A stretch of 64,000 nucleotides of DNA from Selaginella moellendorffii (lineage: Eukaryota > Plantae > Lycopodiophyta), in assembly GCF_000143415.4 (NCBI RefSeq), contig NW_003314283.1, positions 985,734 to 1,049,733 on the forward strand, written 5' to 3'. Made by a program: the position numbers and the translations under genes. The notes beneath the pieces were generated by a model that was not told the DNA's origin, made no database searches, and was given only the letters and a program-made list of their open reading frames with translations. This document shows, one piece after another, positions 1 to 64,000 of this stretch (the stretch's first letter is position 1; every line of letters starts with the position of its first letter).

Positions 1-1073
1 GTGGTGAGCTGCCAGCCAGAGATCCAAGTTCCAGAATCGCTTCTGGACATGCTCGGGGAGATCAACGCTGGGCTGGATCAAGGATTTTCTCCCGTCTTGT
101 CCAGTGCTGGCACTGGTGGAGCGTACTGCATGCTGGATCGATCGGGAAGCAAGGCTCTGGCGATTTTCAAGCCCATGGACGAGGAGCCCATGGCTGAGAA
201 CAATCCGAGAGGCTTGCCACTGTCCATAAGTGGCGAGGGACTGAAGAGAGGGACCATTGCCGGGCAGGGAGCGCTCCGAGAAGTGGCTGCGTACGTCTTG
301 GATCACCCGAGGAGTGGACCGAGAGCTCTGGCCGGGAAGAACGAGAAAGGCTTCGCGGGAGTTCCTCCCACTGTCATGGTCCGCTGCTGCCACGCCGGAG
401 CGGCTTTCAGTGAGCCGGAGAAGCTGGGATCCTTGCAACAGTTCGTCTACTCGTGGAGCAACTGCGAGGACATGGGGCCTGCTCGTTTCCCCGTGGACGA
501 GGTGCACAAGATCGCTATACTGGATATCCGACTCGCCAACACCGATAGGAATGGTTCCAACATTCTGGTTTGCGAGTCGCCGGACACCTCTTCCATGGAG
601 CTCGTCCCCATCGATCATGGCTACTGCCTTCCAAGCAAGGTAAACCATCTCTCTCCGAGTTTCCAGATCTCTAAACTCGATCCATGCAGTTCGAGGACTG
701 TACGTTCGAGTGGCTAACTTGGAACCAGTCCCGGCATCCTTTCTCCAAGCCGAGCCTGGAATACATCGCTTCTCTGGACGCGGACAAGGACCTGGAGCTC
801 CTGGCGCAGCACGGGTGGCGGATTGGAGTCGAGTCGGCCAGAGTGCTGCGAGTCTCAACCATGCTGCTGCAGCGCGGGGCAGCTGCTGGGCTGTGCGCCT
901 TTGACATCGGCTCCATGATGTGCCGGGACGCGCTGGACAGCAAGTCGGCCATCGAGAGAATGCTGGAGGAAGCCGAGGGGTGTGTTCTTCCCGAGACGAG
1001 CCAAGAGGCGTTCATGGAGGCCCTGGCTCAAGTCATGGATTATCACTTCCAGCAAGCTCACACCCAACGGTAG
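1..1073 (+). CDS. Type II phosphatidylinositol 4-kinase gamma family protein, 3' part (5' end outside the window); exons 1-639 and 690-1073
   Basis: Motifs GTGGAYCM, IFKPMDEEP, REVAAYVLDH, GSLQQF, DIRLANTDRNGSNIL, PIDHGYCLP. The 50-nt GT-AG intron 640-689 joins ...LPSK to FEDCTFEWL in frame. Confidence 0.93.
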
Positions 1074-3951
1074 CTCTCTGTAATCATATTCTTCCCTTTC
1101 TATGGTTAAGCTTTGATCTCCACTCTCATGGTAAATGACTACCTTGCAACGTATTGAAGGCTATCCAATGTGCAAAGAACAGTTTGTGATCCAGTTAGAG
1201 AAAAAATGTCAAACTTTGAAGCTCCAGGCTAAAACACAGTTTAAAGCCTTCTCTTCCTCCTCTCCTGAGATTTTGCTTGTTTCCATCAGCAAGCAAGAAA
1301 TTAAACAGGAAGTTCTTACTTGCTCATGATCAGTTGTTTCTCTCCTATGCACTCAAGCAGCGATAAGTACAGCCATAGCTCCAGCTCCAAAGGCAAGCGT
1401 GCTGAGCAGGAGAAAGATCCACGATCCACGATCGAGCAAGCGACGTGCACGGTATCAACTCCATTTCTAATTCGAACCTAAAATGGACGGTTGGGAAACC
1501 GTGCCATTAAAAGTGTGTACATAAAACATCCAAATAAGTTTTGTTTGATTATTAAGGATTTTCAGCACTTTATTTAAATATTTTGAAATGCTTCTAATAA
1601 TGAATGAATTGGTGATCTTAAGCTTTTAGATTTATTTTAACTCACTTTTGTTTAGTATCAAGCTTCCTGATGATGAAGAAGATTATTAATAACATCTTTT
1701 GTCACTTCCACCAATTCAAATTGTATTGGCATTACCAATTCATTGCATTGCTAATTCAAATCAAATCTCCAATATAAATGGTATGGTATGTGAGTTGTTA
1801 TTATACAAGTGGAAGTCATTTATTATTAGACAACCATTAAATTATTAGATATTGAAGTAAGGAGGGGACTATAAATATAAACATGAGCAGATACAATTGT
1901 TTAATTATAAAGTTTTAAAAACAATACTTTTATAGATTATGTTATATCCTTTAGTAAGCTTAATATACAGTAATACTTATAATACCATTATTGTATTTAA
2001 ATTTTTTTAGCATGATTTATAAAAGTATATAAAATAATAGTTGCTACTTTTAATTAGTTTGAGATTTCCTCCCACACTAAGTATATTAAAAAATTAATAA
2101 ATAAAAAAATATAATTTTAAAATAATTATATTTTACATTTTTGTAAAATTTTAAGGCATTAGTTAAGTTTCACACTTTTATTGAACATAAAAAAAGATGT
2201 TTTGAATGGAAGAAAGAATTTATTAAATTATATTTATTAATTATTTGAAGATTTTTTCCAATTTTTATTTTGTTCTAATTAAGTAGACACATAAGATTAA
2301 CGTTAATTTGTTATTATCATAAAAAATTGTAAATTACTTTACATATATACAAATTTTAAATAAAGTTATTCATTAAATATATCAAAGGTTGCTACTCATA
2401 GATTATAGATACTAAGACATATCCAATAATAACAAAAAACTTTTATATTAAGTAGAATCGCTATGTTAAAAGCTGAAACAAGTGTGGTGATATAGGGGGT
2501 GTGATGGTTATAAAGGATATTAATTTTTAATTATTACCTTTTATAAAATTTTTGATATATTTATTTATGCTTATAACAACTAAGTTTACAAAAAACTTAA
2601 AATTTCTTTTGACCTTAATTTTATTACATATAAGCAATAGTGAAAAAATTTCTTGGTAGAAATCACAAAAATAAAAACTAAGTAAAAATATATCAAAACC
2701 TATATTAAAACTAATTAAGTTTTTAGTAGTTTATACATATAAAAATTTAATTTCTCATAATGATAAAATATTTTTCTGTTTATTGTAAATTATAATAGTA
2801 TTTATAAAAAAATGAGTATATAAATTTACATAGAACATTATGAGATGATGGTGACTGTTATTTCAATAATTTAGCTTTATGGGCTATAAATAAATATTAT
2901 AGAAATTCATTATCTACTGTTTAAAATATTTATTAATGTTTTTAAATATTTTTTATGGTTATTAGATACATTCAATTAAATGTTCCGATAAAAAAGTTTC
3001 ATTTTAAATATAAAAAAAGTTTTCATTGCTTAATCACCCAACTTCTCACCAAATCACACCACACCCAAAAATGAACTTCACTTATCTTATGCAATGTCTA
3101 AAAAATTATTAAAAAATCTAAAAACACTTAAACAACAGTCAGGTAAAAAACAGGTCCAATCACTTTGAGTTGATAGTGCTTAAGCATTTGATCAAGCTAA
3201 CTCAAACCTTCAACAGAATCATTGAAAAACACAATGAGTTCATAAAGATTCCTGACTTGGACCTTGATAGCATAAGCTCAGAGGCAGCAAAGAAAGTTTA
3301 ACATTGAGCACTCACTAAATTGGCGTAAACTCCTTTGCAAAAAAGTGAAAAAGGAAAAATAAAGTCACATAACATATTGTATATCAACCAATCCACACTA
3401 ATGTCTTTGGCGCTTGCATTCTGCTCAAAAGATGTTAGAGCAAACGATGGGATTGGCAACACATGCGTGAACAAAAGTCATCCGGATCATTTGGCTTGGG
3501 CTGCGTGAATGCTGCCATCAGCAGGCTGATTCACTGGTTGGATAATTCTAGCTGGAGTTGCTTGAGCCTGGTGACAAATCAAACCCAACTTCAAAAGCAT
3601 GCTCCAATTAACGTTGTACATATACATAGACTATAGATCACCTTTATGCCAATGTTTTGTATACAATGTAGACTTTCAACTGGTGATTCAGGAAACCTAT
3701 AACTGTTTCAAACCAAACCTAGAATTTAAACACTAGAAGTAAAAACTTTAGTGTAGATGAAGATTGGTCAACTAGGTTAGAGTAATTGATGCTTGCTACT
3801 TGCGCCAAATAATTCCTCGCCACGACCAGATTATATCAAGCGCTCTGGGCATACACTGCCAACCAGGAGAATTCCCCACTCGCCATGCCATCTGGACGAT
3901 GAGATGCTTGCTCGCGAGAATCTAGTGTTCTTCCATTTGGTCGAAGACTCA

Positions 3952-6570
3952 TCAATCCAATGAGCGGTTTGGAGGTGCCGAGGCGTTCATCGAGACCCTG
4001 GCTGAAGCTTCTTCCATCTCTATGGTTCCAAGTTGCAAGCTTTTGCTCTCCATGAGTTTCACCACTCCCTCACATCCATCACTCTTGGCAGCAGCAAGCC
4101 ACGAGCCCGAATCGATCGTCTTCCCGGCGGCACGAACACCACAGTCGAGATCCAGGTAGAGCTTCGCCGCCGACACCAAGGTCCCCCACTCCACACCCTT
4201 CGGTAGAACAGCCATGCTCTCGACGAGCTCCTGGGCATCATCCAGCTTCCCGGCCTTCCCAAGGATATCGATCATGCAGCCGTAGTGCTCTCCCACCGGA
4301 GCTATGCCGTGATCCGAGACCATCGACACGAAGCACTCGCGTCCCTCCTTCACCATACCGCATCCTATCAGCACGCTCGCGTACGAGACCTCGTCCGGCA
4401 AGACGCCCTCCACTTCCATCTCCCGGAAGAGCTCCATGGCCTCTCTCCCATGGCCGTGCCGGGCATACGCCGCCACCATTGCGTTCCAAGCTCTCACGTC
4501 CCGCTCCGGCATGGAGTCGAAGAGGCTCTTGGCTTGATCCACCTGGCCGCAGCGAGCATACGCCTCGAGCAAGCTCATGGACAAGATCGAGTTCCTGTCC
4601 GGCATCTCGTCCAGCAGCCACTTTGCCTCGTCCAGCCGCCCCGAGCTTGCGTACGCCGCCACCATCGCGTTCCAGGCCACCGCGTCCTTGACAGCTATGC
4701 CGTCGAACACCCTCCTGGCTTCCTCGAGGTGGCCGTCTTGTGCGTAAGCCACCACCATCGCCGTGGAGGATCCCTGCGTTCTCTCCGGAATGGTGGCGTA
4801 GAGTCCCTGCGCGAGCTCCAAGCTCCGCTCCCTCACGTACGCTTGCAGCATCACCGTCCACGAGGCCACGTCCCTCTGCGGCATCCTGTCGAAGATGGCC
4901 TTGGACTCTTTCATCTGTCCCGAGTGAGCGAACGCCACTGCCAGTGCCACCCACGCCGAGACGTTCCTCTCGTGCATCCTGTCGAAGAGCTTCTTCGTGT
5001 CGTGCAAGTGCCCGCTCTTCGAGAACGCCATGAGCAAGACTGTCCAGGCCGTCGAGTTCTCCCCTGGAACTTGCTCGAACAGGTCCATCACCTCCGGGAG
5101 ATGCCCATACTGCTTGCACGAGCACACCACCATCGTCCAAGTCACCTCGTTCCAGTAGCTCATCCTCTCAAACACCGCCTTTGCACGAGCGAGGTGGCCA
5201 GTCCGAGCATACGCGGAGAGCAGCGAGTTCCAGGCCACCAGATCCTTCTCGAGCATGTCGTTGAACAGCCTCCTCACGAGCTCCAGATGGCTGTCGTCGT
5301 GAGAGAACGCCTGGAGGAGGATCGTGTTGGATGCAACGTTGTGCATCGGCATCAGCTCAAACAAGGCCCTGGCATCGTCCCTGTATCCGTTGTGAGAGTA
5401 GGCCTCGAGCATCCTGTTCCAAGTCTCCAAACTCCGGTCCGGCATCCGATCAAACAGCTCCTTTGCATCGTCGAAACAGTCGTTGTCCGCAAAGGCCGAG
5501 AGCATGGTGTTCCACGACGTTGTGTTTGGATCCGGCATGATCTGAAAGAGCACCTTCGCCTCTTCAACTCGGCCACCTTGAGCATAAGCCGAGAGCATAA
5601 CGTTCCACGACACTGGATCCGGATCTGGCATGGTATGAAACATGCTCTTCGCTTCCTCCAGCCGGCCATTCTTCGCATACGCATTCACCACCGCGTTCCA
5701 CGAGATCACATCCTGTTCCGGCATCGAGAAGAAGAGCTCCTTGGCCTTGTCCACAAACCCGTTCTCAGCATACCCGCTTATCATGGCGTTCCAGGAGATC
5801 ACATCCCGCATTGGCATCCTCTTGAACAGAAACTCTGCCTCGTCGTGGAAGCCGCTCTGGCTGTAAGCCACCGTCATGGCCGTCCAAGCCACCACGTTCC
5901 TCGTCGGCATGGTGACAAACACCCGGAACGCGTGCTCGAGGTACCCGTTCTGGGCATACGCAGCAACCATCGCGTTCCAGGTGACCAGAGTTCTCTGCGG
6001 GATGGCGTCAAACAGCTTCTTGGCCTTGTTCATCTCCTTGTTCTGTGTATAGATTGTCATCATCGTGTTCCACGAGATAACGTCCCTACCCTGCATCCTG
6101 TCCCACAGCCTCCTGGCCTTGTGCAGTGCTCCATTCACGGCATAACCGGTAAGCATGGTGGTATAGGCCACGGCGTTCCTGTCCGGCATCCCCATGAACA
6201 GCCGCGTAGCGTCGTGCATGAGGTTGTTCTCCACGTAAACTTTGAGCATGAGCGAGTGCGTGTAGTCGTTCCTGTCCTTGATCCGGTCGAAAACCCATCT
6301 GGCTTCGACGACGCTGCCACACTTGCCATACATTTCGATGAGCAAATTGCTGAGGAACCTGCTGCCGCGGTACACGGATTCCCGGATGCAGGCGTGCACT
6401 CGCCGCCCTTCCTGCAGGTCCTTTGCATCTCCGCAGGCCTTGACGAGGCATATGAAGTTGTTTCTTTCGTTGCTCGCTTCCGCCAAGTTCTCCACCTCGG
6501 GCTGGAGATCAAGGTTTCTCGGAGCTGATTTGTCAAAATGCCATTTAGGTGGGTGGCGGATTTTCACCAT
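3952..6570 (-). CDS. PLS-class pentatricopeptide repeat protein with a long run of short (S-type) repeats; no DYW motif
   Basis: 872-aa intronless ORF with ~31-aa repeats of the type 'DVISWNAMISGYAENGFVDKAKELFFSMPE'; ends with HYGCMIDILGKAG and an E-like region. Confidence 0.93.
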   Translation of the reverse strand: MVKIRHPPKWHFDKSAPRNLDLQPEVENLAEASNERNNFICLVKACGDAKDLQEGRRVHACIRESVYRGSRFLSNLLIEMYGKCGSVVEARWVFDRIKDRNDYTHSLMLKVYVENNLMHDATRLFMGMPDRNAVAYTTMLTGYAVNGALHKARRLWDRMQGRDVISWNTMMTIYTQNKEMNKAKKLFDAIPQRTLVTWNAMVAAYAQNGYLEHAFRVFVTMPTRNVVAWTAMTVAYSQSGFHDEAEFLFKRMPMRDVISWNAMISGYAENGFVDKAKELFFSMPEQDVISWNAVVNAYAKNGRLEEAKSMFHTMPDPDPVSWNVMLSAYAQGGRVEEAKVLFQIMPDPNTTSWNTMLSAFADNDCFDDAKELFDRMPDRSLETWNRMLEAYSHNGYRDDARALFELMPMHNVASNTILLQAFSHDDSHLELVRRLFNDMLEKDLVAWNSLLSAYARTGHLARAKAVFERMSYWNEVTWTMVVCSCKQYGHLPEVMDLFEQVPGENSTAWTVLLMAFSKSGHLHDTKKLFDRMHERNVSAWVALAVAFAHSGQMKESKAIFDRMPQRDVASWTVMLQAYVRERSLELAQGLYATIPERTQGSSTAMVVAYAQDGHLEEARRVFDGIAVKDAVAWNAMVAAYASSGRLDEAKWLLDEMPDRNSILSMSLLEAYARCGQVDQAKSLFDSMPERDVRAWNAMVAAYARHGHGREAMELFREMEVEGVLPDEVSYASVLIGCGMVKEGRECFVSMVSDHGIAPVGEHYGCMIDILGKAGKLDDAQELVESMAVLPKGVEWGTLVSAAKLYLDLDCGVRAAGKTIDSGSWLAAAKSDGCEGVVKLMESKSLQLGTIEMEEASARVSMNASAPPNRSLD

Positions 6571-6638
6571 GGCTCTAAATTAACACCAGATACGAATGTT
6601 AGAAAACATAGAAGATTGCCAAATCTTAAACCGGAATC

Positions 6639-8369
<1,731 letters not shown>

Positions 8370-8466
8370 CGATATGATCTAAGACTTCTCTAAAGAACCA
8401 AGTTAAACTAATCACTCTTACAATACAAGCCGTCTTACCAAAATTTAGTTTTGTTTGGTCTATAGC

Positions 8467-9465
8467 TTACTTCTTTCTTCTTCGTTTTCTTGGTCGATCA
8501 TCTTCGTCCCTCGAGTGAGCATGATCCAGCCTACGCTCAACACGAATACTGGGAAACGCATCTTGGAGGGCTCCAAAGAATCTTTTCCATCCCACGTAAA
8601 CACCCTCGATCACCATCGCAGTGATATCCCTCGGGACTTCATCGACCGAGCCCTGAGCGATCCTGAAACATTCCAAATAGTCGTCCCTGTCCACGAAGTC
8701 GGGAGCCTTTCGCCAGCTTCCTCCAGCCTTGTCGACCAGAAGAACATTGGGAGAGACCATCGTCACGCTCTGCAAGATGTGTGCCAGCATGATCCTTCCA
8801 GTTCTCCCGTTTCCATCCACAAAAGGATGGATGCTCTCGTACTGGAAGAAGAACCTCCCGCCGAGTTTGAGCAGCTTCGTGGTCTTGTCCTGTGATCTGC
8901 TGCTGCTGAGAATCCTGCCAAGATCTCTGCTCGTCTTCCTCATGAGACCCCTGAGCGCTGAATCGATTCTCTCGGGTCGCATGAAGAAATGCTTGCCGTC
9001 TTTGTTGTCTACGTAGACAATCTCGGACAAGCTCCTGATTCTCCCGGCGATGCTCGGACGAGTGAAGCAAAACATCGACTTGTGAGAGTCGAGAAGCAAA
9101 CCAATCCCTCCACTGCCGAATTTCTCCTCACCCTGTCCAAAGAACCATGGCACAAGTGCTTGATTCAGGCCCCAGACGTTCTTGATCCGCTCGTCACAGT
9201 CGTCGTGCATCTCCATCTCCAGGACTCCATCCTTGTGGATTGCCTGTTGGGTCTCCTCCAAGGTATCAAACCCTTCGCCCTCGATCTTGTTCACTTGAAA
9301 GAGCCATTCTGTGGTGGCTCCAGGTGAGTAGCGCCTTGCCGCCCAATCCTTTTCTGGAGCTCCTAGATTCTCATACCTTGAGCGCATTCCTGAAATCTCT
9401 TCCACCATAGCGCTGGTGCTCATTCCCTTGCGCCGCCAAAAAGGGTTCTCGCGATACTCCTCCAT
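8467..9465 (-). CDS. Fic (Fido) domain protein 1, intronless, 332 aa, with a C-terminal basic NLS-like tail
   Basis: Canonical Fic motif HPFVDGNGRTGR; upstream VNKIEG resembles the (S/T)xxxE(G/N) inhibitory helix; C-terminus RPRKRRRKK. First in-frame ATG is at 9465. Confidence 0.9.
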   Translation of the reverse strand: MEEYRENPFWRRKGMSTSAMVEEISGMRSRYENLGAPEKDWAARRYSPGATTEWLFQVNKIEGEGFDTLEETQQAIHKDGVLEMEMHDDCDERIKNVWGLNQALVPWFFGQGEEKFGSGGIGLLLDSHKSMFCFTRPSIAGRIRSLSEIVYVDNKDGKHFFMRPERIDSALRGLMRKTSRDLGRILSSSRSQDKTTKLLKLGGRFFFQYESIHPFVDGNGRTGRIMLAHILQSVTMVSPNVLLVDKAGGSWRKAPDFVDRDDYLECFRIAQGSVDEVPRDITAMVIEGVYVGWKRFFGALQDAFPSIRVERRLDHAHSRDEDDRPRKRRRKK

Positions 9466-9559
9466 TAGCAAACCCAATGCTTTTGCCCTAATTTGCCAAG
9501 CTTTAAAGTCCCAAAAAGAGCATATTCGAGAATTCTCTTAGCATATTCTTGTCTTTCGT

Positions 9560-10512
9560 TTAGGGCAAAACAGAGAACTTGGCTGTTCTAAAGTGCTCCA
9601 GCTTGCCTTGCGCGGAGAATTTCCACGAGATCTTCCTCACCTCGCGCTCGCTCACCACCCAATGCGCCGCGCAGGAGAATTCCTCTCCCAATTTCACCTT
9701 CTCTGGAACGCATGCGGTGAATCCATAGGGCATATGGATCAGCGTGCTGTGTTCTCTGTCTTCGTCGCAATCTGGCTTGAATCCTCTCCAGATCGCTGGT
9801 TTTCTCGTCGCCAGGACCAAACCGGTGGGATAGAGCGTCGTCTCCTCTCCTACGAATTCCCCTGCTGGTTCCTCTCGCTCGGATTCCAGAGCCACTGTCG
9901 CAAGATCGTGATTCCAGACGCTCCCACGCCACGAATCCTCCGGGCGATCGTCCGTGTCCCGGCTCTCCTCGAGGATTTGGGACGCTGAGAGCGATCCGTC
10001 GGTGTTGTAGCTGACGATGATCGCTACCCTCGCATTCTTGCCTGCAAAGAACAGAGAATCTCTAGAGAAAAGAAAAGAGGGCATGGATGGACGATTCGCT
10101 CACCTGGAAGCATGAAGAACACCTCGCCGACCACTGGGCGCTGAGGGAAATCGATGTCCAGCCCCAGCCAGGCAAGATCGCCATTGGGAAAGACCAGCGT
10201 CCTGGAATTTGGGACCGCGGGGTGGATGATCCCGTCCGCGCCGCAGTGCTCTTGCCGATTGATCAGCCACGATTTGGGCGTCATCTTCCTCTCGGAAGCT
10301 CCGGCCGGATCATACCAATCGTTCCTGTGGAACACAACCGAGCCATCTGCGGCGCGAGATTGGAATGACCTGATGCTGCGGTACGTCCTGGCGATCTCTA
10401 GCGAGTCGCTCACCCGCCAGTTGATCCAGATGCCGTGCCAATGCTGCCAGTGAAATTCGCCAAACCAGCGCCATAGATCTTCCGGATTGAGCTTGCGCGG
10501 TTCTTCCGCCAT
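9560..10512 (-). CDS. DUF3598-like beta-barrel protein, 296 aa; exons 10512-10104 and 10041-9560
   Basis: The 62-nt GT-AG intron 10042-10103 joins the two ORFs in frame (MLPG|KNAR). Pattern WHGIW...RSIRSF...HRN...HPA...EVFF...R.AIIVSY...PEKVKLGEEF matches DUF3598 proteins as recalled. Confidence 0.72.
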
Positions 10513-10531
10513 AGCTAGAAATAAAGATTTG

Positions 10532-10605
10532 ACTTCCTGGCAGGATTCGAACCTCACCAATACGAAGTATTCATCACTGGCAGGATTCGAACCCTCGACA
10601 GTGAT
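10532..10605 (-). repeat. Two tandem hairpins carrying the tRNA T-loop/B-box motif GGTTCGAATCC
   Basis: Identical 17-mer CTGGCAGGATTCGAACC at 10537-10553 and 10577-10593; outer stems ATCACTG/CAGTGAT and ACTTC/GAAGT. Confidence 0.7.
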
Positions 10606-10807
10606 AGGGCATTTTAGGTTTCTTGGTTTGGGCGGGAGCGATGGTGATGGAGGCGATGGAGGCGATGGAGGCGATGGAGGCGGCGGAGGTCGTGGCGAGA
10701 TATGTTCTCCATGCCTCCGGCACAGGTAGGGCTGCGTGGAGAACCACGGCAAGGTATGATCGATCTATTGCGCTTGCCATCTCTTATTTTCGTTGATTGA
10801 TTCCCAG

Positions 10808-11835
10808 TTGCTGAGGCATTTCGTTCACAAGGAGGATTATGAAAGAAGGCGCCCGATGAAGCGTGACCCGGATCACGAAGCACAGATTTACATCGTCACT
10901 TTCTTGGTCCTTAGCCTCTCGTAAGTTTCTTCCTTTTCTTCCTCTTGTCTAGAATTTAAGGCCTTCTCTCAGGACCTCTGGCGTGGAGATTATCAAGTGT
11001 TGCAGTGGGTCTAACCAAGCGTGCGCCTTTCTAGCATTTTCGCTTCGACAAACAGTGGCGATTATTTTCGGTGGTGGTGGCGGGGAGCGCGTGGAGGTGG
11101 ACTATGAAACAGGAGAACACACTTCTTATGGGCGACTGGTATCCTTTTATCGCGCATTCAGGTCCTGTTTGGAGGAGCCATTTCCTCTCACGGTTGGGAT
11201 GCTGAGAAAATGGCATCGAGCTTTGGTTCCAGCCGGGGGAAACTTTCGTACCACAGACGTTTATGTCGGCTCCAGGGACTCGTGGCGTCCGTGTTTTCAA
11301 CTTGAGGAGAGACTGGCTGTTGTAGTCGACGAGCTCGAAAGAAGCATCCATGCTGCTGGTGGACGAGAGAGCTTAATCATCACAGCTGCTGGACGGTTCT
11401 TCTACGATTTCGAGATGATACACCCGTTTGCAGATGCAAATGGTAGAGTCGGGCAGCTATGTTTGTATTTTTACTCTCCGCCAGGTAAATGTTCCCTTTC
11501 ATTGGCACTAAAGGACTTTCGTTTTATCCCAGGTAATGCAGTTGCCAACGTTTCTATGGACATCAGTGGATGGCAATTCCTTGGACCGAGATGGCTTGAA
11601 TGCCTGCCTCGAAGGACCTGATGCCTCGGTGTTGATCGCAGCCATTCAGGCTGGGATTGAGTACGGAAGACACAGGGGGGTACGTAGGCTTTGCTGCATT
11701 AACCTTTTCTTTCTAGCTTTATAATCTTTGTTTGTTCAGCTGGACAAGATGCCATTGCGCTTAAACGACGAAGAAACAGCGATGTACAACAGGACGCTGC
11801 AGTATGGCCACGCTTACGCCAAGGCGATTCGATGA
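10808..11835 (+). pseudogene. Fic domain protein 2, multi-exon, with an apparent +1 frameshift (pseudogene or homopolymer error)
   Basis: LTVGMLRKWHRAL..GNFRTTDVYVG and HPFADANGRVGQ. Introns 10921-10972, 11485-11532, 11680-11739. Similarity to Fic1 (DRDGLNACL vs DRDDYLECF; IQAGIEYG vs VIEGVYVG) resumes only after a frameshift near the T5 run at 11468-11472. Both ends uncertain. Confidence 0.75.
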
Positions 11836-11993
11836 AGGCTTCTTGACTGGTAAGCTTTCTTTTCTATTGTCTTGTGTTTTGATTTCTTTTTAATCCTCAG
11901 AGAACACCATCCGCGATATCCTTCTCGAATTCTATTAAATCTATTGTTAGGTCAAGAGGAGCAATGCCGCGAAGAATGTGAGTATCTCACCAC

Positions 11994-14240
11994 ATGATCC
12001 CCTCTCGCCAAAATGTTAAGCTTGGTTTCTTCTGCTTCTTACACCGCCACAAATCCTTCTCACTGAGAAGAACCACCCAAAGAGACGACGAAAAGAATGT
12101 TTTGCTTGGAGCGCTCAAGTCGTGTAGCTTCTCGGGAGACCTGGAAAGAGGTAAAAAACTCCACTTGGAAGCGATCGAGAGAGAGCTCCATACCGACGTC
12201 TATATCGCAACCTCGCTTGTTCATATGTACGCCAAGTGCGGCAGCATGGCGGAAGCTTGGCAAGTCTTCCAGAGCATCAGCAATCCAACGATCGTCTCCT
12301 GGAACGCTTTGATCCTGGGATGCGTCGAGAACGAGCAGTGCTCGCTCGCTCTCGAGATCTTCTCTCAAACGAGGGCTCCAAACTCTGGAACTTTCACAGC
12401 TGCTGTCATGGCTTGCTCGGGCTTGGCCGAGAGAGAAGAATGGCAGGAGCTGGATCGTTGTCTCGTCAAGATCAAGAGCCTGGAACAGGGAATGGTGATC
12501 CATTCTAGGAAACAATCGGCAGGCCTACCGGAGAGCTTGTTTGTGGAGAATTCTTTGATCGATATGTACTCGAAGTGTGGATGTTTGCTGGATGCCCGGA
12601 TGGTTTTTGACAGGATGAAGTTCCACGACGTCGTGTCGTGGAATTCCCTGCTGCTGGGATACGTCGAGAATGGATTTTGCGTGTTGGCCCTGGAGTTGTT
12701 CTCGCGGATGGAAACTTCGGGCTTGAGACCCGACCCGAGAACGTTTGTAGCAGCACTTATAGCCTGCGCTCCAGAAGAGAGTACTATCAGCAAAGAAGAA
12801 GAAGAGAACAGTGAAAGAAAAAGAGATGGACTTACAACCTGCCTGGAGAAGACGATGGCTCTTCACTCCCAGGCAGCAGCAGCTGGTTTAGTCGAATCCC
12901 AGATTTTTGTGGCCAACACGCTGGTCGATCTGTATGGAAAGTGTGGAAGCTCAGTGGATGCTCGCAAGGTGTTCGATAGAATGGCTCACCACAGCACTGT
13001 TTCGTGGAACGCTGTTCTCTTGGGATACGTCGAGTGTGGAGAGAGCGAGCTAGCTATGGAAGTGTTCTTGGCGATGGAAGAAATCAAAGATAGAGGAGGA
13101 GTAACACCAAACACTAGAACTTATCTCGCGGCACTGAAAGCATGTGCGGGGATCGCAGACAAAGAGGAAGAGCATGAAAAGAAAATGATGGAAGAACACG
13201 AAGAAGTTGACGAAGAGTTACGCAAGAACATCAAGAACGAAGAACTTGACGTAAACTTGGGACGAGGAGGAAGAGCAGCGAAGCTAAAATCTCTCAAGAG
13301 AGCACTCTGGATCCACCATCGCTTACCTCGAGGAAGTAGTGATATCTTCATCGAGAACACGCTGATCGAGCTATACTCCAACTGTGGCTCCCTCTTGGAC
13401 GCTCGGAGAGTCTTCGATTCCATGCCTCTCCACAACCTCGTCTCCTGGAACGCGATGGTGGTGGCATGCGTCGAGAATGGCGAGCCGGAGATGGGAATGG
13501 ATCTCCTCGATTCTATCCGAGATCGAGAGCTTCTCCCGGACGCCCAAATCCTGGTCTCCACGCTCGCGGCCACGACCAGCCTCGATCTCTCGCTAGAAAA
13601 TGGGACGATCCAAATGCCCTCTCTGGGCAAATGCTGCAAGCGCCGGATCCACGCCCTTGCCTGCCGCTGGGGGCTCGAGACAAATCAACTCCTGGCCAGC
13701 AGCGCGATCGACCTCTACGCCAAGTCCGGTGGATCCATGCCCGCCGCGCAGCACATCTTCGATTCCTCGCCATCGCCCTCCGCCAGGGCCTGCTGGAACG
13801 CCCTCCTGGCGGGCTACTCGATCCACGGCAACTGCGATCGGGTGCTCGATCTCTTCGCCCAGATGCGCAGAGAAGCCACCGATCCCGACGCGATCACGCT
13901 GCTGGCGATCCTGGCGGCGTGCAGCCGCGGCGGAATGCCCGATCTGGCGAGGAGAATCCTGGCAGCCATGCCGGAGAGGCATGGGATCTCGCCCAGCGCG
14001 CGGCACTACGCCTGTGTGGCGGACGCGCTGGCGAGGGCGGGGCGCGGCGGAGAGGCGGTGGAGGTGGTGGCGGGGATGCCCGTGGCGGCGGATGGGGCGT
14101 GCTGGATGGCGGTGCTGGGGTCGTGTCGGCGGTGGAGGAATGTGGCAGCGGCGGAGAAGGCGTTCCAGGAGCTGCTCAAGATCGACGAGAGCAAGCCCGC
14201 CGCCTATCTGCTCATGGCGAACACTTACTGCTACTACTGA
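11994..14240 (+). CDS. PLS-class PPR protein (E-type end) with charged insertions
   Basis: 748-aa ORF with repeated LVHMYAKCGS...VSWNALI motifs, ending HYACVADALARAG...AYLLMANTY. Confidence 0.92.
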   Translation: MIPSRQNVKLGFFCFLHRHKSFSLRRTTQRDDEKNVLLGALKSCSFSGDLERGKKLHLEAIERELHTDVYIATSLVHMYAKCGSMAEAWQVFQSISNPTIVSWNALILGCVENEQCSLALEIFSQTRAPNSGTFTAAVMACSGLAEREEWQELDRCLVKIKSLEQGMVIHSRKQSAGLPESLFVENSLIDMYSKCGCLLDARMVFDRMKFHDVVSWNSLLLGYVENGFCVLALELFSRMETSGLRPDPRTFVAALIACAPEESTISKEEEENSERKRDGLTTCLEKTMALHSQAAAAGLVESQIFVANTLVDLYGKCGSSVDARKVFDRMAHHSTVSWNAVLLGYVECGESELAMEVFLAMEEIKDRGGVTPNTRTYLAALKACAGIADKEEEHEKKMMEEHEEVDEELRKNIKNEELDVNLGRGGRAAKLKSLKRALWIHHRLPRGSSDIFIENTLIELYSNCGSLLDARRVFDSMPLHNLVSWNAMVVACVENGEPEMGMDLLDSIRDRELLPDAQILVSTLAATTSLDLSLENGTIQMPSLGKCCKRRIHALACRWGLETNQLLASSAIDLYAKSGGSMPAAQHIFDSSPSPSARACWNALLAGYSIHGNCDRVLDLFAQMRREATDPDAITLLAILAACSRGGMPDLARRILAAMPERHGISPSARHYACVADALARAGRGGEAVEVVAGMPVAADGACWMAVLGSCRRWRNVAAAEKAFQELLKIDESKPAAYLLMANTYCYY

Positions 14241-14431
14241 AGAGCCCTAAATATAAGCGAAGCTTTTACAAAAACGAATATCCTTTAAGGGAAAAATAAT
14301 TTCCGGTTTAAAACATTACTAAGAGAATATCCTATAACGGCTAGAGAATATGCTTCCAAATACGAAAAACTTAACCAATGGTTTAGATTGTTTTATTTCG
14401 AGCCAACAAGAATTTATACACAAGAACAAGA

Positions 14432-17400
14432 TCAGAAGTTGCATCTATCCTCGCTCCCATCGTACAAATCGTCGTGGATCTCGTCCTCGAAACCATCATC
14501 TTGCCGATGATGCTCATAATAATCTCTCGACGAATCCTCCTCCTCTCCCTGCCCACACGGATCGTTCCCAGCAGCGATCTTCTCACCTTCCTGGGGAGTA
14601 CTGCTCTCTTCGTATCGCTCTTCTTCTTGCTCGAGCGCAGCGTCGTCACGATGATCTTCTTCTCTCCACAAATCCTCAGCGTAAAGCTCCTCTCCCTGTC
14701 CTTGTTGGTCACTCTCGGCCACGAGCTCCTCGTCCTCGTCCTCGTCGATGGCCTCCATTGGAGTGTAGTTCTTGTATTGTGCAAGCTCTTGCTCGAGGGC
14801 GGCAGCGTCTTGCTCGGCCTCCATGGCTGCGGCTGCCGTGTCCGGATCCACGTCCGTGAACTGGAACTTCACTCTCTCTGCCATGACGCACATCGGACAG
14901 GGCGCAGCTCTCTGTAGCCGGGACTCCAAAAGCCTCTGCTGCAAAGTTGCCATCTCCGTGGCGTGCCGCCGCTTGAGTTTCTCCATCTCCCTGTACATTC
15001 TATCTGCGTCTTGCTCCGCCAGTGCCGCAGCGTCCTAAACCAAACAACAAAAAGGTTTGTCAGCTGGCAAACAATCGAAAGAGCTTTCAGGCTTACGTTC
15101 GCGATCGCGGCGGCCTCCTCCGCTTCTTTCAAACGGACAAGCAGCTCCCCAGCAGCTTGTACGGCCTCGGCGGTGTCACGCAGCTGCGACTGGAGGAACT
15201 CAATCTCCTCGTTCGCGGCTTCTCGCTCCTGCTCACGCTCGAGATTCAACGCGACTATCTGAGCTGCCTGCGACTCGAGCCACTTCAGCTGTGACGAGCT
15301 TGCCCCTGCTCGCATGGCCATCTGCCTCACGTCCGTTACTCCCTCGCGGATCCTCCGTTGCTTTGCTACGAGCGCTACATGCTTCTCTTGGAGCTCTGCA
15401 TACTGCTCCAGCAGCCGGGCATGACCTGTCATTGCTACTTCCAATGCGTCCTGCAGCTCCTCGACTTCACGACGTCGTGCTTGATTGTCATCCGCCTTGT
15501 CCGGATCTCTCTGTTGCGCCAATGCAAAGTACTCTGGCATCTGCTCGTCATGCTTTTCGGGAGTCGCGTTGTGATCGTTTTCTCTGCTGTCGTCGACAGT
15601 GTTTTCTTTGATGCTCTCGACAGAATTTTCTCTGCCCTCGACAGCATTCTCGTCAATCTCCATTTCTTCATCCGAATCCGAATCCACCGTTGCTGGCACC
15701 GTCATTGGAAGCGCTAGACTTAGTCTCAAGAGGTTGTAGCTCCTACGGGCGTTGCATGCGCTGGAATAAGGACCGTCAACTCCTTGTTGCTTTTCCTTGG
15801 ATTTCATGCGCTTTAACTCATCCTGTGGCAGCCAGAGGCAAAACGTTCGGAAACTAAGTCAGCTAGGATTAAGTATCATTACCTTAAGTTGACGTATTTG
15901 CTCCCTCAGCAAGTTAGAGTCGGAGGTAGTTTCCTCGTTGACAACCGCCTTGTTCTGTATAGCCTTCGCTCGTTGAGCAAATCTCAAGGTACTAGTTGAC
16001 TCGCTTTTGCAGCTGCATCACGGAAGAAAAGACCATCCACAAAGAACGATTCATACAGGAAATTTACCTGTCGGCTGGGGATACTGCACATATCATTGCC
16101 AGTTTGGCATTGCCACCAAGGGACTCTTGCAAGAGAAATGTAAGCCGGGAGTCCCGATATGGTACATGGCGTTGCTTTCCTGATTGAGCAATTTCTGCCA
16201 GTATGTTGATCACGTTTCTGTACAAAATGTCAGTTTATGTACCAGCGACTTAAAACTACATACCCAAGCTGTGAGAGAGATTTGTTTATGTTGCCAGCTT
16301 CTTTCAAACGTTCACCTGCAGCACCACTTTGTTTTTGTCTCTCCGATCCAGCAAGATCCACCAAATTAATGCGGCTTCTTCGAACGCTGCTCATACCGTC
16401 CGCCAACGTCTGCTCCAAACCATGACTATTAGTGAGAAATCTTTACCATCCACTCACCTTGTACCGGCATTCTAGCACACAAGTGAATACGGTGTGTGAC
16501 CGAGAGCTTTCCGTGTTCAGAGAAGTTGCACCTATTCTACGGTTTCCTAGCCCTTTAAGAAGAAGCCGGGAGACATCATCCATGTTCGACACGTATTCCT
16601 CGGTAAGGTTGTCAACATAGACGCCAGTTTTTACATCTTCCCGAACCTGTATGCCACAAATAAACCTTGTGGCGAATTCAAAGTCGTGTTACCTGAAGGT
16701 TTTTGTGCCTTGGCTCCAAGAGGTCAGCAATTTGTTCGTTATAAATCTGCAACAAGATGTTAGGAGACATGCATTCGTTGTAGATGAAATTTTACCTCGA
16801 GAAAGGAGCAGCGGCACTGAAAAAACAGCTGCTTCTCTGCATTTTTTGTCTCCTCCTGTGAAAGAGAGAGTCCTGTCAGATAAAATATAAGAAGTCCGCG
16901 AGAAAGAAACCATACCTCTTTTATTCGCGAAAACAATGTCTCAAACACCCGTGGCGTCACTCCCCTCTCGGCGCTAGGAGGCTTTCCACTTGTGGGATCA
17001 TGGACAACTCCCCACATCGTGTATGTTTTTCCACTCCCTGTCTGCAAGGAAGAAGATGTTTCAATACAATGTCACATGCATGCGAGGTAAATACCTGTCC
17101 ATAAGCAAAAATCGAACTGTTAAATCCAGCCAAACAATTTTCCACCATTGGCAATCCAACCAGCTTAAACATCTCCTCCTGCAAACGGAGATCAAAGCTT
17201 TAGCAAATAAAACTAAAATCATCCATTCACATATACCTGAGTAGAATCCTCATCAGCAACAGCATCGAAAGTGTAATGCTGGTCGCAAATCGAGAGAGAG
17301 TTCGTGGATGCCTTGCTGATAATAGCGCTAGATTGCTCCAGCAGCTCCTTCTTGTTGAATGGCCTCACTCTAACGAGAACCTGGCATAACGCAACAAAAA

Positions 17401-17749
17401 GAGGGGAAGTTAAAACCTCTGGAATTTCTTACACTGACCAGCTTACCGAGACTCCAGTGTCGCTGGATTTCTCGCTGTCCGCCGGTTGCTCGGAATTCTG
17501 CTGCTCCCACAGTAGCTTGCGCTTTGGAATTTTGCTCGCGGACGAAGGGGGCCGGGGCGGAAGCCCGGGGCTGGAATGCAATGGCGTGAAATTCCCCTTG
17601 ACTGCTGCCTTGACGCCGGATTTGCAATGCAGGGGAGACTCACCGCAGAGATTACTCCCTCCCCGCCCCGGCGTCGTGTTTGGGGGCACATTCTCAGCAT
17701 TTCTCTTGATCTTGTGCTTGACCGGCGAGCTTCTTGCTTGAAACGCCAT
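14432..17749 (-). CDS. Kinesin-12 family motor (PAKRP1/KIN12-like), multi-exon
   Basis: Motor motifs FAYGQ|[54 protein letters not shown]; C-terminal [19 protein letters not shown] and [19 protein letters not shown] typical of PAKRP1-type tails. Confidence 0.92.
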
Positions 17750-17910
17750 CGCAATCTATACGATCGATCGCCCGCTGGATCCTCTCTCGCAATCCCTACA
17801 AATCTACCAGGCGCCTCCTCCCATACCTAGAAGATCCTCCCACGCGCTCGGCAAAACCCTAAAGAAGCACACCCAGAGAGAAAAAACACTGCCCCTCTCA
17901 AAAACGCCTA

Positions 17911-17922
17911 GTGACCGTTGAA
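17911..17922 (-). promoter_or_regulatory. MSA-like (AACGG) mitosis-specific element upstream of the kinesin-12 gene
   Basis: Minus strand reads TTCAACGGTCAC ~165 nt upstream of the ATG; consistent with MYB3R control of phragmoplast kinesins, but a short motif. Confidence 0.4.
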
Positions 17923-18107
17923 GGCCATGTCAGATATCCACGTGGCAACCAGCATATTCCGACAGCCTAAACATCTTGGTTAATTGAAACTCAAGAACCC
18001 TAAAACAGGTTACCTTTAACATAAGAACCCTAAAACCGGTTAAAAATGAAGAGCCCTAAAATCTTATTAACTTCCAAAAGTTGATGTTATTCTTTCGCAA
18101 AGTTTTC

Positions 18108-19776
18108 TTAGCCATTTTTGCTAGTAGCTTCTTCCTCGTCCAGTAGGATCTGCTTACACGCCTCGTAGCACATGAAAGAAATCCCGGCGGCGGGGACGAG
18201 CTTGATGCAGCTTGCACCGATTCCACGGTAGAGTCCGGCGACGCCTTGCTTCTCCACGATCCCGCTCAAGGCATGGAAGAGATGGCGATAGACCTGTCGC
18301 CCATTTAGAGCTCCCACTTGCATTTGCTTCCTCGCCACCTCCAGGGGATACGTAGCGCTGCTCGAGATCACTCCAGCGGCGGAACCGATCAAGAGCGTTG
18401 CCAGATGCCCCACTCGATCCTCCTTTGCCAACCTCCGGTAGCCTTTCTTGAGAGATTCGTAGGCCAGGTAGTTTATCCCGCAGTAAGGGATGATGCCGAT
18501 GACGCTGGGAACCAGGCCGCGGTAGAGCTCCAGGGGCCCTTCGTCCTGGACGATCTTCAGGAAGGCGTGCAAGAGATTGTCGTAGACGCCCCTCTGCGAA
18601 GGATTGGCGAGCTCTTTTAATCCATTCCATCGGCAAGATGAGAAGAGAACTGTGCTGGTACCTGGACTGTGAGTCGCGTTTTCAAGAGCTCCAGGGGGTA
18701 AGTTAGGACTGTGGAGCACACTCCAGCGGCAGCACCAGCGATTGTGGGAACTGGAAGTGGAAAGGAGATCCTCGGGGCTTCTCCTTCTTTCGGTTGCAAG
18801 ACCTTCTTCACAGTGTCGTAAGCAAACAACTGCGAAGGAAAACCAAACCAGTGAGCCTTCAAAGTCGCAAGAAAATGTTATCTAAGTTTCAGTCACAATC
18901 CTCGAACTATACCTTATCTCAGTTTCAACTCTAAAGCAAACCAACGAGCTAAAGTTCACTCACAGTCAAACTATCCATCTAGCTCGATCGGAAAACAATA
19001 GAAACACTCTCCATCTAGCGCTTCATGAGAAGGACTCAAAGAAAAAACTGAACCTCGATAGCTTTTCTAGTTTATCTCAGTCCCAACTCTACACCGAAGC
19101 TAAAGTTCACTCACTCACAATCAGACTATCCATCTAGCTCAATCAAACAATGATCTCTCAAGAACTCTCCATCTAACTCTACACAAGGACTCGAAGGAAA
19201 AACTGAAGAGAAGAAGCCTACCTCGATAGCTTTGCTAGGAGTGACGCGGATGACATTGATCCCGTTGCCTCGAAACAATCCTTGCCAGCCTTCGTGCTGC
19301 ATGATATGGACGAACACAGCACCGACGGAGTTCCCAGCATTTCCAACCATCAAATGCGTCCGGATCGTCTCAAGTGGTGCCACAGCAGTTCGAGACACTG
19401 CTCCTGCAAACGCACCACTGAGCAACCGTCTCAAAGATGGATTCTTAACCTTCACCTTCTTGAGTCTAAAGAGCTCCTGCCACCAAAGAAAAAAAATCTT
19501 CCCCCCCTCTTCCTCCCTCCTTTTCCCTGCTACCTTCTCACTCTCCTCTCCGATCATCAATTCCTCCTTCAAATCCTCGATCGGCGGCCACAGCGCTTGC
19601 TGGAGGCTCGAGGCCCGACTCTTCGGCCACGTCGCCTCTATGAGCTTGTGCTGCTCCGAGCAGATCAGCGCCGGCAGCGCCGCGATCGAGGAGCAATCGG
19701 CCAGGCTCTGGGACGCCTTCTTCACCGCTACCTGCATCGCATCGATGGATTGTGCCTTGAGCAATCCCCTCGACAT
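18108..19776 (-). CDS. BT1: Mitochondrial-carrier family adenine nucleotide transporter, Brittle1-like; 3 exons
   Basis: NPSLRRLLSGAFAGAVSRTAVAPLETIRTHLMVG, GLFRGNGINVIRVTPSKAIE|LFAYDT, YPLELLKTRL, YPLEVARKQMQVG, KLVPAAGISFMCYEACK. Confidence 0.92.
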
Positions 19777-20724
19777 TTCTATCGCTGCTAATCGCTCAAT
19801 CGATCAATCGTCCCCCCTCCTCACCTAAGAGTCAACGAAATCCCGCTACTAATCTGGACTAGAAACCCTGCCCGGACTGTAGACGCATTCTTTTCTCCGC
19901 TGTTCGTCCAGATCATCGCCGCCGCGAATGCGATGGAAGAAGAAGAAGAACTAACCGGATGAGAGATTGGAGCCGAGCACTCGAGCACCACGAAAGCATC
20001 GCCCCAGCGCCATGAAATTAGGGCTCTGGGGCCCGGCGGATATAAAGCAGCTACTCACACAGCCTCACATTAACACTTGGTAAGCCACGTGGCAGAATAT
20101 ACACCATATCTCGTCTTATTCAAAGAATCTGGCGTTTAGGGGTTAGGGTTTAGGTTTTGAGCTTTTCACTTTTCTTTTGGTCTTTTGGCGCCCAGTCATA
20201 AGATCGCTTGTGGAATGGAAAATTCATTCATTCATTTATATACTATTCACAAGGTCTCTCACAGTGCCCCCCAAAAAACATGAAGACCGACCGATTCAAA
20301 TGTTCCGTGGTGACAAAAATGTGATCATAGAGCTTGATTTACAAATTACATAATTACACAAATACTCACCAATGTTAATAGTAAGGGAGCATCGGTGTCC
20401 CTGTGAGAAAGAGCCTCCTGAAAGCTGGCATTTGGTGACTTTCTCTAAAAGGACTTAGAAACAATAGGCTATAAAACATCCAGATTTCCAAAAAGGAAAT
20501 GAATTTAAATCACAATATTATAAGTTTATTGTAAGTTAATATGTTGAAATATAAAATTTGTAATATTACTATAATTGATATAAGACTGAGTCAAGTTTAT
20601 ACGCTAAGAAGTCTCTATAGCTCGTTTCCACGATACAACCGATTTGCCGACACGTGTCATTATAAAAGCTATTGTATTGTAGGTTTTAAACAGGAGTGTC
20701 ACTGAAGAGAGGGATTTTGTGGCG

Positions 20725-22013
20725 ATGGCAGAGGGAGCGAGCAAGAAGATGATGGCGGCCTTGCAGTACTCCAAGTACGGCGAAGGCGCCGCTGGTCTCA
20801 AGGTATGATCGAGCTAAATGCCCCAAAATTCTTGGATGATCGAGCCCTGGAAATGTTGCAGCATGTGGAGATCCCAGTCCCGACGCCCAAGAAGGACGAA
20901 ATTCTGGTCAAGATCGAAGCTGCAGCGATTAATCCCGTGGATTGGAAGCTCCAGAAGGGAATGCTCAAGGTCATCTATTCTATCAAATTTCCATACATAC
21001 CTTGTAAGCAGGCTTTTTTTCTCTGGAGCTGGAATTGAGGTTCTTGGCTTTTTTTTTTCTTTTTTGTCTTCTTGATCTCTGCAGGCACTGATGTGAGTGG
21101 AGAAGTTGTGAGCGTTGGTCCCGGCGTCACTGGATTCTCACAGGGAGACAAAGTTATCTCTTGGCTTGATCTTAAGGTGATTTTCACTTTTTTTTTTTTT
21201 CTCTCTCGCTTGAGAGGTTTGTGACACTTAAAACTTTGGTGGTTTTCATAGCGCGGTGGAGGATTTGCACAGTATGCTGTAGCTGGAATAAAATACACGG
21301 CCAAGAGGCCATCAGGAGTTTCGGCTGTTGAGGCTGCGGGTTTGCCAGTGGCTGGACTCACTGCGTATCAAAGCCTTCGAGACTCCGGTGGATTGAAGTA
21401 TGATGGATCTTACAAAGGAAACGTTCTCATCACTGCTGCCTCTGGTGGTGTGGGTACTTACGCTGTTCAAGTGAGTTTTTCTTTTTCTTTCTTTGATTTT
21501 TTACTAATGGTTTCTTCTTATCAGCTAGCGAAGCTTGCCGGCGCTCACGTCACTGCAACCTGCGGTACTCGAAACATCGATCTCGTCAGGAGCTTGGGAG
21601 CGGACGAAGTTTTGGATTACAAGACACCGGAGGGTGCTGCGTTGAAGAGTCCATCGGGGAAGAAATACGACGTTGTTCTTCAGTGCGCAACTACAATGCC
21701 ATGGTCCACTTTCCAGCCCGTGCTTTCTTCCAAAGGCAAAGTCATCGATCTAACCCCAACCTTCGGAGTGATGCTCACCAGCGCCTTCAAGTTCCTGACA
21801 ATGTCCAAGCAAAAGATGGCCATCTTCGTGATGTCAGCAAACGCGAAAGATCTGGGAGAGCTGGCCGAGCTCGTGAACGAGAAGAAGGTGAAGTCGTTGA
21901 TCGACTCGGAGTTCCCGCTGGACAAGGCCGAGGATGCTTGGGCGAAGAGCATCGAAAGCCATGCCACTGGAAAGATCGTTGTGACAAACAAGGACGAAGC
22001 TGCAAGCTACTGA
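20725..22013 (+). CDS. ceQORH: Chloroplast envelope quinone oxidoreductase homologue (MDR family), multi-exon
   Basis: MAALQYSKYGEGAAGLK|HVEIPVP, AAINPVDWKLQKG, GTDVSGEV, ITAASGGVGTYAVQ|LAKL, DAWAKSIESHATGKIVV. Confidence 0.9.
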
Positions 22014-22372
22014 CCGGATCTTCATAGCGGTTTGTTTGACGGATCAGTAGTCCATCTACTTGGGGAGGTATGTGAATAGTCAAGAAAGTTTGTATGTCAG
22101 GTACTCGGCTTTTGTTTTTCAACGCGTTATTTTGTTTTATATTTTTCATGCTTTCGTGTAACTGTTTGTGCTTTGTTTTTTTGGCAGAGTTTCGTCATGA
22201 CTGTGGTGGCGCCGTGATTTCGATCTTTGAAGCTTAAGGATTTATTTCTTAAGCTTAAGAGCGATGATCTCCACCTGGCTACGTTTCGTCCTTTCACTGT
22301 CTCATCCAAAAGCACGGCACTGGTGCTCGAGAATTCTAGACTCATGAGTGAGCTCAGTCAGGGAAGAGGCAA

Positions 22373-23260
22373 ATGGCCGGGGACGAAGATCGAAATCACG
22401 GCAGCTCCATTGTCAAGTCTCCCAGCGAAACTCTCCAAATTCTCGCTTCAAAGTTCGACAGCCTCCACATGCTCTCGGCCACGGCAGGATTTCGGCTATG
22501 GATATGGAAGGACTCGATCCAAAACACTCTCCAGCAGCTCCAGCAGCTAGGCAAGAACAACACCTCCAAAGTCAGGCAAGCTTCATGTGAAAACTCTCTA
22601 GGAATCGCTGACAGTGAAAACTCGAGCATAAGTTATCTCCAGCAGCTAGGCAAGAACAGCACCTCCAAAGTCAGGCAAGCTCCATCTGAAAACTCTCTAG
22701 GAATCTCTGACAGTGAAAACTCGAGCATAAGTTCTCTAGCAGCGAGCTCCTCAGGCCAGGAAATCCCGGACAGTGGCTGCCTCGTGATGCCGCCATTCTC
22801 CCCTTACTCGGCCACAGTTCCATGGCACACTGGAACCCGAGCTATTCTTTCGCAGATCTTTCCAAAGTATGGGAACTACTGCGGACCAAACTGGTCGAGC
22901 GGTCGACAAAAAGGATCACTGGTTTGGGACGTACCTCCGGTGGACTGGCTGGATTACTGCTGCTTCAAGCACGACGTTGGCTACGACAGCCATAGCCAGG
23001 AAGATCTCTACAAGGCCGACTTGGAGCTTTTGGAGTGTTTGCGAAGGATGCCACGAGAGAGGCTAGGGCCACACAATCCGAGTGGATTTGTGCGGGAGTT
23101 CTATCGAAGCGTGTGCACTCTGGGTAAGAATGATTTTTTTTTTTTTTCCTGAAGATAGAACCAAAAAAACTATGAATCTTTGTTTTGGAAATCAGGACTG
23201 GAGCGGTTTCTGATACCGTACAGAAGGACGATACTGAGGCAGCAGCGTAGAGTCAAGTGA
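22373..23260 (+). CDS. Phospholipase A2-family protein; exons 22373-23123 and 23196-23260
   Basis: YGNYCGPNWSSG Ca-loop-like motif and DWLDYCCFKHDVGYD (HD dyad); the GT-AG intron gives C-terminal GLERFLIPYRR. Confidence 0.85.
22538..22735 (+). repeat. 99-bp in-frame tandem duplication in the PLA2 N-terminal region
   Basis: LQQLGKN(N/S)TSKVRQA(SC/PS)ENSLGI(A/S)DSENSSIS occurs twice; units start at 22538 and 22637. Confidence 0.9.
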
Positions 23261-23442
23261 TCTCTAGGAAATGGACTTCTAGGATATTCCACGAACAGAT
23301 TCAGCATATCCTTAGACCCTTACTTTTACTGTTAAGTGCACTCATTTGGTCCCTTTAATAATCATGGTGGACAATGTTTTCTTTTTTGTTATTTCTACCT
23401 TTACCTGATGAATACAATAATTTCTTTCAAAATATAATCAGG

Positions 23443-23698
23443 CATCTCAAACATCAGACAGAGCTCCATCAAAGAATTTGAGAATAGGGTACATATATAA
23501 TTTGACAACAAGAGGTTAAGTTCGTCATCTCATCTCCTTTTTTTTCTCCATCTATCTGGACAGATTTGTACGGCAGTGGCGATAGACCAGACCAATCACC
23601 CGCTAAAAACCATGCAATCCCGAGAAACTGTGTCAAATCCTTCCCAATCACTCGATCCAACAAGTAGAAAACAAAAAGAAAAAAAATTATCAGAGAGA
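23443..23698. repeat. Diverged direct copy of the ERF 3' flank (24651-24906)
   Basis: Shared blocks catctcaaacatc, atcaaagaatttgagaatag, aagttcgtcatctcatctc, ctggacagatttg.acggcagtggcg, ctcgatccaa.aagtag.aaacaaa. Confidence 0.85.
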
Positions 23699-23799
23699 CC
23701 TTTCCTTTCTTCTCAAGACTTCTAGAATATTCCAAGAAATGGATTCAGCATATCCTCTGAATTTTATAATATAAAAGATTAAGAGCAGACTATATATAA

Positions 23800-24145
23800 A
23801 AAATTGCTATGCCTTGCATGTAGCAACGCTTGGTTTGCTTAATAGTAGTTTTATTATTATTTATTAATCCAATTGATCAAATAAACTTTATAATTATAAG
23901 TATGTTTGTAATTTATAAACACAAGATTAATCTTATTTCTAGATGAAAGAATAAAAAAGAATATACTAGAAAGGGTTTAAGAAAGTTTATAAATTATAAA
24001 CATGTTTATAAATTATAAATACAAGATTAATCTAAATAAATAACAACCGTTAGATGGTAGAATATCCTAGAATATTCAAGCATATTCTAGGTATATCCAT
24101 TACCATTGCAGTCCTTTTATAGGTTTGCTTAAGCAAACCAAAAAG
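23800..24145. repeat. AT-rich dispersed repeat (non-autonomous element-like) ending in the palindrome GGTTTGCTTAAGCAAACC; inverted copy at ~39865-40135
   Basis: Reverse-complement similarity between the two loci, including the perfect 18-bp palindrome (24122-24139 and 39871-39888). Confidence 0.75.
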
Positions 24146-24908
24146 AGCCCAACCTCCAGCAGCTCTCTAGCAGCAACATCTAAAACTGTTTATGCTTGCA
24201 AATAAGTTTTACCACAAACTTTGTATACTGTTTGAACAATGAACAGTAACTTTCTAAGTGTTATGTTTCACTCTCTCTACTAAGGCCTAATGGATCAAAG
24301 GAGTTACACCTCAAAGGTATATTACTAATGGATAATTATTATTTACAAAACCATCCAGGAACTTCTAACCATTTCCTGGCATTCCCTAACCAAAGAGATG
24401 TTATGAGCTATCAGCTTTCCAACTTGACACATCCAAGAACACAACTTATGCTTTGAAATTTTGAGAAAGCACTAGTCAACTACATGGAGTGAGGCAAACT
24501 CAAAAGGGGTGGCAAGTTTTGGAATTTAGTTGCCAAGAGAGGAAATCTGGAAGAGAAGTGTTAAACCTCAGACTTTGTCAACAGCCTAGCATTTGCTGGG
24601 CAATTTCTAGTGTAAGATGATGTTCTAAAGTTCTAAATCTTTTTTCCAGACATCTCAAACATCGGTGTTCTATCAAAGAATTTGAGAATAGTGTATATAT
24701 AATTTGACAACAATAAAACAAGAGGTAAGTTCGTCATCTCATCTCTCTGGACAGATTTGCACGGCAGTGGCGTTAGACCGGAGAGCACCACCTCGGACAC
24801 ACACTTCACTCCGCTAAAAACCACGCGATCCCCAGAAACTGTGTGTCAAATCCTCCCATCGCTCGATCCAAGAAGTAGGAAACAAAGAAAAAAATTATCC
24901 GAGAGATC

Positions 24909-25376
24909 TCACTGCTTGGTCGTGGCCTCCGCCGCCGCCGCCGCCGCCGCCGCGGCAGTCCTCTTGCTTTTCTTCGAAGAACCGCCGCCACCACCATTAC
25001 CTCCCCCGCCGCCGCCACCCCCGCCGCCGCCACTGGCGGACGATTTGGAGGACTTGGCCTTGGGCGGCTTGGAATCGTCGTCGCTGGCGGTGGCGGGAGT
25101 GGCGAAATTGGTGACGGCATTGGCGCCCCTCATGGATCGGTTGGCGTTGTCGTAGGCCTCGGCGGCCTCCTCGGCGGTGTCGAAGGTGCCCAGCCAGATC
25201 CGGCGCTTCTTCCATGGATCCCTAATCTCCGCCGCGAACTTACCCCATGGCCGCTTGCGAACGCCCCGGAAGTGGCACGACGAGGATTCGTTCTTGCTGC
25301 TATGGCTGCTGCTGCCACCTCCAACTCCGCCACCGCCAGCGCCCCCCTTGCTCTTCTTGCTCTCGCCATGATCCAT
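24909..25376 (-). CDS. AP2/ERF transcription factor (single AP2 domain, 155 aa)
   Basis: [57 protein letters not shown]. Confidence 0.93.
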
Positions 25377-25660
25377 GACTAGCTGCTACCACTACCGATC
25401 ACACGCGATGCTAGCGCCCCTGCTGTGGCTCCCCCATGGCTCCTCATCAATCAAACGCTTGGCGGCGATCGTGGCGGCGGCGGCAGTGGAGAGGAGGAGG
25501 AAGAGGGCGGGCTCCGAGACTCGGCTCTCATCCAACGCTGCTTTGCCGCCGCCCTAGAATGCACCATGGAACATTCCGTTAGCGTTTCAAAAATAATATT
25601 CCGTTGTTCTATTAGCTTCCATACCTTTTTTAATGTTTTAAATGAGCATAGTTTTCACTT

Positions 25661-25740
25661 GTTGCCACGTGTACCCTAAAATAACATCTTCTGCCACGTA
25701 TGCCCTAAATCCATCATGTTGCCACGTGTGCCCTAATTTC
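25661..25740 (+). promoter_or_regulatory. Three tandem G-box/ABRE-like units followed by CCCTAA
   Basis: TGCCACGTGTACCCTAA, TGCCACGTATGCCCTAA and TGCCACGTGTGCCCTAA at ~28-29 nt spacing, followed by a TATA-like TCTATATA. Confidence 0.6.
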
Positions 25741-25785
25741 TATCTATATACACTCTTTTAGGGTTGTTTTGGAGGAGGGAGTGAG

Positions 25786-26546
25786 ATGGGCCGACTAGCG
25801 GAAGAGGGCATCAAGCAGTTTGGCGTGAGCGCCTTTGGCGAGGCTACAAAGCCGGAGTTGCTGGGAGCCATCTGCCTCGGTCTTCGGATCCCGCACGCCG
25901 TGGTCTTCTGCAACACTGAATCAGCGGTAAGTCTTTGGGTTCTTTGTTCTGTCATTTGAAATGGGAGCTGATTCTCCACCAGTGCAAATTTCTGGCCACA
26001 CGATTGCGCCGAGAGAACTTGAGCGCTCTCGTTCTCCCTGGCATGCCTCCCGACGAGCGAGCAGACGCTATTGACCAATTTGTGAGCTACGACGTCAATA
26101 TTTTGGTCACAACGGGTGCTTGGCCACAGGATTTACCCGTGGAAAGTGTAAGCTCCTTCCTTTTCCTTTTCCTTTCCCTTTCTTCTCTTCTTACATGGCT
26201 TCCCACCAGGCGGAAGTGGTCTACATGTACGACTTTCCTGAGAGCAGCGACTCCTACGTGAAGCAGATTGGGGAGTGCGACAAACCTGGCGTCCGAGAGG
26301 TACTCTCTTTCCGAATTCTCTTCCAATCGGCTTCCAAGTGGTTCTTGGGAACAGGCTTTGGTGATCACGTTTGTTCGAGATTTCCAAGACTCATGGCGGG
26401 AGCGTCTCGAGGCCGAGTGCTGCACCCGTATTGAGCCTCTCCCTGAGCACATCACCGGCCTCTACCGCCGCTGCTTCCCTATTGTGGTGACCCCTGCGGC
26501 CTGGAACTCCATTCAAAAGCTGGCCAAAAAACACGGTTTGCTGTAG
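25786..26546 (+). CDS. Stand-alone DEAD-box helicase C-terminal (RecA2) domain, eIF4A-III-like, 195 aa, degenerate motifs V/VI; exons 25786-25926, 25983-26147, 26210-26299, 26355-26546
   Basis: Three phase-0 GT-AG introns give an uninterrupted ORF: EGIKQF...VVFCNT...G.MPPDER...F...ILVTTGAW...YDFP..SYVKQIG...VITFV...IEPLP, collinear with the eIF4A C-terminal domain. Confidence 0.82.
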
Positions 26547-26817
26547 AGGGTAGCGTTGCAAATTGTTACAAGAGCCTAAGTTGTAAGGCAAAGGATGATA
26601 AAATGATTTTGCAACTTTGAAGAGGAATTCTGCAATTTCAAACATCTGATTCACTTTCCAATCAAAATCCTTACCACCTTTACCACCCACCCTTTACACC
26701 TTTAGCACCTTTACACCCTACCACCTTTAGAGAGAAGGCTTAATTGGCTAATGATAATATAAAAAACACATGTACTCGAGAAAAAGTTCTCATTATATCA
26801 TATACAGCTCTTTGGTT

Positions 26818-28320
26818 CTATGTAAGCACCGCCTTCCGGGCTTCTTTTCGCAGCGCATTCGCCCGGATCAAGCTCCCGATCGTGTTCACCGCAAGCTTGA
26901 TATCATCCAGTGGGTTGCCGGGCACCACCGTCTTGTAGAGATAGCTGTCGAAGGTCATCTTCTGGACGTACTCGTCGGCACAGAGCTCTACAAACGCCTC
27001 GCGCGCGGGATTGGATCGATAGAAAACCTTCTGGAGGATGTCGAGGACCTTGTAAGTCGGCCAGTACTTGGTGTCCCACTTCTTGAGGTAGCTCCTCAGA
27101 TCGGCCTCGTTGATCATCCGGACACCCTTCTCGGATCCCTCCACGATGGCCTCGGCGCACATCCTCCCAGACTTTGCCGCGAAGTAAATCCCCTCGCCCG
27201 AGCACTTGGTCACGTAGCCAGCCGCGTCTCCCACCAGCGCTACTCGGTCTCGGACTCTCCTCGGCCTCGGGTGCTCGGGTATCGGGTGAGCTTCCACCCG
27301 GATGATCTTCCCCCCGGCAATCTTATCTCTAGCTCTGTGCCTGGTCGCAACCTGATACTTCTTGATGGCTGGCTTGTTGATCACGGTCCCGGTTCCCACA
27401 GCGACGTGATCGCATTTTGGAAAGACCCAGCCGTAGAAATCCGGAGAAACGTCGTCGCCCACGTACATCTCGGCCAAGTTCTCGTAGTACACCATCTTGT
27501 CGTCGGGGATCTTGATCCTCTCCTGGAAGGCGATGGCGTAGTCGTAGTCGCCAGCGTCTATGTCCTTGGCGACTCGGCTGTTCGCACCGTCGGCTCCAAT
27601 CACCGCGTCCACTTCCATGGTTGCGGGAACTCCCACAGAGCTTCCCGGCTTGTAGAGATTGTAGTGGAGAACGTAGGGAGCGTTGGCGTCGCTGGGCATT
27701 TCCATCCGGAGGAACAGGCCATTGACGAGATTGGCCCCGAAAGAGGCGGCTCTCTCGCGGAGATAAGAATCCAGCACCTCCCTTCTCACCATCCCAATGT
27801 ATTCGTTCTCGTTGAGGGTCTTCCCCACGTCCACTGCCACATTGGAGGGCGAGATCATCTTCATCTTGGTCACTTTCCTGTCGATGATGTCGAGTGGAAG
27901 ATCGAATTCCCCCACCATGCACAGTGGAATCGCCCCTCCACACGGCTTGGCATTGTCCATCTTGCGCTCGATGAGGAAGGTCTCGATCCCGTTCTTGGCC
28001 AGGGTCTCGGCGGCGCATCCCCCGGCCGGCCCGCCACCAATCACGGCTACGCGGAGCTTGCGATTCCCTAGCTTCTTGCTCCCTGCCGCCGCCAAGATCC
28101 GGAGCCCCGGACGGGAATTTCGCGTCAGCGATGGCGTCGACGCCGCCAGGAAGAGCTTCGATCTGCCGGAGAGGCATGCCGCCGAGAGATGCGACGATCT
28201 CACGGAAATCTGGCAAGACTGCAGCCGATTACCTGCATTGCCCGCGCCCTGCTCGAGCGATTGCTCGCAGACCCGCCGCGTCGATGGCGTGCCGAGAATT
28301 CCTTGAAGCGCCGACGCCAT
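26818..28320 (-). CDS. CHLP: Geranylgeranyl diphosphate reductase, chloroplastic (intronless)
   Basis: Transit peptide then LRVAVIGGGPAG, KPCGGAIPLCM, DFYGWVFPK, GDAAGYVTKCSGEGIYFA, MTFDSYLYK. Confidence 0.97.
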   Translation of the reverse strand: MASALQGILGTPSTRRVCEQSLEQGAGNAGNRLQSCQISVRSSHLSAACLSGRSKLFLAASTPSLTRNSRPGLRILAAAGSKKLGNRKLRVAVIGGGPAGGCAAETLAKNGIETFLIERKMDNAKPCGGAIPLCMVGEFDLPLDIIDRKVTKMKMISPSNVAVDVGKTLNENEYIGMVRREVLDSYLRERAASFGANLVNGLFLRMEMPSDANAPYVLHYNLYKPGSSVGVPATMEVDAVIGADGANSRVAKDIDAGDYDYAIAFQERIKIPDDKMVYYENLAEMYVGDDVSPDFYGWVFPKCDHVAVGTGTVINKPAIKKYQVATRHRARDKIAGGKIIRVEAHPIPEHPRPRRVRDRVALVGDAAGYVTKCSGEGIYFAAKSGRMCAEAIVEGSEKGVRMINEADLRSYLKKWDTKYWPTYKVLDILQKVFYRSNPAREAFVELCADEYVQKMTFDSYLYKTVVPGNPLDDIKLAVNTIGSLIRANALRKEARKAVLT

Positions 28321-28888
28321 AGCTCGAGCAAAGAGGGCAAAATACTATCCACGCATTTGTATCCGCACATCTAGGGCACACGCGTCACCATCCCGTTCGC
28401 AGCAACAAACCCGGATACACGTGGCGGAATACCACTCGCAAGTCATGTGGGCCACGCGGCGCAATCTCAGTCGCCCAATTTGCAATCCCGTGCATGGAGG
28501 CAAAGCTTCACGGGATAGATTCCTCCCGCGTTGGCCAAATCCGCGAACCCGCGAGCGCCGTTGGATGGAATATCCCCGTGCCTGACGGCGGCGGCGAGCC
28601 GCAAAAGGTGTGGGATCCACGTGTCATTTTCACCAGTCACCAGACGGCGGCCAAGGCGGCGGCCGGCCTCGTGTACCCAGCGAATATCCCGCTCTATCAA
28701 TCCTGGTGATACTTCTTAGGGCTTTCTCTCTCGTATAGCCGACTCTAGAGCTCCGAGAGATCGTTTAAATGTGTATGGCGGCTGGGGTAGATTGGATAGA
28801 ACGAGCGCCTATCTTCCTCTTGTTCTAGGCGGCGGCGGCTAGGTGGCGAGGGATCTGTCTCCCGATATATAGTCTAGGAAATCCTCCC

Positions 28889-29030
28889 TCCTCTTCCACT
28901 CTCTCGCGATCTTTCTTTGTTTCCCGGCGAAATTTCCAGCCGATCGATCGATCTCTTGGCTCCTCCTCCTCCACCCTCTCGCGATCTTTCTTTGTTTCCC
29001 GGCGAAATTTCGAGTCGATTGATCGATCTG
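28889..29030 (+). repeat. Tandem duplication (75-bp period) in the 5' leader of the second ERF
   Basis: ctctcgcgatctttctttgtttcccggcgaaatttc...gatcgatct at ~28901 and ~28976. Confidence 0.85.
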
Positions 29031-29083
29031 TTCGCGTTCTTGTGAATATTTCGGGGCGGAAAATCTCCATCGGCCGATCGACA

Positions 29084-29773
29084 ATGGCACCTCCTCGTGC
29101 CGGCAGCAACGATCGATCATCGTCGCCGGGCGGCGGCGGCGGCGGCGGCGCCGAGCAGCACTTTCGGGGCGTGCGGAAGCGGCCGTGGGGGCGCTACGCG
29201 GCGGAGATTAGGGATCCATGGAAGAAGACGCGGGTGTGGCTGGGGACGTTCGACACCGCGGAGCAAGCCGCCAGGGCCTACGACAAGGCCGCATTCTCGC
29301 TGCGCGGCGTCAAGGCCAAGACGAATTTCCCGTTCGTCGGCAGCGGCGATCCACAAGAGGAGCGCCAGGATCGCCGCCAGGATCGCCGCCAGGAGGAGGA
29401 GGCGGCGGACGAGGAGCATCAGCGGCACCGACACAAGCGGCGGCAGATCGCCGGTGCGAAATCGCCGCCATCGCCGCCGTCCCCAGTGTCGGTCGTGGAC
29501 GATTCTAGATCCCGCGCCGCCGTGGCGGCGGCGGCGGCGGTGGCGTCCAAGACGATCGTCACGTCTCTCAAGCACTACTTGCTAGCCGCCGCCCAGGACA
29601 ATCGAGGTGGTCACAGCAGTGTCGGCGACTCCTCTTCCTCCAGCTCCGGATCGTCGAGCTCGGGCACGGAATCGACCGAGGAGGACGATCAAATCTCTTC
29701 CTGCCCCAAATGGAACAGTAGGCCCTTCTGGGATCTCAATTTGCATCCATGGGAGCAGCGAGTTCGTGCGTGA
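29084..29773 (+). CDS. AP2/ERF transcription factor, group VIII-like repressor with EAR motif
   Basis: [35 protein letters not shown]...KAKTNF; C-terminal WDLNLHP (DLNxxP). Confidence 0.93.
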
Positions 29774-29942
29774 GCTCCGCCGGATTTTTTTTTTTGTTCT
29801 TCCAGTTCCAGTTTTTCTTTGGCTTGTAAAAAAGGTAAAGCTAAATAGAAAAAACGGATATTCGTAAGGAATATAATGTGGGTTTAAACTGACCCGTTCA
29901 TTTGAACGGCTGGGATCTGCCATGTAGCCGTGAAAACAGAGG

Positions 29943-30806
29943 CTAGAGCCCTAAAAGGCTGACCAGTTTTCCCATGCTTGGCCTCGCCTCTGGGTTGCTC
30001 TGGAGGCACAGCATTGACATCTGGATCATCCTCCTCGCTTCCATCTCCGGGACGCCTCGAATTCGCGGATCGATCCATCTCTCGATCGCCAATTTCTGTT
30101 CAGCGAGCTGGATCATCTCCTCTGGATTGCTTTGGAGCTCCCTCCCAGATGTGATCTCCAGCACAAGAAACCCAAAACCCAGAACATCCATCTTGTCAGT
30201 GACACCCTCACAATCCTGTTTGGATATAATCTCCAAATCCTCCTGCGATCCAGTTCCAGAGATAGATTTCCTGCTCCTCCTGATCTTGCAAGAGTAGAAT
30301 CCAGCCAGCTTTGGGGTGTAATCCTCTGCCACCCACACATTCTCCAGCCTCACACCCAGATGCAAGACCTGGAATCCCAGGACATTCCTGGCATCATGGA
30401 GATGATCTAGTGCCAGTGCCAGGCCCTTGATGATCTTCACTCTTTGCTTCCATCCCAGACTCCCATCCAAAACCATGCCTTTGAGGCAGCCTCTCTTCTC
30501 CAGTGGCATGACAAGAGCATGCAAGAATGGGCTTGTGCAAAATCCCAGAAGCCTCACAATGTTTGGGTGTGGAGACCACAGTGCTGTCATCCTATCCTTG
30601 AAATCCCCCTTGCCACACTCCACAAGAACCTCGCTCCTCCCAAGAACACCCTTGTACACCACAAGCTCTATAAGATCATTTGATCCATCGCTGGAGCTTG
30701 GAACTCTCATCCTGGTGACCACCTTGTGGAAGCAGCCTGTGATGAGCTCAATTCCCTTTGGATCAAACTCCATGGGCTGTTCCAATCTGCTCAGCCTTGC
30801 TCCCAT
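29943..30806 (-). CDS. RLK/Pelle-like cytoplasmic pseudokinase with an N-myristoylation-like start
   Basis: VYKGVL, HPNIVRLLGFC, LGWKQRVKII.GLA.AL..LH, TDKMDV..FG..VLEITSGR, LCLQSNPEARPSM. Catalytic K, HRD and DFG are replaced (VLVEC, HLGVR, AGF). MGARLS start at 30806. Confidence 0.75.
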   Translation of the reverse strand: MGARLSRLEQPMEFDPKGIELITGCFHKVVTRMRVPSSSDGSNDLIELVVYKGVLGRSEVLVECGKGDFKDRMTALWSPHPNIVRLLGFCTSPFLHALVMPLEKRGCLKGMVLDGSLGWKQRVKIIKGLALALDHLHDARNVLGFQVLHLGVRLENVWVAEDYTPKLAGFYSCKIRRSRKSISGTGSQEDLEIISKQDCEGVTDKMDVLGFGFLVLEITSGRELQSNPEEMIQLAEQKLAIERWIDPRIRGVPEMEARRMIQMSMLCLQSNPEARPSMGKLVSLLGL

Positions 30807-31484
30807 GGAGGAGGTTTGCGAATCAAGCAAAGCACAGATGGTGGATTGATTGGGGGAAAGGTCGCGAATTCTATCACACGCAAATGGTGGCTCTTTGGAT
30901 TCTTAGCCATTTGGACTGGTTTGTCCTCTTGCCTGCTCTGTTCTTGTTTGGAGTGGAGAACAATCCAACATTCATTTTCATGGGTGTTTAGCTTTCTTGA
31001 GCTCCATGGCTCTAATCTATCTGACCTTTGCTTGTCTGAATCTCCTTGGCCATAGCCAATGAGCTTTAGAAAACTCAAATGGATGTACCATCTCCACAAT
31101 AATAGCTGTCCACAAACACCAGGCTTTTAAAGAGAGCACCCAGGAAGATCTGCCACTGCCAGTTTTCCCCCTTTTTTTTTTTTTTTTTTTTGAGAGCACA
31201 ACACAATTGCGATGGATGGTCGCCTGACATTCACATTCATAACGCGAAGTACTCCATACAGAGATTACCTCGCCATAGAAAAGCTAAACAATATACATGA
31301 TTTGTTTTTTGTTTTCCTTCTGCTGCTTAGCTCATCACTCAAAAAATGATGGTACTGTATACCCAAAAAGAAGAAGAGAAGAAAAAGAATCATACTAAGA
31401 AAAACATACGGAAATCGGTATCTTTCTCTCTCTCATATATACCAAGCTCCAATCGAAAGCTGTGATCTTACTCGTCGTCATCAA

Positions 31485-33736
31485 TCACGCGATGAATTCT
31501 CCGGTCCTACACTGCCCGACTTCAATCTCCACGTTCCTCTTGTCGGAGTTTATGACTCTACAGCAATGCCTTCTAGGGGCCTGGAACATAACAAGAGAGT
31601 CGAGTTGAGAGCTTGTAAGAACTTGGTGATCGTCAAGAGTTCTTACCGTGTGCCAGTTCCCTTCCGTGCGGTCCCTGTAGACCATGATCGAATCGATCCC
31701 TCCAGGAGACGCCATCTTCCAGCGGCAATCACCCCTCCTCTTGGTTTCCCGCGCGTACGTGCTGTAACTCCTGCTCGAGTTCTTGTGTCCTACGTTGTCC
31801 ATGTAAAAGATGGTGGGCGGCTCGCACGGGTTCCGGGAGATCTCCCGCGTGCTAAAAGGGAAGCCACTGTCCTCGGTCCTGCGATACCAACTTATGAACG
31901 TCCGAGCCGGGAGTTCCAGCTCCCGGGGTGGCAGGATCCCGCGATAGACTTGGACCGCGTAGCCCCACGAAACCGAGAAGGACCATTTCCTCCACTTGTC
32001 GTAGCAGATCGACTGCTGGAGGATCCCCGGCGCGTCGACTTTGATGGATCGCGAGAGGTGCTTGAGCGCCTGGACTTGCGTCATGTTTGGAAAGATGGGG
32101 TGGATCACGTCCAAGTGATGGATCGAGATGAGTGGGCTCACTGGGTGTGCCGAGAGCAGTCCGGAGGCGTCGCCATAGATGTCAAACTGGAAGACGAAAG
32201 ATTGAAAGTTCGAAAGATCGAGTGAGAGAAATTCTATGCTTGGAAGTTGAAGGCAAGCATCAGGCATGATCAGGACAAACCAAACACGCAGTTTTTTCTT
32301 GAAACAGCCGAGACGTGTGAGGATTCATCACGTCATGCCGCTCAACCACCAGGGAGAAAGAGATGCGCGTCCAAAAGACGTGAATTGCGAATCCAAACCG
32401 ACCCGACCAAAATGCCGCACGTCGGCATTTGCTGCAAGAAAGAAGTCCTCCAGCAAATCACCCTCAAAACAGCCCCAGTGCAAAATTCTGACAGCAACCC
32501 ATCGTCATGACACACGCAAGAAACGCACTCAGCCATGCCAGGAAGAAAAGACATGCGAGGAAAACACACCCAAGCCAAGAACACGGTACTTACCTGATGA
32601 AAACCGGGCTCTTTGACGAGAGGAACCCCCAATTCAGCCATACACGCTTGTATCCGATCGTCGCTCCCGAAGAGATATGGATACCTGTGCAAGCATCCGT
32701 CCTGCATTCGCTCCAGAGCTCTGGCCAGCGGATAGCTGATCGCGAATCCGCCACCACCGTAGGCCATGTTGTAGGAGAAATGGAGGTTCTGGGTGTGGCT
32801 CTCGGAGCTGGATCCAATGTAGTAGTACTTGGTGTGATCATACTTGGAGAGGAGCTTGACGAGGTTCTCCGGGATGAAGATGGTGTCATCGTCGCCCATG
32901 ACGAACCAATGCACGTCCGGGAGGCCAATCCGGAAGGTCTCGGAGACGATGCGCGAGATTCGAATGGCGGCCCGAGCGCCCATCTTGTTGGTGTAGTTGA
33001 ATGCCGCGGTGGAGGAGGAGATCCGAAAGGGGGGATAGTCCGTCTTGGACCACTTCCGCCTCACCTTCTTGTCCAGCCACACGAATCCTCGCATCTGCGA
33101 GGACTTCCACCATAGCTTGACGTACTCGCGGCGCCGGTCCCAGAGGCGAGACGATGCAGCGATGCCAAACACGATGTTGTAAAGGGTGGTGGCGGTGGTG
33201 GTGGTGTGGATCTCTGTTTTGGCGATGGTGGTCGATGGAATCTCGACTTGGGCAGCATCGTGAGGGCCGATCTTGGGGACCACCTTGGCCGGAATCGAAG
33301 AAACCAACGCGGAATCAGCTGCACTGGTACTGCTACTAGTACTACCACTCGCTTGACTGGCGGAAGTTCTAGAGCCGGAAGCTTGCTGCAGGGACTTGCG
33401 AGGAGAGGTGGAGCTGTAGCGCTGCTTTTCCTGATCCAGATTGAGAGTGAATCGCGAGGATGCGGCGGTGGTGGCATTGCTGCTGCCCAGGAGCGCGAAG
33501 TTGTATGGCATGATTCTGGAGGATGTGGTGGATCCGTGCGAGGACGACGGGATGCACGAGGCCATCATGCTTGCGCTGCTGAGGAGGAGGAGGGCGACGT
33601 AGAAGAAGCTGCAAGCGCAAGCGGCGCACACAACCAGCGCGAGCTTGCTCATTCCCAGGCCAAGAGCAGAGTGTTCCGACAGCTGCCTCGTCAAGCTCTT
33701 CATCTGCTGCTGCTTCTTGTAAGAATCCATGCTCAT
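31485..33736 (-). CDS. DUF604 / fringe-related glycosyltransferase; exons 33736-32594, 32186-31647, 31580-31485
   Basis: N-terminal TM anchor; IVFGIAAS, MRGFVWLD, WFVMGDDDT, MAYGGGGFAISYPLA, GSDDRIQAC, EPGFHQ|FD, SVSWGYAVQ, APRRHCC. Confidence 0.93.
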
Positions 33737-34270
33737 CGTGTTGCGGTCCTTGTGATTGATCGATCCAGCCCGGCACTAGAAACCTCTTACGAGCTTAGCC
33801 ACCGATCGATCGTGTCGCCACAACCATAGCCGGGACGAATCCATCTGCCGGTTCCCTGCAGCAGCATTTGCTTTTTATCAGCATTGGATTTCCCGGCGCA
33901 TTGCTATTCATGAACTCCTCCAGAGCGAGACTACTTCTGCCTGAGCTGCTGCCATTCCCGGCCATAGCATTGCTTCTCTAACACCAGGAGGGAGGAAGGA
34001 GAACACATCCTCGTTTTTTCACGCATCCAGTGAGCTCCTAGAATTTAATTCCGAGGCCCACGAACAAATCTCTGTGGAAGAGAGAAAGAACCCAAGAGAT
34101 CCCAAAGATTTGGGGGTTTCTCAAGGAGAGCGATGGAAGAAAGAAAGAAGAGACCCCACTGCGAAACAGCCTACACTACACTACACAGACAAACACGCGC
34201 TTCTTTCACTAAACACCACTTAAGCGCAAATCTAATCGCGCGGGATATTCTGTCGGTCCGCGGTGATGAC

Positions 34271-37200
34271 GCCTCCCGTTAACCACTATCTCTCCGCTTA
34301 CCTGGCGGTGACGTGGCATCAGGCCTTATGTTTGTTTTTTCTCCAGCGCACTCCCTCTCCCGTCCGTCGCCGCTGCGCACTCCCGCCCGCGGCTATCGCC
34401 CGCCCGCTCGCCCTCACGGCTCCCGCCCGCACTCGCACGTCCGCCCGCGCCCAGCGTGCCTAATTACTTCCACGTGGCTACAGCCCCAACACTTAGCCAA
34501 ATTTCAGTCACCGCGCGCGTGGACGCCTTTCTACTGCTATCATGGATGACCATTAGGAGTATGAAAGCTTCTCATTAATTTAAATATATGTAATGTAAGT
34601 ATATAAAGAATTTGTTTTTTTATTTATTCTTTGCTAAAATTGAGTTTTTCATTTAAAGAGCTTTTCTTTCTTGTCTAGTAAAAGGAGTTGTTTTTAAACT
34701 GTTAGAAGCTTTTCTTTTACCTGTAATTCTTTCCACTAAAGGTTTTGCCCACTTCAAGGATGTACTATAATTATTAATATGTTATTGAAATTCTGCTGCA
34801 GAATGAATAAGATCGTTTAGCCTAGTTTTAAAGGTTGCAACCTTCTATTGTATCATTTCTAAATCATTATCAACCATAGATAAAAAAACTTCATTAAAAA
34901 GTTTTTGTAATATATCTATCATCTTTTTTGTTATAATGTTGCTTTTGTAACTTTTGATGGAGTGATATCTTCCTGCTCAAAATTCATATCAATATTTAAA
35001 ATTTGTTTAGTGTAAATTACCTCTATAGTAGTCCTTAGTTGAATTTCTTGTTGATGTTGTATATTTTGATGGATATCTTCCTACTCAATATTCATATATA
35101 TTAATATATAAAATATGCTGGTTTACCTCTAATGTAATCTCCAATTGAATTTTTGCCTCATGATAAACATTTTGATGGATATTTTCCTGCTCAAATTTTT
35201 ATAAGTATTTCAAAATTTTAATTAATAAGTGAATTACCTTTGTCATAGCTTCTAAGTCAAGTGCTTCAAAATCTTGATGATGATAAAATAAGTCATCTGA
35301 CCTAAGTTCTAAAATTGCATACGATTGTGATGGTTGAACCTCATAACTAGTTGTAGTCTAGTCAATTTTCTTTCCTTGTTTTAACATAATAATTTTTATT
35401 TAATGCTTGCAAAAGTTTCCTTTAGTTACCCATGGACAATTACACCAAGTTGAAAAAGCCCAATTACTGTGTCCTTTCACCTCCGACAATAAAATATGAT
35501 ATAGCTGGATTTGAAAAGGATTGTACATAAAATTTATAAATATTATCTTTATCAAATTTTACTTGAGAGTTGTTAATATTTCTTGCTTTAACAATTACAC
35601 CATCAATTAGTTTTTCATATGCATGGTTTCGAATAAAACTATGATCTTTGCAATAACTAGTAAATCAGTACTTCATATGAACCTTAGTACTAAGTTAATG
35701 AATTGCCCAATCCATCCTTCAATTGCAAGTATTTTTTCTTTTTTTGGATGAAAGTATAGCTTTCATATTTGCATGGAATGCCTCAATCAAACTATTTGTC
35801 TCCTTGTTAGCATAAGGAAAATTTCGAGCAGCAACAACCCACATATCTATCAAATATAAATTAAAATAAATTATAAAAATTAAAATATTGATTCACTTAC
35901 CAACTTTGTCCTTCCATTTATCTTGAAAATACTTGATAAAGGCTACTTCATTTTGAAATCCACCTCAAAATGTTCCATAAGTTGTTTAATCTCAGCTCGC
36001 ATAATATTATCATCATGAAAAGCTGTGTGAATTAAATGATACATAATATTTCTGAGATATTTCCATATTTCCATCCTAATATCCTAAGATTTTACCTTAT
36101 AAATAATATATTTGAGCTAATTCCTCCTTACATGCCAAATACATAATAGAATTTGACAATCAAATATAGCTCTATATAAAAGAAAACAATTAAATTATAT
36201 CATATCAAATTAATTACTTTATAGTATTAATCTTTGCTTAAGCATCATCAATCATTATTGCATATGGTTTCCAATTTAATATGTGTTTTAAAACTTGTTT
36301 TTTAAGAGTTATCATCCAATTCTTCATATATTCTCCTTTTTCACTAAAAGTTAAAACCCATGCAATTAGAATACCATTTCCATGATAATAAAAAACAAGT
36401 ATGGTGTATAATGGGAACCATCAATTATTAAATATTATTCACTTAAAAATGAATGAAAATTCTACCTTGTAGCAATTAGTGCCAAAAGTTGCATCAAGAC
36501 TCAATAAATTATTATTTGAAAAGTCCACCATCTTTTATAGTTGCCAAGTTGTCTAAATCCCAATAGTAAAACAATCTTTACCTCGATCACCTTTTTGATA
36601 GAAAAATACTTTCTTGGGATTTGTGTTCTTCTAAATGCATACACTCTATATGTCATTTTTATGTAATCGATAAGTTGAAAGTGAATACTTCCTATGCAAA
36701 TTATTGATATTCTACATAGTTAGAAAATCATTTCGACGAAAAGGTTCACCTGTTGACTTATTCCTTCCCACAATTTGTATATGCTCATTATAAATCTGAT
36801 TTGATGTGAAATCCTGCTAAACCATATGAATCACCCAATGTCAAATATCTGCTGAAAGCTTCTGAGGAAATAATAACTTTCTTCTAGTCATATCAAGTTG
36901 ACCATGATAAGGAATCCCATTCTTATCACAATGCTCTCTATGATAATACATAATCTATACGTAATCAGGCCATTTGTAAAATTGTTTAACCAAAAAATTG
37001 CAAAGTCAACCTTGCTTATTAGAACTTCGACTTAGTCTATTTCCAGGTTTTGACTTTGGTGTAGATTTAGCAACCATGGAAGATGTTTCACAAGCATCAT
37101 GTTTTCCATATTCACACCAATACTTATGTTAAGAAGTTAGTGATTATATTTTGTTAAAAAAATATACTTGATTAGCTTGTGTTTTTGGGTCATTTCAAAT

Positions 37201-37903
37201 ATTTTTGGTGGAAAATCGCCAAAAGTTCATTCTATCACCCTTTCTCCTCTCACCATCTAAAAATTTATTCACATCCTTCTGTAATATATACACAATAGAA
37301 AGTATAGTTTCATTTGATTTAGACAAATTCCAAATCATCTACACAAAAATAATCCTTTTCATAGAATTCTTACACCTCATCAGGCCATAGGGGATCTTGA
37401 ATGATTTTCTTGAATCAATATGAAGTTAACTTGATTGCTTACCTCTGGAAATTGCTGTGCTGCCGCCATGCTTGATCATAAAAAAAACAAAAACGTTTTT
37501 AAGTCAATTATGGAGCAACTATCCAGTGTGAATGGAAACGTTTTTAAGTCAATTATGGAGCAACTATCCAGTGTGAATGGAAACGTTTTTAAGTCAATTA
37601 TGGGTGGAACAGGGTGGGCTGATTGAAATTTGGCGAAGTGTTGGGGCTGTGGCCACGTGGAAGTAATTAGGGCGCACGCTGGGCGCGGCGGACGTGCGGG
37701 GGCAGGTGGGAGTGCGGGCGGGAGCCGCGAGGGCGAGCGGGCAGGCGGGAGCCACGGGCGGGCGATAGCCGCCGGTGGGAGTGCACAGTGGCGACGGACG
37801 GGAGAAGGAGTGCGCTGGAGAAAAAACAAAAATAAGGCCTGATGCCACGTCACCGCAAGGTAAGCGGAGAGAGAGTGAATCAGGATGGTGTTTAACGGGA
37901 GAC
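34271..37903 (-). mobile_element. Mutator-like element (MULE) with ~240-280 bp GC-rich TIRs, 10-bp TSD and decayed transposase
   Basis: TSD CGGTGATGAC at 34261-34270 and 37904-37913; TIR ends GCCTCCCGTTAA / GTCTCCCGTTAA. Minus-strand remnants SLDATFGTN, PLYTILVF..GNGILIAW, IMIDDA, LCIWHVRR, ETNSLIEAFHANMK and SWIM finger CNCPW..GNFCKH, with many stops. Confidence 0.92.
37491..37603. repeat. 45-bp tandem repeat, 2.5 copies, inside the MULE next to the right TIR
   Basis: AAACGTTTTTAAGTCAATTATGGAGCAACTATCCAGTGTGAATGG units starting at 37491, 37536, 37581. Confidence 0.92.
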
Positions 37904-38636
37904 CGGTGATGACGGCTGCCGGCTGTCTAAATGCGCGGCTGCGGTTGTGGGGGACAACCGTGACGCGTGTCGGCGGGGTGTACGGAAAGGATGGGCCGAT
38001 TCGTCCATGGCCCAAACTCTGCCCATCGCCCGTACGCGGTCTAGCAGCTCACAAATTCCGGGCTCGCGACTGCCAGGTGGCGGTCAGAGTTCCAGCCTGG
38101 CACTCGCGGGCTTTTTCTTGCCCTTTGGAAAGCTGCCGGAATATCCACTGCCAGGCCAATAAATGATTGATAACAAAGGGGAGGGAATCTTTCGCAAGCT
38201 AAGCTTGGAAGAAAATTTAGAAACCTTTACCCTTGTTCTATATCTATTGCGCGTTTATATGTTTGGTGTTCTTGGAATTTTTCCCCTTGACGAGCGAATT
38301 CTTTCACCGGGCACAAGCGCAGCACCACAGAAAAGAAAGATGGATCATCATAGTCTTCAATGTTTGGTGGAATCGATCAGAGTCTGTCCAGAGGCAAAAG
38401 CGAAAATTAAGCAAAAAGCATTGTAGCTATGGTACCGATTTTGTTGGTGTGGATGATTCACTCAAACGTACTCTTCCTAAAGTCGTGCTGGGCTTGACAA
38501 GACTGAGCTGCTTTCACGGCAGCTTTAGCCTGTGTGGGATCGATTCGATTGCACAGGCAACAGGCACAAACTTTGCCTTGATTCGCACGTAAAACAGAGG
38601 AGACGCTTAACTGGAAACAAACTTTCGAGGATTAGT

Positions 38637-39240
38637 TCAACTTCACGGGCTGTTTATGTTTCTTACCGACGGTAGGACGATCCTGGTCTCTCCCCCAGAT
38701 GTGTACAAAGAATGCTTACAAGACACAGTGTTTTCTCCTCTCTTTTTGTTTCTCAAGCGGTCTCGATCGAATTGCTGGCGTAGCTTGTCTAGATGTTGTG
38801 ATATAAAGATATCACGGCCAGGCAAACTATGCGAATTCTGGGATCCCTTTTTTCTTCACGAGGCAGCATTCGGCTGCAAGGATAAGAAGATCAAACTCGT
38901 TGTCATACTGGTCACTGAAAGAGTTTTGACGCTTCAAGTTCCAGAACATAAGCGTCCAAGCCGGCTCGACACTAGAAACAGAGAAACGCATGTGGAGTCA
39001 CTTATTGGCATCGAGGCAGAAAAGGATAACAGTCGAAAACAGTGGAAGCTTCACAGACAAAACAAGACAAGAACTTACGAAAGATAAAACACAAACAAGC
39101 ATTGTGCAATCCAAGCTCTAGAACAAGAAAAACTTGGTGACGAGGGAAATAAACATCAAAAACCAAAACAAACAAGAGAAGAGAAAGCTTACAAGTTTAT
39201 GCGGATAGCGGTGAGCGCGAGGAGACAGAAGAGGCCGAGT
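38637..39240 (-). pseudogene. Partial decayed copy of the TMEM14/FAX-like gene (end of exon 1, exons 2-3, 3' flank)
   Basis: LGLFCLLALTAIRINL mirrors LGLFCLLALAAIRLNS; DNA collinear with ~42234-42900. A further partial copy lies at ~41684-41960. Confidence 0.75.
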
Positions 39241-40794
39241 TTTTTCCACAAATAACTCTGGGCATTTTGCTTCCAACAAAGGACATCACAGAGCATTCTT
39301 TGCAGCGGTGTGGAAACTCTTGCGAAATTTCCACCGATGATTCTGGCCACTTTGCTGGGAGAACAGCTACGTTGCTTTTCGGCAGAGATTGTATTAGTGA
39401 GTGTGGACGTTCGTTCCACCAACCGCAAGGAGATGGAGGTCTAAGCCAAGTTGTACTACATGAAATCTGTGATGCAAGACACCAACAGTTCTTTCAGAAT
39501 AAGCTAGAGAAAATAGTCGAAAGCATGGGGTCCCTCCAAACAGAAAAAGCTAGAATCATCAAAGATCTGAACCTTGATTTTGGGGAACTTTAACAACTTC
39601 TGCGACTGTAGGTTTGTTTCGTTTGGTGTCTTTGAATTTTTGCCAGGCTAGGGCTTTAATGAGCGAATCCTTTCACTGGGTCTCTCAGCAGCACCGGTGG
39701 ACTCAATCAAAGTCTGTCCAAGGAAAACAAAGGAAAAAGCTGAGGAAAAGCAATTCCTATGGAAGAAGAAGGCACAGAGGCTTCTATAGGATGCTTCAAG
39801 TTCTTTGTTGGATTGTGAAGCAATAAAACTTCAGTGAAAATTCAAACCCCCAGGAGGTTTATTAATTTTTGGTTTGCTTAAGCAAACCTGTATGGTAATA
39901 GATATACCTAGAATATGTTTGGATATTTTAAGATATTCTACCATATTAATCTTGTATTTATAATAAACACTTTTTAGTATATTCTTTTTTATTTTACTAT
40001 CTAATGGTTAATATGTAATAAGATTAATCTTGATTTATAAATTTTAAACATATTTATAATTATTGATCAATTGAATTATTCAATGACACTACTATTAAGT
40101 AAACCAAGTGTTGTTGCATCCAATGTGCAACAAATTATTTAGTTATTAAGTAAAGTAAATTATAAATTATACATTAATTTTATATGTTAAAGTTTTATAC
40201 ATTTATGTATTATGCCATAAGCAATGTAAAATATGGAGATTAGTATAAAAATGTTTTAAACATTCTATTTAAATTAGTATTGCCACAATTTACTAGAAAC
40301 ATCAAACTTTAACTTGTTGAAGGTTTTATAGTGATAAAAAATAGTATTTGTAAAACTCACTATTTTTTATCATCTTCCAGTAGTAAATAATTAATCCCAA
40401 TAATTATTTAGCCAGCATTAACAAATTTTATATAAAAGTATTAAAATTTTGTCTCATTATTAGTTTGTTTAGGTGGTAGTGGTTATACAAAAAATATGAT
40501 TGGATATTTTAAAATACTCTACCATTTAACTTAATTTTGTATTTATAATTTATAAACTTTCCTAAACACTTTTTAGTATATTCTAATTTATTCTACCACA
40601 TGTCTTGCAATTCTCTTATATCTCAAAAATATGGCAAGGAATTCTAAAAATTTATATTCTTATCAAAAAGGTCTTAGATTTGACTCTGTTAATTAACTAA
40701 GGGAATCACACAAAGGCAAATACATAAAAATCTCTTTCTCTTATTTTCTAGCTCTAGAAAATAAGAGAAAGAGATTTTTATGTATTTGCCTTCA

Positions 40795-41027
40795 TATGAG
40801 GCTTCAGCCTCGATGAAGAAAGGTTGTGAGGAATCAGCATGGATCAAAACGGGAGTAGAACTAAAGGCTACCTTGAGAGTGTCGAAGGCGTGCTGGGCAG
40901 CAGTAGACCAAGAGAAGGGAACATCCTTGCGAGTGAGATGCGTGAGAGGAAGGACAATGTCAGAGTAGTGATCAATGAATTTGTGGTAGAAGTTGGCGAA
41001 ACTAAGGAAAACCTGAACGTCCGACAT
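40795..41027 (-). mobile_element. Ty3/gypsy LTR-retrotransposon pol fragment (RT thumb / RNase H start)
   Basis: DVQVFLSFANFYHKFIDHYSDIVLPLTHLTRKDVPFSWS..QHAFDTLK.AFSSTPVL.H.D....FFIEAEAS. Confidence 0.88.
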
Positions 41028-41129
41028 TGATTGTGGAGGCTCCCACTTGAGAATAGTCTTGACTTTGGCAGGATGCTTGTAGAAGAAATCTTAGAGTGGT
41101 CATCAAAACCAAAGGTGTTACCAGAGAGA

Positions 41130-41268
41130 GAAACAACAAGTAATCACATTTTTGAGACAGTGGACACTCACCGTGTAAGTCATCGCATCCGGGAGCAGCA
41201 TCATGTGGCCTTGATCAATGCTCATTCCATGGTGTGTCTCTTGCTTCGATTCCAAGCATATTGCAAAA

Positions 41269-41307
<39 letters not shown>

Positions 41308-41585
41308 AACAATCTCAAACAATGATTACATCCAGGGAGAAATCCTCGGGATCATGAGGTTTGGGTGGCGAAGATGAAAGACAGCGTTTGGCAAGGGTTT
41401 AGTATTCTTTAAACAAGAAGATTTATATTTCTTCTTCTCATTCTCGCATCGTTTGAGACGGATCATCTCGTCACTGCGTCTGTTCAAGGGAGAACCGATG
41501 CCGCTCTGCACGGGGATTCAAGCAAGTTTTTGTTGTCGAATTTTTTCAATCCCTCGTTTCAATTGTGTGTGTTCTTCGCAGACTT
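41130..41585 (+). pseudogene. NRPC1: NRPC1 (RNA polymerase III largest subunit) 3' fragment with an internal inversion
   Basis: Plus strand TTSNHIFETV, then GEILGIMRFG.AKMKDSV..LILASFE.DHL..GEPMPL.TG; the intervening HGMSIDQGHMMLLPDAMTY reads on the minus strand (~41170-41235). Confidence 0.75.
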
Positions 41586-42413
41586 GGAAGAATTTGAAAG
41601 AAATATAGGAAAGAAAAAAGATTGTTCATGGTTTGTTTGAACCGCACAGCAGATCAAAAGAGGAGAACCTTAACAGCAGCATTACTTCAACTTCACGAGC
41701 TCTTTGTTACCGACGAAAGGACGATCCCCAGAATATTTACGTACAAAAAGGGAGAGGACACAGTGGCTTTTTCCTCTTTTTTGTTTCTCACACGAACATT
41801 GCCCGTGACCACGCCATGGCCGCGCTCATTTGCTTGCCTCGAAACGCTATTCCCCAATCTAATTGCTGGCGTACCTTGTGATATAAAGCTCTGCAGTGAG
41901 CATCACGGCCAAAACAATGCGACTATGCCTAAAAAAGGATAAGAAGATCAAACTTTGTGTTAGAGAAAATGGAGGTATGCCGCCGCGGACGAGAAGATTC
42001 CCAAATGCCAGTGCATCTTGAGAATATTCTACATGGCGATATCTCATGATTTTCTGGGATCAAAATTCGCCCATTCATAATCAAAGTTACAAAATCATAG
42101 TTGTACTTTCTTCCTTTCTTTTTTTCGTCTATCAAACTCTTCACTCGCCATGGTCCATCCAACAACAAACCTTTGCCTGGTGAGTCGCAAGTACCTCAAA
42201 AAGAAAAACGGAGAGAAACTCCACAGGAGCATTACTTCCAACTTCACGAGCTCTTTGTTGGACGATCCTGGTCTCTCCCAGATGTGTACAAAGAATATTT
42301 ACATAAGAAAGGGACAAGACACAGTCCTCTTTTTCGTTTCTCACACGAACATTGCCCATGGCTGCGCGCTCATTTGCTTGCCTCCACCCAATCTAATTGC
42401 TGGCGTACCTTGT

Positions 42414-43457
42414 CTAGATGTTGTGATATAAAGCCGCAGTGAACATCACGGCCATTGAGGCGGCAAACAATGCGACTATGCCCGCTGGACTCCCCTCTTT
42501 CTTCACGAGACAGCGTTCACCTGAAAGGAAGAAGAAGATCAAACTCACTAAAAGAGTTTAGAGCTTGCCTGTCCAGGCCATGACGCCCAAGGACGCTCCA
42601 AGTCCCACAACATAAGCGTCCAAGCCGGCTCCACTAGAGACAGAGAAACACATGTGGATTACCATCGAGGCACAAAAACAATGACAAAACAGTAGAAAAC
42701 AGTAGACGCTTCACGGACAAAACAAGATAAGAACTTGCAAGGCACAAACAAGCATAGCATTCAAACTAGGAAAGAACGCAGGCAACAAAAAAACTCAAAG
42801 AAAGGTGACCGGGGAAACAAACTTACAAGCAAACAAAAGAAGAGAAGCTTACGAGTTTAGGCGGATAGCGGCGAGCGCGAGGAGGCAAAAGAGGCCGAGT
42901 CCAGTCCGAAAGAATCCGGCGTCGAGGCTGTCATCTTTCACCCACACCGCGATGCAGTATCCCAGATGGAACGCTGCGAAGGCCAGAGTAAGAACCGGAA
43001 GAAGGAACACGTACTCTCCTCCTTCATCGTCGCCTTCTCCACCACCATCGCCACCACCATCGCCATCGTCACCACGACCTCTTCCACCGCCACACGGCCC
43101 TCCACTGCTCTTCTTGAGCGTCTTCTTATCGCAAGTTCCCATCCCATTGATCATGTCCACTGCCCAGGGACTGTATCTCATCTGTAAGTTCGTCCTCACT
43201 CCAAAATCTCGCAAGTCCCTGTCCAGGAGCTCCGGCGGCAACGCTGAATCATCGTCCCGGAAGCAAACGATGAGCTTGGAGCTCTCCTGATCGATTGCCG
43301 GCACTAGAGGCGGCAGCACCATGAGATCCTCCAGCAAACCCTGGCTACCTGTCAGCTGCGAGTAGAAATTCTTGGACGATCTCGACGCTGGCGAGTGGAA
43401 TATGTGCCTGTGGACACCGGCCTGCCACCAGTAGACGTGCGCCAGGCACTGCGCCAT
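42414..43457 (-). CDS. TMEM14/FAX-like membrane protein, 258 aa; exons 43457-42853, 42633-42569, 42520-42414 (second intron GC-AG)
   Basis: Splicing gives an intact frame: Gly/Asp-rich linker, then four hydrophobic helices ending AYVVGLGASLGVMAWTGERCLVKKEGSPAGIVALFAASM..., resembling the TMEM14 'G.R.....K..PAG.V' signature. Confidence 0.62.
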
Positions 43458-43844
43458 TCCAATGACATACAGATCGATCGCAGCCCTGGTTTCTCTCGGA
43501 TCTTTCACGCGCTCATTCCCGGAGATTCTCCTGTCTGGAAGCGATCTGGGAAGCGATCTGGGAATGCGGTCGAGCACGGTTGATCGTACCTCACCGATGC
43601 CACGTCGCGGCTGCCATAGCTCGCTTCGCCCTCGTGAAACCCTAGAAATCCAGAATACTCTTTTTTACATTAAAATTTCAATCCGCTGGCGTGGCAACAT
43701 CCGTTGCATTGGTCCACGTCACTTCAAAAATTGCAAGAGTGGAGGTGGTCACTAGGCAAGCAACTTTGCGAAGAACACCCACGCAATTGAAACGGGGGAT
43801 TTGTTAGAAGAAATTCGAGAACAAGGAGATGATTAAAAAATTTC

Positions 43845-45440
43845 CTGACTTTGAAGATCCCCATGCCAAGCGGCATCGGTTCCCCGTGGAGACAGACCCG
43901 GCAAAGAGATGATCCGTCGTCTTCTCGAGCGATACGAGAATGAGAATGCTACTTTTCATCTTTGCCACCCAAACCTGGATCTATGAAGCAAACAATCCTT
44001 GCGAAAAAAAACAGAGAGAGAAATTTTGCGATACCTTGTAAGTCATAACGTCAGCCCATTGTGTACTGAATCTCTTTGATAATTCCACTCCGCGCTGCTT
44101 CGTTTCCAAGCACCTCGACTGTCTCAAAGATGTGATTACCCGTCAACACCTTCGGGTCCCATGACCGCGTCTAAGGTTTGAAAAAAATGGAGATCATCAC
44201 ACTAGAAAAATAATAAAGAGAGAGGTTCTTAAGAGAGTTGTATTTGCCTTTCTCCTCTCACTCAGTCGGAATTCCCTGCTATGTTTTTGAGATGGTTGCG
44301 AGAACGCATATTATCGTTTACCTTCACGATAGACCTTGGGAAGCATGTTTTGAAGTGAATGACGAGCATTTTCTTGCGATCAAACCCAGGTGTTAACGAA
44401 ATGCTTCGATGGTCGTTCACCTTAACATGTTGCACACAAGGCATATTAGAACAAGTTTTAACTGAACGCACACAAAACCTGTTCATAGATTGTAACAACA
44501 GCTTCTGCGACTGTTTCAGCTCTGATATCAAGCTGGAGGGAGTAAATTCTCTTCATGCAGCCACGCCGCAAGACCATCTTTATGCTCTTCCGTGAGAAAT
44601 ATTCCATTGTACAAATATGTCACTTACATCTCCAAAGTGCAGCTTTCTCAATATCTCTTTGATACGAGGAACACCGAGAGTAATATGTTGACAAAAAAAC
44701 ACAAGAGCATAGTTAGATAAATAAGATTACAACGAGAAGGACTTACTCATACTAGCCACTCCAGCAAAGTGAAAAGTTTTCAACGTCATCTGCATTCCAG
44801 GTTCTCCAATACTAAATGGTTCCAACAAGTTTTTTTTTTTGTGGTACCATCTAATGCACGTGTTCAGAAAGACCTGCAATAGCGCTCATATATAACTGTT
44901 CCACGAACCTCCAACTAGCATTTGCTGGCAACATTTTCATCGTCCAAATTACCAGCCTTTTCCTGGTATTGAACTCCTTCAAGAATTTTCTTAGCGAGTC
45001 CAAGAAAGCTGGAGCCGCTACCCGTGGACAAGCTGCCTGAGAGAACAGATTAGAAACAAATCCAAAGAAGTTTTGTAAGGCACCTTAGCTTACGCAGTCC
45101 AGATTCAAGGGCGTTCCGTTCTGAATCTCCATGCTTACGGGATCCTTTGTATCGTCCTCATAGATGCACATATATGCCAGATGATATATGAACTGTACCA
45201 TCGTGAAAGATCGTCCAAAGCTTTCATTAAACGTCTGGACATGTATCCAGTTTCAGCAGTTTTCACATGCAATGACATGTCAAATTCTGATCATTTGATG
45301 CAAAAGAAAGAGACTTACCACATTATCGGTGAGACCCTTGTGAGTAGCGACCATAGTGTGGAAAAATAAATTATGTTGCTGTTAGACCCAAGCAGGTAAA
45401 GTAATTAATGCCCTTCAGGCCATTTTTTGGCCATTTTACC
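43845..45440 (-). pseudogene. NRPC1: NRPC1 (RNA polymerase III largest subunit) pseudogene, 3' half, intron-containing, with deletions and frameshifts
   Basis: VKTAETGYMSRRLMKALDDL; [22 protein letters not shown]|.ITLGVPRIKEI (Pol III-type); NHIFETVEVLGNEAAR..IIKEIQYTM; ADVMTYK|; AKMKSSILILVSLEKTTDHLF; PMPLGMGIFKV. Confidence 0.88.
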
Positions 45441-47214
45441 CTGCAAAAATTGGTGTTTTTTCAAAATGCTTTAAATTTTGAGTAGAAATTACCAGAATTT
45501 ATTTAACATGATTCCATGTAGCCCTTTTTCTTGGAAGGCAATAAAATAGAATATTCTTTTAGAATATATTTTTTCTTTCTTAAGGGATGAATGAATATTC
45601 CAAATTTAATGAGCATGGCACTTTTCTCCATGAAGTGTATATTTTTATAGAGAACAAAATCCTTCCTACCTCTAAAGGTCTCATACTGGTAAATGATTAT
45701 GAAATGGGGGTTTTATAATCTAAGTTAAACATAATATGTACCTAAAATAGTCTAGAAATTTTGGTAAAAACCATCCTCACTATTTAAGTAGTTTCTAAAA
45801 TTAAAAATTCATCTGAACCTATATAATTGTTATTCACAATGTTCTGGTTTAAAAGAGATTTTTTGGGGCCAAGTAAAATGGGAATATTGAAGTTTGCCAC
45901 AAGCATGAAAATTTCTATTGTATATTTTAACATTTTGATATCTTAATATTTCAAAAATTTGATATTTCAAAAGTTGACCACCACACATTAGGCTAAAAAC
46001 ATATAGATAGCATTCAAAACACTTATTCATTCATTCATTTTTTAAAGTTTTACAAAGATATGAAACACAGAAGGCAAATAATCTATAAGTAGTTGTAGCA
46101 TAAAATAATGTGAGAATGTTAACTTTTTATTACTACTAAAATCCTTATATTACACTCTTATTCATTATGACCATTAATAAAAATGCTTTTGTTATTTTTG
46201 AAATAACATTTCAGAGCAAGAGAAAAGAATAAACAGACAGTATGGTAGAAAGAACAAAAAGTCTACTCTATAGAATTTTCTATAGCATTTATAATTCACT
46301 TAATATTATAAATAAAAACATGCTGTTTATTTATTTCCCATTCCTCTTTATATAAGCATGATATATTATAGTAGTGCATCTCTATAATAGTATAAGTATG
46401 TAGTATATTCATCTTGTATTATATGATATGAATGATATATATGAATAAAAAAGTCAAATCTATATATATTTTCAAGATTAAAAGGTAATCATACAAAAAG
46501 GTGTGTTTGCATGCTTGTGTGTGTTTGCTATTATTCTAAATGGTAAACTTACTAGAGCTTTATATTAATTATGAGCTTCTGGAACCCTAGAGCCTACCAA
46601 GATTGATAATTAAGATTTGGTCTATTGCCATGTTATAATAAAACCTTATTCTTGAGTATATTAATCAGTAACAAACAATATAGTCATTAAAGAATTCTTG
46701 AGAATTTAATTCTTTTTTGAGTGTTAGAATAGTTAGAAAGAAGTGTATTTTTGGTCCTGGAAGATTCTCATTTAATTCTCCACCTCCATCCCCGAACTCA
46801 AACAACAATCCACCTTCAACTCCAAGCAATAATTTTTTAGAAGTCTTTATAACAATTGTTTCATTTATAGCCTTAAGTACAACTAAATAGGAGTTTCTTT
46901 TTTATGATGTTGTTATAAGAGTTAAAGTGCTCTAAGAGTGATATCACTATTTTCATCAAAATTCTTTTCTAGATATGACTAGAGAGCTTGAATGTGTAAA
47001 TATATACAATCTTCGATGTCCACTTTTATTTAAACAAGATAGATAATTCTATAGGTTTGGTAAATTTTCTTGAGCATTTTCACTAATACACAAGAGTTGG
47101 TTTGGAAAATCTGTATATGTGGATGTACAAAAAAATCAAGGAGTTAAAAATATACAACTACTATGATTTCATAGTGAAGAAAAATATTCTATTGGCAAAC
47201 ACTGCATTAGTGAG

Positions 47215-47445
47215 TGTTAAATCTAATATAGTGGCTGATGCTTTATCTTATATTCATCATGTAACAAAGCTACACTCATAGTTTTATTATCATTTAAGTA
47301 AAGTGGTTAGTGAATTTAGACAATTGGTTGAGCATGTTTAGATTTAGAATGTTGAGGTAGTCTCTTTACAAGTCTAGATAAAAGCCCCTTTTTCATTGAT
47401 GGATGGAATTCTATACTATAATGGTTGTGTATATTTGCTATGGGT
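47215..47445 (+). mobile_element. Highly decayed gypsy-like pol remnant
   Basis: KSNIVADALS followed by FSLMDGILYYNGCVY within an AT-rich, CpG-poor block. Confidence 0.45.
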
Positions 47446-49234
47446 GGATGTATTGATAAATAAGGTTTTATTCCACTATCACTATAATGAGTACAATTTT
47501 ATTGATTTCTTTTTTAAGTTTAGTTCATTATGAGAAAAGTGTAGAATTTTTATATTTTTTTAGAACGATAGTATTTTGTATAAACACATGATTATATATA
47601 TTTATAGTACAAGTGGTTTGAACATTGTTATAATTCTGAAGCCCCATTTATGAGACAAGCAATCTAAAATATCAAGAATATATGTATTGTTAGTGCATAA
47701 TAAAAACTCACTCCCTAAAGTTTAACATAATATAAATATTGATAGGAATGCTTTACCATTCAAGTTTTAATTTGTTTGGTGTATAGGAAAGAATGTTAAT
47801 AGTACTCACACTTGGCTCTTATGCATTTTATATAAGTCTCCACCTCCATCTTTAACTTTTACTAATATTTTACTTTTGTAGCATATATGGTTTTCACCCT
47901 TTATCCTATAGTGATTTACCATAGAATAATCACGAAGTGGAACCTAAACCCTCTATGTGCCATGTGTCACATGCCATATGCCATATGTCCAAGGACAGCA
48001 AATCAGAACCCAAGTTTCAAGGCCTTAGGCTATTGAATAAAGGAATAGGGCCAAATTCCCAAACTTGCAACTAAAGAGTGAAGGAATTGGAACATAAAAC
48101 AACTCTTGAGCATTCATCCCAAGGAGCAAAGAGACAAGTGTATAGATTGATTTAGAATAGTCATAGAGTTTTTAGCATCCAAATGCTAGAATTAGCATGC
48201 AAAATAGAGCCAAACAAAATTTAGCATTATTTTAGCATATTGGTGATCTAATGTGAGGATATAAGTACTCCACCAACTAACATGGTATGGAACTTGGGTT
48301 TAAACCTAAGCCAATGCAAAATAATGACAGGCATGCAAATAAGAGCTAAATTATGCCTTAGGTTGGTCAGTCATGCTCAACTTACCTATTATCCTTACTA
48401 TACGTTTAAAACCCCCCACAACCCCCCTGTTTAAGGAACACATGCTTTCAACTTTCACCTTTAGCCACTCTTAGTACCAGGAGTTAGTCTCTTGGATTAA
48501 CTCAAAACTTACTAAATGTAGAATGATGCTAAATTATGAATTTAGATATAGGAAGAACACCATTGTGTTCAAGACAATGTCTACATTCTGTAGATATGCC
48601 AAATTAGCAAATCTAGATATTTCTCATAAATAGCAATTGAGACTTAACAGAACTAATATATAATGCATGATAGTGAGGGTGTTTGGCAGACACAGTAAAC
48701 TATCTAGTGATATTGAGAGATTAGTCTCAATATGCAAGGGTTCTTGTCAAATTAATGCAAAATAGAGTAAAAGAGAGGTAAAATCCAAGTTGAATATACT
48801 TAGTAAGAAATACATAGAAGTTCCTTCCTTATATTCATTTGGCTAAGTACAAATGCTAAACCCAATTTACTAACACTTGAAAAAAAGGGGTTGAAAAGGG
48901 AACCAACAATACCAACCTTCTGCCATTGTGGTAGTAAAGAAACAATATCAGAAAAGACTAGTTGACATATAACTTTCAATACCTATAATCACATTTACAA
49001 TACTTTCCCCCTATTATGGAAGATTAATGTCCTTATCAATGCATACTTTAATCTAGACCACTGCTAAGGAAACAACTCTAGAAAAAACTTATAGTGAGCA
49101 CACTTCATGAGAAATGCACCAACTTAAATAAGTTAAGGTAACTTTTCTGTTTAACACAAATATGCTACAACTCAGACACTTTTGCTACTTTGGGTGTCAT
49201 TCAACTTACAAAAGTGTGATATGCCTCTATTTGC

Positions 49235-51400
49235 CTCTATCAATAAATAATCAAGCAAAACATTTTATAAAGATAATCAATTATCCTAGATTATAGTGAA
49301 TCATCACCAATGATTGCCAGATGCAAATATTAACTTTAATATTGAAATTAATAAGCTAAAATGCCTTTCCTAACAATTCTTAACAAATAACACAATAATT
49401 GTGAAAACTTACAGAACCAAAATCTCAAAAAAGTTTATAAAGTTTCACCTAACAATGATCACAAGTCTTTATGAATTAGCTTCAATGCTAAAGAAAAAAT
49501 TATGGTATAACTCACAATATATTTGGCATTTAAATTGATGCAAATATATTTTTCATTAGCTTTAACATTATGAAGTTTAGTTTATAAATGTGTTAAGAAG
49601 GATAACCCAAATCTACCAACAAAGCTTTTTAGTAAAGATGCAACAGTCACGACAAAGGTAGTTCTAAAGTTGGAAAAAACAATTGAAGTTGCTACTAAAA
49701 ATCCAAAATCAATTGGTATGGAGATATTCATGGAGCTGAATGTTAAAATCCTCAATATACAACAATGATTTAAAGGTTTAGTTTCTACCATTGAGTCGAC
49801 ACTTTCTTTGATGTGGCTAATGATCTTTGATAAAGTGTATAATTCATTTGAGTTTTGCCGTATCGTTGACATTAAACTTGTATAGCTTGTACGAGCCGAT
49901 CGGAAAAGGAAAGGGAAATTAACACAAAAAGAAGTAAAATCTCCCCTCTAGAACAAGGCAAAAGGATAATATCAAGGGCTAGTTATATATAATCAAATAA
50001 AAGTAAAAAACAAATTTTAAGATCTTTTATATTTTATTTTTGATTGACAAAAAAGGTCATAATAAAATCCATTTAATGTTGATGAGTCACAACTTCAAGT
50101 TTTGATAATTTTTATATAGTAAAATGTAAATAGATATTAAAAAAATTAAATTTTAAAATAATTTTAAAATGAAGTATTTTGCCCTAAAAGTTTTCTAAAT
50201 TATAACAATGAGTTATAAACAATGATAGTGGTAAATTTTATTTCAACATGAGTCAAAAATTCAACATCATGAGGATATATAATATTAAAAAGAATAACTA
50301 TTAATGATTGTAATATAATGTAATTGAAGATTTTGCAGTTTTGAATTAAATGCTTGCAAAATTTTTTTATAAAGATAGAGGTAAGAAATATAAATGATAA
50401 TCCAAACTCTAAGATACAACAATTAGTTACTATGATGGCAAAATTGATTTTTGAGATATTTTTCTAAAAAGATTTTAAAATTAAATTAAATTTCTACTCA
50501 AAAGTTGAAGCTTTATAAGTAAAAAATACATCCATTTCCATTATTGTTCTCAAAAGTTTCAGCCAAGCCATGCTCAAAAGAGATATATATAATCATCATC
50601 AAAAAAGTATCCACTATCGAAGAATGACAAATTATTCTATATCAATAAATAATCAAGCAAAACCTTTTATAAGGAATTATCCTAGACGATAGTGAATCAT
50701 CACCAATGATTGCTAGATGCAAATATTAACTTTAATATCAAAGCTAATAAGCTAAAATGCCTTTTCTAACAACTCCTAACAAATAAAATAATAAATGTGA
50801 AAACTCACAAAACCAAAATCTTAAAGAAGTTTATAAAGTCTTGCCTAACAATGACCATAAGTTTCTATGAACTAACTTCAATGCTAAAGAAAAAATCATG
50901 GTATAACTTATAATATATTTGGCTTTTAAATTGATGTAGATGTGTTTTTCATTACCTTTAACATCATAAAGTTTAGTTTATGAATATATTAAGAAGGATA
51001 ACCCAAATCCGCCAATAAAGCTTTCTAGTAAGGATGCAAAAGTCGTGACAAAAGTGGTTCTAAAGTTGGAAAAAGCAATTTGAGTTTCTCCTAGGAATCC
51101 AAAGCCAATTGATATAGAAATGTTTGTGGAGTTGAATATCAAGATCTTTAATATACAAAAATGATTTAAAGGTTTAGTTTCTACTATTGAGTCGACACTT
51201 TCTTTGATGTGGCTAACGATCTTTGATAAAGTGTATAACTCATTTGAGTTTTGCTATATTGTTGACATTAAACTTATATAGCTTGTACAAAACAATTGGA
51301 AAGGGAAAGGGAAATTAGCACAAGATGAAGTAAAAACTCTTCCCTAGAAAAAGGCAAAAGGGATAGTTATCAAGGGTTAGTTATATGTAATCAAATAAAA
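49235..51400. repeat. ~770-bp direct repeat pair (49235-50002 and 50637-51400), possibly decayed hAT transposase 3' end on the minus strand
   Basis: Collinear near-identical blocks about 1.4 kb apart. Minus-strand VTVAS..SF, LKLMKN and SIE resemble the hAT dimerisation domain (weak). Confidence 0.8.
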
Positions 51401-51599
51401 TTTTAAATAAAATTAATATATAAAAAAAATGAAATATTCTTGATCTATGCATATTCTCAAGTTGATGGAAAGAGGCCTTGCTTCTTTAAAATGTACTTTT
51501 CCTTATTTTTTATTCTACTTCTCTTCTCCAATTAACACCAGCCACTGTCTATAAAATTTTCTGAAAGCCTACCAAGAAGATTCTACTGATAGACATGGA

Positions 51600-53250
51600 G
51601 ATTTGGGTACCTTTGCCAACTCTACAGCAGATGGAAGCAACATTGATTTCACTATTGAAGAGCTGGCCTGAGCCATTGGGGATCTTCCACTACACATAAG
51701 CCTGGATGTTCATGGCCCAATGGCCGAGCTTCTCCAGGCATGTGATAGAGGCTTTTCTGCACAGGTTCTAGCAATTATCTTTAATGACATTCTTTGCAAT
51801 GAATTTCTAAGACAATGGAAGAGTGGAGATACGAACTACCATACCATAATGGTCTCTTTGATCCTCCAAACTCTTTGCCTACATGGTGGAGAAACATCTC
51901 GTAAACTAGAGTGAGCAGCGAGAGAAATGTGCAATGGCCCAGGCAGGTTTCCAGCCACAATACAGTTTTGTGGATCCACTAATCATTATTATGTTGCTTC
52001 ATTGATTTCAAGAAAGCTTTCAATATAGTTATGAGACAAGGCTTATTAGATCGGCTGGAAGTACTCGAGAGATAATCTAGGCTATTTTGGCTTTGTACAA
52101 AGTTATTCTCACTGACATTGCTGGTCAAGAATCGAGCACCAGCACCACTGCACAAAGCAAGGATGCCCACTTTCCCCAACTCTCTTTGGTTTATATATCA
52201 ACACGATTGAGGCTCTCTTTCTTGATCACCATCTATCAGAGATCCAAATGAGGACCTATAATTCTATCTACTTCTGTACGTAGACAACTTACTACTACTT
52301 GCCTCCACCCGCACCATACTTCAGAGATAGCAAGAGGTCCTTGCCATGTTTTTCAATAACACAGAATTGGCTGTAAATTGGAGGCATACAAGTACCTTAG
52401 CTATGTAGTACATCAATGTAATCTCTGGTGTGCAGGGGTAATTGACCATATCAACACAGCTTGCAAAGCATACCACACTCTCCAAAGTGATTTCTGTACC
52501 ATGGGAATCTACTGTTGGGACACTGAACACCAATATTTCATGGCAAAAGTCACAACAGTCTTGATGTACAGTGAAGAAGTATGAGGACCTGGTCTGACCA
52601 AGGACCTTTGGAGGCAAGTTGGGAAGATTCATTGGACAACTGAATTCGGATGCCTGAAGGTATCTTGTGGGTTATGTCTATGGAATCTGGCATCCTACTC
52701 CAAGTTTGGAAGAATACTATGCAATATGTTCTACGTCTACTCACACACCTGGATGAAGACAACCTTGCAAAGTTTGCTGTTTTAGACTGGACAATCAACG
52801 TCAACTTGGATGGTGGCACAACTGGACACAGTCACTGGAGATGGAGCTTAGTGATCTCCTTCTGGAAAATATAGCTTATGTCCATGCGCTATGGATGGAA
52901 AAAGCATTTAAGACATGGCTGCAAGGGGCTGATAGAGCTCAACACAGTTTCTACAGATACCACGTAGAAGTTGTCGACTGATCAGCCTCTTGGACAGAAA
53001 CACAGGAAGATCATTGCAGCATATCGGACTAGAGGGCATCGATTGTATCCAGTAATTGGGGAATGGTTTTGCCCTCCAATCCCATGGGAAGGACGACTCT
53101 GCCAGGAGGTGGAGACAGTGGTACTACACACAATTGTCTAGCTTTTACACACATTTGGCAACAATCACACCTCCCACAAGCTGGTATGGATGCAATAGCT
53201 CTCCTCAATCAAAGAGGTGGCCATATTTCTCTTTCTCTGGGAACTCCCTA
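51600..53250 (+). mobile_element. Decayed non-LTR (LINE) retrotransposon reverse transcriptase region
   Basis: Ordered remnants FTIEELA.AI..L, NYHTIMV, LCCFIDFKKAF and VLMYSEE (LYADD-like), with many stops and frameshifts. Confidence 0.75.
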
Positions 53251-53757
53251 AATATTTAAACTAGAATATTAGCGCATGCCCTAGGGCCCAAAACACCCAA
53301 ATGGACATACCACAGGCTTTCATTAACAGTTATCAATATGGAAATGGCATTTTCAAGAATAAAAGCTCAAGATTTTCTGGCACTTGTTTACATAGAGGAT
53401 CAAATTTATAGTAACTTGAATACTTCTCAAAATAAACGCAAATTGGAACATGCTGCACATGCCCTTGCCACGCGTCTCGCGCGGATAGCTTCTCGCTGTA
53501 ACAATCCGCCACGCGTCGTCCTCCCATTCGCTCGAGGCCACGAGTACCACAAAAGCGCCAGAGCGCTACATGCCGAACACTTCTAGGTAAGGTCTCTTTC
53601 TCGGCGGCTAGGCTATGGTGGAGGAGCAAGGATGAGGAAGAGGAGGAGGAACTCTGAGAATTCCTTCGAGAATTCCAGCTCCAGTCGTACAGGTACCTTG
53701 CCCTCCCTAGTCGATCGGGCCGGATTGAGCTAGATCATCCAGGGATTCCAGGGTAGA

Positions 53758-54939
53758 ATGGGTAGGGCGGGCAATGCCGGCGAGCAGCAGCCGCGAATCA
53801 CACTGGGGAGCTACTTGGATATGTCACGGAGCTTGAATATGGATCCTTCCTGGAGCTCCAGGCAGCACAGCAATGCCAGGGGGCGATGGGACATGACCAA
53901 GAGCCTCAATGTGGAGTCTGGATTCTTCGCAAAGGCATCGTCGCGGCCTAGCCGCAAGGCCGCGAGGAATGGCAATGGAAGCAGTGGCAGTGGCAGCAGT
54001 GGCAGTGGCAGCAGAGTAGCGGCGGCCAAATCTTCGGAGGATTGCGTCGTGGTGGCCGCGAATTCTCCCATTATAGACCAGGAGCACAGGAGATCGAGCG
54101 CCGCGGCCAAAAGCCCCTTGTCCGCGACCGATGGTGGGATGTTTCCAAGCCGGGCAAGCTTCCACGCGGGACTCAATGGGAAGATGCTACCCACGAGTCC
54201 AAACATCCGGGACCCTTGCCAGGAGAAAGATCTCATCGATGCTTTCGTGGACCAGCTGAGAACCATCGCCGCGAGCTCCTCGAGTAGCGAGCCCAACGCT
54301 ACAACGCGGCGAGTGGTGAGGCGAGCGCTGGAGTTTTCCAGCAACTTGAACGCTCAAAAGATCACCACCACCACCACCGCCACCACCGGCAGCGAAATCC
54401 ACAGCAAGAACAAAGTGCCATCGTCCAGAGGCGTGGACGATCTTCGCGATGGTGGCGACGATCTTGGCAGGAGGATTTACCGCTCGAAGCTGAAGGGCAA
54501 TGGCGGTGATCTCCGGAGGCAGCACTTTCTTCCCGTGGTTGTGGAGGAGAAACAAACGGTCATCTCCTCGCCGATATGCCACAGCAGCTCTTCGAGGATG
54601 AAGCTAAAGTCCGTGGACATGCCTCCGGCGATCCAGCAGCACGCCGTGGAGTGTGCCTTCCAGCTCCTCAAGAACATGGATTGCAAGCTCAACTGCAAGC
54701 TCATCGCCTGGCAACTTAAGAAGGTAAGTTTCGGTCCAAGTTGACGATCGAGTTCTTTACTTACGTGGTGTTCTTTGTAGGAGTTTGATAAGATCCATGG
54801 ACCGGCTTGGCACTGCATCGTGGGGACGAGTTTTGGATCGTATGTAACGCACTCCGTCGGTGGATTCATCTACTTTGCGGTGGGAAAGGTGTCGATTCTT
54901 CTCTTTAGAACTGCCATCGAGGTGGTGGATAAAAAGTAG
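53758..54939 (+). CDS. Dynein light chain type 1 (LC8-like) protein with a long N-terminal extension; exons 53758-54723 and 54781-54939
   Basis: [16 protein letters not shown]...IAWQLKK|[32 protein letters not shown]. Confidence 0.92.
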
Positions 54940-55083
54940 AGGCTGGCTCGCTCGAAATTCAAGCTGCCAGTTCTTCGTCTAGCGCAGTGGAAAATCACAC
55001 TGCTCTTGTACAATGGGAATTCCAACTCTAAAAAACCATGACTTTTAAGAAACAAAAAGAACTGGCTTCGTACCTCCAACCTT

Positions 55084-56898
55084 TTAAAGCTTGGATTGAG
55101 GAGGGACGACATTGAGTCTCACCCGGTGCCATGAAGTGTTTAGCACTCCTCTCAAGTTCCATATGCTCGATACATCCTCTGGCTGGATGTTTGCGGCAGC
55201 ATCAACCTGTCAATCACATAAAAACCGTGAGAGGTCTCGAACGAACTCGAGAAACTTACAGCTTTAGCCACGACTTCTAGCGGAGAGTTCGTGAGTTCCA
55301 CCGTCAGCTCCCATAGGACCCACGCAAATCTCTTGCATTTCTCGGGATTGTCAGCAATGTACTCCTTGTCATCTTGGAATCGCTGAGCTTCCTGCCAAGT
55401 TTTGCCTCCGTCTACCGAGACATCAACGCGTTCTATTCCACGGCCTCCACCACTCACAGCGTAGCCTTGAATTTTCATCTAGAAAAGCAGAAACAAACAA
55501 CTGAGCATCAAACACAAGTGTGCTTACCTTGCTGCCAGCTTTGACGAGATCTCCCTCTGCTGGAGAGCATATAGGACACTGGCAACCAAAAACCACGAGA
55601 ATTTTAAGAAGAAATCCCAGCTTGACGACATACCTGAACAGGAAAGTCCATTAAAGGTCGGCGAGAGTTCCAGTTGATGTTGTCCCAATCTACGGTTGGT
55701 GGAAACATCTTGAAATCCTTTTGCATGAAAAACCCCTGGCGAGTTGAGAGATGTTAAAATGTGTCGTGACTTACCAATTATATACAAAACCTGGCATTCT
55801 TCTTCAATAACTTTGATCTCAGTAAGCCATTTTACCGAGCGAGCGCCAATGACACCTGGAACAACAACCCGAAGAGGAAATCCATGGTCCCTATTTAGTT
55901 CCTGTGACAGATTTTCATAAACTAGGAAATTCGTTCTGCGCTTTTGATTTTACCTTTCCATTCATTTCATAAGCCAAAATAACTTCCGCTTCAGGGCTCA
56001 TTGCTTGGGAGAGAGGGATGGATCCCTTGTAAGGTCCACCATTTTCTTCCTGAAACAAAAAGTTGATGGTAGACTTAAAACGTAAACAACTAAGAAAACT
56101 TTGTTTTGCTTTGCCCACCTTGCAAACGTCCACGCTTGAAAACTCGACATGCCTTTTCGAAGATTCTTGGCGAACTCCTGCGAGTTCCAACACGTCGTGC
56201 AATCTAGCACCTCCCCAAACAGCTGGACAAAAGTTTATGTCGTAAGAAAGAAAAAAAAACAATTCGTGCCCACCATTTCCCAAGGCTGAAATCGCCCAGC
56301 CAACACCTTTAACTTTTCTGACTTTGCTCATAGCCGTTCTCCGATTTCCTGCACACTGGAGAGCAAAACTCATCAAAGACTAAAAGTTTGAAGTTGGCTT
56401 TTCTTACTTGTAGCGTAGCCGTCACCGTGTGCTTGGGCAAGTTCCTGCATTTACGTTGGTTATCACCCTTCGAGCAATAGAAGAGAATTGAAAGAATTTT
56501 CAAGTACCTCAAGTCCTGGAGGGACAAAGACAAGGGTCCAGGAACCAAGCCACAAATTTCCAAGCGATAGCTGCCAAAACAAGCAATTTAGAAAAAAAAA
56601 ATTGCAAAGAGCTTTAGAGAAGAATCAATCAATCTCGATCAATTTTTTTTTTACTTGTTTGGATCATCGATGACAGGAATGGGACCGTGATTCCTTTTGT
56701 AGAAGAGATCCTCGGGAGTTACGAAGGATCGCACGAGAGCCTTCGGCGGTGTCTCGGCATTGAAAGGCTCCTGAGAAGGAAAATAAATTTGTTGAAGTGG
56801 TAGAAGCACAGCATTTTCCTTACCTTGGAATTTACAATGAGTGATGGATCGCGATGAGGCTCGTTCTCGTAAGATTTTGGCCCATACAGCACTCCCAT
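55084..56898 (-). CDS. SOX: Sulfite oxidase (peroxisomal, C-terminal SKL), multi-exon
   Basis: [78 protein letters not shown]...QSKL*. Alternative start at 56919. Confidence 0.95.
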
Positions 56899-57195
56899 CG
56901 CGCAAACCTGCAAATCCATGGCGAGTAGCACCGAAAGCTGGAATTCGAGCAAACCTTCGCGGCGTCCTGGCCGCCGCACGCCAAAGAGAATGAGAGATCG
57001 ACGAGAATTCGAGAGAGCGCTTCCTGGCCGCCGCGCGCCAAAGAGAAAGAGAAGAATGAGCTACCCTAGGATTCCTCGAAGCCTCTCTTCTATCGCTATA
57101 GCCACCATTCACAGGAACGCCACTGAAAAGATTCGACCTCGCGACCACTTTAGGCCAGGGAGAGGATTTGAGCCCGAGGCCTCTCTGGCATTTTG

Positions 57196-59283
57196 ATGCT
57201 AGTGAAATATTTAGGGCTATGGAGGAGGAGGAAGAAGGCGCTCGATTTTTCCCTCTTCTCGATCTATACGAGGACGGCCAGCACGGCCAGCAGCATCGAA
57301 TTCCTACCGGTGCTGCGGTCGCGGGTTCAAGAGCTCGAGTGGAATGGGATCAATCTGGAGCCTTACGCGTACGAGGAGCTGCTCCAGGCATGCGCGCGAT
57401 TGAGTGCTCTCCACGAAGGTAGGCGAATCCATTCCCACATTGCCCGGTGTGGATTTGGCGATCGCGCGCTCTTCTTGCAGAACACTCTCCTCAACGTCTA
57501 CGCAAAATGTGGGAGCGTCCGGGACGCGATCGAGCTCTTGGAATCCATGGAGCTCCGGAATGCGGTCTCGTGGAACGTGGTGATCGGCGGGTTTGCCAGG
57601 AGCGGGCACCGGCAAGAAGCGCTGGAAATTTTCGGGAAGATGATGTTGGAAGGAGTCAGGCCTGGCAGAATCACCTTCACGAACGCTCTCCTGGCCTGTG
57701 AAGGAGAGGAATTCCTGCCGCTGGGAAGGATCATCCACAGCTCCATCCAAGAGGCCGGGATCACAGATCAAGAAGAAGAAGAGAAAGCTGTGGAGCTGGG
57801 AAATGGGCTGATTGCCATGTATGGGAGATGCGGTGATCTAGCAGCTGCTACCCAGGTTTACTATGGAGTGAGGCAGCGGACGATTGTTTCGTGGAACTCG
57901 ATCATCGCAGCGTATGCCCAGTCCGGACATAGCAAGGAGGCGTTCCAGTTCTTCCAAGAATTGCTAGCTAATGGGACCAAGCCGAGCTCAGTGACGTTCC
58001 TTGCCATCTTGCCGGCCTGTTCGAGCTCGCAGGAGGTGGACGTCTTCTCGGCGTTGATCAGAGAGGCTGGACTGGAATCCGACGTGCTCGTCAGTACGTG
58101 CTTGATCACCACATACGGGAAAGCTGGCTCTTTGGAGAATTCCAGGAGAGCTTTTGCTGTCTCGGAACGGAGCAACGTTGTGACTTGGAACGCGATGCTC
58201 ACGGCGGTGTCGAGCGTTGGAAAGCTATTGGAAGAGCAGCGCAGTGTAGAGGTGGGATTCCTCGCGGAGGCAGAATCGCTCCGGTTGTTCCGAGAGATGC
58301 TGGGCGAAGGACTGAGGCCCGCGAGGGTGACGTTTCTGGCGGTTCTAAACTCTTCATCGCCGAGTCCCAGGAGCTGGGAATGGATTCACAGGCTGGCCTT
58401 CGAGAGCGGTGTTGCCGACGTAGAACCGGATGTAGCAGCCGCGCTGGGCACCGCCTTCGTACGAGCCCACGGAAGAAGAAGATCGAGCAAAAGTTTCGAT
58501 CAAGATCAAGGTCTTCACCGACAGGAACTCGAGCTCTCGGACGACGTGCTTGCCTGGACAAGTGCCATGACAAGCTGCTCCCAGAAAGGCCTGGACAGAG
58601 ACTCCCTCGCCATCTTTCGCCAAATGCAGCTCCAAGGCATCCATCCAACCAGTTTCACTCTCGCGGTGGCTCTGGAATCCTGTGCGAAGCTGGGCGACTA
58701 CGAACAAGGCAGCAGCATCCACCGCGTGATGGCCCTCCAGTGCAAATCCGACGAGTTTGTCGCCACCGCGCTCGTCAACTTATACTCGAGGTGTGGAGAT
58801 CTCGCCGCCGCTCGAGCAGTCTTCGACGGCTTCCAGGGATCGACGCTGGTCCTTGCCACCGCCCTCATCGCCGGCTACTCTCGGAATGGCGATGGCACCG
58901 CCGCGCTCCAGGCCTATCAGCTCATGCAGCTCCATGGCGACGCTCCGAATGACGTGACCTTCGTCACCATCCTCTCGGCTTGCAGCCACGCCGGCTTGCT
59001 GGACGAGGGGGTTGGATACTTCCAGGCCATGGCCGCGGAGCATTCGATCGAGGCGACGGCCCAGCACTATGGCTGCGTCGTGGATTTGCTCGCTCGGCTT
59101 GGGCATTTGGAGGAGGCCGAGGAGATTATCGAGGAGATGCCGTTCTTGCCGGGGAGCGTGGATTGGCTGACGCTGCTGGGCGGGAACAGGAATCACGGGG
59201 ATTTGCGGCAGGGGGAGCGAGCGATAGGAGAGCTCGAGCGTGGATTTCTGGCGGGATCCAGTGGATCGAAATGGAGGCTCTAA
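57196..59283 (+). CDS. PLS-class PPR protein, truncated within the E domain
   Basis: Repeats such as LLNVYAKCGS..AVSWNVVIGG; TFVTILSACSHAG, HYGCVVDLLARLG. Confidence 0.9.
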   Translation: MLVKYLGLWRRRKKALDFSLFSIYTRTASTASSIEFLPVLRSRVQELEWNGINLEPYAYEELLQACARLSALHEGRRIHSHIARCGFGDRALFLQNTLLNVYAKCGSVRDAIELLESMELRNAVSWNVVIGGFARSGHRQEALEIFGKMMLEGVRPGRITFTNALLACEGEEFLPLGRIIHSSIQEAGITDQEEEEKAVELGNGLIAMYGRCGDLAAATQVYYGVRQRTIVSWNSIIAAYAQSGHSKEAFQFFQELLANGTKPSSVTFLAILPACSSSQEVDVFSALIREAGLESDVLVSTCLITTYGKAGSLENSRRAFAVSERSNVVTWNAMLTAVSSVGKLLEEQRSVEVGFLAEAESLRLFREMLGEGLRPARVTFLAVLNSSSPSPRSWEWIHRLAFESGVADVEPDVAAALGTAFVRAHGRRRSSKSFDQDQGLHRQELELSDDVLAWTSAMTSCSQKGLDRDSLAIFRQMQLQGIHPTSFTLAVALESCAKLGDYEQGSSIHRVMALQCKSDEFVATALVNLYSRCGDLAAARAVFDGFQGSTLVLATALIAGYSRNGDGTAALQAYQLMQLHGDAPNDVTFVTILSACSHAGLLDEGVGYFQAMAAEHSIEATAQHYGCVVDLLARLGHLEEAEEIIEEMPFLPGSVDWLTLLGGNRNHGDLRQGERAIGELERGFLAGSSGSKWRL

Positions 59284-59769
59284 GGGCGTTAAAGAGTTAC
59301 CAACATTATAAACAAATTTTTTTTAATGATTACTTGAAAAAAATATTATTTAGAGTTTTAAGTAATGCTGACAAAAGGTGTCATTTTGTAAACTACATAA
59401 GAAAGACTTAAAGACCGGTTTTACTTCAAGTCAACCTAGTCGGTGCAGTTGGTAATTTTAGCACTACGTAGAGAAATGCTTGCATGTGTACAAATTTTGG
59501 CTGACGGAACGCTTGAAGGAATTGCAGTCGTAGGAAGGTAGCTCTGAAACAGTCACTTTGAAGACATTGCCACTAATGGAGAGAGAGAGAGAGAGAGAGA
59601 ATTCTTTTCCAAGAGGATTCAGTTGTTTGCTGCTGACTGTTTCCACTCTCTGTTTTCTCACCCCTTCAAGAAGTTTAGAATGTTTTTGCGTAGACTTCCT
59701 GTGCCTGATTGCCATCAAGCTCCCTTTTCACCCCTGTGCCAATATCCTCCACCTGTTCTATTTCGTGTC

Positions 59770-61600
59770 TTTTTCCGTGTTTCTCACATAGAACAGCATG
59801 CATGTTGAGAACCTGTAGAAGTAGTTGACTTCACAATTGCATCATCAAACTTGTACCAAATTCTGTTTGCTTTAGCAACTGTGGTATAATGCCCTCCTCT
59901 TCCGTAATGTTCAACAACTGCACACAGGTTGTAAGATTCCTGCTCGTTAGATGCTAATCTGGAAAAGAAAAAATAAAGCCGTGTTAAGCAGAAACATCAC
60001 AGCTACCTCAGACTTTCTGGGAAAATTCGCGGCAGTCGTCCTCTTGCTCAAGTTTAGCAGGCCAGCCCTAAGCGCTTTGACTTCTCTGTCCACCATTCTG
60101 CTTTTAAGCTCTGCATAAGGGAAATCGAATTAAATTACGCTAAAAGATGAGAAAGACAGACTTTTTAGCTTTAGTCCTGTCAGTCCTCGTTTCAAACCTT
60201 CATCTGGAAGCACGAAAACGCTCCAAGCATATTATAAGAAGCTGGATCAAGCATTTAGATTTTATAAACTTTTGGCTCCCACAAGTACACGCATGTAGCT
60301 GGACATTTTCATCCGCACGATCGAAGTCAATACAGGTCTCCAAATCCAAACTTTGTGAATCTGCAGGACAATCGTTAAACAAACATTCACAACGAAGTCT
60401 AGACATAATAGTTACCCCCGCCATTAGGAATGTGGAGCAGCCAATGTGTTGTTTCTTCAAAGCTCGAGTTTGAAACGCCACAAGTCACGCATTTACAGAC
60501 GTGTTTGAACTTCAGCTTTACTTCCTTGCAATCCATAACCTTCTCAAGCTCGTTGAATAGTAATACTAAAAATTCCTGCACAAAAATGTCAGGCCGAAAC
60601 ACAAAGTCCATATACTTACATGTGCGTCCTGGTCCTGCCCAAGAACTGCAAAATTCGGATCAAGAGCAGCAACCTGCTGGTGCATAGCTCGCGCATCACA
60701 TGCTTCTCCATTGTTGATTTTCTTGTGAAGTTCAAACAACTCCTTGAACAACTGGCTAGTTGCCGAAGCTTTCTCCAAGAGTCCTCCAAAGTGTCTTGTG
60801 AGAACTTAATGCTTGAATTGTACTTGAAAGATCACACGTCCGTCCAATGTTGGGAATCCCAACCAGTTTGTGCTCGGACGCAGTAGTTATCGCCTGCTTA
60901 ACCGAATATTTCAACTCTTTAACTTCTACCTGCCCTGCCGCTGCTCTGATATTCTTCTCTTCAGTTGCCCCTCTCACAGCTTCTTTTTCTTCGAGAATCA
61001 TCAGACTTCTTACGTTTTCCGCAACTCCTTCAGAAAATACGTGTTGAAGCTGACTCTCCTTGTCTTGAAGAATCATCAACCCATCGGGATGAGAACAGTA
61101 CCATCTATACTGTGAAGATTAAACTTTGTAGCAGAGAACACAAGGAAGTCTTGAACACCATAGCACAAACAGATAAACCTTACCAGCTTCTCTACAACAT
61201 TCAGAGTGCTCTGATAAGAAATATTTGCATCTGCACTAGATTCGTTCCCGCAAACCAGAATTTTGTCGCCCTCAAAAGCTCCTCAACTTCAGCCTCCTTT
61301 TGAAGTAGAAGATCGATCACTTGTCCCAATACTTGATATCATCTGTCTCGAATGCATCAAGCCACCTGTTCCCTATCACAGTAGCCTCCCTCTGTGGAAA
61401 TGTTCTTAAGAACCATTCAGTGGCTGATTTAGGGAACAAATCCCTTGCCTGGCACTTCACAAGTTCTGCTAAAGCTCTAACAATCTTACAGGCCCTTTCA
61501 AGATCTTGCTCCTTGTAATACGTCAATCCGAGGTAAGGTTCTACCAAATCAATGGGGTGTCTTTATCGACAGGTTGTAGCATCGAAGAGGCTGCCGGATT
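59770..61600 (-). pseudogene. Disrupted ubiquitin-specific protease (USP/UBP) gene
   Basis: Cys box GIPNIGRTC..STIQAL, QDQDAH|EFL, CxxC, LIICLERF, His box YNLCAVVEHYG.GGHYT...WYKFDD, MLFY; several frameshifts and stops between these blocks. Confidence 0.8.
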
Positions 61601-61967
61601 GGCTTGCCCAGTGTTGCCAACAGAGTGCCGAATCCACAAATTCGTTCTCTTTCTTCAGGAGAACAAGGTGGACTGGACAAGCCGTGGAATGAACAGGGCT
61701 TCTTCGACATTGACTTGATTCACCATAATGTTGTGCAAGACTACATGAACCTCCCTTCTGCGCTCACTGAGGTTGAGCTCCGGACGATGATAAGTTGCAG
61801 CAACGTTCCAAGTCAGTCTTGTGCTCTCAAAGTGCGTCTCGCAGAGAGACTCTTGGGAGACTGCCACATTGTGTGTACAAGACAGGTTTGGAACAGGTAC
61901 AGGGAGGTTGGGCATCGCCTCGACACAACACAGTTCATCCAGGCAGAAAACCACTGCGAGAGACTTA

Positions 61968-62022
61968 CGTGTTTGGCCATTCTAAAGTCCGCGAGCTTTA
62001 CATTTCCATCCGAGTCATGCAT
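61968..62022 (-). pseudogene. Isolated MAPKKK-like kinase exon fragment
   Basis: DSDGNVKLADFRMAKH followed by a GTAAGT donor, resembling MEKK/YODA-type VKLADFGMAKH. Confidence 0.55.
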
Positions 62023-63126
62023 GTGTGGTTAGGTGTGGTATGCGTCAGGATGGGGTTTGACCATAGGGAGAAGGCGTTCATGTCCAGCCAGAGGGCCTTG
62101 ATACTTAAGCCGGACGAGAAGTAACTGTGGGACTTGGCTGCTTGTGTTGCAGTTCTAGCTAGTGATAGCTGTGAAGGTGAAATGCTCTGGCAAAAGGCAG
62201 GCAAACTCCACTTGTATGAATTGGGTACAAGGTGATCTACCATAGTAGCTATAAATTATAAAGAAAGAATAATCTTAATCCTTGTTTGTATAAACAATTG
62301 ACATACTTTACTATTAGTAAAATATTGATTGCTTACTCAATTTCCTACCATAAAGGAAAATTAAAATTAAAAACCAATCCTCAAAATACAAACCTCATTT
62401 TCAGTCTCTCTTGTGTCATTAAGATCAATTGTGTATTTTTGAAAGAAAAAAAGGAATCTCTCTCCTCTAAAAATAAAAAAAGAAATATCTTGAGTTTCAT
62501 ATAAGTGCAACTTAAGTTGGCCATTTACAATGCTACACCAAAACATTTACCTCTAACAAGAATCATGAATGATGCACCTCATTGTAACCTAATAGTAACT
62601 CAATCTAGCTATTTCTACATAAGTGTTGAGAAGATGAGGACTAGAAAACAAATTCTTTTTGCAACTTTGCACAGTAGAGGAAAAAGAATGGATTTAACTC
62701 TAGAATGCAAAAAACACTAAACTTGTTTTTGAATGAAGTTTCTTAAACATGTTTGAAATTATCTGATGAAAAGAAGTATAAAACAAATATTTCCTGTCAA
62801 GAATACATTTTTCCCACCAAAAGTTTTTCCCATCAAGAACATTCATCTCTTATTAAGAAATTCATCTATCTGGAAAATGTGTATTTATTAGGGTATTCAC
62901 ACAATCTTATCCACGGATCATATAATAAATGTTGCTTATTTATAGGCTATTCATTCTTTATGACTTGCCATAAATTCCACTTGGGAACTCCCTCACAGTG
63001 TCCCATTCTTGTCCAGTGCTTTCTCCCAAGTAATCCAATTGTCTCCGGTATAGCCACTGTCATGATCTTATTCCTCTCTGCTGCGGTTTTTATTGCTCTC
63101 AAGTGATTCACAATGATTCATGATAG

Positions 63127-64000
63127 CTACTGCCAGCCACATGGTATGTGCAAATGCGATTCGTGCACCATCTCTCTACACCAATGATCAATTGCAGTGT
63201 AGGGAGCTTCCGACACGACACTTGCTTGCCAAGATCGCCACAGCATGCCGCAGTAGATCCAGGGCACCCATTGCAGGGGCTGCAGCTTAACACGTCCTGG
63301 GTGCTCTCGTGCAAACTCCTTGAGCAACGCAGGGATCTGTGGAGTAGCATCGTTGCTAGTGTAGACACACTTCAGCTCCACATCTGTGTCACTGCTTCTC
63401 TTCACCAGCTCACGAAGGAACTCCAGTTCCGGACCTGTTCTTTCCCAGATGTGCTTGCTGTAGACAAACTCGACTCTAACTGTCAAGGGGCTCTTCCTGC
63501 TGTTCCAATTTGCAACGTTGAGTTGCTGCATTTCGTCACACACACCGTGAGGCACTGGAACAAGAAAGCAAAAGCTTCACCTTGATACTTATGAAAGAGA
63601 CAATGAACTCCTCAAGCCCCTGGAACGGCTCCAGCAGGGCCACAAGATCAATAGAGCAGGGTGGAATGCCATCGTCAAAGATGCAGAAGTAGAACTTCTT
63701 CAGGCTCGACGTTCTACACAACGCTGCCTTGTCCATTACTTGGGTGGGGTTGCTAAACGGATTGAGGAAGATGATCTTTTTGAGCCTGGTGTAGCCCAGC
63801 CCCTGGATGTTCCACATGCTCTCTCTCACCCGGATCCACTCTACGTTGCATGTAACTCGATGTGCGGAGCAAAGAAGAACATCCACCGGAGCTTTGGTGT
63901 GTCAAGGGCAAGTGTAAAGTTGTCCACTCCACCACCCTCGCAGTGTTCCGACTGGCAGCTGTCGAGGCTGCGGCTCTTGAGCACGTAGGTACCTGCATAA
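63127..64000 (-). CDS. 3' exons of an unidentified gene or pseudogene extending beyond the window
   Basis: Coding-like ORFs 63536-63886 and 63127-63555 with plausible splice signals; no family recognised. Confidence 0.35.

Follow-up and report, generated by a model that had tools for sequence, protein, structure and literature searches.

In metazoans, FICD/HYPE and FIC-1 act in the endoplasmic reticulum as AMPylases and deAMPylases of BiP. We know of no land-plant Fic AMPylase that has been characterised, and of no biochemical activity shown for any plant Fic protein. Eukaryotic Fic has been treated as essentially metazoan, with sporadic occurrence in other groups (PMC2686095, PMC4454073, PMC8097203). 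BFA1, whose Pfam architecture combines DUF3598_N with BFA1_C, is presented as an Arabidopsis assembly factor of the chloroplast ATP synthase CF1 in the part of PMC7607909 that cites Zhang et al. 2018.

We analyzed a window of 64,000 nucleotides from Selaginella moellendorffii in which a Fic1-type and a Fic2-type gene lie on either side of a DUF3598 gene. Positions 5199–17835 of the window correspond with 100% identity to scaffold GL377587.1, and the gene order is identical on the other haplotype, GL377593.1, which is 98% identical to the window and where the sequence-only reading had proposed to look for it. Both domains named by that reading, Fic (PF02661) and DUF3598, are matched above their cut-offs, and its description of two alignable, divergent Fic genes around DUF3598 agrees with the Pfam results and with hhalign (probability 96.7%, 25% identity over 112 columns), the identity between Fic1 and Fic2 being 25–33% across approximately 80–110 residues. 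The arrangement that it gave is also confirmed: by ORF coordinates, Fic1 and DUF3598 have the same orientation, with 94 nt between the DUF3598 stop codon (9560–9562) and the Fic1 ATG (9465), and by strands and transcript contigs Fic2 is divergent from DUF3598. All three genes are covered by transcript contigs assembled from four studies or runs (X3 and X6 among them), in which splicing is visible; these show GT..AG introns of 48–62 nt in DUF3598 and Fic2, as had been claimed, and none in Fic1. One 3.5-kb contig (run X3) spans Fic1, DUF3598 and Fic2, and the transcripts therefore abut or overlap. We favour, with a probability of about 0.65, the reading that these are three separate transcribed nuclear genes with their own histories, which stand side by side because the Selaginella genome is very compact and do not form a co-inherited unit.

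The Fic1 coding sequence (8467–9465, minus strand) is intronless and specifies 332 residues plus stop; it lies in an ORF (8467–9477, minus strand) that matches PF02661 in Pfam with 44 bits against a gathering cut-off of 24. Unspliced transcript contigs span 8295–9469, and on the other haplotype the ORF is intact at 98% identity. The catalytic motif HPFVDGNGRTGR, found by regular expression at residues 213–224 of the translation (8794–8829, minus strand), is a canonical and complete HxFx(D/E)GN(G/K)RxxR whose H, F, D, G, N, G, R, G and R are invariant in an alignment of 8 family members. After only 57 N-terminal residues comes the inhibitory-helix-like VNKIEG (residues 58–63; 9277–9294, minus strand), whose E62 falls, in the profile alignment to 5jj6 and 5jj7 (the latter being the E274G mutant of FIC-1), opposite E274, the inhibitory residue of C. 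elegans FIC-1. The first position of VNKIEG is Val and not Ser or Thr, which leaves the strict (S/T)xxxE(G/N) pattern unmatched with the Glu in register, and FQVNxIE, E62 included, is invariant across the family alignment.

The AF2 model of Fic1 is of moderate quality (pLDDT 62, pTM 0.65); its top 28 Foldseek matches in the PDB are all Fic proteins, and FICD and FIC-1 (TM 0.51–0.58) are the best matches by sequence profile as well as by fold. Pfam gives no TPR match in Fic1 and there is no N-terminal membrane anchor, the strongest 19-residue hydropathy stretch being located inside the Fic core. At the C-terminus, the NLS-like basic tail RPRKRRRKK of the translation (8470–8496, minus strand) suggests a nuclear location; it is common only to Fic1 and the copy at locus L006, and the other paralogs lack it. 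Fic1 would be a functional enzyme from a FICD-like (probably class II) Fic family whose genes lack introns. Because every residue of the catalytic motif and the inhibitory Glu are kept, its most likely activity would be an auto-inhibited transfer of AMP from ATP to a target Ser, Thr or Tyr, and, if it behaves like FICD, it might use the same Glu to remove AMP as well.

The Fic1 family counts at least 8 loci in Selaginella and extends to the fern Adiantum. Each of the five Selaginella loci examined has an uninterrupted ORF, the canonical motif and FQVNKIEGEGF; faulty old gene models, in several of which the catalytic core is spliced out, partly hide the family. Between Fic1 and its 91%-identical copy, dN/dS is 0.15. 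A search among 1.84 billion representatives yielded only 270 matches, of which the named ones are all from Selaginella and Adiantum, bar one weak match to the amoeba Heterostelium, and in the tree the plant sequences form one plant-only clade with support 100/100. The proposal of a lineage-restricted gene thus holds for the Fic1 family, which, as far as named sequences go, appears confined to lycophytes and ferns. Scanning 185,579 prokaryotic species genomes with the family alignment gave no confirmed locus, and in none of the species representatives were LFQVN[KH]IE and [IM]EGVYVGW found together with a tblastn match; both results rest on family-specific peptide patterns, and a blank says nothing on distant relatives. 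The nearest non-plant Fic relatives lie on contigs that are eukaryote-like in gene content (SH2, sorting nexin, reverse transcriptase), which suggests that they are eukaryotic.

The DUF3598 gene (10512–9560, minus strand) has two exons and encodes 296 residues. Exon 1 (10104–10512, minus strand) begins with the ATG at 10512, and exon 2 (9560–10041, minus strand) ends with the stop codon; the 62-nt intron between them (10042–10103, minus strand) is bounded by GT..AG in the transcript contigs, with the splice joint 10040/10103 seen in 4 of 4 runs. Transcript 5' ends fall at 10508–10537, that is 0–25 nt upstream of the ATG, and in run X6 adapter and poly-T sequence before 9538 marks a poly(A) site at about that position. 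DUF3598_N is matched with 43.5 bits by the ORF 10024–10752 (minus strand) and with 58.5 bits by the allele of the other haplotype (P0009, LOC112348290), to which exon 1 is 100% identical, the Pfam cut-off being 22. The BFA1_C match of the exon 2 ORF (9560–10084, minus strand) is borderline, its 21.9–22.9 bits lying just below the cut-off of 23.5; the paralog P0010, with 29.5 bits, passes it. The protein has no chloroplast transit peptide, because DUF3598_N starts at residue 14, and there is no in-frame ATG upstream. A word search matched only two Selaginella paralogs (66% identity), the clusters closest to the protein in the Atlas consist of DUF3598 proteins from cyanobacteria, and a scan of the 185,579 prokaryotic species genomes with the DUF3598 alignment, by family-specific peptide patterns, gave no confirmed locus. 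The AF2 model, from a 2-sequence alignment, has a pLDDT of 32, too low to be of use. We are probably dealing with a cyanobacterial-type two-domain protein that would be a cytosolic relative of BFA1, and the gene is probably not the BFA1 orthologue.

The transcript starts of DUF3598 and Fic2 are separated by only some 75–100 nt. The spacer carries the 17-nt direct repeat CTGGCAGGATTCGAACC in two exact copies 40 nt apart (10537–10553 and 10577–10593), where 0.01 would be expected by chance; the repeat is present on both haplotypes, is found in none of the other fetched loci, and contains on the minus strand a T-loop/B-box-like GGTTCGAATCC. This repeat is all that was recovered of the tRNA-like hairpins that had been claimed for the spacer: ARAGORN detected no tRNA, and the one Rfam match, to a snoRNA, is at the level of chance (E 0.63). 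The spacer with its repeated motif could be a shared promoter.

Fic2 is a much more divergent Fic gene than Fic1, with five coding exons from an ATG at 10856 (plus strand). Its 5'UTR (10612–10855, plus strand) consists of an exon from at least 10612 to 10753, an intron (10754–10807) and an exon from 10808; the transcript joint is placed at 10751/10806 (cut +2), transcripts have insertions at 10631 and 10648, and a 9-nt microsatellite at 10638–10698 differs between the haplotypes. In the window allele, the coding region (10856–11848, plus strand) comprises exons 10856–10920, 10973–11484, 11533–11678 and 11739 onwards, separated by introns 10921–10972, 11485–11532 and 11679–11738. The ORF 10983–11621 (plus strand) matches PF02661 with 41.6 bits against a cut-off of 24, the score being the same for the exon of both alleles. 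A complete Fic catalytic motif is absent in Fic2, since Gln replaces the second and final Arg in HPFADANGRVGQ (11421–11456, plus strand, found by regular expression). The sequence SLDREG follows this motif, possibly by chance. In the MAFFT alignment, no Glu stands in Fic2 where the N-terminal inhibitory residue would be expected; the segment TVAII, considered as a mutated TVAIEGN inhibitory motif, was discarded as the same alignment places it one helix later, and with either placement the inhibitory Glu is absent.

Comparison of the two haplotypes reveals that Fic2 on the window haplotype is a null allele. In alignment with the allele of the other haplotype (L005), an extra base at 11467 (plus strand) shifts the frame 7 residues past the Fic motif, and the spliced translation reads 221 residues to a premature stop at 11619–11621; this base is absent from the other haplotype and from all transcript contigs, and the letters at the nearby joint 11471/11529 are the same in 4 of 4 runs. 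Further downstream (11832–11936, plus strand), the same alignment places two deletion junctions, at 11832/11833, where exon 4 has lost approximately 315 nt, and at 11932/11936, where a loss of approximately 300 nt removes most of the last exon; the loose end of an X3 contig at 11932 continues into sequence of the L005 type. The stop at 11835, which had been taken as the end of the gene, is thus a product of a deletion junction. The Fic2 allele of the other haplotype is intact (465 residues) and is the sole allele in the transcript contigs. Its protein has a hydrophobic N-terminus and, at the other end, an extension of about 230 residues in which no known domain is recognised. A Fic2 word search, covering proteins of 117–371 residues, recovered only the window's own 146-residue fragment model SELMODRAFT_413999.

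The alternative that survives best, although we consider it rather unlikely, takes the two Fic genes as an old head-to-head pair and DUF3598 as an irrelevant passenger. Fic2 would have arisen by local duplication of the plant Fic family, would then have gained introns, an N-terminal anchor and the C-terminal extension and lost the regulatory residues, and would act with or on Fic1, for instance as a pseudo-enzyme partner. Indeed, Fic2 exon 2 is placed next to the plant Fic1 clade in the tree, Fic1 is the best family-level plant match of Fic2, and non-plant relatives also occur in tandem arrays. The position of Fic2 in the tree is weakly supported, however (SH-aLRT 80, a long branch, half of the columns empty), the one sequence that matches Fic2 best among those retrieved comes from a dictyostelid and not from a plant, and the low identity between Fic2 and Fic1 quoted above, like the four other inspected Fic1-family loci, which are solo genes, argues against a pair.

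Less probable still is a functional AMPylation module, selected and co-regulated, with Fic1 as writer, DUF3598 as partner, adaptor or substrate and Fic2 as regulator or decoy, which is in essence the writer/partner/decoy system proposed by the sequence-only reading. The co-orientation of DUF3598 and Fic1 at 94 nt, the very short divergent spacer with its repeated motif and the expression of the three genes in the same four runs, compatible with co-regulation, would fit such a module; the same order on both haplotypes would fit as well, but two haplotypes of one plant are no independent evidence of conservation. The linkage, on the other hand, is not repeated elsewhere: no DUF3598 or Fic2 gene was found within 8–10 kb of the Fic loci L001/L002, L003, L006 and L007, nor any Fic gene at the DUF3598 paralog locus L004, these being the loci included in the comparison. 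The 91%-identical Fic1 copy has moved alone, and the Fic1 and DUF3598 duplicates were not copied together and differ in age (dS 0.34 for Fic1 vs. 0.82–0.88 for DUF3598). The spacing of approximately 94 nt is ordinary for the Selaginella genome, where coding regions in the fetched loci often lie 64–127 nt apart and only 98 nt separate the Fic1 stop from the ATG of the neighbouring, unrelated hydrolase gene. Moreover, one of the two haplotypes of the plant that was sequenced carries Fic2 as a null allele. On these grounds the proposed system is not supported. A shade more doubtful even than this module is its fullest form, in which seed-free vascular plants would possess an AMPylation system of their own, built of a head-to-head Fic pair (an auto-inhibited, possibly nuclear enzyme and an anchored, regulation-free or pseudo-enzymatic relative), with a cytosolic BFA1-like barrel as adaptor or substrate and a shared short promoter bearing the 17-nt element.

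That the locus is contaminating bacterial DNA, or bacterial sequence inserted very recently and misassembled into a plant scaffold, may be dismissed as highly improbable, as the sequence-only reading had argued for simple contamination. In its favour are the mainly prokaryotic distribution of Fic and DUF3598, the lack of introns in Fic1 and the cyanobacterial clusters that neighbour the DUF3598 protein in the Atlas. Against it stand spliceosomal introns in two of the three genes, a polyadenylated transcript, a position between normal plant genes on both haplotypes and the finding that none of 185,579 prokaryotic species genomes has the signature peptides of the Fic1 family together with a tblastn match; moreover, the plant-only Fic1 clade includes a fern, which indicates old residence.

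The preferred reading, three neighbouring genes with separate histories, makes the Fic genes of this locus new members of a known enzyme type; the three-gene module, which would have made the finding striking, fails the comparison with the paralog loci. What the locus documents is an expressed, selectively constrained Fic family common to a lycophyte and a fern, and it offers plant biologists a concrete group of putative AMPylases that are predicted to reside in different compartments. In addition, heterozygosity for the Fic2 null allele provides a useful natural control for the dispensability of this gene.

Among known systems, the class I Fic toxin-antitoxin pairs VbhT/VbhA and FicT/FicA bear a superficial likeness to the locus, in that a Fic gene lies beside a co-oriented upstream gene. 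Here, however, the upstream gene encodes a 296-residue β-rich DUF3598 protein in which a regular expression finds no antitoxin-like (S/T)xxxE(G/N), Fic1 carries its own inhibitory Glu in cis, and the two transcripts are separate, with the poly(A) site of DUF3598 at 9538; the toxin-antitoxin pair was rejected on account of the lacking motif and the Glu in cis. BFA1 resembles the DUF3598 protein in its two-domain length of about 290 residues and in its domains, with DUF3598_N above and BFA1_C just below the cut-off; it is stromal, whereas the Selaginella protein has no transit peptide and belongs to a pair of Selaginella-specific paralogs. The bacterial class II Fic proteins (Shewanella SoFic, Clostridioides difficile Fic, Bacteroides BT_2513) have the core fold and the motif in common with Fic1 but give weaker PDB and NCBIfam matches, 32 bits against an equivalog cut-off of 550. 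FICD and FIC-1 are closer, sharing the HxFx(D/E)GNGRxxR motif, an N-terminal inhibitory-helix-like segment with its Glu aligned to E274 of FIC-1 and, probably, the class II arrangement. Unlike FICD, Fic1 has neither transmembrane anchor nor TPR, is encoded without introns and bears the NLS-like tail; the identity to FICD and FIC-1 is approximately 17–19%, and the plant family is multi-copy in contrast to the single metazoan gene. By its sequence, Fic1 is no orthologue of FICD.

The weight of the finding rests on a plant Fic family and not on the cluster in which its member Fic1 was noticed. The window is 100% identical over 5199–17835 to scaffold GL377587.1 of the Selaginella moellendorffii assembly GCA_000143415.2. 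Scaffold GL377593.1 (locus L005) is identified as the other haplotype because it is 98% identical to the window and carries the same genes in the same order: an alpha/beta-hydrolase (minus strand, ATG 8369), Fic1 (minus), the DUF3598 gene (minus), Fic2 (plus) and a PPR gene (plus, annotated coding start ~12246). The sequence-only reading, in which two Fic genes flank a DUF3598 gene whose stop lies 94 nt from the Fic1 ATG, is confirmed, apart from two corrections, by Pfam domains and transcript-based gene models, and synteny holds in the other haplotype. PF02661 is recognized in Fic1 (44 bits) and Fic2 (41.6 bits) and DUF3598_N in the exon-1 ORF of the middle gene (43.5 bits), the exon-2 ORF of which matches BFA1_C at 21.9 bits, slightly under the cut-off. 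Introns, a poly(A) tail, presence on both haplotypes and plant neighbours establish that the locus is not bacterial contamination, as had been supposed. AT-rich blocks (GC 0.18–0.30) occur at 2001–3000, 35001–37000, 40001–41000 and 45001–51000 in a gene space of about 50% GC, and are probably repeats or transposon remnants.

Contigs from four public sequencing runs of four studies, recorded only as 'RNA?', were placed on 7900–12400. They are identified as transcript assemblies by the absence of introns, by skips that all have GT..AG or CT..AC ends and, in one run, by terminal adapter plus poly-T at 9538. The Fic1 coding sequence (9465–8467, minus strand, 332 aa) is covered by unspliced contigs over ~8295–9469. 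The DUF3598 gene (minus strand, 296 aa) consists of two exons (10512–10104 and 10041–9560) separated by a 62-nt intron, with transcript 5' ends at 10508–10537 and a poly(A) site near 9538. For Fic2 (plus strand), the contigs define a 5'UTR exon that reaches back to 10612 or further, a 5'UTR intron (10754–10807), the ATG at 10856 and introns at 10921–10972, 11485–11532 and 11679–11738. A single 3.5-kb contig from run X3 spans all three genes with the introns of both strands removed, which shows that abutting or overlapping transcripts were merged by the assembler and that it does not represent a polycistron. Further downstream, in 11903–12400, contigs skip 12139–12191 with CT..AC ends, i.e. a minus-strand intron just upstream of the plus-strand PPR start, which suggests an overlapping or antisense transcript. 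PPR paralogs account for many of the loose contig ends in this region.

Relatives of the Fic1 family are few, both by word search and in an exhaustive search of 1.84 billion representatives, which yielded 270 proteins at E <= 0.001 and just four at E <= 1e-30. Apart from a weak match in the amoeba Heterostelium (E 5.6e-05), all named sequences among the top matches belong to S. moellendorffii or to the fern Adiantum nelumboides. By maximum likelihood, the 12 plant sequences are united with 100/100 support in a single group on a long stem, in agreement with the proposed lineage restriction. Inside this group Selaginella and Adiantum sequences occur together in each of two subgroups; the family is therefore older than the lycophyte-fern split and had at least two members by then. 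Direct reading of five Selaginella loci (window/L005, L006, the allele pair L001/L002, L003 and L007) shows that all of them contain intronless, uninterrupted ORFs with the motifs HPFxDGNGRxGR and FQVNxIE.EGF and a conserved C-terminal block IEGVYVGWKR (all on the plus strand of the fetched loci: L001:8001–9089, L003:8001–9068, L006:10001–11023, L007:9878–10879, L005:11035–12030). The catalytic core is spliced out of the GenBank models P0001, P0005, P0006 and P0008 of genes SELMODRAFT_418963, 407185, 447619 and 414686, the genomic ORFs of which are uninterrupted. Model 444864 (P0007) falls under the Pfam Fic cut-off, and Fic1 has no gene model on either haplotype in that GenBank annotation; two RefSeq Selaginella proteins are already named 'adenosine monophosphate-protein transferase fic-1'. 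Comparison of Fic1 with the 91%-identical L006 copy (dN/dS 0.15, dS 0.34) indicates purifying selection. The ends of the paralogs differ: Fic1 and the L006 copy carry a basic RPRKRRRKK-type C-terminal tail that looks like a nuclear localization signal, and the N-terminus of the L001 paralog is hydrophobic and signal-peptide-like (MLLRFILAIALVIAVDARA, L001:8001–8060, plus strand). Different members of the family may thus reside in different compartments.

The Fic1 family may have been acquired horizontally, since several transfers are considered to underlie the eukaryotic Fic groups (PMC4454073). Such an event would have to be ancient. No donor can be seen, and a scan of 185,579 prokaryotic species genomes confirmed no locus with the signature peptides of the family. 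The nearest non-plant relatives are tandem intronless Fic arrays (L009:138–6927, three copies; L011:3876–9134, two copies) on large ENA contigs with eukaryotic genes encoding SH2, a PXA-RGS-PX sorting nexin and reverse transcriptase.

Fic2 is a divergent gene whose identity to Fic1 is only 25–33% across 80–110 residues. Its motif, HPFADANGRVGQ, has Gln at the second Arg position, and the alignment shows no Glu at the inhibitory position. The N-terminus is hydrophobic (IYIVTFLVLSLS, Kyte-Doolittle 1.88 over 19 residues), and the ~230 C-terminal residues have no Pfam or NCBIfam match. Relatives were searched exon by exon; among the sequences retrieved, a dictyostelid Fido protein gives the best single match, and in the tree exon 2 lies beside the plant Fic1 clade on a long branch, a weak placement. 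On L005, Fic2 has five coding exons and an open frame of 465 aa, in agreement with the annotated product length. Compared with L005, the window has a single additional nucleotide at 11467, seven codons 3' of the Fic motif, which leads to a premature stop at 11619–11621 and an allele of only 221 aa; ~315 nt of exon 4 are absent at 11832/11833, and ~300 nt, most of the last exon, at 11932/11936, neither deleted segment having a copy elsewhere in the window. The end previously assigned to Fic2 at 11835 is therefore not retained, this stop being made by the first deletion junction. The indel at 11467 is seen in a single Sanger-era assembly, the source of both haplotypes; an assembly slip is unlikely given the two large deletions. 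The Fic2 transcript contigs are of the L005-type allele in four of four runs, and window-type contigs are present for Fic1 and DUF3598 (no differences in run X1); within the limits of contigs that lose minor variants, this hints at weak expression or degradation of the broken allele. The Fic2 5'UTR exon also contains a 9-nt microsatellite (GATGGAGGC-like, 10638–10698) that differs between the haplotypes; the transcribed allele has 3-nt and 9-nt insertions, and the repeat opens a short upstream ORF ending beyond the first splice.

It had been proposed that Fic1, DUF3598 and Fic2 form one AMPylation system of writer, partner and decoy. The gene order is alike on both haplotypes, although these belong to one plant and are not independent, and all three genes are expressed in the same four studies. 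The very short DUF3598-Fic2 spacer holds, between the two transcript starts, an exact 17-nt direct repeat (CTGGCAGGATTCGAACC, 10537–10553 and 10577–10593; minus strand GGTTCGAATCC, resembling a tRNA T-loop or B-box), present on both haplotypes and in none of the other fetched loci, possibly a promoter element or what is left of a SINE or tRNA. These points are weaker than those against the proposal. The four other Fic1-family loci contain no DUF3598 or Fic2-like sequence within 8–10 kb, and the locus of the one DUF3598 paralog detected by word search (LOC112345089, 66% identity) contains no Fic gene. The ages of the duplicates differ (dS 0.34 for Fic1 vs. 0.82–0.88 for DUF3598); each of the two genes was copied alone. 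The spacing is ordinary for Selaginella: the ATG of the hydrolase gene, which is unrelated, lies 98 nt from the Fic1 stop, and gaps of 64–127 nt between coding regions are frequent among the fetched loci. A motif search found no inhibitory helix in the DUF3598 protein for action in trans on a Fic enzyme, and Fic2 is null on one haplotype of the sequenced plant. The evidence is thus against a three-gene system; what stands of the sequence-only reading is a set of plant-resident, lineage-restricted, uncharacterized genes.

As to known systems, the closest Atlas clusters to the DUF3598 protein are cyanobacterial DUF3598 proteins; the other haplotype's allele is LOC112348290 (P0009), with exon 1 100% identical to the window and few residue differences in exon 2. 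BFA1, a chloroplast CF1 assembly factor according to PMC7607909, which cites Zhang et al. 2018, is expected to carry a transit peptide, whereas the Selaginella protein is without one, since its domain begins at residue 14 and an upstream ATG is absent. Among solved structures, Fic1 is closest to C. elegans FIC-1 and human FICD in both profile and fold comparisons, and E62 of Fic1, invariant in the family, is aligned with the inhibitory FIC-1 E274. Fic1 is FICD-like but not an orthologue, as it has neither the anchor nor the TPR domain of FICD. In the established Fic mechanism His acts as the base, Asp/Asn bind Mg and Arg residues bind phosphate, while the inhibitory Glu blocks productive ATP binding and is required for deAMPylation in FICD (PMC6826200, PMC8373988); by analogy, Fic1 would most likely be an auto-inhibited AMP-transferase.

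Follow-up and report, generated by a model that had tools for sequence, protein, structure and literature searches.

Gene content of the locus

The window analysed here is a single stretch of 64,000 nt (64 kb) from the genome of Selaginella moellendorffii. On its forward strand, at 25786–26546, four exons and three phase-0 GT..AG introns, with zero internal stops, make up a gene for a 195-aa protein (Table 1). All four exons have lengths divisible by 3. The model is identical, letter for letter, to the database record SELMODRAFT_442170 (XP_002973556.1, EFJ25216.1, UniRef100_D8RRB7; P0002), which is located on scaffold GL377587.1, the scaffold of the window, and so the gene had already been annotated. 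Gene model and record together bear out the first-pass annotation in its description of four exons, three phase-0 introns and an intact frame of 195 aa. The start codon has a purine at −3 and a G at +4, and is preceded by an in-frame TAG 27 nt upstream.

The order of genes is unchanged on a second scaffold, GL377593.1, which is the second assembled haplotype. Its allele is SELMODRAFT_415783 (P0001, 128 aa). The open frame around exon 2, used as query in a word search, led to a protein cluster of two records, which are the two alleles. One source names the first allele ‘eukaryotic initiation factor 4A-III homolog’ and one source names the second ‘ATP-dependent RNA helicase WM6’; both automatic names are unreliable. 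The SELMODRAFT identifiers of the alleles were not found in the literature, nor in the supplements of two Selaginella expression studies.

The gene stands between a divergent AP2/ERF gene and a convergent geranylgeranyl-reductase-like gene, both intronless. The product of the former contains long Gly and Ala runs. The stop codon of the latter is ∼270 nt from that of the gene between them, and its length differs by 3 nt between the haplotypes. In the 3′ flank (26670–26735) there are CACCTTTAC-type repeats, with a length difference of 22 nt between the haplotypes. Further upstream, an annotated gene at ∼22373–23260 (+), with no Pfam match, encodes 271 aa here compared with just 92 aa for the other haplotype. 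Within the 64-kb window no paralog of the gene was found. Capture by a transposon was considered and rejected, inverted repeats not having been found in the gene's flanks.

The 409-nt region shared with the ERF gene contains three 20-nt direct repeats, and 3 of 3 copies occur in the other haplotype as well. From their core motifs they may be promoter elements, and are listed as candidates for such a function.

Table 1. Coordinates of the gene, its neighbours and associated features in the window
Feature	Position	Strand	Description
AP2/ERF gene, intronless, 155 aa	24909–25376	−	AP2 E 3e-14; start 409 nt upstream of the gene, divergent
Three 20-nt direct repeats, TGTTGCCACGTGTRCCCTAA type	25660–25736		Spacing 28–29 nt; CACGTG / ACGTGGC (G-box/ABRE-like) core, then CCCTAA
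TATATA, TATA-like	25745–25750	+	36–41 nt upstream of ATG; present in other haplotype; read from sequence
Exon 1	25786–25926	+	Codons 1–47; linker, first strand (EGIKQF), motif IV region (AVVFCNT)
16 nt missing in other haplotype (GL377593.1)	25894–25909	+	Codons 37–41 (HAVVF) and one base lost; frameshift
Intron 1	25927–25982	+	56 nt, GT..AG, phase 0; splice sites same in other haplotype
Exon 2	25983–26147	+	Codons 48–102; MPPDER, degenerate motif V (TTGAWPQDLP)
Intron 2	26148–26209	+	62 nt, GT..AG, phase 0; haplotypes differ by indels
Exon 3	26210–26299	+	Codons 103–132; degenerate motif VI (KQIGECDKPG)
Intron 3	26300–26354	+	55 nt, GT..AG, phase 0
Exon 4	26355–26546	+	Codons 133–195 and stop; final RecA2 strand/helices, then ∼27-aa tail (YRRCFPIVVTPAAWNSIQKLAKKHGLL)
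Geranylgeranyl-reductase-like gene, intronless, 500 aa	26818–28320	−	FAD_binding_3, GGR_cat; convergent

A RecA2 domain that has lost its catalytic motifs

Whole-protein searches used the database record of the 195-aa protein as query, and the exons were also searched singly. The whole protein matches Pfam Helicase_C over residues 32–123 with 39.2 bits, above the cut-off of 23.5, in a check that had been proposed with the first-pass annotation; it has no match to the Pfam DEAD domain. In the sequences of the PDB, the best matches are to the ‘probable eIF4A’ chain of 9if7 (3.5e-20), to yeast eIF4A (1.7e-17) and to human eIF4A-III (2.3e-17), with weaker ones to DDX39B (∼1e-13) and human eIF4A-I (∼1e-10). 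Exon-by-exon searches returned marginal matches only (E 0.016–0.12), and exon 4 chance matches only. Residue 4 aligns with human eIF4A-III at position 246 and with yeast eIF4A at position 228, in the linker at the start of RecA2, where the first-pass annotation had placed the beginning of the protein, at the eIF4A interdomain linker. From there the alignment extends to residue 167–168, ending two or three residues short of the eIF4A C-terminus. The C-terminal tail of ∼27 aa that follows is absent from every eIF4A-family relative in the alignment.

The RecA1 half, with the Q motif and motifs I, Ia, Ib, II (DEAD) and III, is absent from the protein. It had been argued that there is no room for a DEAD domain in front of the gene, given the divergent ERF gene, and this stands: the ERF gene starts 409 nt away, and no DEAD domain was found in the 64 kb searched with 23100–23180 masked. 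When 28 full-length eIF4A-like proteins were compared with the window by tblastn, the RecA2 exons were the sole matches, and no RecA1/DEAD remnant was found on either strand (23100–23180 masked).

Within RecA2, the losses are concentrated in the catalytic motifs. Motif V reads TTGAWPQDLP, against TTD(V/L)(W/L)ARGID in the family, and motif VI reads KQIGECDKPG, against HRIGRSGRFG, the changes being D92G, R96Q, G97D, D99P, H120K, R121Q, R124E, G126D and R127K. Motif IV (FCNT), the strand cores and Y118/I122/G123 are retained. Counted over the 43 columns that are at least 80% conserved in the family, 23 are kept; in members of the family the median is 40 and the lowest number 24. Thirteen of the 14 hydrophobic conserved columns are still hydrophobic, against 12 of 29 kept among the polar, Gly and Pro columns, with motifs V and VI the sites of clustered loss. 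Judged by this pattern of substitutions, the hydrophobic core of the fold is preserved and the catalytic chemistry is gone. As the residues by which motifs V and VI contact ATP and RNA have been lost, the product cannot be a helicase, and the earlier description of the protein as catalytically dead is upheld by the motifs.

The predicted structures are those of a RecA2 domain. The AlphaFold2 model reached a pLDDT of 85.6 with an alignment of 68 RecA2 domains, that is, of true helicases, while prediction from the single sequence was poor (pLDDT 53.7). The ESM Atlas model of the 195-aa protein has a pTM of 0.76. Foldseek TM values of the AlphaFold2 model to RecA2 domains are 0.72–0.78, and its top match is an isolated EIF4A3 RecA2 chain (6yvh_H; TM 0.72/0.86). 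From these models the protein would be expected to fold.

Relatives and position in the eIF4A family

Among 1.84 billion cluster representatives there is none with more than 34% identity to the protein besides its own allele, and the best foreign match in the cluster-representative search scores 92.6 bits, where the allele scores 290. Neither there nor in a word search was an ortholog found in other species. Short kin, sought by word search among proteins of 107–341 aa, were limited to the protein's own cluster, and Selaginella was the source of 0 among the 20 best matches with sources looked up. For two of the relatives, P0018 and P0015, the source is a metagenome contig without introns. About 12 clusters at 50% identity (P0025, P0033, P0034, P0036, P0042, P0047, P0049, P0050, P0053, P0059, P0061 and P0116) consist of proteins of 190–407 aa in which an intact eIF4A-type RecA2 begins at residue 23–26, with no DEAD domain in 3 of 3 scanned. 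Their looked-up members come from metagenome or Logan contigs, and are probably gene calls that were cut by introns.

In a tree of 80 RecA2 domains, without plant eIF4A, the terminal branch of the protein has 3.58 changes per site, about 8 times the median of 0.46, and no supported group includes it. At 13 columns diagnostic for eIF4A-III versus eIF4A-I, in a sample again without plant eIF4A, 2 match III (including the Trp), 2 match I and 9 match neither. The sequence FCNT is common in I-type sequences as well. In the PDB sequence search the scores are 66 bits for human eIF4A-III, 46 bits for human eIF4A-I and 67 bits for yeast eIF4A. Scores from HMMs of the two groups (79 bits for I-type, 65 bits for III-type) were discarded because the groups were of unequal size (28 and 6). 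By sequence, then, the protein is a member of the eIF4A family, but not one assignable to eIF4A-III over eIF4A-I. The opposite claim, that it belongs to eIF4A-III rather than eIF4A-I, had been made at first and is not sustained by a tree without supported placement, by columns divided among III, I and neither, or by alleles named after different helicases.

Comparison of the two haplotypes

The two assembled haplotypes (GL377587.1 and GL377593.1) were aligned across the gene and its flanks. The 569 aligned coding bases contain 11 substitutions, 8 synonymous and 3 nonsynonymous, giving a dS of 0.062, a dN of 0.007 and, from these 11 substitutions only, a dN/dS of 0.11. The corresponding values for the neighbouring genes are 0.084 for the geranylgeranyl reductase and 0.107 for the ERF gene (3 synonymous and 1 nonsynonymous). 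The probability of the synonymous excess arising by chance is 0.0008–0.005 depending on transition bias, and ∼0.004 with the ts:tv ratio of the flanks. Exons have diverged by 1.9%, against 4.9% for introns and flanks (P 0.003). The haplotypes do not differ at any of the six splice sites, and indels other than that of exon 1 are confined to non-coding DNA. The evidence for purifying selection on the reading frame during haplotype divergence is thus real, though thin. It agrees with the earlier proposal that the intact frame reflects selection, a dN/dS near 1 not having been seen.

The indel of exon 1 is a deletion of 16 bp, and the codons that it removes (37–41, HAVVF) form the motif IV strand. 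Owing to this frameshift, the annotated product of the other allele is 128 aa long and starts at Met68, in exon 2. The deletion allele was not found to contain another splice site by which its frame would be restored. The first-pass annotation had given disruption in the other haplotype, in advance, as an observation that would count as refuting, and for exon 1 such disruption is what the deletion has caused. As regards pseudogene status, the analysed haplotype is intact with a dN/dS of 0.11, and the other is disrupted in frame in exon 1. Given the low dN/dS, the deletion is either recent relative to the split of the haplotypes or an assembly error. The plant that was sequenced carries a probable null allele in the heterozygous state, which implies that the gene is dispensable in one dose.

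Expression signals

In 20 runs from 9 studies, a share of 0.12–0.64 of the sampled words of 25560–26800 was present, no run being recorded as RNA. These shares, along with small contig totals, make up the pattern expected from spliced mRNA plus the 3′ UTR of the neighbouring gene, where the run types are guessed. The protein collection holds no transcript-derived copy of the 195-aa protein.

Residues at known partner surfaces

MIF4G partners are anchored mainly by RecA2 (PMC4482076), and RecA2 domains on their own are known to serve as docking platforms (PDB 6yvh, 4crw, 2wax, 6s8s). Several of the contacts have been mapped by mutation. In eIF4A3, D270K/D273K abolishes CWC22 binding (PMC4482076), and in eIF4A1 the single mutation E268R, or the quadruple mutation D265R/E268K/D296A/T298K, strongly reduces binding of eIF4G (PMC7470955). 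In the alignment, eIF4A3 D270/D273 and eIF4A1 D265/E268 are the same positions, occupied by A28 and L31 in the Selaginella protein. The eIF4G contacts D296/T298 of eIF4A1 (PMC7470955) correspond to N59 and S61. A further double mutant of eIF4A3, D401K/E402R, forms no EJC (PMC4268817); these two positions, which contact MAGOH-Y14, correspond to E159 and P160.

Origin and possible role of the gene

The explanation that we favour, by a modest degree, is that the gene is a lineage-specific remnant of a helicase gene, a pseudo-helicase that is probably functional and whose work, if it does any, would be that of a non-enzymatic binding module. Its ancestor, an eIF4A-family DEAD-box helicase gene, would have lost its entire N-terminal RecA1 (DEAD) half, and very fast divergence would then have followed, leaving a gene restricted to Selaginella. 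The product would be a stand-alone RecA2 domain that has retained its hydrophobic core and acquired a new tail of ∼27 aa, and it may act by binding other proteins, with no enzymatic activity. In view of the purifying selection on the coding sequence, the protein is most likely made, its expression being deduced from that selection, and most likely functional. Since the contact residues for CWC22, eIF4G and MAGOH-Y14 have changed, its partners are probably not these canonical ones.

The main rival, a possible reading although clearly the less probable one, is that the gene is being lost, and is a functionless relic of a partial duplication with its frame open on one haplotype and broken on the other. 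The frameshift deletion of the sister haplotype would be expected of such a relic, as would the failure to find orthologs elsewhere, by word search or among the 1.84 billion cluster representatives, the long terminal branch (3.58 against a family median of 0.46 changes per site), the loss of catalytic motifs and partner-contact residues, and unconfirmed expression; RecA2-only eIF4A fragments annotated as genes are also known elsewhere, for example the EIF4A3 retrocopy in swift LOC104396871. However, a dN/dS of 0.11 matches that of the bona fide neighbours, and the exons have diverged less than half as much as non-coding DNA. The splice sites are intact on both haplotypes, the hydrophobic core has been retained selectively, and neutral decay to 30% identity should already have closed a frame of 585 nt. 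It is most improbable that the 195-aa model covers just the 3′ portion of some longer gene, with DEAD-domain exons further upstream. A possible acceptor (ctcttttag|G) does lie in frame 24 nt before the ATG, but unless splicing occurs there, the frame is closed by an in-frame TAG at the same site, the upstream space is filled by the divergent ERF gene, RecA1-like coding sequence was found on neither strand of the 64 kb (23100–23180 masked), and both genome annotations start inside the unit at 25786–26546.

The role first suggested for the protein was that of a catalytically dead, microProtein-like decoy, holding MAGO-Y14 or CWC22 (EJC/NMD), or eIF4G/MA3 partners (translation), by means of the canonical RecA2 surfaces. 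The anchoring of MIF4G partners by RecA2 (PMC4482076; PDB 6yvh, 4c9b, 2vso, 4crw), the predicted retention of the fold with catalysis dead, and the selection on the sequence are all in keeping with such a role, and at the second eIF4G-contact site N59 and S61 resemble N301 and T303 of eIF4A-III. Against this, A28 and L31 replace both the D270/D273 pair on which CWC22 depends (PMC4482076) and the D265/E268 pair of eIF4A1 for eIF4G (PMC7470955), while E159 and P160 replace D401/E402, required for the EJC (PMC4268817); nor do the tree and the diagnostic columns support an assignment to eIF4A-III. With most of the mutation-sensitive positions for CWC22, eIF4G and MAGOH-Y14 replaced, a canonical EJC or eIF4F decoy is distinctly unlikely, and the first-pass proposal of a dead EJC/NMD or translation decoy is weakened by the changes of D270 to A28, D273 to L31 and E402 to P160. 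A new partner for the RecA2-only protein is possible, if purely conjectural. Its fullest form is unlikely: a selected pseudo-RecA2 that would bind such a partner through the changed helix (A28/L31) and the new tail, that may be coregulated with the ERF gene through the triple G-box/ABRE-like repeat, and that would act as a lycophyte-specific, stress-linked modulator of a step dependent on an RNA helicase.

Relation to known systems

Members of the eIF4A family (eIF4A-I/II, eIF4A-III/DDX48, yeast Tif1) share homology with the protein over RecA2 from end to end, at 27–34% identity and with the same predicted fold. In contrast to these, the Selaginella protein has neither RecA1 nor ARGID nor HRIGRSGR, and adds the ∼27-aa tail. 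The pseudohelicases offer a likeness of another kind. Utp25 (PMC9539457) and the C. elegans pseudohelicase at the centre of the CPUG complex (bioRxiv 10.64898/2026.09.04.749402) are examples of a helicase fold that has lost its catalytic motifs and whose role would be to bind or to serve as a scaffold. By name, however, both are similar to whole helicases, whereas the Selaginella protein is a single RecA2 with no known complex.

Plant microProteins are small single-domain paralogs that titrate their multi-domain relatives or partners, as in the case of the tomato sAFP3 isoform (bioRxiv 10.1101/2025.06.18.660365). The Selaginella protein resembles them in being one interaction-capable domain derived from a larger family, but it is larger (195 aa), has not kept the canonical partner-contact residues, and any interaction would be a putative one. 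The swift Chaetura pelagica likewise has an eIF4A-type RecA2 without the DEAD half in a predicted gene, LOC104396871 (P0022). There, however, the RecA2 is a retrocopy of EIF4A3 that lacks introns, is near-identical to its source and has motifs that are almost intact, while the Selaginella gene has three introns, ∼30% identity to any relative, and purifying selection. The swift model (420 aa, 33 kb; KN127213.1, L003:32168-32674) ends in a single-exon, near-perfect EIF4A3 RecA2 with DVCARG for DVWARG, and has the look of a fragment of a retrocopy to which unrelated exons have been joined upstream.

At present this is one species-restricted gene with one broken allele, and the value of the analysis lies in a corrected reading of its family, of the decoy idea and of the names given to its alleles. 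If the reading with a new partner were true, the gene would be the first known to encode a microProtein-like regulator derived from a helicase. Should the protein prove to be made and under selection, it would show that one half of a DEAD-box helicase is able to persist by itself as a module without catalysis, and the gene would provide a small test case, set by nature, of the ways in which pseudoenzyme domains acquire partners that are new to them.
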